Positions 1 to 25,559 of a stretch of 25,559 bases of DNA are shown here, in pieces; positions within the stretch are counted from its first letter, which is position 1; each line of letters opens with the position of its first letter. The position numbers were made by a program, and so were the translations under genes. Below the pieces are notes generated by a model. It was not told where the DNA came from. It made no database searches and saw only the letters and a list, made by a program, of their open reading frames with translations. The stretch is from an uncultured Phycisphaeraceae bacterium (lineage in GTDB: Bacteria > Planctomycetota > Phycisphaerae > UBA1845): contig CAZNQN010000001.1 of assembly GCA_964574925.1 (NCBI GenBank), forward strand, positions 1 through 25,559. The letters are read 5' to 3'.

Positions 1-31
1 GCGTGATGGGGGTCGATTCCACCAAGCAGCG

Positions 32-736
32 ATGGTTCGCGGCGGAGTGATCGCGGCGCTGTTGCTGTCGGCGGTTGCGGCGCGGGGTCAGACGGCCTCG
101 CTGGGGGCGAGAGTGCGGGCAGAGCGGGCGGCGGGCAAGCCGATCATCCCGCCGCGCGAAGCGCCCAAGACGTCGCGGAACCGGATCTATGACGCTTATT
201 CGTGGATCACCACGCGTCCGAAACCGCCGCGGAGATTCCGCCCCGGCGACCTGATCACCATCATCGTGCGGGAGAACCGGCAGTTCGAGTCGGAAGCGGA
301 ACTGCGCACGCGCAAGCGGGTGGACCTGACCAGCGAGCTGGAGGCGTTCATCAAGCTGATCAACGGCGGCGTGGGGTCTTCGCAGTTTCTGCGCGGCAAA
401 CCCAACATCGACTACAAGCTCAACTCGCGGATCCAGAACACCGGCAACAAGGACCGGGAGGATCGTCTGACGTTGCGGATCACCGGGCGGATCATCGATG
501 TGAAACCCAACGGTCTGCTGGTGATCGAAGCGCGGGGACTCGTGCAGCACGACGAGGAAGTCAGCGTGATGACCTTGACGGGAACGTGCCGCAAGGAAGA
601 CGTCACCGCCGACAACACGATTCTCAGCACGCAACTGGCGGACAAGGAGGTCAAGATCGTCAACAAGGGAGCGATGCGGGACATCGCGCGGCGGGGCTGG
701 TTGCTCAAACTCGTCGACTGGGTCAGCCCCTTCTAG
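32..736 (+). CDS. flgH: Flagellar basal body L-ring protein FlgH
   Basis: Motifs PGDLITIIVRE, ITGRIIDVKPNGLLVIEA and EDVTADNTILSTQLAD, plus the C-terminal GWL...VSPF, match FlgH. It lies upstream of flgI. N-terminus is a hydrophobic signal peptide. The frame is open back to the window edge, so the start is slightly uncertain. Confidence 0.92.
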   Translation: MVRGGVIAALLLSAVAARGQTASLGARVRAERAAGKPIIPPREAPKTSRNRIYDAYSWITTRPKPPRRFRPGDLITIIVRENRQFESEAELRTRKRVDLTSELEAFIKLINGGVGSSQFLRGKPNIDYKLNSRIQNTGNKDREDRLTLRITGRIIDVKPNGLLVIEARGLVQHDEEVSVMTLTGTCRKEDVTADNTILSTQLADKEVKIVNKGAMRDIARRGWLLKLVDWVSPF

Positions 737-873
737 GAACGAATGATGCAAAGGGCATGGAAGCCATCGATCGGTGTCGTTCGACTCGCGGCGCGGGAGA
801 GGACGCGAGCGCCTCGCCGTGCATCCGCCTGGGCCACCGTGCGGGCGGTCGATCGCTGCTTTGACATTCGTCC

Positions 874-897
874 GCTCCCTTACGGTCGCGGCTCCGT
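874..897. repeat. REP-like element, intact copy (GCTCCCTTACGGTCGCGGCTCCGT)
   Basis: The same 24-mer recurs split at 980-989 plus 1047-1060, with degenerate partial copies nearby. It resembles the CGCTCCCTnACGGTCGCGGCTC repeat I recall from planctomycete and acidobacterial genomes. Confidence 0.7.
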
Positions 898-942
898 TCA
901 AGCTGTCGCGGATCGGTTCGGCACTCGCGGTTCCGTTCATGG

Positions 943-970
943 GCAATGCGCAATTCGCAACCCGCAATTC
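943..970 (+). repeat. Four tandem degenerate heptamers GCAA(TGC/TTC/CCC/TTC)
   Basis: Read directly: gcaatgc gcaattc gcaaccc gcaattc. Confidence 0.75.
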
Positions 971-979
971 AAGGGGACA

Positions 980-1060
980 GCTCCCTTACCCGTCTGCGTG
1001 CGGGCACGCCTGCCTGTGCGTTGCACGCAGACAGGCATAGGCAGGTGGTCGCGGCTCCGT
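980..1060. mobile_element. Nested miniature palindromic elements: REP copy interrupted by a 30-nt element, itself interrupted by a 27-nt element of the same family
   Basis: Removing 990-1046 restores the exact 24-mer seen at 874-897. Removing 1009-1035 from that insert leaves a 30-mer whose reverse complement (ACCTGCCTATGCGTGCCCGCACGCAGACGG) resembles the inner element (CCTGCCTGTGCGTTGCACGCAGACAGG). Confidence 0.7.
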
Positions 1061-1195
1061 ATCACGGTCCCGGCTCCGTCTGGCGACCGCGGCTCGATCC
1101 ACCGTTCGATCGTCGACAGTCGCGGCGCGGACCGGAAGAGGTTGTCGGGGGTCGGGGCAGGGACGGGAAAGAACCGGATCGCGGTGTCCGGGGGA

Positions 1196-2338
1196 ATGAG
1201 AATCGCGAACACGTTTCGGTGTTTCGTGCTTTCGGCGGTCCTGGGGACGGGCGTGTCCGCTTTTGCGCAGGTGCCGGTGGCCCGCGTGGGCGACGTGACC
1301 CGTTTGCAGGGGCAGGGCACCAACGTGCTGCTGGGCTACGGTCTGGTGACGGGACTGGACGGAACCGGCGACGGCGAGAAGTTTCTGCCGGCGATGCGGT
1401 CGCTGGCGGCGATGGTGCAGCGGTTCGGGGCCCAGGTGGATTCCTTGACCGATCTGGCCAAGGCCAAAAACGTCGCCATCGTCATGGTGGAGGTGGAGAT
1501 TCCCGAACACGGCGCGCGGGAAGGAGACCGTCTGGACGTGGCGGTGACCGCGGTGGCGGCGGAGAGTCTGGAAGGCGGGCGGTTGCTGCCCACGCCGCTG
1601 GTCTATCACGATCGTCACGTGGAGGGTCTGTTCGGGTTCGCCCAGGGCGCGATCGTCACCGAGGGCACGGCGAAAGCGTCGGGGGTCATCCGTCGCGGCG
1701 CGCGGATGGAGCGGGACGTGTTCATGAACGTGCTCGCCCGCGGGTCGGCGCTGCTCGCCGCCGGCATCCGCAGTCCGTGGATCAAACCGGGCGGAACGTA
1801 CATCACGCTGGTCCTCGACGAGGCGCACGCCGGATGGTCGATGGCGGCGGCTGTCGCGCAGGCGGTGGACAAGGAGCTGAACCTTTCCGCCGACGTGGAG
1901 CGGGTCGCCCTGGCGGTGGACAGCAAGAGCATCGTGGTGCTGGTGCCGGATCACCAGTTGAGCGATCCGGCCTCGTGGATCCGCGACGTGGAACAGACGC
2001 CGATCCTGATGGAATCCAACGAGGCGCGGGTCACGATCAACCGCAAGGCCGGCACCATCGTGATCACCGGCGATACGCGCATCTCGCCGGTGGTGATATC
2101 GCAACGCGGCCTGACGATCACGGTGATGAATCCCCAGGAGGACGGGACGGTGCCGCGTCCGCCGACGGAGGAACAGCGGTTCATCGCCGTGGATACGGAA
2201 TCGAACCGCCAGCCGAACGTCGCGGACCTGCTGGAAGCGCTCAACCGGCTGAAGGTGCCGTTTGCAGATCGGGTGTCGATTCTCGAGGAGATCCACCGGG
2301 CGGGGAAACTGCATGCGAAGATCCTCTACGAGGGATGA
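1196..2338 (+). CDS. flgI: Flagellar basal body P-ring protein FlgI (380 aa)
   Basis: Signal peptide followed by RVGDVTRLQG..TNVLLGYGLVTGLDGTGD, GDRLDVAV, SLEGGRLLPTPL, EARVTINRKAGTIVITG and AGKLHAKI. Start moved from 743 to the ATG at 1196, which follows GGGGGA and opens the signal peptide. Confidence 0.95.
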   Translation: MRIANTFRCFVLSAVLGTGVSAFAQVPVARVGDVTRLQGQGTNVLLGYGLVTGLDGTGDGEKFLPAMRSLAAMVQRFGAQVDSLTDLAKAKNVAIVMVEVEIPEHGAREGDRLDVAVTAVAAESLEGGRLLPTPLVYHDRHVEGLFGFAQGAIVTEGTAKASGVIRRGARMERDVFMNVLARGSALLAAGIRSPWIKPGGTYITLVLDEAHAGWSMAAAVAQAVDKELNLSADVERVALAVDSKSIVVLVPDHQLSDPASWIRDVEQTPILMESNEARVTINRKAGTIVITGDTRISPVVISQRGLTITVMNPQEDGTVPRPPTEEQRFIAVDTESNRQPNVADLLEALNRLKVPFADRVSILEEIHRAGKLHAKILYEG

Positions 2339-2685
2339 TGATGCGAATTGCACAAGCGGGCAGCACGCACGTCGTCGGCGCCGAGGGGCTCGACCCGGTC
2401 CGCCGCGATCTGCAACGGTTGCGGAAGGCGAGCGCGGCGGCGGTGGGTTCGGTCTTTTTCGGCACGCTGCTGCGGACGATGCGGAACAGCCGGTTGAAGG
2501 GCACATTCGGTCACGGCGGGCGCGGCGAGGACGTCTTCGCGGCGCAGCTCGATCAACTGCTGGCGGAGCGGATCGGACGGGCGACGAACACCGGTCTCCA
2601 GGAGGTACTGTTCGACCGCCTGAAACGGCAGCAGGAGGTGATCAGCCGGGCACGGGCGGCGAGGGAGCAAGGTGAGAAACCATGA
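2335..2685 (+). CDS. flgJ: Single-domain FlgJ (rod-binding/rod-cap domain, no muramidase), about 116 aa
   Basis: LRKAS...SVFFGTLLRTMR and GGRGEDVFAAQLDQLLAERI resemble the FlgJ N-domain. ATGA overlap with the flgI stop. Start could be 2335, 2338 or 2341. Confidence 0.8.
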   Translation: MMMRIAQAGSTHVVGAEGLDPVRRDLQRLRKASAAAVGSVFFGTLLRTMRNSRLKGTFGHGGRGEDVFAAQLDQLLAERIGRATNTGLQEVLFDRLKRQQEVISRARAAREQGEKP

Positions 2686-3215
2686 AGGCGACGGCGATGA
2701 GGACAACCGAACCGAAACGATTCCGCGATCTGATCCGTCTGCTGGAAACGCTGCGGGCGCTGCATGAGGAGTTGCTGGAGGTGATCCGCCGCAAGATGCA
2801 GGCGATGAAGGAGGCGGACCTTCCGGCCATGCAGGCCCTGACACGGCGGGAGCACAAGCTGATCGAGCGCATTCAGGAACGGGAAGGATGTCGGCGGCAA
2901 CTGCTCGACGTGCTGGGCGAAGAACTGGGTTTCCGCAACGGCAGCGGGCGGGCGGTGAATGTGTCGCAACTGGCGGATCGGCTGCCCGATTCGTGTCGGC
3001 GGACGCTGGAGCATACGGCGCGGGCGCTGCGTGACGTGGTCGTGAAGGTGGCGCAGGCGAACCGGGTGGCGGGCGCGATGTCGCGTGAGGTGATTCACCA
3101 TTTGACGTGGGTGTTCGCGGCGGCCCGTCCGCGGGCAGCGGCACCGGTGGGATACGGCGACAACGGAGCGCCGGTCGCGGCAGAGGACGCGGCGCTGCTG
3201 GATGCTGTGGGGTAG
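2682..3215 (+). CDS. flgN: Flagellar export chaperone FlgN
   Basis: Helical/coiled-coil 177-aa protein (HEELLEVIRRKMQAMKEADL; QANRVAG) between flgJ and flgK, with an ATGA overlap. Confidence 0.8.
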   Translation: MKATAMRTTEPKRFRDLIRLLETLRALHEELLEVIRRKMQAMKEADLPAMQALTRREHKLIERIQEREGCRRQLLDVLGEELGFRNGSGRAVNVSQLADRLPDSCRRTLEHTARALRDVVVKVAQANRVAGAMSREVIHHLTWVFAAARPRAAAPVGYGDNGAPVAAEDAALLDAVG

Positions 3216-3218
3216 ATC

Positions 3219-4943
3219 ATGGGTCTTTTGAATTCGGCATTGCAGATCGGTCGGTCGGCCATCCTCGGCTACGAGGGGGCGTTGCACGTGGTGGGCAACA
3301 ACATCAGCGGGGCCGGCTCTCCCGATTACACCCGCCAGTCACCCCGTCTGGACCCGGTGCCGGGACGGCTGACCGCCTCCGAGCTGCAACCGGGTGCCGG
3401 TGTGGCGCTGACCGACATTCAGCGGAACATCGATGATGCGCTGGAAGGGCGGATCCGTCTTGCGCTGGGCATGGATGCCTCCCTTCAAACGCAGGAAAGC
3501 GCGCTGGGGCGGCTCGAATCGATGTTCGACGATCTGACGGGCACGGGCGTGGGCACGCGGCTCTCCGAGTTCTTCGCCGCGTTCGACGACCTGCAGAACA
3601 CGCCGGAAGACCTCGGCATCCGGGAGCTGGCGATCAACCGGGGCGTGCTGCTGGCCCAGTCGCTGCGCGATCTGCGGCAACGGCTTACGGAACTGGGGGA
3701 CGATCTCGACTCGCAGATCGGTGATGTGGTTTCCCGCGCGGACGAGCTGGCCCGGCAGATTGCAGCGCTGAACGAGGAGATCGTCCGTGCCGAGGGCGGC
3801 CGGTCCACACAGGCGTCGGCACTGCGCGATCAGCGCGACGGGCTGCTGCGGGAACTGGGCAAACTGATGGATGTGGTCGTGCGGGAACAGCCGGACGGGA
3901 CGGTCAACGTCTATGTCGGGAACGAGGCGCTGATTCAGGGATCGAGCGTCCGCGGGCTGATCGCGGAACAACAGACGAGCGGCGGCGTGGTGCGCACCTC
4001 CGTGCGCTTCGCGGACACGGGACAGGAGATCACGCCGCGCGGCGGAGAGCTGCACGGGTTGCTCGTCAGCCGGGACCAGAACGATCAGATCCAGGCCGTC
4101 GATGAACTCGCCGCCGCCGTCATCGAAGCCGTCAACCGCATCCACGCCGACGGGCAGGGACTGGTCGGATTCACGGACGTGACGGGCGCGCAGGACGTCC
4201 TCGATGCGACGGTTCCGCTGGACAGCGGGGCGGCGGGGCTTCCGAGTTCCGTGCAAAACGGCAGTTTCTACATCACGGTGATGGATGAAGCCGGGCAGGC
4301 GCCGCAGTCGTTCCGCATCGACGTGCAGGCGGACGGAACGGAGAACGGCACCACGCTGGAAGACCTGGCGGCGGCGATCACGGAACAGGTGGACGGGGTG
4401 ACGGCTTCGGTCACCGGCGACCGGCGGCTGCGGATCCAGGCCGACGAAGGATTCTCCTTCGTGTTCGGCTTCGACGGGCAGTCGCCGCGGGCGGACACCT
4501 CCGGCGTGCTGGCGGCGCTGGGCATCAACACCTTTTTCACCGGAAAGGATGCGAGCGACATCGCGGTGAATGAATCGCTTCAGGCCTCGCCGGCGCTGCT
4601 GGCGGCGGGATCGTCCTTCCTGCCCGGCGACGGGAGCGTGGCCGGGCGGATCTCCTCCCTGGACGTGACCACGGTCGACCGACTCGGCGGGGCCACGTTG
4701 CAGGGGTTCTACGACAGCGTGGCCAACCGGGTGGCGGTGGTGTCTTCGGGGGTGCAGAGTGATCGGGAAGCGGCGTCGACGGTGCTCCGTTCGCTTCAGG
4801 CGCAGCGGGAAGCGATCAGCGGCGTCAACCTCGACGAGGAGGCCATCTCCCTTGTGAAGTTTCAGCGGGCGTTTCAGGGAACGGCGCGGTTCGTGGCCGC
4901 GGTGGACGAAATGTTGGCGCAGCTTCTGTTGATGCTGCGATAG
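3219..4943 (+). CDS. flgK: Hook-associated protein FlgK (HAP1)
   Basis: N-terminal LQIGRSAI..GNNISGA..PDYTRQ and C-terminal REAISGVNLDEEAISLVKFQRAFQGTARFV. Confidence 0.95.
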   Translation: MGLLNSALQIGRSAILGYEGALHVVGNNISGAGSPDYTRQSPRLDPVPGRLTASELQPGAGVALTDIQRNIDDALEGRIRLALGMDASLQTQESALGRLESMFDDLTGTGVGTRLSEFFAAFDDLQNTPEDLGIRELAINRGVLLAQSLRDLRQRLTELGDDLDSQIGDVVSRADELARQIAALNEEIVRAEGGRSTQASALRDQRDGLLRELGKLMDVVVREQPDGTVNVYVGNEALIQGSSVRGLIAEQQTSGGVVRTSVRFADTGQEITPRGGELHGLLVSRDQNDQIQAVDELAAAVIEAVNRIHADGQGLVGFTDVTGAQDVLDATVPLDSGAAGLPSSVQNGSFYITVMDEAGQAPQSFRIDVQADGTENGTTLEDLAAAITEQVDGVTASVTGDRRLRIQADEGFSFVFGFDGQSPRADTSGVLAALGINTFFTGKDASDIAVNESLQASPALLAAGSSFLPGDGSVAGRISSLDVTTVDRLGGATLQGFYDSVANRVAVVSSGVQSDREAASTVLRSLQAQREAISGVNLDEEAISLVKFQRAFQGTARFVAAVDEMLAQLLLMLR

Positions 4944-4956
4944 GGAGCGGGTCGGC

Positions 4957-6900
4957 ATGGCGGTCAGTCCGATCAACATCGCGCGGGTCAGCCAGAACCT
5001 CCAGACGAACTTCGTCCTGTCGTCGCTGCGACGGACGCAACGGGATCTGTTCCTCGCGCAGACGCAGATCGCCACCGGGCGGTCGTTCGTCACGCCCAGC
5101 GAAAACCCCATTGCCGCCGGGCGTGCGCTGGACTTCTCCCAGGCGCTGGCGCGGCAGGAGCAGTTCGTGGCCAACGTGCAGTACGGGGACAGCCTGCTGG
5201 CGGCGGCGGACAGCGCCTTGTCGGAACTGAACAGTCTGCTGGTGGATGCCTCGTCCATCGCCAGCCAGAACGTCAGCAACTTAACCGGTGCGGACGAGCG
5301 GCTCTCCGAGGCGGAGGTCGTCGCCGCCATCCGCCGCCAGGTGCAATCGGTCGCCAATCGGCGGTTCAACGGCCGCTACATCTTCGGCGGGCGCAGCACG
5401 GTGAGCCTGCCGTTCATCGACGCGCTGGGCGGGGTGGCCTACGTCGGCGATCTGGGGTTCCTGCGCACGCGCGTGGATACGCACCAGACGGCGCAGATCT
5501 CCACGCCCGGCAACGAGGTGTTCGGCGGGCTTTCACGTTCCGTGCAGGGCGGTGTCGATCTGACCCCGGTGCTGCGCGAGACCGTCCGGCTCGACGCGCT
5601 CAACGGGGCGACGGGGGAGGGCATCCGGCTCGGGACGCTGGTCTTCCGGGAAGGCGAGGGTGAGGGTGCGACCACCTTCCTCGTGGATCTCAGCGGCGCG
5701 GACACCATCGGGGACGTGGCCGATCGTATCACGCAGGCAGCCCAGGACGCGGGGGCTTCGGTGACGGCGTCCATCGGCGAGCGCGGTCTGGTGATCCAAT
5801 CGAACGGACCGGTGACGATCGGCGACCGCAGCGGCGGGGAGATCGCGGCGTCACTGGGACTGCTGGTGACCGAGCCGACGTCGGGCGAGATCGGCGGGGC
5901 GGACCTGGGGGTGCGCATCACGCCGCAGACGGCGGTGGAGGACCTGGCCGGCGGCGAGGGGATCGACCTGGAAGGCGGTCTGCTTATCACCAACGGCGAG
6001 CGTACGGTGACCGTGGATCTGTCCGGTGCGAAGACTGTGCAGGATGTTCTCAACGCGATCAACACGGCGGGGGTGTTCGTGCTGGCGCGGATCAACGAAG
6101 CGGGAACGGGCATCGATCTGTACAACCAGGTATCCGGCAGCGCGCTGCGCATCGGCGAAAACGGCGGCACCACCGCGACGGACCTGGGCATCCGCACGAT
6201 GTCGCCGTCCACGCCGCTTTCCGAGCTCAACGCGGGCGTGGGCGTGACCGCCGTGGAGGGACAGGAGGATTTCCGCATCACGGCCCGCGACGGATCCACC
6301 GTGGACGTCAACCTCGACGGGGCACAGACGATCGGGGACGTGATCGATCTGATCAACGCGGCCGCGGAGGAAGCGGGCGTGTCCGTGGAAGCGTCCCTGG
6401 CGGAGACGGGCAACGGGATCCGGATCACGGACAGCACGTCGGGATCGGGGAACCTGTCGGTGACGCTGCTGAACGCCTCACCGGCGGCCGTGCAGTTGGG
6501 CCTGCTCAAGACGGTGACCGATCCGGAGGCGGCGCTGGTGGGCGACGACGTGCGCCCGGTGCGGACGGACGGCATCATGGACGCGCTGTTCCAGCTCGAA
6601 CAGGCGCTGCGCAACGACGACACGCAGGGGATCACCGAGGCCGCCGATCGCCTGGATCAATTGCGCAACGAGCTGGTTCGGCAACAGGGGATCGTCGGCG
6701 CCCGGTCGCAGGGCATCACGCAGAAACGGCGGCAGATCGAAGATGCCAAGGTGGTGACACAACGGTTTCTGTCCGAGATTCAGGATCTCGATTACGCAGA
6801 GGCAACGACGAAACTGCAACAGACGCTGACGCAGTTTCAGGCGAACCTGCAGGTTGGTTCCGCGCTGCTGAACCTGTCGCTGCTGGATTTCCTCCGGTAG
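4957..6900 (+). CDS. flgL: Hook-associated protein FlgL (HAP3), long form with repeated central domains
   Basis: QIATGRSFVTPSENP, ANRRFNGRYIFGG and C-terminal SEIQDLDYAEATTKL..LSLLDFLR. Follows flgK. Confidence 0.93.
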   Translation: MAVSPINIARVSQNLQTNFVLSSLRRTQRDLFLAQTQIATGRSFVTPSENPIAAGRALDFSQALARQEQFVANVQYGDSLLAAADSALSELNSLLVDASSIASQNVSNLTGADERLSEAEVVAAIRRQVQSVANRRFNGRYIFGGRSTVSLPFIDALGGVAYVGDLGFLRTRVDTHQTAQISTPGNEVFGGLSRSVQGGVDLTPVLRETVRLDALNGATGEGIRLGTLVFREGEGEGATTFLVDLSGADTIGDVADRITQAAQDAGASVTASIGERGLVIQSNGPVTIGDRSGGEIAASLGLLVTEPTSGEIGGADLGVRITPQTAVEDLAGGEGIDLEGGLLITNGERTVTVDLSGAKTVQDVLNAINTAGVFVLARINEAGTGIDLYNQVSGSALRIGENGGTTATDLGIRTMSPSTPLSELNAGVGVTAVEGQEDFRITARDGSTVDVNLDGAQTIGDVIDLINAAAEEAGVSVEASLAETGNGIRITDSTSGSGNLSVTLLNASPAAVQLGLLKTVTDPEAALVGDDVRPVRTDGIMDALFQLEQALRNDDTQGITEAADRLDQLRNELVRQQGIVGARSQGITQKRRQIEDAKVVTQRFLSEIQDLDYAEATTKLQQTLTQFQANLQVGSALLNLSLLDFLR

Positions 6901-7142
6901 CGGTGACGCGGCGGCGTGGTGAGGGGAAAGGGGCATCCGGCGGAGGGTGGAAGCGGTTGGATGACGGGGCGCGCCGGGTCGGTCCGGCGGCGCCGAGAAC
7001 GGAGTGATCGCCCGGTGGAGGAGACACCGGGGCGCGGCGAAACAGGCCGCGCGTTACGACGGGCATCGGACGGATCGATCACGGGGATCGCCGGACGGTG
7101 TCCGAAACGGGCCGGTCGGGTGTCGTGAATGGGAGTGACACG

Positions 7143-7592
7143 ATGATTATCCAGACGTCACGGTTCGGACCACTGGAGGTGGATGCGGATCGGTTGATCA
7201 CCTTCGAGGAAGGGATCCTCGGGTTCCCGCAGCAGAAGCAGTACGCGCTGGTGCAGACGGGGGAGGGAAGCGGGTTCTACTGGTTGCAGTCGGTGGACGC
7301 GGCGGATCTGGCGTTCGTGGTGTGTGATCCGCGGTTGTTCGTGGCCGACTACCAGGTCCCGGTCAAGCTCGACGAACTGGAGGGTATCGGGCTGACCGAC
7401 CCGAAGGACGCGCAGGTGTTCGTGATCGTCAACAAGGTGGGCGACCTGCTGACGGGGAACTTCCAGGGACCGCTGGTGATCAACGTGCGGAACCGGCGGG
7501 GACGGCAACTGGTGCTGTCCGACAAACGGTTCGCGACGCGGCACCCGCTGATGCGGATTCCCAAGGCTCAGGCCGCCTCCAAGACGGCCTAG
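7143..7592 (+). CDS. fliW: Flagellar assembly factor FliW (149 aa)
   Basis: IQTSRFG, ITFEEGILGF, WLQSVD, LAFVVCDP and TGNFQGPLVIN..RGRQLVL. ATG at 7143 with GGGAG upstream. Confidence 0.95.
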   Translation: MIIQTSRFGPLEVDADRLITFEEGILGFPQQKQYALVQTGEGSGFYWLQSVDAADLAFVVCDPRLFVADYQVPVKLDELEGIGLTDPKDAQVFVIVNKVGDLLTGNFQGPLVINVRNRRGRQLVLSDKRFATRHPLMRIPKAQAASKTA

Positions 7593-7807
7593 GCGCAAAG
7601 GGTAGCCGGACGACGCAGGATAGGACTACAATGAAACAGGGAGGTTTTTGAGCCATTGTCCGGCCGGGCGGACACCGCAGAGGCCGCGCCGCGCCATCGG
7701 GCGGCCCGTCGGGAGCAGATTCCTGATCGGTCGGCATGGGTCGTCATGTCGCCGGCGGAAACCGGTCCGGCAGGCAACGCATCGGCGAAACGAGGAAGGA
7801 TCCAACC

Positions 7808-8131
7808 ATGTTGGTGCTATCACGACAGCGCGATGAAACCATCATCATCGGAGACGACGTGGAGATCACCGTCGTCGACATCCGCGGGGACAAGGTGCGG
7901 CTGGGCATCACCGCGCCTCGTCACATCCAGGTTCATCGCAAGGAAGTCTACGAGGCCATCAAGCGGGAGAACCAGCAGGCGGCCAAGATCAGCCCCCGCG
8001 ACGTGCCCCCGCTGGCGGAACAGGACGCGGACAAGGAAGGCAAGAATCCGAACGTGCCTTCCAACACGGAGGAACCGGAGCAACAGAGCAACGATTCGCA
8101 CCGGACCAATCACACGGAGCGATCGCGATAG
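7808..8131 (+). CDS. csrA: Carbon storage regulator CsrA, FliW-antagonised type (107 aa)
   Basis: [42 protein letters not shown]. Asn55 and a C-terminal extension are present as in FliW-binding CsrA. GAGGAAGGA upstream of the ATG at 7808. Confidence 0.96.
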
Positions 8132-8156
8132 GAATCGAATGGATTGCTAGGACATG

Positions 8157-8192
8157 CCCCGTGCAAGGCGGCACGGGGAAAGTCAGGGAGGA
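8157..8192 (+). promoter_or_regulatory. Flagellin leader: hairpin CCCCGTGC-AAGGCG-GCACGGGG followed by SD CAGGGAGGA (candidate CsrA target)
   Basis: Perfect 8-bp stem at 8157-8164/8171-8178. SD at 8184-8192 contains AGGGA. The architecture resembles the Bacillus hag leader. Confidence 0.6.
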
Positions 8193-8198
8193 TTCAAC

Positions 8199-9650
8199 AT
8201 GTCACGGATTAACAGTAACGTCCCCTCGTTGATCGCTCAGCGTCACCTCGCGATTTCGCAAGAGGCGCTGCGACTATCCCTCGAGCGTCTCTCGAGCGGT
8301 CTGAAGATCAACCGGGGAGCGGACAACCCCGCGGGACTGATCGTCTCGGAACGGTTGCGTTCCGAGATCGGCGTGGTCAAACAGGCCATCGACAACACCT
8401 CGCGGGCGATCAACGTCATCGCCACCACCGAAGGCGCCCTGGACGAGGTGCAGGCGCTGCTGACGGACATCCAGGCGAAGATCGTAGAGGCGGCCAACAG
8501 CGGGGCGTTCTCCGACGATGAGATCGCCGCCAACCAGCTCCAGATCGACAACGCCATCGAGTCGATCACCCGGATCGCCAACACGACCACGTTCGCCGGG
8601 CGGAAGCTCATCAACGGCGAGCTGGACTACGTCACCAGTGGCGTGCAGACCAGCGCCCTGTCCGACGTGAACATCCTCGGGGCCAAGTTCGGCTCGCTGC
8701 CGTTCGTGGGGGTGACGGTGGACGTGGCGCAATCCGCGCAGAAAGCGGAGCTGGCGTTTGCCGGACCGGGACTGGGCGGCAGCTCCGTTACCGTGGACAT
8801 CCGCGGCAACGACGGAATCATCACGCTCACCTTCCCCGCCAGCGCGTCGACCGTGGACATGGTCAACGCCATCAACCAGCAGGTGGACGCCACCGGGGTG
8901 GTGGCGGTGTTGAGCGGGACGAACGGCTCAGCCGGAATGCGCATCCAGAGCCTCGAATACGGCAGCGATGCCTTCGTCTCCGTTCGCCAGATCGGCGGCG
9001 GCGGGTCGTTCGTCACCAAAAACCGCCAGGGTGTCGTCGATGATCACACCACGGGGCGAGACGCCGTGGCCACCGTCAACGGCATCAAGGCGGCCGCCAA
9101 CGGGTTGCGGCTGAGCTTCAGCTCTTCGCTGCTGAAACTCGAACTGACGCTGAACGAGTCGTACGGCAACGGCTCGACGGGGTTGGGACAGACCAGTTTC
9201 TCCATCACCGACGGCGGGGCGCTGTTCCAGCTCGGACCGCAGGTCAACACCAACCTCCAGGAGAACATCGGCGTCAAGAGCATGCAGGCCAACAAGCTGG
9301 GCAACGCCATCGTCGGGTACCTCTCCTCCTTGCAGAGCGGGCAACCCAACGAGTTGCGGAGCGGCAATTTCCAGCAGGCCTCCAAGATCGTGCAGGAGGT
9401 CATCACCCAGGTGGCGGTCCTCCGCGGGCGGTTGGGGGCGTTCGAGCGGAACACGCTCCAGCCCAACATCCGTCAGTTGCAGATCACGACGGAGAACCTG
9501 ACCGCTTCGGAGGCGACCATCCGGGACACGGACTTCGCGGCCGAGACGTCGGAGCTGACGCGGGCGCAGATTCTGGTGCAGGCGGGCAACAGCATTCTCG
9601 CCATCGCCAACGCGCAGTCGCAGAACGTTTTGACGCTGCTCGGCGGATAA
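8199..9650 (+). CDS. fliC: Flagellin (483 aa)
   Basis: MSRINSNV, LERLSSGLKINRGADNPAGL, GRLGAFERN and C-terminal LTASEATIRDTDFAAETSELTRAQILVQAG. Strong SD before the ATG at 8199. Confidence 0.97.
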   Translation: MSRINSNVPSLIAQRHLAISQEALRLSLERLSSGLKINRGADNPAGLIVSERLRSEIGVVKQAIDNTSRAINVIATTEGALDEVQALLTDIQAKIVEAANSGAFSDDEIAANQLQIDNAIESITRIANTTTFAGRKLINGELDYVTSGVQTSALSDVNILGAKFGSLPFVGVTVDVAQSAQKAELAFAGPGLGGSSVTVDIRGNDGIITLTFPASASTVDMVNAINQQVDATGVVAVLSGTNGSAGMRIQSLEYGSDAFVSVRQIGGGGSFVTKNRQGVVDDHTTGRDAVATVNGIKAAANGLRLSFSSSLLKLELTLNESYGNGSTGLGQTSFSITDGGALFQLGPQVNTNLQENIGVKSMQANKLGNAIVGYLSSLQSGQPNELRSGNFQQASKIVQEVITQVAVLRGRLGAFERNTLQPNIRQLQITTENLTASEATIRDTDFAAETSELTRAQILVQAGNSILAIANAQSQNVLTLLGG

Positions 9651-9691
9651 GCGGGCGCGTCAACGTAGACCGCGCGCATCGGTCGAGAAGC

Positions 9692-9732
9692 AACGGGTGC
9701 AGCGGCGGGGGACATCCCGCGCTGCACCCGTT
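9692..9732. terminator. Strong hairpin between convergent genes, probable bidirectional terminator
   Basis: Perfect 13-bp inverted repeat AACGGGTGCAGCG (9692-9704) / CGCTGCACCCGTT (9720-9732). Imperfectly extendable to about 9685-9742. U-tracts are weak. Confidence 0.65.
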
Positions 9733-9829
9733 TGCTATTCTCCACCATCAGGCGACCGGTGGTTTTGCCCGTGGGCTGCGAGGGTCCGTTTCGTCGCAGC
9801 GTGTCGGAAACACGCCGCATCGTGCCCCG

Positions 9830-12800
9830 TTACGGCTCCTCACCTTTCCAGTCGGGCAGTCGTCCCGGCGTCCAGGGCGCATGAGCCGCTTCGAACTTCT
9901 TCTCCAGCGCCGTCAGGTCGCGCATCAGCGCGCGAAGCTCGTCCTGCGCCTCGGCGAACGCCTCGCCCGCGTAACGGTATTCGTCACGCTGCGTCTGCGT
10001 CGGCGCTGAGGTGACGTACCAGTCCATCGCGTTGCTGATGCGGGTGGCGATCGAGGGCGGCACGGGTTCCTGGTGCTTGGCCCGCGTCCGGTCGCCGCTC
10101 AGCTTCGTCCGCAGCTTGTTCAGGCGACCCTCCAATGCGTGCAAGTGCGCGAACAGGTCGGGCTTGGCCTCCGGCGTCTCCAGATACGCCTTGCGAAGGT
10201 GGGCGATGCGCCGGGCGATCTCGTCGGTGCTGCGGATCGCGCCGCGTACCGCGCGGTACAGCTCCGCCACCTGGCGATTGAATGTCATCGCCTCCTCCTG
10301 GTCCTCCGCCGGGAAGGTCGCCAGCTTCAGCGGCACCACCTTGAAGGACACCGGTTCCGTCAGCTCGCTGATCTGCCCGTCCACCTCCTTGACGAGCGTG
10401 ACCGTGTAGGTGCCGGGCAACGCCAGCGGACCGGAGGGCGACCGTTCCCACGGTGGTCGGTTTTCGTTTTTTTTCAGAGAGATCGGCTGCGTGGACGGGT
10501 AGCGCAGGTTCCAGGCCGCCCGGTGGATGCCCTTCTCGCGGGACCCCTTGACCCGGCGGACGACCTCGCCGCTTTCGTCGCGCACCACCAGCCAGACCTG
10601 CGGCTCTTTCTCCTCGTCCTCGGCCCGCAGCTCCTCCAGCGTGGGATAGCGGACCGGTTTGCCGGCTTTCATGGCCTTTTTCTCCGCTTCGCGGCGCTTC
10701 TCCTTGCGCGTCTGGAGTTTCTCCTTGAGGTAGTAGGTGAACACGGCACCGAAGGGCGGGTTCTTGGCGGTGAAGTAGGAGGCACCCTGCGAGCCGCGCC
10801 CGGTGAAACCGCCCAGCCGGCTGTGCGGGATGTAACGCAGCGCGTCCTTGACGGGGAAGACATGGGCCGCCTTTTGGAGGAGCTCCTCGGTGACATGGCG
10901 AAGCGGGGTGTAGTCGTCGAGGATGTAGAATCCCCGGCCGAAGGTGGCCATCGCGAGGTCGTTCTCCCGCCGCTGCACGTCCAGGTCGCGGACGGCGATG
11001 GTGGGCAACCCGCTGATCTTGAACCACTTCTTGCCGCCGTCGAGCGTGAAATAGGCGCCGAACTCGGTGCCCACGAACAGCAGGTCCGCCTTCTCGTGGT
11101 CCTGCTGGATGCTGTAGACGATGTTTCGCTCCGGCAGGTTGCCGGTGATCGAGGTCCAGTTCCGCCCACGATCGGTGCTCTTGAGCAGGTACGGTTTGAA
11201 GTCGCCGTTCTTGTGGTTGTCGAAGGAGGCGTAGACCGTATCGGGATCGTGAAGAGAGGCGTAGACACAACTGACGTAGGTCATGTCGGGCACTTCGGGA
11301 AAGAGGGCGATCCGCCGCCACGTCTTGCCGCCGTCCTCGGTGACGTCGATGAGTCCGTCGTCGGTGCCTACGTAGATCAACCCCTCCACCAGCGGCGATT
11401 CGCTCAGCGCCACGGCATTGCCGAAGATGGAGGTGGAGCGGTTCTTGGCGACGGCGTCCACGCTCTGGATCTTGCCCATCACTTCGAGCTGGTTGCGGTC
11501 CAGCCGCCGGGTGAGGTCGCCGCTGATGACCGTCCAACTGTTGCCGCGGTCGTCGGAGCGGAACAGCTTGTTGGCGGCGAAATAAAGCCGTGTGTGACTG
11601 TGCGGGCTGATGATCAGCGGCGTATCCCAGTTCCAGCGGTAGGGCTCCTCGCCCGGTTTCTCCCGCGGTTTGATGTCCACGATCTCGCCGCTGCGGCGGT
11701 CGTGACGCACGAGTCCGCCGTACTGCCACTGGCTGTAGACGATGTTCGGGTCTTCAGGATCGACCTGGGTCTTGTATCCGTCGCCGCCGACGGTGATGAA
11801 CCAGTCCTCGTTGGCGATCCCGCCGGGACTGAGCGTCCGCGAGGGACCGCCCTGCGAATTGTTGTCCTGCGTCCCGCCGTAAACGTTGTAGAAGGGTTTC
11901 GCCTGGTCGACGCTTACGCGGTAGAACTGGGTCACGGGCAGGTTGGGTTTGAAGTGCCAGTTCCGCGCGCGGTCGTAGGTTTCGTAGATGCCGCCGTCGC
12001 AACCGACCAGCATGTGTTCGTTGTTGGCGGGGTCGATCCAGAGGGCGTGGTCGTCGACGTGGCGGTCCTTGCCCGGCACGCGGTGGAAGGTCTTGCCGCC
12101 GTCCTCGGTCACGCGCATGAAGGTGTCCAGCGCGTAAACCCGGTCCACCTCCACCGGGTCGCAGACGATCTCGTTGTAGTATTGGGGACTGGTCGTCATG
12201 TACCCGCTGCGCCTCTCCCACGTCTCGCCCCGATCGGTGGAACGGAAGAAGCCGCCCTTGTCGAACTGCGCCTCGATAATGGCGTACACCACGTCCGGAT
12301 CGGCCGGCGAGATGCACATGCCGATCCGTCCCTTGTCCACGTTGGGGATGCCGTGGGTGATCTTGCGCCAGGTCTTGCCGGCGTCGGTGGACTTGTAGAT
12401 CGCCGATTCCGGACCCCCGTTGATCAGCGTCCAGACCCGGCGGCGGCGCTGGTAGGCGGTGGCGTACAGCGTATCGGGATCGCGCGGGTCCATGTGGACC
12501 TCGTTGATTCCCGTATCGTCGCTGATGTGCAGGATGCGCCTCCAGGTCTTGCCGCCGTCGGTCGTTTTGTACAACCCGCGATCGCCGCCGGAGCGCCACA
12601 GCGGTCCCTGGGCGGCCACGTAGACCACGTTCGAATCGCGCGGGTCGACGACGATCCGCCCGATGTGTTCGGACTCTTTCAGGCCCATGTTCCGCCAGTG
12701 CTTCCCGCCGTCGACACTCTTGTACACCCCGTCGCCGAACGACACGCTGCGCTGACTGTTGTTTTCGCCCGTACCGACCCAGACGACGTGCGGGTTGTTC

Positions 12801-13129
12801 GGATCGACGGTGACGCAGCCGATCGAGTACGAGCCCTGTGAATCGAAAACGGGTGTGTAGGTGATGCCGGCGTTTTCCGTCTTCCAGACGCCGCCGGAGC
12901 AGACGGCCACGTAGTATTCCGTCCAGTCGTGCGGGTTGATGCCGAAGTCGCAGATCCGCCCGGACATCAGCGCCGGGCCGATCGACCGTGCTTTCAACCC
13001 GGCGAACGTGGCGTTGCTCAACGTGACGCCGCCGGGTTTGCCCTCCTTTTCCCCGGCCCGCACGGGGCACAGGGCCGGGAGGGCGCACAACGTGACCAGT
13101 CCGAGGGTACGAAATGGGGAATGCTTCAT
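9830..13129 (-). CDS. Secreted Asp-box/BNR-repeat beta-propeller protein (VPS10/sortilin-like, usually annotated as a glycosyl hydrolase), 1099 aa
   Basis: Sec signal peptide and 11 Asp-box-like motifs (e.g. YKSVDGGKHW, YKTTDGGKTW, FRSTDRGETW). C-terminal Ig-like segment (VRDESGEVVRR..GIHRAAWNLRY..PGTYTVTL) and a helical tail. AAGGAG SD on the minus strand. Confidence 0.88.
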   Translation of the reverse strand: MKHSPFRTLGLVTLCALPALCPVRAGEKEGKPGGVTLSNATFAGLKARSIGPALMSGRICDFGINPHDWTEYYVAVCSGGVWKTENAGITYTPVFDSQGSYSIGCVTVDPNNPHVVWVGTGENNSQRSVSFGDGVYKSVDGGKHWRNMGLKESEHIGRIVVDPRDSNVVYVAAQGPLWRSGGDRGLYKTTDGGKTWRRILHISDDTGINEVHMDPRDPDTLYATAYQRRRRVWTLINGGPESAIYKSTDAGKTWRKITHGIPNVDKGRIGMCISPADPDVVYAIIEAQFDKGGFFRSTDRGETWERRSGYMTTSPQYYNEIVCDPVEVDRVYALDTFMRVTEDGGKTFHRVPGKDRHVDDHALWIDPANNEHMLVGCDGGIYETYDRARNWHFKPNLPVTQFYRVSVDQAKPFYNVYGGTQDNNSQGGPSRTLSPGGIANEDWFITVGGDGYKTQVDPEDPNIVYSQWQYGGLVRHDRRSGEIVDIKPREKPGEEPYRWNWDTPLIISPHSHTRLYFAANKLFRSDDRGNSWTVISGDLTRRLDRNQLEVMGKIQSVDAVAKNRSTSIFGNAVALSESPLVEGLIYVGTDDGLIDVTEDGGKTWRRIALFPEVPDMTYVSCVYASLHDPDTVYASFDNHKNGDFKPYLLKSTDRGRNWTSITGNLPERNIVYSIQQDHEKADLLFVGTEFGAYFTLDGGKKWFKISGLPTIAVRDLDVQRRENDLAMATFGRGFYILDDYTPLRHVTEELLQKAAHVFPVKDALRYIPHSRLGGFTGRGSQGASYFTAKNPPFGAVFTYYLKEKLQTRKEKRREAEKKAMKAGKPVRYPTLEELRAEDEEKEPQVWLVVRDESGEVVRRVKGSREKGIHRAAWNLRYPSTQPISLKKNENRPPWERSPSGPLALPGTYTVTLVKEVDGQISELTEPVSFKVVPLKLATFPAEDQEEAMTFNRQVAELYRAVRGAIRSTDEIARRIAHLRKAYLETPEAKPDLFAHLHALEGRLNKLRTKLSGDRTRAKHQEPVPPSIATRISNAMDWYVTSAPTQTQRDEYRYAGEAFAEAQDELRALMRDLTALEKKFEAAHAPWTPGRLPDWKGEEP

Positions 13130-13664
13130 CGGTCAGGCTCCTTTCACAAACTCCGAGCGTTCCTCTACCGCGCCCGAAGTCGATCGACAAGCCAAAGCAG
13201 GCACGGTCACAATATCGGACGTTTCGGAGGGCGACTCAAAAAGGGGCGGTCCGCCTTCAAGGCACCGGAAACCGGCCGCAAGGAAGCCTCACCGAATGCA
13301 CACGAGGGCCCGGCGGGGAGATGCTGTCTTGGGCATCGTTCGTGTACCCACCGCGGGTTTGTCCGAAGCCAGTTCGCCCGGTGGTTTTCGCGCCAACGTC
13401 TTTATTTTCAAATCGTTACGAAAAAAAGGCGGCTTCGCGAGTGACCGGGGCGGTGCTCCTTCAACGTCCATTGCGAGTCGGGGATTCGAAGTCGCGGCAC
13501 AGGTCCCGCCAGTTTCGGCCTGATGCGATCCGGCGTCCTCGCCCTCCGGACGAACCCACCCGGTTTTCGACAACCTTCCCGCGGCCGGGGTGAGGTGGGT
13601 GAAATCCCACACACCGGCAAGGGACCGGCGGCGAAAAAAGATCGGAAAACGGTCGGGAAGGGAC

Positions 13665-13707
13665 TTGACAGGAGGCGAATTGACGATATGTATATCCATA
13701 TATATTT
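13665..13707 (+). promoter_or_regulatory. Candidate sigma70-type promoter/operator upstream of the Rrf2 gene
   Basis: TTGACA at 13665-13670 and TTGACG at 13680-13685, then the AT-rich imperfect palindrome ATATGTATATCCATATATAT (13686-13705) in an otherwise GC-rich sequence. The -35/-10 spacing is not a clean consensus. Confidence 0.5.
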
Positions 13708-13728
13708 GTTAGGCGGCGGGAGGTCCGG

Positions 13729-14217
13729 ATGCTGACGCTGACGGGGGAGTATGCGCTGCGGGCGATGGTGTTCCTGGCCCGGCAGGACGGCGGTGGTCCC
13801 GTCCCGGGACGCCGCATCGCACGGGAAACGCGGATCCCGCCCACTTACCTGTTGAAAGTTCTGGGGGATCTCGTCCGGGCCGGGTTGCTCGCCTCGGCAC
13901 CGGGTCGGCACGGAGGATTCCGGCTGGTGCGCGCCCCGAATCGAACCACGCTCTACGAGGTGTTGGTCCCCTTCGAGGTTCTCGAGCACGAGCGTTGCCC
14001 GTTCGGGAACGAGATTTGCAGCGAAGAACACCCGTGCAGGGCCCACGAAAAGTGGAAACGGGTCGTGGATTCCGAAAAACGCTTCCTCAAGCGGACCACC
14101 ATTGCGGATCTCGTGCAGCCGGAGGCGACGAAAGGACCGGCCCGCCGTCGGCGCAGCGGCACGAAGTCCCCCCGTCGGGAGACTCGGCGGACGTCCCGCA
14201 AGGGCGGTGGGCGGTGA
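13729..14217 (+). CDS. Rrf2-family transcriptional regulator with Fe-S cluster cysteines
   Basis: EYALRAM, IPPTYLLKVLGDLVRAGLL and GRHGGFRL. Cys90, Cys97 and Cys103 followed by His106 (CPFGNEICSEEHPCRAH). GGGAGG SD. Confidence 0.92.
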   Translation: MLTLTGEYALRAMVFLARQDGGGPVPGRRIARETRIPPTYLLKVLGDLVRAGLLASAPGRHGGFRLVRAPNRTTLYEVLVPFEVLEHERCPFGNEICSEEHPCRAHEKWKRVVDSEKRFLKRTTIADLVQPEATKGPARRRRSGTKSPRRETRRTSRKGGGR

Positions 14218-14232
14218 AAGGCGACGTGACGA

Positions 14233-16203
14233 ATGGGTGAAGGTGAAACAGCGGTGGCATCGCGCGGAACCGCCGACGGCTGGCCCGTCGTTCCCGTCGA
14301 GGTGCCGGACGAAACCTACTGGCGGAAACAGATCAAGTGCCAGTACGCCTGCCCGGTACACACCGACGCCCGCGGTTACGTGCGGGCCATCGCCCGCGGT
14401 GATTTCGAGACGGCCTATCTGATCGCCCGCGGTCCCAACCCGCTGGCGAGCATCTGCGGGCGGGTGTGCGGAGCGCCGTGCGAGGCCGCCTGTCGCCGCG
14501 GCTCCCTCGATCAGGCGATTTCCATCCGCGCCCTGAAGCGGTTCGTCACGGAACAATTCGGTCCGGAAGCGTTCCGGGAGGCGGAGTTCAAACCGCTCGA
14601 TCTTCTTCGCCGGGTGCTTCGCCACGCCTCGGAGCGAGCGTGCAGCGGTCCGGAGGAGCTGGCCGCTTTGGCGAAGACGCTTCGCCTGCGAAACGGCAAG
14701 CCCCCCGACGGTCCGAGCGTGGGCATCATCGGCTCCGGTCCGGCGGGTCTGGCGGCCGCTCACGATCTGGCCTTGCTGGGGTACCGCCCGGTGGTCTACG
14801 AGCTGGAGCCGGTGCCGGCGGGGATGCTGGCCGTCGGCATTCCGGAGTATCGCCTGCCGCGCGATCTGATCCGGGCGGAGGTGGAGGTCATCCGCGCCCT
14901 GGGCGTCGAGTTCATCTGCAACACCCGCGTCGGCGAGGACATCACGCTGGCGGAGATCCGCCGCAAGCATCGTGCGACCATTATCGCCGTGGGGGCGAAG
15001 AAGTCGCGCTCCATTCCGATCCCCGGCGCCGACGGACCGGGCGTCTTCGGCGGGATCGAGTTCCTCCGTGACGTGGCGCTGAAGAACCGCGGCGAGGGGT
15101 CCACCCTCCGTCGTCTCGGCAAGCGGATCGTGGTGATCGGCGGGGGGAACGTGGCCTACGACGTGTCGCGGACGGTGATCCGGCAGACGGGGTATGACGT
15201 GTCGCGCAGCGCGCTGCGTCAGGCGGCGGGGGCGGAGGTGCACCTGTGCTGCCTGGAGAGCATCGACGAGATGCCGGCGGACGACGTGGAGATCCTCGAA
15301 GGAGACGAGGAGGGCGTCCGACTCCATCCGTCCCTCGGTCCGGCGGAAGTGCTCCGCGACGGGGCGAGGGTGCGCGGCGTGGTCTTCAAGCGGTGTCTGT
15401 CGGTCTTCGACGAGAAGGGGCGCTTCGCCCCGCGCTTCGATGAAAACGACCGCGTGACGATCGAGGCGGACACCGTCATCTGGGCGATCGGGCAGCGACC
15501 GGACCTGTCGTTCGTCGAGCCGGAAGCGGATTTGAAGCTCAACGAACGCGGACTGATCGACTGCGATCCGGAGACATTGCAGACCTCGGCGCAGGACGTC
15601 TTCCTGGCGGGGGACATCGCGCACGGTCCGCGTCTGTTGATCGATGCCGTGGCGAGTGGAAAGAAATGCGCCCGATCGATTCACGCGTACCTGTCGGGCC
15701 AACCGCTGTCGTCGGAGCGGGAGCTGGTCCATCTGGAGATTCCGGGATACGAGCGGGAACCGGATTACGAAAAACATCCGCGCCGTCCCGTTCCCACGCT
15801 GGAGCCGCAGAAACGGCGGGCGAGCCAGACGGCCGTGGTGGAACGCGGCTACACGCGCGACGAAGCGATGTTCGAGGCCTGTCGCTGCCTGGATTGCGGC
15901 GTGAACACCATTTTCGATTCGGACAAGTGCATCCTCTGCGGCGGGTGCGCGGACGTCTGCCCGGAGCTTTGCCTGCAACTGGTCTCGTGCGACCGGCTTG
16001 CCGGGGACGAGCGTGTTCAAAGCGCCCTGCGGGAACGATTCGGGGAGGAGGACCTAACGGCCGTTTCGGCCATCGTGAAGGACGAGGAGAAGTGCATTCG
16101 TTGCGCCCTGTGTGCCCAGCGCTGTCCGACGGGGGCGATCACGATGGAGCGGTTTTCATTCCGGGATATGTGGAACGCGCCCGCGGGGGCGTGTACGGGA
16201 TAA
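14233..16203 (+). CDS. Cytoplasmic FAD/Fe-S NAD(P)H oxidoreductase (GltD/NfnB/DsrL-like) with a C-terminal 2x[4Fe-4S] ferredoxin domain
   Basis: CQYACP and CGRVCGAPCEAAC; GSGPAG (FAD) and GGGNVA (NAD(P)H); FLAGD; CRCLDC; CILCGGCADVCP and CIRCALCAQRCP. No signal peptide. Confidence 0.9.
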   Translation: MGEGETAVASRGTADGWPVVPVEVPDETYWRKQIKCQYACPVHTDARGYVRAIARGDFETAYLIARGPNPLASICGRVCGAPCEAACRRGSLDQAISIRALKRFVTEQFGPEAFREAEFKPLDLLRRVLRHASERACSGPEELAALAKTLRLRNGKPPDGPSVGIIGSGPAGLAAAHDLALLGYRPVVYELEPVPAGMLAVGIPEYRLPRDLIRAEVEVIRALGVEFICNTRVGEDITLAEIRRKHRATIIAVGAKKSRSIPIPGADGPGVFGGIEFLRDVALKNRGEGSTLRRLGKRIVVIGGGNVAYDVSRTVIRQTGYDVSRSALRQAAGAEVHLCCLESIDEMPADDVEILEGDEEGVRLHPSLGPAEVLRDGARVRGVVFKRCLSVFDEKGRFAPRFDENDRVTIEADTVIWAIGQRPDLSFVEPEADLKLNERGLIDCDPETLQTSAQDVFLAGDIAHGPRLLIDAVASGKKCARSIHAYLSGQPLSSERELVHLEIPGYEREPDYEKHPRRPVPTLEPQKRRASQTAVVERGYTRDEAMFEACRCLDCGVNTIFDSDKCILCGGCADVCPELCLQLVSCDRLAGDERVQSALRERFGEEDLTAVSAIVKDEEKCIRCALCAQRCPTGAITMERFSFRDMWNAPAGACTG

Positions 16204-16215
16204 AGGAATTCGACG

Positions 16216-16710
16216 ATGCCCACGACGAGTCCCGAACTGGAACAAAGCCAGCGCTTTCGACCGCCGGAGACGCGGCGGGATTTTCTGGGATTGGCGGCGG
16301 CATGGTCCGCGGTGGTGGCGATGGTGATGGCGCTTCTGGGGGCGATGCGACTGCCCATGCCCTCGGTGTTTCCCGAGTCGAATTCGAAGGTCAAGCTCGG
16401 CAAACCGAAGCGCTATGCCGTCGGTTCCGCGACCTATTTCCCCAAGCACCGCCTCTGGCTGTTCCGGACCCCGGAGGGGTTTCATGCCCTCTCGGCCGTC
16501 TGCACCCACCTGGGGTGCGTGACGGAGAGAGAAGAGGACGGGCATTTCCAGTGTCCGTGTCACGGCAGCAAGTTCGCGGCGGACGGGGCGCTGCTCGCGG
16601 GTCCGGCGCCGAGAGGGTTGCACTGGGTGGAGCTGAGCGTGTCGCCGGAGGGGTGGCTGGTGGCGGACACGCTGCGCGACGTGGAACCGGGGACCGTGTT
16701 GCAGGCCTAG
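16216..16710 (+). CDS. Rieske [2Fe-2S] subunit of a Rieske/cytochrome b complex
   Basis: Tat-like TRRDFL plus TM helix; box I CTHLGC; box II CPCHGS; GPAPRGL. Confidence 0.95.
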   Translation: MPTTSPELEQSQRFRPPETRRDFLGLAAAWSAVVAMVMALLGAMRLPMPSVFPESNSKVKLGKPKRYAVGSATYFPKHRLWLFRTPEGFHALSAVCTHLGCVTEREEDGHFQCPCHGSKFAADGALLAGPAPRGLHWVELSVSPEGWLVADTLRDVEPGTVLQA

Positions 16711-16731
16711 GCGGGCAAGCGGAGTGTCATC

Positions 16732-18336
<1,605 letters not shown>

Positions 18337-18359
18337 TTCACAAGGATCGGAAATCAGCG

Positions 18360-21359
18360 ATGGACATCAAGCAAGTCCGAGTGATGAAGGCGGTGCTCCT
18401 GGTCAGCTCGCTGGCGTCGCTGCTGGTGCTGGCGACGGCGGCCTATCAGGAGAACCTCACCGGGGAATGGCGCGACGCCCAACGCGCCTACAAGAAGCTG
18501 CTGCTGGAGACGGCGCCGGACGACAACGCCCGCAGGGTGGCCGCCTCGTTCCGCATCGAGCCGCGACAGCTCTATCTCCCGGAGCTGGGTCGGATCGACC
18601 GGTGCACGACGTGCCATCTGGGAGTGGAGAATCCCGCCGCCGGAGACGCCGATCCGCCGCTGGGCAGGCACCCGGGCGAGTGGCTCGTCCAGCATCCGCC
18701 GGAGAAGTTCGGCTGCACGATCTGTCACGAGGGGCGCGGACGGGCCACGGTGCGGGAACTGGCGCACGGCTGGGACGAACACGGCGAGGCGGTGCCCTTT
18801 GTGGAAAGGCCGCTGCTGCGCGGCGACGCGGTCTATACGAGTTGCGGGCGCTGCCACGCGGAAATCGATCTGTTCGGTGGGGAGGCGGATCTGTTCGCAG
18901 GCGGGGCGAGCGGAACGAAACTGGTGGCCGCCGTCACGGAGGAATCGCTTCACCGGACGCTGCCCGGGGCGGATCGTCTGGCGCGGGGGAAGCGTCTCAC
19001 GGCGGAACTGGGTTGCCTGGGCTGTCACAAGTATCGCGGTCGCGGCGGCACGCTGGGACCGGACCTGACCTACGTCGGCGACAAAGGCAAACACCAGTTC
19101 GATTTCACGCATGTGAAGGGGGAGCACACCGTCGAACAGTGGCTCTTCGAGCATTTCAAGACGCCGCGGGAGATTTCGCCCAACACCGTCATGCCCGACA
19201 TGGGGCTTTCCGATGACGAGGCGCGCGATCTGGCGCTGTACATGATGAGCCTGCATCGCAAGACGGCGCCGGCGAGTCATATGCCGCCCCCGCCGAAGCA
19301 TGTGGCCTCGGCGGAACCTGTCCGGGGGGAAACGCTCTACAAGATGTTCTGCTCCGCCTGTCACGGGGCGGACGGGTCCGGCACGACGATGCGGGAGGGG
19401 TTGTGGCCGATCGGTGCCGATCCCTGGGGACGGGACTGGGATGCAAAGTCGGTCGTGGTCCAGCGACGCGGCAGCCTGGAGGTGATGGTTCCCTCGCTGC
19501 ACCACGACGACACGCTGGCGACCGTCAGCGACGAGTATCTCTACGCGATCATCGCGGGCGGGCGTCCGGGGACGAAGATGCCGGCATGGGCGGACGAGGG
19601 CGGCCTCAGCGACGATGAGATCACGTTGCTCGTCTCCTTCCTGCGCCGGTGGCAGGAGCCGCCGCCCGATCGGGCGGGCGTTTCGGCCAAGCGGGGCGAT
19701 CCGCGCGTCGGGGCCGCCCTGTATCGGGCCAACTGCGCCGCCTGCCACGGCGTCCGCGGCGAGGGCGGGATCGGCGTCTCGCTCAATTCCCCGACGTTCC
19801 TCGCCGTGGCATCGGATGAATTTCTCCGCGACACGATCGTGTATGGTCGGCCCAATACGGCGATGCCCGCCTGGCGGCAGTTCGACGCCCAGGAATTGAG
19901 CGATCTGCTGGCGTACATCCGCACCTGGCAGCCGCAACGCAGCACGCCGGAAAAGACGCTCGCGCTGCTGAAGAACGGTGAGGAGGCGGGCGTTTCGGCG
20001 CGGATCGGCCGGATCCTCTACGATGCGAACTGCGCCACCTGTCACGGGCCGGACGGCGGCGGCGACCTTGGACCGTCGCTGAATACGCAGGCGTTCCTGA
20101 CGGTCGTGCCGGATCGGTATCTGGTGGAGACGCTCATCCGCGGTCGGCCGGGAACGGGTATGCCGAGCTGGCGGCACCTCTCCGACGAGGATGTCGCCTC
20201 GCTGGTGCGTTACATCCGGACGTGGCAGCGGAAGCCGTCGAAACCGGACGACTGGTACGCGCAGACGGTGCCGCGCGGTGACTGGGACGCAGGGCGAAGT
20301 CTCTTCCACGGTCAGTGTGCGTCCTGCCACGGGCAGGAGGCGGAAGGGGCATCCGGGCCGCAGCTCGCCAACCCCGTTTTTCTCGACCTCGCCTCCGATG
20401 TCATGCTGCGCGAGTGGATCCGCAACGGCAAGGAGGGAACGGAGATGCGCCCGTTCCGCAAGGGCGGACAGGGCGTCGCGGAACTCTCCGATCGCCAGAT
20501 CGAGGACATCATCGCCTACCTTCGCTTCCTGGGCCGATCCGGAGAAGGCGCGGTGAGCCGTGTGGCCAAGTCGCCGTTCGGTCGCCCGGAAAAGGGAGCG
20601 GTGGTCTACGCGGCGAACTGCACCGGATGTCACGGTCCGCGGGGCGAGGGCGCGAGCGGTCCGGCGCTGTCCAATCCCAATTTCCTGCGCTTTGCTTCCG
20701 ACGGGTTTCTGATGGCGACGATGGCCATCGGGCGACGGGGCACGGAAATGCGCCCGGTCAAGCGCGGACCGCAATCCATTCTCGGACTGAGCAGCGACGA
20801 GATACACGATCTGGTCGCCTATCTGCGCTCCTGGGAGTACGCCCCGCCGTTTCCGCGGGTGACGGGCGGATCACCGAAGGCGGCCGTGCCACATCGTTTC
20901 GTTGTGCCGTGGAACCTGAAACGGGGGCAGAGGCTGTTCCGTTCCTTCTGTGCCGGTTGCCACGGCAAGGAGGGGAAAGGTTCCTGGGCGCCGGAACTGA
21001 ACAACGAGGGGTTCCTCTCGGCGGCCACCGACGGGTTCCTTCAGGCGACGATCATCCGCGGTCGCAAGGGCACGGCCATGCGCCCCTTCGGACGTGGGGC
21101 CAACGGGCTGAGCGATCTGACCATGCAGGACGTGGACGACATCGTGGCGTACATCCGGAGCTGGTCGGGCTCGACGCCTTCCCCGATGACGCTGCCGGCC
21201 GAGCGCTCGCTGCAATGGCCGGATACCGAAGAGGTGACACAAGGTCGGGCGCCGGAGACGGAGGGCGCGCCGGTCGGCGCCGTTGCTGAGGATGAATCGC
21301 GTCGCTCGCCGCCGGCCGTGGCGACGGCGACTGTTCGTGCAAGGAGATCGAAACGATGA
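18360..21359 (+). CDS. Membrane-anchored modular decaheme cytochrome c (999 aa)
   Basis: N-terminal TM/signal and ten CxxCH motifs: CTTCH, CTICH, CGRCH, CLGCH, CSACH, CAACH, CATCH, CASCH, CTGCH, CAGCH. The last seven are in class I domains with a distal MP/MRP Met. Start placed at the ATG at 18360, after AAGGA. Confidence 0.92.
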   Translation: MDIKQVRVMKAVLLVSSLASLLVLATAAYQENLTGEWRDAQRAYKKLLLETAPDDNARRVAASFRIEPRQLYLPELGRIDRCTTCHLGVENPAAGDADPPLGRHPGEWLVQHPPEKFGCTICHEGRGRATVRELAHGWDEHGEAVPFVERPLLRGDAVYTSCGRCHAEIDLFGGEADLFAGGASGTKLVAAVTEESLHRTLPGADRLARGKRLTAELGCLGCHKYRGRGGTLGPDLTYVGDKGKHQFDFTHVKGEHTVEQWLFEHFKTPREISPNTVMPDMGLSDDEARDLALYMMSLHRKTAPASHMPPPPKHVASAEPVRGETLYKMFCSACHGADGSGTTMREGLWPIGADPWGRDWDAKSVVVQRRGSLEVMVPSLHHDDTLATVSDEYLYAIIAGGRPGTKMPAWADEGGLSDDEITLLVSFLRRWQEPPPDRAGVSAKRGDPRVGAALYRANCAACHGVRGEGGIGVSLNSPTFLAVASDEFLRDTIVYGRPNTAMPAWRQFDAQELSDLLAYIRTWQPQRSTPEKTLALLKNGEEAGVSARIGRILYDANCATCHGPDGGGDLGPSLNTQAFLTVVPDRYLVETLIRGRPGTGMPSWRHLSDEDVASLVRYIRTWQRKPSKPDDWYAQTVPRGDWDAGRSLFHGQCASCHGQEAEGASGPQLANPVFLDLASDVMLREWIRNGKEGTEMRPFRKGGQGVAELSDRQIEDIIAYLRFLGRSGEGAVSRVAKSPFGRPEKGAVVYAANCTGCHGPRGEGASGPALSNPNFLRFASDGFLMATMAIGRRGTEMRPVKRGPQSILGLSSDEIHDLVAYLRSWEYAPPFPRVTGGSPKAAVPHRFVVPWNLKRGQRLFRSFCAGCHGKEGKGSWAPELNNEGFLSAATDGFLQATIIRGRKGTAMRPFGRGANGLSDLTMQDVDDIVAYIRSWSGSTPSPMTLPAERSLQWPDTEEVTQGRAPETEGAPVGAVAEDESRRSPPAVATATVRARRSKR

Positions 21360-24157
21360 GTGACAAACCCATGACCGTACTGGATCCGGACGGTCTTCCC
21401 GCGGAATGCACGTTCCACCGGGCGGTCAAGAACGCCTGCGGATTCGACCGGCGGGCGTTCATGCGGATGGCCGCCGGGACCGGCGCCGCCGTGGCGGCGA
21501 CCAGTCTTCTGCCGGACGAATTCGTCGTGGCCCGCGCCGCGCCCACGCCGGGCGTCGACGACGGACGGGGGATGCGCCTGCTCCAGGCGGCCTGTCCGTA
21601 TTGCGGGGTGGGCTGCGGGACGCTGATCAAGGTGGAAAACGGACGGGTCGTCGGCATGGTCCCCGACAAGAAGCATCCCACCAACCGGGGCATCCAGTGC
21701 ATCAAGGGACTCAACGCCCATGAGCCCATCTACAAGGACCGGCTCACGAAGGTGCTCATCCGCCGCGACATGAGCGATCCGCTCCGCGGGCACGTCTCGG
21801 CCACCAAGGGACGCTTCGACGACGACGTGTTCCGCGAGGCGACCTACGAAGAGGCTGAGGAGATCGTCGCCGACCGCATCGCCGAGCTGGTCAAGGAGCG
21901 CGGACCGAACGTGATCGGCCTGAACGGCTCCGGTCAGCTCACCATGGAGGCGCAGTGGATCGAGAACCTGCTGATGAAGGGCGTGCTGGGGAGCAACTCG
22001 ATCGAGGCCAACGCCCGCATGTGCATGACCTCGGCGGTCACGGGGTATTTCTACTCCTACGGCTCCGACGCGCCGCCCACCAGCTACGAGGACATCGAGG
22101 AGGCCGACTTCATCACCTTCTGGGGACACAACGCCCGCGAGGCGCACCCGATTCTGTTCTGGCGGGTGGCGGACCACAAGGCCCGCAACGACATCCCCAC
22201 CTGCGTATCCGATCCGCGCCGCACGGGGACGGTTGTCGGACTCGAAGACATCAATCCGCGGAACAGCTATCACATCCAGACGCTCAACGGCGACATCAGC
22301 TACCTCAACGCCATCGCCTATCTGCTCATGAAGCGGTATCCGCGGGCGTGCATGCCGGAAGCATGGCTGGAGAAGAACACCAACGGGTGGAAGGATTACC
22401 GCGACGGTGTTTTGCAACGGTACTCGCCGGAGCAGGTGGTCGAGCGGCTCAAGCCGATCGACCAGGGGCGGGTGACGGTGGAACTGCTGGAAAACGTCGC
22501 CCGCACCTGGGCAGAAGCGTCGATCCGCGGGCGGGAGCGCGGGCGGGGCGGCGTGCTGAGCTTCTGGGGCCTCGGATACAACCAGATGCTCCACGGGCAG
22601 CACAACACCATCAGCATCATCAACCTGCATCTGCTGACGGGGAACGTGGGCCGACCCGGATGCGGCAGCCACTCCCAGACCGGTCAACCCAACGCGATGA
22701 GCGAGCGGTTGATGGGCGGACTCACCGGAAGACTGCCGTTCAATCAACCTCTCAAGAACGCCGCCTGGCGGGACCACATCGCCGACGCGTGGCGCATTCC
22801 GCGGGAGCGGCTCGCCCAGACGAGTCTGCTTCCCAACCCGGGCATGGTCCTCGGCATGATGGAGCGGGCGCTGAAGGGCGGGCTGGACGCCATGTTCTGG
22901 ATGTACACGACGCACGTCCATCTGCCCGATTTGAAGAACCTGGTGCGCCCCGCGATGACCCGCATGTTCTGCGTCGTGCAGGAAATCTATCGCCACGCGC
23001 CCAACAACCTCTATGCGGACGTCATCTTTCCCGCCGCCACCTGGGGAGAGTGGACCGGCGGCACCTACATCCAGTCCGAGCGGCGGGTGTACGTCTGCGA
23101 CGGGACGGCCAACCCGCCGCCCAACTGCCGACCCGACATGGACATGGCCATCGACAAGGGCAAGGCGCTCGCCAAGCGGCTGGGGCTCGATCCGGACACG
23201 ATCTTCCCCTACGAAAAGAAGATCAAGATGGGCAACGGGATCATGGCCTACGATCCGGAGGACGTGTTCCGGGACATCGTCACCGCCAGCAAGGGATCGG
23301 ACGCCGACATGAGCGGCATGTTGGAAGTGGAAGCACGGGACGGCATTTCACTCTACGACCAGCTTCGCACCCTGCGGGGCGTTCAATGGCCGGCGCCGAC
23401 CTACGAGATCGCCAAGAAAGGCGGCACGCCGCGGCGCTACCTCGGGCAGGAAGGCTGGGCGGGCAAACCCTACGGCGCGTTCCGCCACAAGGACGGCAAG
23501 GCCCGCTTCAAGCTCTGCGAGCAGGATTACACCAAGCTCAAGGAAATCACCTCCAAGCTGATGACCTACGGCAACAAGCGGCGTCCGGGGGAAGGACCGT
23601 TCCTGATCGACGATCTCTATACCGACGGTCCCAACAAGGGCAGGCCGAAGATTCTGGTCGCCGCCCGCGACGCGGGTGTGACGCCGGAACTGCCCGATCT
23701 CGATGCCTACCGCGATCCGTCGCTGACCCTGAAGGATTTCCAGGAGCGCGATCTGTATCCGTTCTGGCTGGGACTGGGCGTGGTGTACGAACACTTCCAC
23801 ACCGCCAAGACCATCCGCGGGGCCACGACGCGCAAGCTCGTGCCCGAACAGTACGTCGAGGTCAACTCGGAGGACGCGAAGCGGTTCGGTCTCAAGGACG
23901 GGCAGCGGGTGCGGCTGGTGACCCGTCGCGGCTCGTACGAGGCGCGGGTTTCCGTCGGGCAGACGAGCATGATTCGTCCGGCCCGCAACCAGACCTTCCC
24001 CGGATACCTGTTCAGTCCGTGGAACCTGTCGGTGGCGGACAGCGCCGACCCGCGGAAGAACAAGTGGCTGGTCAATGCGACGAGCCACCGGGCGTGGGAT
24101 CCGGTCAGCGGTCAGTGCGACTACAAGAAACTGGCCGCCAGGATCGAGCCGCTGTGA
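21356..24157 (+). CDS. Tat-exported Mo-bisPGD oxidoreductase of the nitrate reductase (NapA/NasA/NarB) clade, divergent (933 aa)
   Basis: DRRAFM Tat motif; CPYCGVGC...CIKG [4Fe-4S]; Mo-ligand region NARMCMTSAV (Cys-Met, not the Cys/Sec-His of formate dehydrogenases); GSDAPPTSYEDIE; GQPNAM; EHFHT. ATGA overlap with the cytochrome c gene. Confidence 0.88.
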   Translation: MSDKPMTVLDPDGLPAECTFHRAVKNACGFDRRAFMRMAAGTGAAVAATSLLPDEFVVARAAPTPGVDDGRGMRLLQAACPYCGVGCGTLIKVENGRVVGMVPDKKHPTNRGIQCIKGLNAHEPIYKDRLTKVLIRRDMSDPLRGHVSATKGRFDDDVFREATYEEAEEIVADRIAELVKERGPNVIGLNGSGQLTMEAQWIENLLMKGVLGSNSIEANARMCMTSAVTGYFYSYGSDAPPTSYEDIEEADFITFWGHNAREAHPILFWRVADHKARNDIPTCVSDPRRTGTVVGLEDINPRNSYHIQTLNGDISYLNAIAYLLMKRYPRACMPEAWLEKNTNGWKDYRDGVLQRYSPEQVVERLKPIDQGRVTVELLENVARTWAEASIRGRERGRGGVLSFWGLGYNQMLHGQHNTISIINLHLLTGNVGRPGCGSHSQTGQPNAMSERLMGGLTGRLPFNQPLKNAAWRDHIADAWRIPRERLAQTSLLPNPGMVLGMMERALKGGLDAMFWMYTTHVHLPDLKNLVRPAMTRMFCVVQEIYRHAPNNLYADVIFPAATWGEWTGGTYIQSERRVYVCDGTANPPPNCRPDMDMAIDKGKALAKRLGLDPDTIFPYEKKIKMGNGIMAYDPEDVFRDIVTASKGSDADMSGMLEVEARDGISLYDQLRTLRGVQWPAPTYEIAKKGGTPRRYLGQEGWAGKPYGAFRHKDGKARFKLCEQDYTKLKEITSKLMTYGNKRRPGEGPFLIDDLYTDGPNKGRPKILVAARDAGVTPELPDLDAYRDPSLTLKDFQERDLYPFWLGLGVVYEHFHTAKTIRGATTRKLVPEQYVEVNSEDAKRFGLKDGQRVRLVTRRGSYEARVSVGQTSMIRPARNQTFPGYLFSPWNLSVADSADPRKNKWLVNATSHRAWDPVSGQCDYKKLAARIEPL

Positions 24158-24215
24158 TGGAGACGGCGGCGTCTGCGAAGTCACGGGCGGGGGATCAGAC
24201 CGGAGAGGGGATGCC

Positions 24216-24842
24216 ATGAGGGGCGGACAACCCACCCGTCGGGAGTTCGTCAAGCACGCCGCTGTCGTCGGGGCGGCTGTCGGCGGGGGAGTGTATCTGG
24301 CATCCGTCGAGGGAGTCGGTCGAGACGAGGCTGCCGATCCGCCGCCGCTGCGCCCGCCGGGAGCGCTGCCGGAAAGCGCCTTTCTGGCGACGTGCATCCG
24401 CTGCCTGCGCTGCGTGGACGCCTGCCCCAATCATGCCCTGGTGTCGCTGCCGATCGGGACGCCGGGCGGTCAGGGGGGGACGCCGACGTTGAGGCCCCGC
24501 AAAGCGGCCTGCATGTTGTGCGACACCGATGCGGGCGAGTTCCTCAAATGCACCGAGGTCTGCCCCTCGGGGGCGCTTCAGCTCGTCCGCAAGACGAAGG
24601 AGGAGATTCACGAAAAGGTGCACATCGGCGTGGCGGAGATCGATTTCGATCTGTGCTACTCCTACAACAACTGGAGCTGCGGGGCGTGTTTCCGGGCGTG
24701 TCCGCTGGCGGGCGAGGCGCTGACGGTGGGATTGTGGGAACGGCCGACGGTGCATGAGGAGGCCTGCGTGGGGTGCGGTTGTTGCGAGCGGGCGTGCATC
24801 CGCTATCCGCACGCCATTCGGGTCAAGGTGAAAAGCGCATGA
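24216..24842 (+). CDS. NapG/MauM-type 4x[4Fe-4S] ferredoxin, copy 1 (208 aa)
   Basis: Tat motif TRREF; LRPPGALPESAFLATCIRCLRCVDACP; CMLC...CTEVCP; C...CGACFRACP; CVGCGCCERAC. Start moved to the ATG at 24216, after GGAGAGGGG. Confidence 0.9.
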   Translation: MRGGQPTRREFVKHAAVVGAAVGGGVYLASVEGVGRDEAADPPPLRPPGALPESAFLATCIRCLRCVDACPNHALVSLPIGTPGGQGGTPTLRPRKAACMLCDTDAGEFLKCTEVCPSGALQLVRKTKEEIHEKVHIGVAEIDFDLCYSYNNWSCGACFRACPLAGEALTVGLWERPTVHEEACVGCGCCERACIRYPHAIRVKVKSA

Positions 24843-25559
24843 TGGGGTTTTCCCGCCGGGACGTGATTCGTGCCACGGGCGCGGCACTGCTGGTGTCGCT
24901 GCTGGGAAGCGCAGCGCACGCGCTGATGCGGATTCGGAAGGCGAGGTACCCGGCCGTTCGCCGTCCCTACGCCCGTCCGCCGGGTTTGCTGCGCCCGCCC
25001 GGCGCGCTGCCGGAGGAGGATTTTCTGGCGGCGTGCATCCGCTGTTACCGCTGTCAGGACGCTTGCGAACCGGGGGCCATTCAGTTCTTCAGCGAGCGCG
25101 ACGGGCTGTTGTTCCATACCCCCTACGTCGATCCCGCGAAGAAGGGGTGCACGCTGTGCAACCAATGCGGACCGGCGTGTCCGACGGGCGCCCTTGTCCC
25201 GTTTTCGGACAGGTCCGAGGTGGACATGGGTTCGGTGGCGTTGCGGGAGGATCTTTGTCTTTCCCACAAGGCCAAGCGGATCCGGCGGGAACAGGATTTG
25301 CTTGCCCGTCTGGGGCAGCGCCCGACGAGCTCCCAGGCCGTCGTGGAACGGCGCGGGCCGTGCGGCGAATGCTACATGGTCTGCCCGCTGCGGAATCGGG
25401 CCATCAAGCTTGAACCGGGTTCTTTCCTGGCCCCCATCGTGGACCCGCGGGCGTGCGTGGGATGCGGACTGTGCGAGGAGATCTGCCGCACGGTGGTCCG
25501 CGGAGAACCGGCGATCCGCGTCGTGCGGACGCGACGGATGGCGGGAAGCGAGGCACCGG
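24839..25559 (+). CDS. NapG/MauM-type 4x[4Fe-4S] ferredoxin, copy 2 (3'-truncated by the window, missing from the ORF track)
   Basis: Translated by hand from the ATG at 24839 (ATGA overlap): MMGFSRRDVIRATGAALL..LRPPGALPEEDFLAACIRCYRCQDACEP..CTLCNQCGPACP..CLSH..CGECYMVCP..CVGCGLCEEIC. No stop before the window end. Confidence 0.9.
   Translation, partial: MMGFSRRDVIRATGAALLVSLLGSAAHALMRIRKARYPAVRRPYARPPGLLRPPGALPEEDFLAACIRCYRCQDACEPGAIQFFSERDGLLFHTPYVDPAKKGCTLCNQCGPACPTGALVPFSDRSEVDMGSVALREDLCLSHKAKRIRREQDLLARLGQRPTSSQAVVERRGPCGECYMVCPLRNRAIKLEPGSFLAPIVDPRACVGCGLCEEICRTVVRGEPAIRVVRTRRMAGSEAP

Follow-up and report, generated by a model that had tools for sequence, protein, structure and literature searches.

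How did a short repeat between two flagellar genes come to be split by a hairpin that is itself split by an inverted relative? This question is raised by the flgH–flgI spacer in the window, i.e. the complete 25,559-nt stretch of DNA analyzed here, which is contig C1 of our assembly G000 (2.77 Mb, 482 contigs, 66% G+C, 72% complete). A first-pass annotation had read the arrangement as a three-level nested insertion of miniature palindromic elements without target duplication, mobilized in trans by an HUH/Y1 transposase and, for the outer event, resembling the insertion of IS608 3′ of TTAC. As a whole, this interpretation is partly supported by our results, which recover its anatomy but assign a different role to the outermost repeat.

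The flgH–flgI spacer

The 24-mer GCTCCCTTACGGTCGCGGCTCCGT is intact at positions 874–897, and its halves GCTCCCTTAC (980–989) and GGTCGCGGCTCCGT (1047–1060) are separated by 57 nt (990–1046). The intact 24-mer and the pattern GCTCCCTTAC-N57-GGTCGCGGCTCCGT each had one match in the window and none in 100 dinucleotide shuffles. As annotated, the insert is a 30-nt hairpin (989/990–1008 plus 1036–1045/1046) split by an inverted 27-nt relative (1009–1035). There is an ambiguity of 1 nt at each insert junction, and the three nested levels were found with no target duplication (≤1 nt). Positions 872–1097, which form part of the spacer, hold two copies of a 27-nt REP-like unit, one empty and one occupied by the hairpins that are referred to as guests in the following:

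47–736, + strand: flgH (flagellar L-ring), the upstream gene (Pfam FlgH, E = 2.7e-31; tblastn against relatives)
872–898, + strand: empty REP-like unit CCGCTCCCTTACGGTCGCGGCTCCGTT, which includes the intact 24-mer (boundaries from the information content of 123 empty copies)
906–939, + strand: two degenerate 19–20-nt tandem repeats of the right half of the unit (TCGCGG.TC.GTTC.; repeat family D1)
943–970, + strand: AT-richer short tandem repeat (GCAATGCGCAATTC / GCAACCCGCAATTC), related to ATTCGNN arrays (repeat family D4)
978–988, + strand: left half of the occupied REP-like unit (caGCTCCCTTA; direct reading and pattern scan)
989–1008, + strand: 5′ part of the outer guest hairpin of the 30-nt type, with arm CCCGTCTGCGTGC, loop GGGCAC, then G (the unsplit 30-nt type is known at other sites)
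1009–1035, − strand: inner guest hairpin of the 27-nt type, inverted (CCTGCCTGTGC-GTT-GCACGCAGACAGG; 27/27 match to the reverse complement of the stand-alone 27-nt type)
1036–1045, + strand: 3′ part of the outer guest hairpin (CATAGGCAGG; consensus CACAGGCAGG; direct reading)
1046–1061, + strand: right half of the occupied unit (T-GGTCGCGGCTC-CGTA; consensus C-GGTCGCGGCTC-NGTT; direct reading and unit consensus)
1064–1097, + strand: two more degenerate right-half repeats (ACGGTCCCGGCTCCGT; GCGACCGCGGCTCGA; repeat family D2 and direct reading)
1196–2338, + strand: flgI (flagellar P-ring), the downstream gene, with a signal peptide at its start (Pfam FlgI, E = 5.5e-63; translation)

The relatives of this genome are Phycisphaerae and other Planctomycetota, and flgI homologues are present in 20 of 21 of them. 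The distance from flgH to flgI is 459 nt in this genome versus about 2–180 nt in 13 relatives. In relative G009 the spacer contains a single inverted REP-like unit, other relatives carry different repeats there, and the block with nested guests was not found in the flgH–flgI spacers of the relatives. The remaining spacer sequence (737–871 and 1098–1195) has no second copy in the genome, and a search of the spacer and the block against Rfam retrieved nothing above threshold. Among the metagenome contigs, an exact flgI anchor matched none with the window locus. The repeat-filled stretch 743–1195 has no stop over 151 codons in the flgI frame (~3% by chance at this G+C content), and in this frame the unit at 872–898 reads PLPYGRGS, which is the frame used in the alaS cassette described below. 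The signal peptide at 1196 argues that translation of flgI begins there.

The REP-like unit and the Y1 transposase

Repeats were counted by BLAST and Hamming scans, and joint patterns were used exclusively because single-module scans with mismatches matched shuffled sequence nearly as often. The genome contains 99 exact copies of the 21-mer GCTCCCTNACGGTCGCGGCTC, or 132 if up to two mismatches are allowed, compared to 0 matches of the reversed control pattern. According to the information content of 123 copies, the unit is 27 nt long (CCGCTCCCTNACGGTCGCGGCTCNGTT) and conservation ends at its edges. Its reverse complement, AAC-CnGA-GCCGCGACC-GTNA-GGGAGCGG, folds as CCGC..CC / tetraloop / GG..GCGG. 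Both sequence and fold agree with those of a class 3 REP-like hairpin, CnGA-GCCGCGACC[GTNA]GGGAGCGG, which Quentin et al. 2018 (BMC Genomics 19:475, PMC6006769) give for Legionella pneumophila and Solibacter usitatus in their Table S1. Hence, the 24-mer is not a mere target as first annotated, but itself a high-copy REP-like hairpin of the type associated with class 3 Y1 transposases. In the 132 empty copies, the tetraloop base N is mostly C (95) and otherwise T (25) or G (12), giving TCAC, TTAC and TGAC, respectively. Since the T of TTAC is this variable loop base, and occupied sites are mostly TCAC, the parallel with IS608 fails and is a coincidence.

The assembly contains 132 empty and 68 occupied units, and the intact 24-mer that had served as the empty-site reference is one of about 132 such copies genome-wide. 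The units are dispersed one at a time, and degenerate right-half repeats follow about one third of them. Empty units were intergenic in 117 of 132 cases and classified occupied units in 44 of 51, where these calls rest on our own crude gene caller, trained on GC3-filtered frames, in a genome that is ~81% coding. The units are spread over 130 spacers without bias in their orientation relative to transcription (35 same, 43 opposite). The units are found preferentially on the G-rich strand (118 of 183; counting each contig once, 74 of 117, p = 0.005), and this preference, for which contig skew is only a proxy of the replication strand, fits strand-specific DNA processing. Many units are preceded at a distance of 5–12 nt by 7-nt tandem arrays (NNATTCG, three or four units; e.g. 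C441 2229, C474 2254, C290 57). All nine strict ATTCG arrays in the genome adjoin a REP-like unit, and two or more ATTCG-type motifs precede about a quarter of the units.

A single Y1_Tnp match was detected in the assembly, on contig C44 (Pfam, 32.5 bits; cut-off 23). The encoded protein scores below the other cut-offs (NCBIfam IS200, 31.7 vs. 55 bits; RayT NF047646, 23.6 vs. 80 bits), and a sequence search of solved structures yielded remote IS200 transposases only (2f4f, E = 0.002). It contains the HuH motif TNHVHVVV, in which H93 and H95 are invariant in 12 homologues, and the motifs AWTRHGST and RYVAEAQ, with W132 and Y153 invariant and Q158 at least 90% conserved in the same set. Class 3 enzymes are characterized by NHVH, W[TA] and Y-x4-Q (Quentin et al. 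2018, PMC6006769). The C44 system shows NHVH, W[TA] plus Y-x4-Q, flanking hairpins with a 5′ CnGA foot and high-copy dispersal, i.e. all of the class 3 features examined. The gene is flanked by two inverted units (L001 1314–1334 and 1884–1904), both of them empty and free of guests. The suspected link to an HUH/Y1 transposase thereby gained substance, as the sole Y1_Tnp gene of the assembly lies between inverted copies of the 21/24-mer. The related expectation of a transposase gene bordered by the same hairpins held for the REP-like units but not for the guest hairpins, which flank no transposase gene in G000 or in the related genome G004.

Both inverted unit flanks were present at 32 of 50 loci with a relative of the C44 protein, which stem from MAGs of Planctomycetota, Acidobacteriota and Chloroflexota. 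Among 31 related genomes, several of which are incomplete, the unit was found in 10 of 12 with a Y1 homologue versus 8 of 19 without one. Judged by their sequences, the 24-mer and the C44 transposase are members of the class 3 Y1/REP-like system of Quentin et al. 2018, with which they share the protein signatures and the same flanking and dispersed repeat. The high copy number is a further likeness, and the taxa (Planctomycetes, Acidobacteria) fit as well; in S. usitatus the class 3 hairpin reaches ~600 copies (Quentin et al. 2018, PMC6006769).

Small extragenic hairpins numbering in the hundreds, a Y1 transposase gene that is present once and bordered by inverted repeats, and alternating or tandem unit clusters are also known from the REP/BIME and REPIN–RAYT systems (E. 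coli TnpA-REP; Pseudomonas REPINs; PMC3116915, PMC3337134). In contrast to these, the units described here have no GTAG/CGTC foot, and given this and its low RayT score the C44 protein is not a canonical RAYT. Moreover, inverted REPs lie side by side in REPINs and BIMEs, whereas the hairpins described here are placed one within the 3′ arm of the other, and the nested arrangement is therefore not a REPIN.

Guest hairpins, their sites and their spread

Between GCTCCCTNA and CGGTCGCGGCTC, 68 units are occupied, 30 of them by a single guest and 38 by nested guests. The guests share the arms CCTGTCTGCGTGC...GCACAGGCAGG and fall into three types:

27-nt type: loop AAC; ssDNA fold −6.7 kcal/mol
30-nt type: loop GGGCAC; ssDNA fold −9.1 kcal/mol
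34-nt type: loop GTGCCCGCAC; ssDNA fold −13.2 kcal/mol

All three layers of the window locus recur across the genome, and the 27-nt and 30-nt hairpins also occur unsplit. The inner 27-mer of the window is the exact reverse complement of the stand-alone CCTGTCTGCGTGC-AAC-GCACAGGCAGG (C9, C163, C213, C387), and the rebuilt outer 30-mer is found unsplit elsewhere (e.g. C2, C35, C162, C218, C368). In total, the unsplit 30-nt type was recorded at 14 sites in G000, 16 sites in G004 and 14 metagenome loci. In the window copy, three substitutions relative to the family consensus fall in the outer element and its right junction; the inner element is unchanged.

Guests occupy only two contexts. They are located in the tetraloop of the unit (GCTCCCTNA^...^CGGTCGCGG) or, inverted, at CTGCCTGTG^...^CGTGCCCGCACG (or ^CGTTGCACGCAG) within another guest, and no orphan guest hairpin was found outside both contexts in the assembly. 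A long autonomous version with the guest ends was detected in neither G000 nor G004. Without exception, inner copies are inverted and positioned between ...ACG and CACAGGCAGG in the 3′ arm of the outer guest; in the window the inner copy sits 2–3 nt 3′ of the outer loop. Guest orientation is constant at all 68 primary sites and at all 35 parsable inner sites. Filled and empty sites differ by exactly 27, 30, 34 or 57 nt with an ambiguity of 1 nt, and since this difference equals the guest length, any target duplication comprises at most one base. When the two target contexts were compared, the guest strand had CG 3′ of the junction in common and the four bases 5′ on the opposite strand were ACCG, CACG or AACG. 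The contexts otherwise have little in common, and no convincing shared motif emerged. With gaps allowed, the 3′ arm of the guest extended by CGG may resemble the right half of the REP-like unit.

The nested pairs (outer/inner) are 30/27, which is the window type, 27/30, 34/27 and 27/27. Where inner and outer loops differ in type, the inner copy cannot stem from local duplication, and nesting must therefore have drawn at least twice on a hairpin from another site, placed at the same spot. For the same reason, a local template-switch or fold-back origin of the nesting was ruled out. The junction of the window type occurs 25 times in G000, and the 57-nt block with identical internal junctions was found at ~20 loci, where the variable loop base of the unit may be C, T or G. 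The block does recur as a single unit, yet its layers also occur alone and their combinations vary. The arms of the inner copies are not significantly less diverged than those of the outer copies (1.33 vs. 1.70 mismatches, p = 0.16), which suggests that many nested blocks, maybe including that of the window, probably spread as units.

Empty units are present in 18 of the 31 related genomes and are known from Legionella and Solibacter (Quentin et al. 2018, PMC6006769). The unit–guest junction, on the other hand, is confined to G000 (53 copies) and G004 (16 copies) among the 31 genomes, so that 16 of the 18 genomes with units carry no guests. Hence, the pair of enzyme and unit alone does not bring guests. 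Four relatives with 48–119 exact empty units lack guests at the site. The guests of G004 are single and have the loop GTACAC. Scanning the metagenome contigs revealed 14 loci, all with a single 30-nt guest and all from one lineage, and here the guest often occupies one unit of a tandem array in which the other units are empty. Such mixed arrays of filled and empty units were observed at L088 and L093 and also in the window.

G004 additionally contains a second, unrelated guest family of 33 nt, CCCTTGACATCG-CTGCG-CGACGTCTAGGG-CAGG, at the same tetraloop site (C2:43738, C7:95494, C13:64684), which shares the ending ...GGCAGG with the other guests. The wide distribution of empty units, the single-guest metagenome arrays, the unit-rich relatives without guests and this second hairpin family indicate that the empty state is ancestral. 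Filled and empty alleles of one locus were not found. Outside G000, the search of the related genomes for the nested junction gave one weak, context-less partial match in G011. At this locus (L103, G011:C122, ~2970–3002), a lone inverted hairpin of the 27-nt type is followed by CACGGGCGGG in apparently coding sequence without unit context, and it may be a relic or a chance resemblance.

Quentin et al. 2018 (PMC6006769) describe no tetraloop guests, nesting or in-frame cassettes, and no description of guest hairpins with self-nesting was found in the REP/REPIN literature searched. Relative to these sources, the guest hairpins and their self-nesting are new.

Origin of the guests

Elements of the IS200/IS605 family such as IS608 and ISDra2 use HUH/Y1 chemistry, recognize hairpins, insert in one orientation without duplicating their target, and show a strand bias. 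The guests resemble them in their fixed orientation and in the absence of a target-site duplication. They differ from IS608 in lacking its fixed TTAC-type target, as the sites are TCAC, TTAC or TGAC and, in the second context, ...CACG or ...AACG. Furthermore, a guest is a single gene-free hairpin of 27–34 nt, whereas the insertion sequences have distinct left and right ends, and the assembly contains no long element with L...R ends. The arms of the guests are inverted repeats as in MITEs, but with a duplication of ≤1 nt the guests do not qualify as such. REP hairpins also serve as landing sites for IS1397/ISKpn1 and for IS110-family elements in Pseudomonas, which are autonomous, kilobase-sized and use other chemistries. 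The guests share the REP-type landing site with these elements but measure 27–34 nt and nest in their own kind.

We consider it probable that the guests are stand-alone miniature elements mobilized by a Y1 enzyme. The 27-, 30- and 34-nt hairpins would be non-autonomous and would insert at a fixed site and in a fixed orientation, free of duplications, initially into the REP-like hairpin and subsequently into other guests. The likeliest chemistry would be single-strand cutting and rejoining by a Y1 transposase, for which the class 3 enzyme of contig C44 is the sole candidate seen. Since its flanks consist of empty units only, most unit-bearing genomes are guest-free and G004 has a distant homologue, we infer the connection with this enzyme from chemistry and context. 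The window copy would either have formed in situ or have been acquired as a finished block, and the latter may apply because the 57-nt block recurs as a unit at ~20 loci. More tentatively, the guests could be self-standing mobile “parasites of a parasite” that are integrated by the Y1 enzyme into the apical loop region of the class 3 hairpin and, inverted, into each other. According to this proposal, a guest could receive another one because its arms provide an additional target.

In 2018, it was suggested that class 3 Y1 transposases might connect IS200/IS605 elements with REP systems (Quentin et al. 2018, PMC6006769). With ~130 empty, 30 singly and 38 doubly filled copies and junctions defined to one base, the guests offer a concrete prediction of where these uncharacterized enzymes cut and join. 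If the guests are indeed parasites of the REP-like hairpin, the series of empty, filled and doubly filled units marks natural class 3 cleavage and joining points. Self-mobile guests would be among the shortest mobile DNA units known and a clear case of a mobile element that is confined to another repeat.

The strongest alternative, although rather unlikely in our view, is that the hairpins do not move by themselves but entered the units by rare template switching, gene conversion or aberrant repair at an extruded hairpin, and were then spread with the whole unit. This would agree with the identical internal junctions of the 57-nt block at ~20 loci, with the roughly equal divergence of inner and outer arms, with the absence of guests outside units, and with the clear dispersal of the units themselves one by one. 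However, on at least two occasions nesting brought an inverted hairpin of another loop type to the same position, which requires that a hairpin alone was copied in trans. Spread of whole units also accounts poorly for the presence of one and the same block in units with C, T or G as loop base, the mixture of filled and empty units in tandem arrays, and the second, unrelated hairpin family at the same site in G004.

Alternatively, the hairpins could be mobile through another enzyme, i.e. another HUH/RAYT protein or a hairpin-targeting recombinase, which may be missing from an assembly that is 72% complete and split into 482 contigs. Most genomes with a Y1 gene and units carry no guests, and G004, which has guests, encodes as its nearest class 3 homologue a protein that is 30% identical and lacks unit flanks, together with two canonical RAYT-like genes (L081, L085). 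Each of the latter has its own, different hairpins, one with a GTAG foot (GTAGGGCAGGTGCTTGCACCTGCC). We nevertheless regard a different enzyme as improbable: no guest-flanked transposase gene was detected in G000 or G004, landing of the guests is strictly dependent on the class 3 unit, and Y1 enzymes typically insert DNA in a fixed orientation and free of duplications.

A selected structural or regulatory element built in place, such as an mRNA stabilizer, terminator or attenuator, is highly improbable. The block does lie inside an operon and contains two perfect, mutually exclusive pairings (989–1001 with 1023–1035; 1009–1019 with 1035–1045), while its lowest-energy fold pairs 990–1001 with 1023–1035 and forms no single long hairpin. 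Alternative pairings of this kind, however, arise automatically when an inverted sibling is inserted. The same sequences occur, moreover, in 130 unrelated intergenic regions in either orientation, and neither an Rfam match nor a counterpart of the block in the flgH–flgI spacers of the relatives was obtained. Least credible is an assembly artefact of a repeat-rich, fragmented MAG, in which many of the 482 contigs end in these repeats: it is very unlikely because the same nested architecture was assembled at 38 loci with unique flanks, and it is further opposed by a block length below that of a read pair and by single guests in independent assemblies.

Repeats of this kind break MAG assemblies, swell operon spacers such as that between flgH and flgI, and can be read through in essential genes, as observed for alaS. 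On C44, alaS forms an open frame of 1297 residues (L063 130–4023; also L001 412–3240), in which the AlaRS core, tRNA_SAD and DHHA1 domains share one common frame. The Y1 gene and its two inverted units lie in this frame without a stop at ~aa 288–505, between ...TGAPAYRG and VMIDVSYRVIADH, and the units of this cassette are translated as SRDRKGA and PLPHGRGS. A second in-frame insert (L063 ~aa 1055–1130; C44 7057–7176) comprises, besides two right-half repeats, an empty unit and another one that carries a nested 57-nt block; it is located on the opposite strand and translated as a linker just before DHHA1. Rickettsia palindromic elements (RPE), which are ~100–150 nt long and have no known transposase, may likewise sit in frame in protein genes. 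The C44 alaS repeats resemble them in this respect but have no sequence relation to them, and ~90% of the copies are intergenic here.

In-frame embedding extends beyond C44, as 25 of the 50 Y1-family loci (L002–L030 region) lie inside long open frames. The embedding genes include alaS (L002, L004, L010, L013), class I aminoacyl-tRNA synthetases of the Val/Ile/Leu type (L011, L014, L018, L026) and a DUF1156 gene (L007). Long proteins were discarded as fusions or annotation errors by Quentin et al. 2018 (PMC6006769). Free-standing Y1 forms of 160–250 aa were mostly found in MAGs of Acidobacteriota and Planctomycetaceae.

What the first reader, a model, noticed from the sequence alone, without database searches (positions are those of the whole stretch)
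13729..25559. Candidate new respiratory system: NAD(H) oxidoreductase + Rieske/cytochrome b + decaheme wire + periplasmic nitrate-reductase-like molybdoenzyme in one Rrf2-led operon
Seen: eight co-oriented genes with gaps under 60 bp or ATGA overlaps. They span the cytoplasm (FAD/Fe-S oxidoreductase), the membrane (Rieske, cytochrome b) and the periplasm (10-heme cytochrome c, Tat molybdoenzyme, two Tat ferredoxins). No napB, napC or napD lies in the window. Known: canonical Nap takes electrons from quinol via NapC or NapGH to NapB and is not itself a coupling site. Rieske/cytochrome b complexes with an NAD(P)H oxidoreductase subunit are known from anammox Kuenenia, where electron bifurcation has been proposed. 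A Rieske/cytochrome b pair feeds periplasmic Nar in haloarchaea. I do not recall this combination with a Nap/Nas-clade enzyme being characterised. Inference: the decaheme replaces NapB and the Rieske/b complex replaces NapC. Quinol oxidation could then drive oxyanion reduction with proton translocation, and the low-potential branch could exchange electrons with NAD(H).
Basis: partly seen in the sequence, partly recalled or inferred. Interest (0 to 1): 0.92.

Follow-up and report, generated by a model that had tools for sequence, protein, structure and literature searches.

The report
Nitrate-reductase-like enzyme wired to bc complex
This is a real, widely conserved but unstudied operon that joins a new branch of nitrate-reductase-like molybdenum enzymes to the unusual NAD(P)-linked Rieske/cytochrome b complex otherwise known from anammox bacteria. 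It occurs in at least one cultured bacterium, where the proposed energy coupling could be tested.

Summary
Window 13729-25559 carries eight co-oriented, tightly packed genes: Rrf2, a GltD-like FAD/Fe-S NAD(P) oxidoreductase, Rieske, a fused cytochrome b6/subunit IV, a membrane-anchored decahaem, a Tat-exported Nap/Nas-type molybdoenzyme and two NapG-like Tat ferredoxins.

The contig end cuts the operon. Its last 55 nt equal the start of contig C134 of the same MAG. C134 adds two NapH-like membrane Fe-S proteins, a NapF/G-like ferredoxin and a hemerythrin.

Most of the 80 related loci, from about ten phyla, keep the core order, including cultured Deferrisoma camini.

The Rieske/cyt b/NAD(P) module is homologous to both NAD(P)-linked complexes of a Kuenenia-like anammox genome. 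It shares the APWY Qo motif and an extra invariant His, but has no haem cn cysteine.

The molybdoenzyme is a separate deep branch beside NapA+NasA, with the nitrate-reductase Cys-Met/Gln/Arg signature.

Carriers mostly lack NarG, NapA, NirS, NirK and NrfA, but 43 of 51 have an HAO-family octahaem.

Best reading: an energy-coupled quinol:nitrate reductase chain with a possible NAD(P) branch. Substrate and bifurcation are inferred.

It is a new variant of known designs; I found no paper describing it. This scan met the same operon before in other genomes.

The parts
13729..14217 (+). Rrf2-family regulator with three cysteines spaced Cx6Cx5C (C90, C97, C103). It is the likely Fe-S redox/NO-type sensor of the operon.
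   Evidence: Pfam Rrf2 1.9e-29 and TIGR00738 over its cut-off. An Rrf2 gene sits directly upstream of the NAD(P) oxidoreductase in about 22 related loci. The sequence is shown.
14233..16203 (+). Cytoplasmic GltD-like NAD(P)-binding flavoprotein, 656 aa. It has an N-terminal two-cluster Fer4_20 domain and a C-terminal 2x[4Fe-4S] ferredoxin domain, and no TM helix.
   Evidence: Pfam and NCBIfam hits. Seventeen Cys are invariant in 49 sequences. It is 34-36% identical to the NAD(P) oxidoreductase genes that lie beside Rieske and cyt b in a Kuenenia-like anammox genome.
16216..16710 (+). Rieske [2Fe-2S] protein with a Tat motif (TRRDF) and a TM anchor. The cluster boxes are CTHLGC and CPCHGSxF.
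   Evidence: Pfam Rieske. The best solved relatives are Kuenenia Kuste4569 (9rk4, 1.7e-22) and Kustd1480 (9rk3, 8.1e-19), against 1.5e-12 for the best b6f Rieske. The PDB ids were checked in PMC12954380. The Ser and Phe of box II are invariant in 47 sequences.
16732..18336 (+). Fused cytochrome b6 (four helices) plus subunit-IV-like part (five helices). It has the four canonical haem-b histidines, an extra invariant His68 and the Qo motif APWY. The haem cn cysteine is absent.
   Evidence: Pfam Cytochrome_B. The best solved relative is cytochrome b6, with query Leu87 aligned to b6 Leu36. His 137/151/250/265, H68, H142, C502 and H534 are invariant, and the position of b6 Cys35 is Gly or Ala in 55 of 56 sequences. 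APWY is invariant in 56/56. The protein is 45-46% identical to the two anammox cyt b, and H68 aligns with their WLH-LHP histidine.
18360..21359 (+). Membrane-anchored decahaem cytochrome c. It has an N-terminal TM helix, three c3/c7-type haems and then seven class-I (CcoP-like) domains.
   Evidence: 10 CXXCH and a TM segment at residues 5-31. Pfam finds 7 Cytochrome_CBB3 repeats. All 61 aligned sequences have exactly 10 CXXCH.
21356..24157 (+). Tat-exported bis-MGD molybdoenzyme, 933 aa. It belongs to a distinct clade beside NapA and NasA and is probably a periplasmic nitrate reductase.
   Evidence: Tat motif FDRRAFM and [4Fe-4S] motif CPYCGVGC...C. It scores 278-300 bits against the NapA models, whose cut-offs are 904-930. 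The best solved relative is D. desulfuricans NapA, with Cys140, Met141, Gln346 and Arg354 conserved; these positions are invariant in 78 sequences.
24216..24842 (+). NapG-like periplasmic ferredoxin 1, with a Tat motif and four Cys clusters.
   Evidence: It scores 126 bits against NapG model NF007012, below that model's cut-off. It is 35% identical to E. coli NapG over 216 aa. The sequence is shown.
24839..25559 (+). NapG-like periplasmic ferredoxin 2, with a Tat motif (FSRRDV) and four Cys clusters. It is cut by the contig end, and its last codons and stop lie on contig C134.
   Evidence: NCBIfam NapG/MauM hits. The 55-nt overlap with C134 completes the protein.

Best explanation
Gene content (shown). 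The locus is the first two thirds of a 12-gene operon. The genes are Rrf2, NAD(P) oxidoreductase, Rieske, cytochrome b/subunit IV, decahaem c, Nap-like molybdoenzyme, NapG1, NapG2, NapH1, YHS-NapH2, a NapF/G-like ferredoxin and a hemerythrin.

Conservation and homology (shown). The core order is conserved across many phyla. The Rieske/cyt b/NAD(P) part is homologous to the two NAD(P)-linked Rieske/cyt b complexes of anammox bacteria. The molybdoenzyme is a separate lineage of the Cys-Met nitrate-reductase radiation.

Mechanism (inferred).
1. Menaquinol is oxidised at the APWY-type Qo site.
2. One electron goes to the Rieske cluster, along the membrane-anchored decahaem, probably through the NapG-like Fe-S proteins, to the exported molybdoenzyme.
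3. The molybdoenzyme reduces nitrate to nitrite in the periplasm. Periplasmic nitrate reduction thus becomes coupled to a Q-cycle-type, charge-separating quinol oxidase, as in Campylobacter Qcr-Nap.
4. The second electron crosses the b haems. It may recycle into the quinone pool. Alternatively, via the extra His68-bound haem and the Fe-S chain of the flavoprotein, it may be exchanged with NAD(P)+/NAD(P)H. This is the bifurcation proposed for Kuenenia.
5. The two NapH-like proteins anchor the NapG proteins and give a second, non-electrogenic link to the quinone pool.
6. Nitrite is probably handled by an HAO-family octahaem cytochrome. It is usually encoded elsewhere, but lies adjacent in Deferrisoma camini.
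For: Anatomy and tight spacing.

Continuation on contig C134 through a 55-nt identical overlap.

Conservation:
- The order is conserved in nearly all loci with enough flank, and NapH1 plus YHS-NapH2 follow in 45 of 45 loci with more than 7 kb downstream.
- The full cluster is present in the cultured D. camini genome.

Anammox homology:
- The two best solved relatives of the Rieske protein are Kuste4569 and Kustd1480.
- A Kuenenia-like genome, whose Rieske matches 9rk4 at 4.5e-57, has Rieske, cyt b and NAD(P) oxidoreductase genes adjacent at two loci. They are 34-48% identical to the window's proteins.
- H68 aligns with the histidine proposed to bind an extra haem b (PMC12954380).
- The Qo motif APWY is invariant.

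Nitrate-reductase character:
- Cys223-Met224, Gln444 and Arg451, equivalent to D. desulfuricans NapA Cys140/Met141/Gln346/Arg354, are invariant in 78 sequences.
- The family lies inside the starred Cys-Met clade and outside the Cys-His formate dehydrogenases.

N-oxide context:
- The Rrf2 regulator has a three-Cys site.
- RIC/YtfE-like hemerythrins recur in several phyla.
- An HAO-family octahaem is present in 43 of 51 carriers. In a Planctomycetota sample it is present in 12 of 16 carriers against 111 of 384 non-carriers.
- The octahaem is adjacent to the cluster in D. camini and lies inside the operon in L059.

Most carriers have no other nitrate reductase: NarG in 6/51 and canonical NapA in 6/51.

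Precedent for a Rieske/cyt b complex feeding Nap: PMC6195509 and PMC5317091.
Against: No activity, expression or co-purification data exist.

The molybdoenzyme is sister to NapA+NasA rather than nested within them, so nitrate is not forced by the tree. The residue at the NapA Met308 position is Ile or Leu.

Classical nitrite reductases are rare in carriers: NirK 0/51, NirS 1/51, NrfA 7/51 and NirB 6/51.

The Mo-NapG-NapG-NapH-NapH block exists without any Rieske/b module in Elusimicrobiota, so the two modules need not form one complex.

Kao and Hunte (PMC4122944) argue that APWY-type complexes run in reverse.

Class-I haems are expected to be much more positive than NapG/NapA Fe-S clusters, so the last transfer steps are uphill.

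From memory, unverified: D. camini was described as an Fe(III)/S0 reducer, and I could not confirm that it reduces nitrate.
Confidence: 0.55

Rival explanations
1. Two separate machines that are only co-transcribed. Mo-NapG-NapG-NapH-NapH is a self-sufficient, non-electrogenic quinol:nitrate reductase. NAD(P) oxidoreductase-Rieske-cyt b-decahaem is a general quinol:cytochrome c oxidoreductase that serves several periplasmic reductases, for example the octahaem nitrite reductase, rather than the molybdoenzyme specifically.
For: The Mo-G-G-H-H block occurs alone in Elusimicrobiota loci. It also occurs with only a hexahaem or a monohaem cytochrome in L058 and L043. The NAD(P)-Rieske-cyt b-multihaem module occurs with other partners in other Planctomycetota and in anammox genomes. 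E. coli-type NapGH is accepted as a quinol dehydrogenase (cited in PMC4683180).
Against: The two modules are contiguous, in the same order, with overlapping stop and start codons. This holds in nearly all of the 80 related loci that have enough upstream flank, across about ten phyla. The decahaem stop overlaps the molybdoenzyme start (ATGA). A class-I multihaem stays beside the molybdoenzyme even when the Rieske/b module is missing.
Confidence: 0.2
2. Reverse operation. The molybdoenzyme oxidises a periplasmic donor. Electrons enter the decahaem and Rieske protein and are pushed, with help from NAD(P)H or the proton-motive force, into the menaquinone pool. Alternatively they are pushed on to NAD(P)+, as in reversed bc1 complexes of lithotrophs.
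For: The Qo motif APWY is invariant. [quoted passage not shown] A flavoprotein on the n-side would suit NAD(P)+ reduction.
Against: All characterised members of the Cys-Met clade are nitrate reductases, and no Nap/Nas-type enzyme is known to work as an oxidase. Known nitrite and arsenite oxidases belong to other clades, and the arsenite oxidase model scores only 93 bits. Carriers are mostly MAGs from anoxic sediments, groundwater and vents (titles). The link with an HAO-type octahaem and RIC-like hemerythrin fits reduction of N-oxides.
Confidence: 0.1
3. The same electron chain, but the molybdoenzyme reduces another high-potential oxyanion as its physiological substrate. Candidates are selenate, tellurate, chlorate or iodate.
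For: The family is a separate deep branch that no curated model names. The NapA Met308 position is changed to Ile or Leu. About 200 extra residues lie between positions 617 and 800 relative to D. desulfuricans NapA. Classical nitrite reductases are rare in carriers. The cyt b gives its best NCBIfam hit to the Geobacter selenite/tellurite operon protein ExtP.
Against: The residues that contact nitrate or molybdenum in NapA are invariant. Known selenate, chlorate and iodate reductases belong to other DMSO-reductase clades. No chlorite dismutase or similar detoxifying partner is conserved in the flanks. The Rrf2, hemerythrin and octahaem companions point to N-oxides.
Confidence: 0.12

Closest known systems
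Kuenenia stuttgartiensis Rieske/cytochrome b complexes Kuste4569-4574 and Kustd1480-1485 (Kartal 2013; Hauser et al. 2025, PMC12954380)
   Same: - A GltD-like NAD(P) oxidoreductase gene lies beside the Rieske and b6-type cytochrome b genes.
- The subunit-IV part has five helices.
- A membrane-anchored multihaem c takes the place of cytochrome f/c1.
- The Rieske box II has Ser.
- The Qo motif is APWY.
- The histidine proposed to bind an extra haem b is conserved.
- Identity to a Kuenenia-like genome is 34-48%.
   Different: - Here cytochrome b and subunit IV are fused.
- The haem cn cysteine (WCMGG in anammox) is replaced by Gly or Ala.
- The flavoprotein keeps an N-terminal Fer4_20 domain. The whole-genome search aligned the anammox homologues only from about residue 160, though tblastn extended them to residue 26.
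- The periplasmic partner is a Nap-like molybdoenzyme with NapG/NapH proteins, not an HAO-like octahaem.
- The hosts are not anammox bacteria.
Epsilonproteobacterial Nap (napAGHBFLD) fed by menaquinol:cytochrome c reductase QcrABC (Campylobacter jejuni; Garg et al. 2018, PMC6195509)
   Same: Periplasmic nitrate reduction without NapC receives electrons from a Rieske/cytochrome b complex, which makes it electrogenic. NapG, NapH and NapF homologues are present.
   Different: - In Campylobacter the qcr genes are unlinked to nap.
- NapA there is canonical, with NapB and NapD.
- There is no NAD(P) oxidoreductase subunit.
- The cytochrome is a dihaem, not a decahaem.
Caldithrix abyssi nap-Rieske/cytochrome b-epsilonHao cluster (Kublanov et al. 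2017, PMC5317091)
   Same: Rieske and cytochrome b genes lie inside a nap cluster that lacks napB and napC and has napG and napH. An HAO-family octahaem is the proposed nitrite reductase. The idea that the Rieske/b complex makes Nap electrogenic is the same.
   Different: Caldithrix has a NapA described as ordinary Nap, plus tetrahaem NapM. It has no NAD(P) oxidoreductase, no decahaem and no duplicated NapG/NapH. Here the octahaem is usually unlinked.
Periplasmically oriented Nar with Rieske/cytochrome b or NapH-like partners in haloarchaea and Methanoperedens (PMC3509893, PMC4683180)
   Same: An exported nitrate reductase is combined with unusual membrane modules (Rieske/cyt b, extended NapH-like proteins) instead of NarI or NapC.
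   Different: The catalytic subunit there is NarG-type, from a different DMSO-reductase clade, and there is no NAD(P) oxidoreductase.
APWY clade / subfamily G of cytochrome b (Kao and Hunte 2014, PMC4122944; Dibrova et al. 2017, PMC5600118)
   Same: The Qo motif APWY is invariant. The cyt b gene neighbours a Cys-rich NAD(P)-binding oxidoreductase. The clade has a patchy distribution across many phyla. The fusion of cyt b with subunit IV goes together with loss of haem cn, as Dibrova et al. predicted.
   Different: Those papers describe the cytochrome b family only. In what I read of them, the link to a Nap-like molybdoenzyme with NapG/NapH proteins is not described.

Membership tests
Periplasmic nitrate reductase NapA (TIGR01706 / NF010055) | Whole-protein score over the curated cut-off | tested here: not met
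   278 and 300 bits against cut-offs of 930.55 and 904.
Periplasmic nitrate reductase NapA (TIGR01706 / NF010055) | Placement inside the NapA clade | tested here: not met
   In the FastTree of 129 sequences the family, with four unnamed representatives, forms a starred clade. That clade is sister to the clade holding the NapA and NasA references.
Periplasmic nitrate reductase NapA (TIGR01706 / NF010055) | Tat signal, N-terminal [4Fe-4S] motif, and Cys ligand followed by Met, with Gln and Arg at the substrate site | tested here: met
   FDRRAFM and CPYCGVGC...C. Cys223-Met224, Gln444 and Arg451 align with D. desulfuricans NapA Cys140/Met141/Gln346/Arg354 and are invariant in 78 sequences. The Met308 position is Ile or Leu.
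Periplasmic nitrate reductase NapA (TIGR01706 / NF010055) | NapB dihaem partner and NapD chaperone | tested here: not met
   PF03892 and PF03927 gave 0 of 5 genomes, namely the own MAG (72% complete) and four carriers.
Periplasmic nitrate reductase NapA (TIGR01706 / NF010055) | Nitrate reductase activity | not testable with these tools
   This needs an enzyme assay.
Assimilatory nitrate reductase NasA/NasC/NarB | Cytoplasmic enzyme (no Tat signal), score over the cut-off, and neighbouring nirB/nirD or nirA | tested here: not met
   A Tat motif is present. The scores are 261 and 193 bits against cut-offs of 1000 and 1100. No nitrite reductase gene is conserved in the flanks.
Formate dehydrogenase alpha (Fdh) | Cys or Sec ligand followed by His | tested here: not met
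   Cys-Met is invariant. The Cys-His sequences branch outside the starred Cys-Met clade.
Anammox-type NAD(P)-linked Rieske/cytochrome b complex | NAD(P)-binding Fe-S flavoprotein gene adjacent to the Rieske and cytochrome b genes, and homologous to the anammox subunit | tested here: met
   The genes are adjacent in the window and in nearly all related loci that reach far enough upstream. The flavoprotein is 34-36% identical over residues 26-644 to the flavoproteins at both loci of a Kuenenia-like genome.
Anammox-type NAD(P)-linked Rieske/cytochrome b complex | Rieske protein closest to Kuste4569/Kustd1480 | tested here: met
   9rk4 at 1.7e-22 and 9rk3 at 8.1e-19, against 1.5e-12 for the best b6f Rieske.
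Anammox-type NAD(P)-linked Rieske/cytochrome b complex | b6-type four-helix cytochrome b plus a five-helix subunit IV | tested here: met
   The best solved relative is b6. The hydropathy plot gives four plus five segments. Here the two parts are fused into one 534-aa protein.
Anammox-type NAD(P)-linked Rieske/cytochrome b complex | Histidine proposed to bind an extra haem b at the dimer interface (His43 / His62) | tested here: met
   H68 is invariant in 56 sequences and aligns with the first His of the anammox WLHLHP / FMHLHP motif. Haem binding itself was not tested.
Anammox-type NAD(P)-linked Rieske/cytochrome b complex | Haem cn binding motif CxGG | tested here: not met
   The position of b6 Cys35 is Gly (49), Ala (6) or Asp (1) in 56 sequences. 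The anammox genes have WCMGG.
Anammox-type NAD(P)-linked Rieske/cytochrome b complex | NAD(P)H formation by bifurcation at Qo | not testable with these tools
   This is also unproven for the anammox complexes (PMC12954380).
NapG/NapH quinol dehydrogenase | NapG: Tat-exported four-cluster ferredoxin. NapH: polytopic membrane protein with two CxxCP motifs and two [4Fe-4S] sites. | tested here: inconclusive
   The motifs and topology are present. Identity to E. coli NapG is 35% and to NapH 28%. However, scores are below the curated cut-offs: 107 against 178.85 for NapG1 and 137 against 213 for the L002 NapH1. NapH1 also carries an extra C-terminal exported domain, and NapH2 carries YHS domains.

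The most novel reading that the evidence does not exclude
The operon encodes a single supercomplex that splits the two electrons of menaquinol between nitrate (through Rieske, decahaem, NapG and the molybdoenzyme) and NAD(P)+ (through the b haems, an extra His68-bound haem and the Fe-S flavoprotein). This would make NAD(P)H during nitrate respiration without using the proton-motive force. The mechanism would be spread by gene transfer across about ten phyla, and it could be tested in cultured non-anammox bacteria such as Deferrisoma camini.
Probability: 0.22. Interest if true: 0.88.

Novelty: new variant of a known kind. Interest (0 to 1): 0.62.

Why it matters
Periplasmic nitrate reduction is usually taught as a non-coupling, redox-balancing route. 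A widespread operon that hard-wires a Nap-like enzyme to a Rieske/cytochrome b complex would make it an energy-conserving respiration in many uncultured sediment, groundwater and vent bacteria.

Standard annotation names this enzyme only as 'molybdopterin oxidoreductase'. Nitrate-reducing potential in metagenomes may therefore be undercounted: about 540 species genomes encode a relative, and most of the 51 carriers I checked have no other nitrate reductase.

The NAD(P)-linked Rieske/cytochrome b complexes have been an open question in anammox research since 2013. Here the same module has a defined high-potential partner and occurs in a cultured, faster-growing bacterium. That makes the bifurcation hypothesis and the proposed extra haem b directly testable.

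Tried and rejected
- Canonical NapA, NasA and formate dehydrogenase membership were rejected on HMM scores, the tree and the Cys-Met signature.
- 'The order is unique to this genome' was rejected.
- 'napH is absent' was rejected after joining contig C134.
- The promoter/terminator scan gave nothing beyond the shuffled expectation.
- The inverted-repeat search upstream of Rrf2 gave one weak palindrome, which I did not pursue.
- Clustering of flanking genes found nothing conserved beyond Rrf2, the third ferredoxin and the hemerythrin.
- Pfam HZS_alpha proved non-specific as an anammox marker, since it matched all five genomes, the own MAG among them. I used the 9rk4 match and the six or more HAO paralogues instead.
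- tblastn against plasmids found only relatives of 29% identity or less.
- The AlphaFold2 model of the molybdoenzyme, built from a shallow 32-sequence alignment, was poor (mean pLDDT 60, pTM 0.54). I ran no fold search and drew no structural conclusion.
- Seven literature searches found no description of this operon.
- I could not find an open text stating whether Deferrisoma camini reduces nitrate.

Full report
**1. Observation**

The window is a whole 25,559-bp contig (C1) of a 2.77-Mb, 482-contig MAG that is 72% complete. Positions 1-9650 hold flagellar genes, and 9830-13129 (- strand) holds a BNR/sortilin-repeat protein. From 13729 onward, eight genes lie on the + strand with gaps of 15, 12, 21, 23, -4, 58 and -4 bp.

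Domain searches confirm each of them:
- an Rrf2 regulator;
- a 656-aa GltD-like protein (Fer4_20, Pyr_redox_2, two C-terminal Fer4);
- a Rieske protein with a Tat motif and a TM anchor;
- a 534-aa cytochrome b whose N-terminal half is b6-like and whose C-terminal half matches subunit-IV-type proteins;
- a cytochrome c with 10 CXXCH, one N-terminal TM helix, three c3/c7-type haems and seven class-I domains;
- a 933-aa Tat molybdopterin enzyme;
- two NapG-like Tat ferredoxins.

**2. The operon runs on beyond the contig**

The last 55 nt of the window are identical to the first 55 nt of contig C134 of the same assembly. On C134, NapG2 ends after a few more codons. The next gene overlaps its stop and encodes a 527-aa NapH-like protein with both CxxCP motifs, which is 28% identical to E. 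coli NapH.

After it come three more genes:
- a 704-aa polytopic protein with two YHS domains and NapH-like motifs;
- a NapF/G-like ferredoxin that has a twin-arginine remnant but no hydrophobic signal region;
- a hemerythrin with weak similarity to the Fe-S repair proteins YtfE/RIC/DnrN (on the L002 orthologue).

**3. Conservation**

A scan of one genome per prokaryotic species found 540 stretches encoding relatives of the molybdoenzyme. The best 80 are 67-85% identical and come from the following groups:
- Planctomycetota;
- Wallbacteria;
- Myxococcota;
- MAGs labelled Deltaproteobacteria;
- Latescibacterota;
- Gemmatimonadales;
- Binatota;
- Eiseniibacteriota;
- Elusimicrobiota.

tblastn with the window's proteins shows the order NAD(P) oxidoreductase, Rieske, cyt b, decahaem, Mo, NapG, NapG in nearly every locus with enough flank. 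The two NapH-like genes follow in 45 of 45 loci with more than 7 kb downstream.

Outside the cluster, only Rrf2 (about 22 loci) and the third ferredoxin plus hemerythrin (16 loci) recur.

Sequence conservation is strong:
- 281 of 933 molybdoenzyme columns are invariant in 78 sequences;
- all 61 cytochrome sequences in the alignment have exactly ten CXXCH;
- 17 cysteines of the flavoprotein are invariant.

Within the MAG's own family, only 5 of 24 other genera carry the enzyme, and 1 of 16 genomes of the same order outside the family do. In a 401-genome sample of the phylum, 16 other genomes carry the flavoprotein orthologue. The module is therefore accessory and patchily distributed.

The cultured Deferrisoma camini genome GCA_000526155.1 holds the complete cluster.

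**4. Variants**

- Elusimicrobiota loci have Mo-NapG-NapG-NapH-NapH without a Rieske/b module. Upstream lie a histidine kinase, a hemerythrin, MoeA, MobA, MoaA and an AlgE-type outer-membrane porin.
- L058 has a six-domain class-I hexahaem directly before the molybdoenzyme and no Rieske/b nearby. L043 has only a monohaem.
- The NAD(P)-Rieske-cyt b-multihaem module also occurs with other partners. In one Planctomycetota family these are an unknown 590-aa protein and a FixG-like protein.

The cytochrome c is thus more faithfully tied to the molybdoenzyme than the Rieske/b module is. This supports the cytochrome as the enzyme's donor. It also shows that the two modules can be separated.

**5. The Rieske/cytochrome b/NAD(P) module**

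Among solved structures, the window's Rieske protein is closest to 9rk4 (1.7e-22) and 9rk3 (8.1e-19). The next hit, a b6f Rieske, scores 1.5e-12. Hauser et al. 2025 identify these entries as Kuste4569 and Kustd1480, the Rieske subunits of the two NAD(P)-linked complexes of Kuenenia (PMC12954380).

I then looked for the anammox genes themselves. In the phylum sample, one family of mostly closed genomes has six or more HAO paralogues per genome. The Rieske protein of one of these genomes, G376, matches 9rk4 at 4.5e-57, so G376 is a close relative of Kuenenia.

Two loci of G376 have Rieske, cyt b and NAD(P) oxidoreductase genes side by side. By tblastn they are 38-39%, 41-48% and 34-36% identical to the window's proteins.

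The alignment of the cytochromes shows the following:
- The four canonical haem histidines are shared.
- The window's invariant His68 aligns with the first His of the anammox WLHLHP / FMHLHP motif. By residue count this is the His43 that Hauser et al. propose as ligand of a new haem b at the dimer interface.
- The Qo motif APWY is shared. It is invariant in 56 sequences here. It is also seen in the G376 subunit-IV part.

There are three differences:
- The anammox proteins have the haem cn motif WCMGG, whereas this family has Gly or Ala at that position.
- Cytochrome b and subunit IV are fused here. Dibrova et al. predicted this fusion as a consequence of losing haem cn (PMC5600118).
- The Rieske box II is CPCHGSxF, as in the G376 orthologue of Kustd1480. 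Kustd1480 has a measured potential above +300 mV (PMC12954380), so a high potential is plausible here but not shown.

Kao and Hunte place such proteins in an uncharacterised 'APWY clade' and suggest that they may run in reverse (PMC4122944).

**6. The molybdoenzyme**

No curated model names it. It scores 278-300 bits against NapA, 294 against Fdh-alpha and 193-261 against NasA/NasC, all far below the cut-offs.

Its best solved relative is the monomeric NapA of Desulfovibrio desulfuricans (252 bits). It is 31% identical to E. coli NapA over 599 aa.

In that alignment the Mo-ligand Cys140, Met141, Gln346 and Arg354 are conserved. The corresponding residues are invariant across the family. Met308 is replaced by Ile, or by Leu in this window.

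An exhaustive search of 1.84 billion representatives found only four closer non-family clusters (55, 50, 42 and 41% identity). NCBIfam names none of them. Everything else is 39% identical or less.

In a FastTree of 129 sequences rooted on an FdhF-type reference:
- the Cys-His (formate dehydrogenase) sequences are basal;
- all Cys-Met sequences form a clade with support 100;
- inside that clade the family plus its few relatives (support 99) is sister to the clade holding the NapA references (E. coli, Agrobacterium, Selenomonas) and the NasA references (Klebsiella, Leisingera).

The enzyme is therefore a third lineage of the nitrate-reductase radiation. Nitrate is the most economical substrate, but the tree does not force it.

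**7. Genomic company**

I searched 51 genomes that carry the cluster.

| Marker | Carriers with a match |
|---|---|
| NarG (over cut-off) | 6 |
| Canonical NapA (over cut-off) | 6 (12 at E<1e-100) |
| NrfA | 7 |
| NirK | 0 |
| NirS | 1 |
| NirB | 6 |
| HAO-family multihaem (PF13447) | 43 |

For most carriers, this cluster would be the only nitrate reductase, and classical nitrite reductases are missing.

The three PF13447 genes I inspected have eight CXXCH and are about 500 aa long.

In the phylum sample, the octahaem is present in 12 of 16 carriers and in 111 of 384 non-carriers. The odds ratio is 7.4 and Fisher p is 3e-4. This overstates the case, because related genomes are not independent.

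In D. camini the octahaem and a hemerythrin lie divergently right upstream of the cluster. In locus L059 an octahaem gene sits between the molybdoenzyme and NapG1. In several other carriers the octahaem lies beside a canonical NapA, as in Caldithrix.

Together with the three-Cys Rrf2 and the RIC-like hemerythrins, this points to N-oxide chemistry. An epsilonHao-type enzyme would be the likely nitrite sink.

**8. Mechanism**

Shown: gene content, topology signals, cofactor motifs, homologies and conservation.

Inferred: the following electron path.
1. Menaquinol is oxidised at Qo.
2. The first electron passes Rieske, the decahaem and the NapG proteins to the molybdoenzyme, which reduces nitrate in the periplasm.
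3. The second electron crosses the b haems.

If the second electron returns to the quinone pool, the system works like Campylobacter Qcr-Nap, with 2 H+ per 2 e- (PMC6195509). If it leaves through His68-haem and the Fe-S chain to FAD, the complex reduces NAD(P)+. Kartal proposed this for Kuenenia, and Hauser et al. calculated the energetics for the nitrite/NO couple at +380 mV. Nitrate/nitrite at +420 mV would be an equally good driving couple.

The two NapH-like proteins probably anchor the NapG pair and give a second link to quinol or to cytoplasmic Fe-S carriers.

I put 0.55 on this overall reading. My rough odds for the individual steps are:
- about 0.85 that it is a conserved respiratory module with a periplasmic oxyanion reductase;
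- about 0.6 that the substrate is nitrate;
- about 0.2-0.3 that NAD(P)+ is reduced by bifurcation.

**9. Literature and novelty**

Seven full-text searches found no description of this operon. Its components and ideas are known:
- Qcr-dependent Nap (PMC6195509);
- the Caldithrix nap-Rieske/b-epsilonHao cluster (PMC5317091);
- the anammox complexes (PMC12954380);
- the APWY/subfamily G cytochromes with NAD(P) oxidoreductase neighbours (PMC4122944, PMC5600118);
- exported Nar with unusual membrane partners (PMC4683180).

Three things are new here:
- the distinct molybdoenzyme lineage;
- its fixed linkage to the NAD(P)-bearing complex through a decahaem and duplicated NapG/NapH;
- its breadth of distribution.

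I class it as a new variant of a known kind.

Earlier notes of this scan describe the same operon type in other genomes. My tests agree with them. They add the contig join, the haem cn loss with His68 retention, the scarcity of classical nitrite reductases and the octahaem association.

**10. Limits**

- The structure model was too poor to use.
- The tree is a FastTree with few named references.
- Many genomes are incomplete MAGs, so absences are 'not found'.
- The nitrate phenotype of D. camini could not be checked.

Noticed in passing
window 1-9650: A flagellar late-gene cluster: FlgH, FlgI, FlgN, FlgK, FlgL-like, FliW and flagellin. The FlgI reading frame (743-2338) has about 180 residues before the FlgI domain starts, so the real start may lie further downstream.
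   Followed up: no
window 9830-13129 (- strand): A 1099-aa protein with BNR/Asp-box and sortilin-Vps10 repeats, transcribed divergently from the Rrf2 operon across a 600-bp intergenic region.
   Followed up: no
own genome contig C20 (L091:2553-5615, - strand): A second Tat molybdoenzyme of 1020 aa. It is most similar to tetrathionate reductase TtrA (504 bits, far below the cut-off of 1750).
   Followed up: partly
own genome contig C134 (L090:about 1050-1640): The NapH-like protein carries an extra C-terminal part that no Pfam family matches. It has a signal-like helix, a segment of about 130 aa that begins with His (HRILGLPHYSYKEDYP) and a final TM helix. An earlier scan note on another genome mentions a 'His-N-terminal exported' protein in the same position.
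   Followed up: partly
L024:9314-10549 and L013:4914-6143: In two Phycisphaerae loci an unannotated protein of about 410 aa without haem motifs is inserted between the molybdoenzyme and NapG1. Locus L059 has an octahaem at the same place. L002 and L015 have a small YCII-domain gene there.
   Followed up: partly
L137 (G402:C56) 8361-17319: A related cassette (NAD(P) oxidoreductase, Rieske, fused cyt b, multihaem c) in another Planctomycetota family. It is followed by an unknown 590-aa protein and a FixG-like Fe-S membrane protein instead of a molybdoenzyme.
   Followed up: partly
representatives P0232 and P0265: Two distant relatives cluster with the family but lack the Mo-ligand cysteine (LSD / LRD in place of MCM). 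They may be non-catalytic derivatives.
   Followed up: no
L072:8773-10026 and L140:9904-11106: In the Elusimicrobiota locus an AlgE-type (Alginate_exp) outer-membrane porin gene lies directly upstream of the Nap-like enzyme. In the Eiseniibacteriota locus an uncharacterised 400-aa protein with a similar signal-peptide-like N-terminus follows the canonical NapA and its tetrahaem. These may be anion-uptake channels.
   Followed up: partly
own genome contigs C90:7765-8061 and C49:400-711: Two matches to the Pfam HZS_alpha domain in a non-anammox MAG. The domain also matched all four other genomes tested, so it is not specific for hydrazine synthase.
   Followed up: no

What the first reader, a model, noticed from the sequence alone, without database searches (positions are those of the whole stretch)
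21356..24157. Molybdoenzyme is Tat-exported like NapA but has Nas/NarB-like and non-consensus active-site motifs
Seen: Mo-ligand Cys at 22022-22024 in NARMCMTSAV. GSDAPPTSYEDIE and GQPNAM resemble cytoplasmic assimilatory NasA/NarB as I recall them, more than proteobacterial NapA (GMDEPMGCYDD, GQPSAC). Three consensus departures: WGLGYNQ in place of WTMGxNQ (active-site Met to Leu, 22571-22573); GQPNAMSERL in place of GQPNAMGGRE; and WLGLGVVYEHFHT in place of LTTGRxxEHWHT (cofactor-contacting Arg lost, near 23771-23782). Inference: an uncharacterised sub-clade whose substrate may not be, or may not only be, nitrate.
Basis: partly seen in the sequence, partly recalled or inferred. Interest (0 to 1): 0.75.

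Follow-up and report, generated by a model that had tools for sequence, protein, structure and literature searches.

The report
Third lineage of nitrate-reductase-like molybdoenzyme
The gene encodes an exported molybdenum enzyme from a widespread, strongly conserved and unstudied branch that stands beside the two known nitrate reductase types (periplasmic NapA, assimilatory Nas); it most likely reduces nitrate, but this is unproven and standard annotation files it wrongly as NapA.

Summary
ORF 21356-24157 (933 aa) has a Tat leader, a 4Fe-4S motif and Cys223 at 22022-22024. All three motif departures sit at the stated coordinates. They are invariant in 120 homologues of 73-85% identity from several phyla, except that the family has Ile where this window has Leu406.

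The protein falls below every NapA, Nas and Fdh curated cut-off. In trees it forms its own long-stemmed clade (support 100). Nesting inside three different NapA subgroups is rejected (AU p 0.004-0.022). A sister position to NapA or to Nas is not rejected.

Seven of eight NapA channel and electron-transfer residues are kept, and the best structural match is Desulfovibrio NapA (TM 0.91).

The gene always travels with two NapG-like and two NapH-like genes. It usually also travels with a GltD-like flavoprotein, Rieske, cytochrome b and a multihaem cytochrome, and never with NapD.

Carrier genomes almost all lack NirK, NirS and NrfA. About a third also hold an ordinary Nap with its own NapD.

Links to an Rrf2 regulator, to hcp and to a hemerythrin-like gene point to N-oxide chemistry.

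Verdict: a new variant of a known kind, probably a nitrate reductase, with the substrate unproven. The scan has found this family before on other DNA.

The parts
21356..24157 (+). Gene for the Nap/Nas-related Mo-bisPGD enzyme (933 aa)
   Evidence: ORF and translation. Pfam Molybdop_Fe4S4, Molybdopterin and Molydop_binding. AlphaFold model pLDDT 87.8. Best fold match Dd NapA, TM 0.91.
21356..21538 (+). Tat signal region (residues 1-61) with DRRAFM at 21446-21463. A possible A-R-A cleavage site at residues 59-61 is inferred only.
   Evidence: Sequence. The NapA HMM aligns from residue 30 to its profile position 3. A Tat motif is present in 13 of 14 family rows. The model is of low confidence over residues 1-70.
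21593..21709 (+). 4Fe-4S binding motif C80-x2-C83-x3-C87 ... C115-I-K117-G
   Evidence: Pfam Molybdop_Fe4S4 over residues 76-126. The cysteines and Lys117 are nearly invariant in alignment A1.
22022..22024 (+). Cys223, predicted Mo ligand, within the family-specific R-M-C-M-T-S-A
   Evidence: Aligned to Cys140 of Dd NapA. Invariant in 120 homologues. Thr two residues after the Cys occurs in all family rows and in none of 101 other enzymes.
22067..22072 (+). Asp238-Ala239, equivalent to NapA channel residues Asp-Glu (Dd D155/E156, Cj D191/E192). The Glu is lost, as in Nas.
   Evidence: Alignment with references. Residue roles from PMC12769810.
22571..22573 (+). Leu406 at the position of Dd NapA Met308. 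The family consensus is Ile.
22682..22732 (+). GQPNAMSERLMGGLTGR, holding Arg451 (Dd Arg354, Cj Arg463) and Arg459 (Cj Arg471). Both are kept, and the flanking GG/E is replaced by SE/L.
23765..23803 (+). WLGLGVVYEHFHT. Val809 (23780-23782) replaces the near-universal Arg of the TGR motif. His813 and His815 are kept.
13729..14217 (+). Rrf2-family regulator at the head of the operon
   Evidence: Pfam Rrf2. NCBIfam assigns the superfamily only. Found upstream in 28-30 of 82 related loci.
14233..16203 (+). GltD-like NAD(P)-binding Fe-S flavoprotein
   Evidence: Conserved in synteny.
16216..18336 (+). Rieske protein (16216-16710) and cytochrome b (16732-18336)
   Evidence: Conserved in synteny.
18321..21359 (+). 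Multihaem cytochrome c (1012 aa) with seven class I domains, the likely direct electron donor to the molybdoenzyme
   Evidence: Pfam. Its domains are 33-40% identical to the dihaem cytochrome encoded next to deep-branching relatives of the enzyme.
24216..24842 (+). First NapG-like Tat-exported ferredoxin (start at 24216 inferred)
   Evidence: NCBIfam NapG/MauM and a Tat signal. Start codon and ribosome-binding site.
24839..25558 (+). Second NapG-like ferredoxin, cut by the end of the contig. The operon continues on contig C134 of the same genome.

Best explanation
The gene encodes the catalytic subunit of a distinct, uncharacterised lineage of Tat-exported, cysteine-ligated Mo-bisPGD enzymes. 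This lineage branches beside NapA and the assimilatory Nas/NarB enzymes rather than inside either.

Most likely it reduces nitrate to nitrite in the periplasm. Proposed electron routes (inferred):
1. Two NapG-like/NapH-like quinol dehydrogenase modules. These form the universal core of the system.
2. In this genome and most others, a dedicated Rieske/cytochrome b complex, acting through a cytochrome c built of repeated class I domains. This cytochrome takes the place of NapB.

The family-wide substitutions are Thr after Cys-Met, Ile/Leu for Met, SE-R-L for GG-R-E, and Val/Ile for the Arg of TGR. They are lineage signatures under strong selection and probably tune the cofactor environment and kinetics. 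They need not change the reaction.

Shown: clade identity, conservation, fold, gene partners and co-occurrence patterns. Inferred: the substrate, the direction of electron flow, and who docks to whom.
For: Distinct lineage:
- The best NCBIfam scores are NapA 300 bits (cut-off 904), Fdh-alpha 294 (666) and NasA 261 (1000).
- Only four 50%-identity clusters (55, 50, 42 and 41% identity) lie between the family and everything else, which is at 39% or less.
- In the ML tree the family plus three of these four deep relatives form a clade with support 100 and a stem of 0.64. It lies outside the NapA clade (99) and the Nas clade (99).
- AU tests reject nesting with heterodimeric NapA (p 0.022), Dd-type NapA (0.004) and Selenomonas-type NapA (0.004).

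Nitrate-reductase-like chemistry:
- It lies on the Cys-Met side of the tree, away from Cys/Sec-His formate dehydrogenases.
- The CjNapA residues named in PMC12769810 map as follows: R174 to R221, C176 to C223, D191 to D238, R463 to R451, R471 to R459, H715 to H813/815, K79 to K117. Only E192 is lost, as in Nas.
- The model is closest to Dd NapA (TM 0.91, 28% identity), then to E. coli, C. necator and R. sphaeroides NapA.

Partners:
- 82 loci from many phyla keep the order enzyme, NapG, NapG, NapH-like, YHS+NapH-like. Most also have GltD-like, Rieske, cytochrome b and multihaem cytochrome upstream.
- Elusimicrobiota keep only the core.
- Deep relatives have dihaem cytochrome c + enzyme + NapG + NapH. 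That dihaem protein is homologous to the repeats of the multihaem cytochrome.

N-oxide link:
- An Rrf2 regulator lies upstream in about 30 loci.
- hcp lies inside the operon in L063 and L066.
- A hemerythrin-domain gene with faint similarity to YtfE/DnrN directly follows the operon in 10 Phycisphaerae-type loci.
- Two Elusimicrobiota genomes have NrfA and no Nar or Nap other than this enzyme.
Against: - No member has been assayed, so the substrate is an inference from relatives.
- Carrier genomes almost all lack dissimilatory nitrite reductases: NirK 0 of 51, NirS 1 of 51, NrfA 5-6 of 51.
- About 17 of 50 carriers also hold a canonical or Dd-type Nap gene. For 13 of them a NapD match was found in the genome, 12 beside that gene. 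Six hold NarG. This suggests a non-redundant role.
- Four active-site-region positions that are nearly fixed in Nap and Nas are changed and fixed differently here.
- Microaerobacter geothermalis, a nitrate reducer carrying a deep relative, has two NarG genes. Its phenotype is therefore no support.
- From memory only, not checked here: Deferrisoma camini, which carries the full operon and no NarG, was described as an iron and sulfur reducer that does not use nitrate.
- The genomes are mostly incomplete MAGs, so absences are soft.
Confidence: 0.6

Rival explanations
1. It is a periplasmic reductase for a different high-potential oxyanion, such as selenate, iodate or chlorate/perchlorate. Nitrate would be at most a side substrate.
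For: - Family-specific fixed substitutions lie around the active site.
- It coexists with an ordinary Nap, usually with NapD, in about a third of carriers.
- Nitrite reductases are nearly absent from carriers.
- Its supply chain runs through a Rieske centre and class I cytochromes. That would suit any acceptor of high potential (inference).
- NapA itself is promiscuous towards chlorate and perchlorate (PMC12769810).
Against: - The nitrate-binding Arg pair, the Asp and the Cys-Met are kept.
- Chlorite dismutase-family genes are absent from 33 of 52 carriers, including all close relatives of this window, and are never linked to the operon.
- The linked accessory genes (Rrf2, hcp, hemerythrin-like) point to N-oxides.
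- No known selenate, iodate or perchlorate reductase belongs to this part of the MopB tree (established knowledge; PMC10100899).
Confidence: 0.2
2. It works in the oxidative direction. A periplasmic donor such as nitrite or another oxyanion precursor is oxidised. Its electrons are pushed through the cytochrome and the Rieske/cytochrome b complex towards quinone and NAD(P)+.
For: - The operon carries a cytoplasmic NAD(P)-binding flavoprotein attached to a Rieske/cytochrome b module. In anammox bacteria this arrangement is discussed for NAD(P)H production (PMC12954380).
- Carriers lack nitrite reductases.
Against: - All characterised enzymes of the Nap/Nas superclade are reductases.
- Elusimicrobiota keep the enzyme with the NapG-like and NapH-like genes but without the Rieske, cytochrome b and flavoprotein genes.
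- In canonical Nap systems NapGH acts as a quinol dehydrogenase.
- Many carriers already hold an Nxr-like enzyme (PMC10732223).
Confidence: 0.07
3. It is simply an ordinary NapA orthologue with lineage-specific drift, as pipelines label it.
For: - Sources name homologues 'ferredoxin-nitrate reductase'.
- The closely related OFTM Phycisphaerae MAGs come from a study that reports periplasmic nitrate reductase (napAB) as prevalent in its Phycisphaerae genomes (PMC10732223).
- The best PDB and HMM matches are NapA.
Against: - It scores a third of the NapA cut-off.
- It forms a separate clade, and three nestings inside NapA are rejected.
- There is no NapD, NapB or NapC in or beside the operon. NapD matches lie beside the other Nap gene (12 of 13) or elsewhere (1), never beside this gene.
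- Its substitutions are absent or rare in 101 other enzymes.
Confidence: 0.03

Closest known systems
Monomeric periplasmic nitrate reductase NapA of Desulfovibrio desulfuricans (PDB 2NAP, 2JIO)
   Same: - Best sequence match in the PDB (E 8.5e-74) and best fold match (TM 0.91).
- Tat export, 4Fe-4S motif, Cys-Met at the Mo site, and Arg354 equivalent.
- No NapB.
   Different: - 28% identity.
- About 200 extra residues, including a long stretch between residues 617 and 800.
- Met308 becomes Ile/Leu, Glu156 becomes Ala, Arg617 becomes Val/Ile, and Asp355 becomes Leu.
- A separate clade (AU p 0.004 against grouping with Dd-type NapA).
- No NapD.
Epsilonproteobacterial Nap (napAGHBFLD) fed by the Qcr Rieske/cytochrome bc complex (Campylobacter jejuni, PMC6195509; CjNapA structure PMC12769810)
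   Same: - A periplasmic Mo enzyme working with NapG/NapH and depending on a Rieske/cytochrome b complex.
- Most channel residues are shared.
   Different: - Here the Rieske/cytochrome b genes, a multihaem cytochrome and an NAD(P) flavoprotein sit in the same operon.
- NapG and NapH are duplicated, and one NapH carries a YHS domain.
- NapB, NapD, NapF and NapL are missing.
- The enzyme is not in the NapA clade.
Assimilatory nitrate reductases NasA/NasC/NarB
   Same: - Motifs GQPNAM and Asp-non-Glu after the Mo-ligand helix.
- CPYCGVGCG.
- A joint clade with Nas is not rejected (AU p 0.45).
   Different: - Nas enzymes are cytoplasmic with no Tat leader. They are linked to nirB/nirA and nitrate transporters, and they keep GGRE and TGR.
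- HMM scores are far below cut-offs (261 against 1000, and 193 against 1100).
Rieske/cytochrome b complexes of Kuenenia stuttgartiensis with an NAD(P) oxidoreductase subunit (Kuste4569-4574, Kustd1480-1485; PMC12954380)
   Same: The operon has the same architecture around the enzyme: a GltD-like flavoprotein, Rieske, a b6-like cytochrome b and a multihaem cytochrome c, with a periplasmic terminal enzyme for a high-potential N-oxide.
   Different: - The terminal enzyme there is an HAO-like octahaem protein. Here it is a molybdoenzyme with NapG-like and NapH-like proteins.
- The hosts here are mostly heterotrophic, non-anammox bacteria.
Caldithrix abyssi nap cluster with Rieske/cytochrome b genes (PMC5317091)
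   Same: A precedent for Rieske and cytochrome b genes lying inside a nap locus together with NapG and NapH.
   Different: As described, that cluster has a Desulfovibrio-like nap organisation with NapM and NapF and a neighbouring epsilon-Hao. No flavoprotein or class I multihaem cytochrome is described for it.

Membership tests
Periplasmic nitrate reductase NapA (NCBIfam NF010055 / TIGR01706) | Score above the curated equivalog cut-off | tested here: not met
   300.4 bits against a cut-off of 904, and 278 against 930.55.
Periplasmic nitrate reductase NapA (NCBIfam NF010055 / TIGR01706) | Twin-arginine signal peptide | tested here: met
   DRRAFM at residues 31-36. The NapA profile aligns from its position 3. 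The motif is conserved in the family.
Periplasmic nitrate reductase NapA (NCBIfam NF010055 / TIGR01706) | N-terminal 4Fe-4S cysteines with the Lys between cluster and pterin, and Cys as Mo ligand followed by Met | tested here: met
   C80, C83, C87, C115, K117, C223 and M224.
Periplasmic nitrate reductase NapA (NCBIfam NF010055 / TIGR01706) | Conserved polar channel residues (CjNapA R174, D191, E192, R463, R471, H715) | tested here: inconclusive
   Five of six are kept. Glu192 is Ala, as in Nas. The mapping is by alignment, not by a structure with cofactor.
Periplasmic nitrate reductase NapA (NCBIfam NF010055 / TIGR01706) | Placement inside the NapA clade | tested here: not met
   It forms a separate clade. 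Three nestings are rejected at AU p 0.022, 0.004 and 0.004. A sister position is not rejected at p 0.39.
Periplasmic nitrate reductase NapA (NCBIfam NF010055 / TIGR01706) | NapD chaperone encoded with the enzyme | tested here: not met
   There is no room for NapD within the tightly packed operon. NapD is found in 13 of 52 carrier genomes, in 12 beside the other Nap-type gene and never beside this gene.
Periplasmic nitrate reductase NapA (NCBIfam NF010055 / TIGR01706) | NapB, NapC or NapM cytochrome partner | tested here: not met
   The operon's cytochrome is built of class I (Cytochrome_CBB3 / Cytochrom_C) domains plus a c7-like head, and matches no NapB or NapC family. No separate genome-wide NapB search was run.
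Periplasmic nitrate reductase NapA (NCBIfam NF010055 / TIGR01706) | Nitrate reductase activity | not testable with these tools
Assimilatory nitrate reductase NasA/NasC/NarB | Score above the curated cut-off, and cytoplasmic location | tested here: not met
   NasA_Halo 260.8 against 1000, and NasC 192.9 against 1100. A Tat leader is present.
Assimilatory nitrate reductase NasA/NasC/NarB | Motifs GQPNAMGGRE and TGRxRDQWHT, and linkage to nitrite reductase or transporter genes | tested here: not met
   GQPNAM is shared, but GGRE is SERL and the TGR Arg is lost. The only recurrent neighbours are Rrf2, a hemerythrin-like gene and MoaA.
Formate dehydrogenase (FdhF/FdhA type) | Cys or Sec followed by His, and Arg in the RGQ motif | tested here: not met
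   Cys-Met and TGQ here. The FDH rows form the outgroup.
Anammox-type Rieske/cytochrome b complex with NAD(P) oxidoreductase (context of the enzyme) | Co-operonic GltD-like flavoprotein, Rieske, b6-like cytochrome b and multihaem cytochrome c | tested here: met
   Pfam and NCBIfam on the window's genes and synteny in 56-72 of 82 loci. Whether the proteins form one complex was not tested.

The most novel reading that the evidence does not exclude
The conserved physiological substrate of this lineage is not nitrate. On this reading the fixed changes around the molybdenum site mark a new specificity, either another high-potential oxyanion or an oxidative reaction. That would explain two patterns: why a third of carriers keep an ordinary Nap beside it, and why carriers lack nitrite reductases. 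About 540 species-level genomes now counted as 'napA' carriers would then be mis-scored in nitrogen-cycle surveys.
Probability: 0.25. Interest if true: 0.8.

Novelty: new variant of a known kind. Interest (0 to 1): 0.55.

Why it matters
Relatives of this enzyme occur in 540 of about 185,000 species-level genomes. The phyla include Planctomycetota, Wallbacteria, Latescibacterota, Elusimicrobiota, Gemmatimonadota and Myxococcota.

The enzyme is unusually conserved, at 68-85% identity across phyla. Annotation pipelines call it NapA, a ferredoxin-nitrate reductase or a selenocysteine dehydrogenase. Metagenomic nitrogen budgets therefore count it as periplasmic nitrate reductase without any test.

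If it does reduce nitrate, it is a third structural solution. It is hard-wired to a Rieske/cytochrome b module and could conserve energy or make NAD(P)H. It also offers a tractable, non-anammox model for the complexes proposed in Kuenenia. If it does not reduce nitrate, a new respiratory substrate class is hidden under a wrong name.

Either way the family's fixed substitutions give a clean set of mutagenesis targets for understanding specificity in Nap/Nas enzymes.

Tried and rejected
1. treekit's AU test with the mixture model did not finish in three 300-s runs. It was replaced by IQ-TREE LG+G4 constrained fast searches and an AU test. These use a simpler model and fast searches, so the p-values are approximate.
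2. I hoped the nitrate-reducing Microaerobacter geothermalis, which carries a 50%-identical deep relative, would give physiological support. Its genome has two NarG genes, so it does not.
3. TIGR01703 was entered as a presumed HAO model but is the hybrid cluster protein. The result was used as such and led to the hcp-in-operon observation. HAO-like octahaem proteins, NirBD, Nor and NosZ were not surveyed.
4. Chlorite dismutase (PF06778) as a marker for chlorate or perchlorate respiration: there is no linkage and it is absent from most carriers. The family also covers HemQ-like proteins, so the test is weak.
5. Six literature searches found no paper on this enzyme family. The original description of Deferrisoma camini is not held, so its electron-acceptor range is quoted from memory only.
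6. Sequencing-run search: only DNA runs hold the gene (a hot-spring metagenome and a marine one) and no RNA run does. Expression could not be examined.
7. Coordinates of the predicted model are not available to scripts. Distances from Cys223 to the substituted residues could not be measured, and the claimed cofactor contact of the lost Arg stays unverified.
8. No complex prediction was sent. The enzyme plus a useful piece of the cytochrome exceeds the size limit.


Full report
**1. The observation**

The ORF 21356-24157 (+) translates without stops to 933 residues.
- Cys223 is TGC at 22022-22024, within NARMCMTSAV.
- Leu406 is CTC at 22571-22573, within WGLGYNQ.
- GQPNAMSERL is at 22682-22711.
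- WLGLGVVYEHFHT is at 23765-23803.

The start ATG overlaps the stop of the upstream cytochrome gene (ATGA). Residues 31-36 read DRRAFM. The NapA profile aligns from residue 30 onto its own signal region, so the Tat reading is sound. Pfam finds the three domains of a MopB enzyme.

**2. Are the motif departures real and non-random?**

I fetched annotated references from plasmid records: E. coli, C. necator and C. sphaeroides NapA, a Selenomonas Nap with NapC and NapD, Klebsiella and Ralstonia NasA, Chondrinema and Paenibacillus nitrate reductases, and E. coli and Haloferax FDH. I aligned them with 120 homologues of the window protein.

The recalled consensus motifs are right. NapA has CMASA, WTMGFNQ, GQPSACGTARE and TGRVLEHWH. 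Nas has CMSSA, GQPNAMGGRE and TGRxRDQWH.

In the family, CMTSA, GQPNAMSERLMG and LG(I/V)VYEHFH are invariant. Position 406 is Ile in 119 of 120, and only this window has Leu.

Among 101 other Cys-Met enzymes taken from a search of 1.84 billion representatives:

| Column | Other Cys-Met enzymes (n = 101) | This family |
|---|---|---|
| Two residues after the Cys | Ala or Ser, never Thr | Thr |
| Position of Dd NapA Met308 | Met 55, Gln 42 | Ile (Leu in this window) |
| Position of Dd NapA Arg354 | Arg 100 | Arg (kept) |
| Residue after that Arg | Glu 89 | Leu |
| Arg of TGR | Arg in 92 of 97 with a residue there | Val or Ile |

The departures are therefore lineage signatures under purifying selection. 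One caveat is that the 'Met' column is variable in Nas anyway. The catalytic Arg is kept: the HMMER alignment to Dd NapA puts Arg451 on Arg354.

**3. What it is**

The protein scores below every curated equivalog cut-off: NapA 300 against 904, Fdh-alpha 294 against 666, NasA 261 against 1000, NasC 193 against 1100.

At 50% clustering only four clusters bridge the family to the rest (55, 50, 42 and 41% identity). After them identity drops to 39% or less.

An IQ-TREE analysis (80 rows, 738 columns, LG+C20 PMSF, quick search) gave these results:
- The family plus three of the four deep relatives form one clade (SH-aLRT 100, stem 0.64).
- That clade lies outside a NapA clade (99) holding all NapA references, and outside a Nas clade (99).
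- All of these are separated from the FDH outgroup (100).

AU tests under LG+G4:

| Constraint | AU p | Result |
|---|---|---|
| Family nested with heterodimeric NapA | 0.022 | rejected |
| Family nested with Dd-type monomeric NapA | 0.004 | rejected |
| Family nested with Selenomonas-type NapA | 0.004 | rejected |
| One clade with all NapA | 0.39 | not rejected |
| One clade with Nas | 0.45 | not rejected |

It is therefore a third lineage whose exact sister is unresolved.

The AlphaFold2 model is good (pLDDT 87.8, pTM 0.86). It is closest to Dd NapA (target-normalised TM 0.91, 28% identity), then to the other NapA structures (0.83-0.85), then to FDHs.

**4. Active-site reading**

PMC12769810 names Lys79 and the channel residues Arg174, Asp191, Glu192, Arg463, Arg471 and His715 of CjNapA, beside the ligand Cys176. 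By alignment these are K117, R221, D238, A239, R451, R459, H813/H815 and C223.

Seven of eight are kept. The Glu is lost, exactly as in Nas enzymes. The pocket is thus that of a nitrate reductase with a handful of fixed second-shell changes.

The order of change can be read from the deep relatives. Thr after Cys-Met, a non-acidic residue (Leu or Met) after the Arg, and loss of the TGR Arg are ancestral to the whole clade. The Met-to-Ile change came later: P0123 and P0126 still have Met.

**5. Surroundings**

In the window the gene is sixth in a co-directional, tightly packed operon:
1. Rrf2 regulator
2. GltD-like NAD(P) flavoprotein
3. Rieske protein
4. Cytochrome b
5. A 1012-aa cytochrome c
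6. The enzyme
7. Two Tat-exported NapG-like ferredoxins

The contig ends there. The YHS/NapH-like gene lies on contig C134 of the same 72%-complete MAG, which comes from a hot-spring metagenome.

A scan of GTDB species genomes found 540 with a relative. The best 80 are mostly MAGs of Phycisphaerae and other Planctomycetota, plus Wallbacteria, Latescibacterota, Elusimicrobiota, Eiseniibacteriota, Gemmatimonadales, Binatota and Myxococcota.

In these loci and in Deferrisoma camini the order is conserved: GltD-like, Rieske, cytochrome b, multihaem cytochrome, enzyme, NapG, NapG, NapH-like (about 510 aa), YHS-NapH-like (about 660 aa), often followed by a third NapG-like gene.

Four Elusimicrobiota loci lack the flavoprotein, Rieske, cytochrome b and cytochrome c genes, and L074 lacks all of these but a cytochrome c gene. 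The invariant core is therefore the enzyme plus two NapG-like and two NapH-like proteins.

Deep relatives have dihaem cytochrome c, enzyme, NapG and NapH. That dihaem protein is 33-40% identical to the repeated domains of the window's cytochrome. The large cytochrome therefore looks like an amplified version of the enzyme's original redox partner.

Outside the operon only three neighbours recur:
- Rrf2.
- MoaA.
- A hemerythrin-domain protein with faint similarity to YtfE/DnrN. It directly follows the operon in ten Phycisphaerae-type loci.

In two Planctomyces-like loci an hcp gene sits between the Rieske and cytochrome b genes.

**6. Co-occurrence in carrier genomes**

| Gene searched | Carrier genomes with it |
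|---|---|
| NarG above cut-off | 6 of 50 |
| NapA above cut-off | 7 of 50, plus about 10 with sub-cut-off Nap-type genes |
| NapD | 13 of 52, in 12 beside those Nap-type genes, never beside this family |
| NirK | 0 of 51 |
| NirS | 1 of 51 |
| NrfA | 5-6 of 51 (three Elusimicrobiota, two Wallbacteria, one weak match) |
| Hcp | 16 of 52 |
| Cld-family | 19 of 52, none linked, none in the window's close relatives |

These genomes are mostly MAGs, so absences are soft. The pattern is still clear. The family is often the only candidate nitrate reductase, is sometimes a second one, and rarely meets a classical nitrite reductase.

**7. Mechanism proposed**

- Shown: an exported Cys-ligated Mo-bisPGD enzyme of Nap/Nas type with its own conserved partner set.
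- Inferred: it reduces nitrate to nitrite. Electrons would come from quinol through the NapG-like/NapH-like modules and, where present, through Rieske/cytochrome b and the class I multihaem cytochrome. This parallels Campylobacter, where Nap depends on Qcr (abstract of PMC6195509, listed), and the Caldithrix nap locus (PMC5317091).
- The GltD-like subunit makes the module resemble the Kuenenia complexes proposed to split quinol electrons between a high-potential N-oxide and NAD(P)+ (PMC12954380). Nitrate at +430 mV would fit that scheme. This is speculation at the level of the whole system and was not tested here.
- The Rrf2, hcp and hemerythrin-like links are what one expects around an enzyme that makes nitrite.

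**8. What keeps the substrate open**

- No member has been assayed.
- Four positions are re-fixed.
- The enzyme coexists with ordinary Nap.
- Carriers lack nitrite reductases.

I put nitrate at about 0.6, another oxyanion at 0.2, an oxidative role at 0.07 and 'ordinary NapA' at 0.03. The remainder is unassigned.

**9. Novelty**

Six literature searches found no study of this family. MAGs of the Oslofjord tunnel study are among its closest carriers, and that study reports periplasmic nitrate reductase (napAB) as prevalent in its Phycisphaerae genomes (PMC10732223). The large MopB phylogenies read here do not single it out.

This scan has met the family several times on other DNA and reached similar readings, so this window adds a further instance rather than a first sighting.

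New in this report:
- Residue-by-residue mapping of the NapA channel residues.
- Column statistics for the motif positions.
- The AU tests.
- The minimal core seen in Elusimicrobiota.
- The segregation of NapD with the other Nap-type genes.
- The survey of nitrite reductases in carriers.
- The hcp and hemerythrin-like links.

Noticed in passing
L063:2172-3461 and L066:2533-3846: A hybrid cluster protein gene (hcp, 650-660 bits against a cut-off of 367) is inserted inside the operon between the Rieske and cytochrome b genes in two Planctomyces SH-PL62-like MAGs. A macro-domain (DarG-like) ORF follows it.
   Followed up: partly
L018:18638-19219, L021:18387-18962, L027:18692-19270 and seven more Phycisphaerae-type loci: A gene of about 190 aa for a hemerythrin-domain protein, with faint similarity to the Fe-S repair proteins YtfE/DnrN (43 bits against a cut-off of 254), directly follows the operon on the same strand. 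Deferrisoma has a hemerythrin gene upstream instead (L001:2410-2814).
   Followed up: partly
L086, L088, L092, L095 (Elusimicrobiota) and L074: In the four Elusimicrobiota loci the enzyme and its NapG-like and NapH-like genes occur without the GltD-like, Rieske, cytochrome b and multihaem cytochrome genes. Rrf2 and sometimes MoaA lie upstream instead. L074 keeps a cytochrome c gene upstream but lacks the other three. This is a natural 'minimal' version of the system.
   Followed up: partly
Genomes G041 (locus L081, Binatota) and G042 (locus L082): Each holds about 20 paralogous genes for NarG-related type II MopB proteins of about 950-1180 aa, several in tandem on one contig (G042:C18). This is an unusual expansion of unknown function.
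   Followed up: no
Genomes G003-G012, G021, G031, G034, G036, G046: Many carriers also encode a MopB of about 1170-1260 aa that matches NarG only weakly (E about 1e-13 to 1e-18). This probably corresponds to the Nxr/Nar-like genes reported for the Oslofjord Planctomycetota MAGs.
   Followed up: no
Protein P0127 (680 aa, Deltaproteobacteria MAG): A relative at 41% identity has lost the Cys-Met ligand motif (NG--CEPAS) and the GQPNAM motif. It may be a degenerate or non-catalytic copy.
   Followed up: no
window 32-9650: A flagellar gene block (FlgH, FlgI, FlgN, FlgK, FlgL-like, FliW, flagellin) fills the first 9.6 kb. FlgI appears to carry an N-terminal extension of about 180 residues before the Pfam domain.
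   Followed up: no
window 9830-13129 (-): A 1099-aa protein with BNR/Asp-box and sortilin-Vps10-type repeats lies between the flagellar block and the respiratory operon, on the opposite strand.
   Followed up: no
L001:15623-17608, L002:15601-17589, G000:C134:1730-3391: The second NapH-like membrane protein carries an N-terminal YHS (metal-binding) domain in all lineages. Nothing is known about why a NapH-type quinol dehydrogenase would need one.
   Followed up: partly
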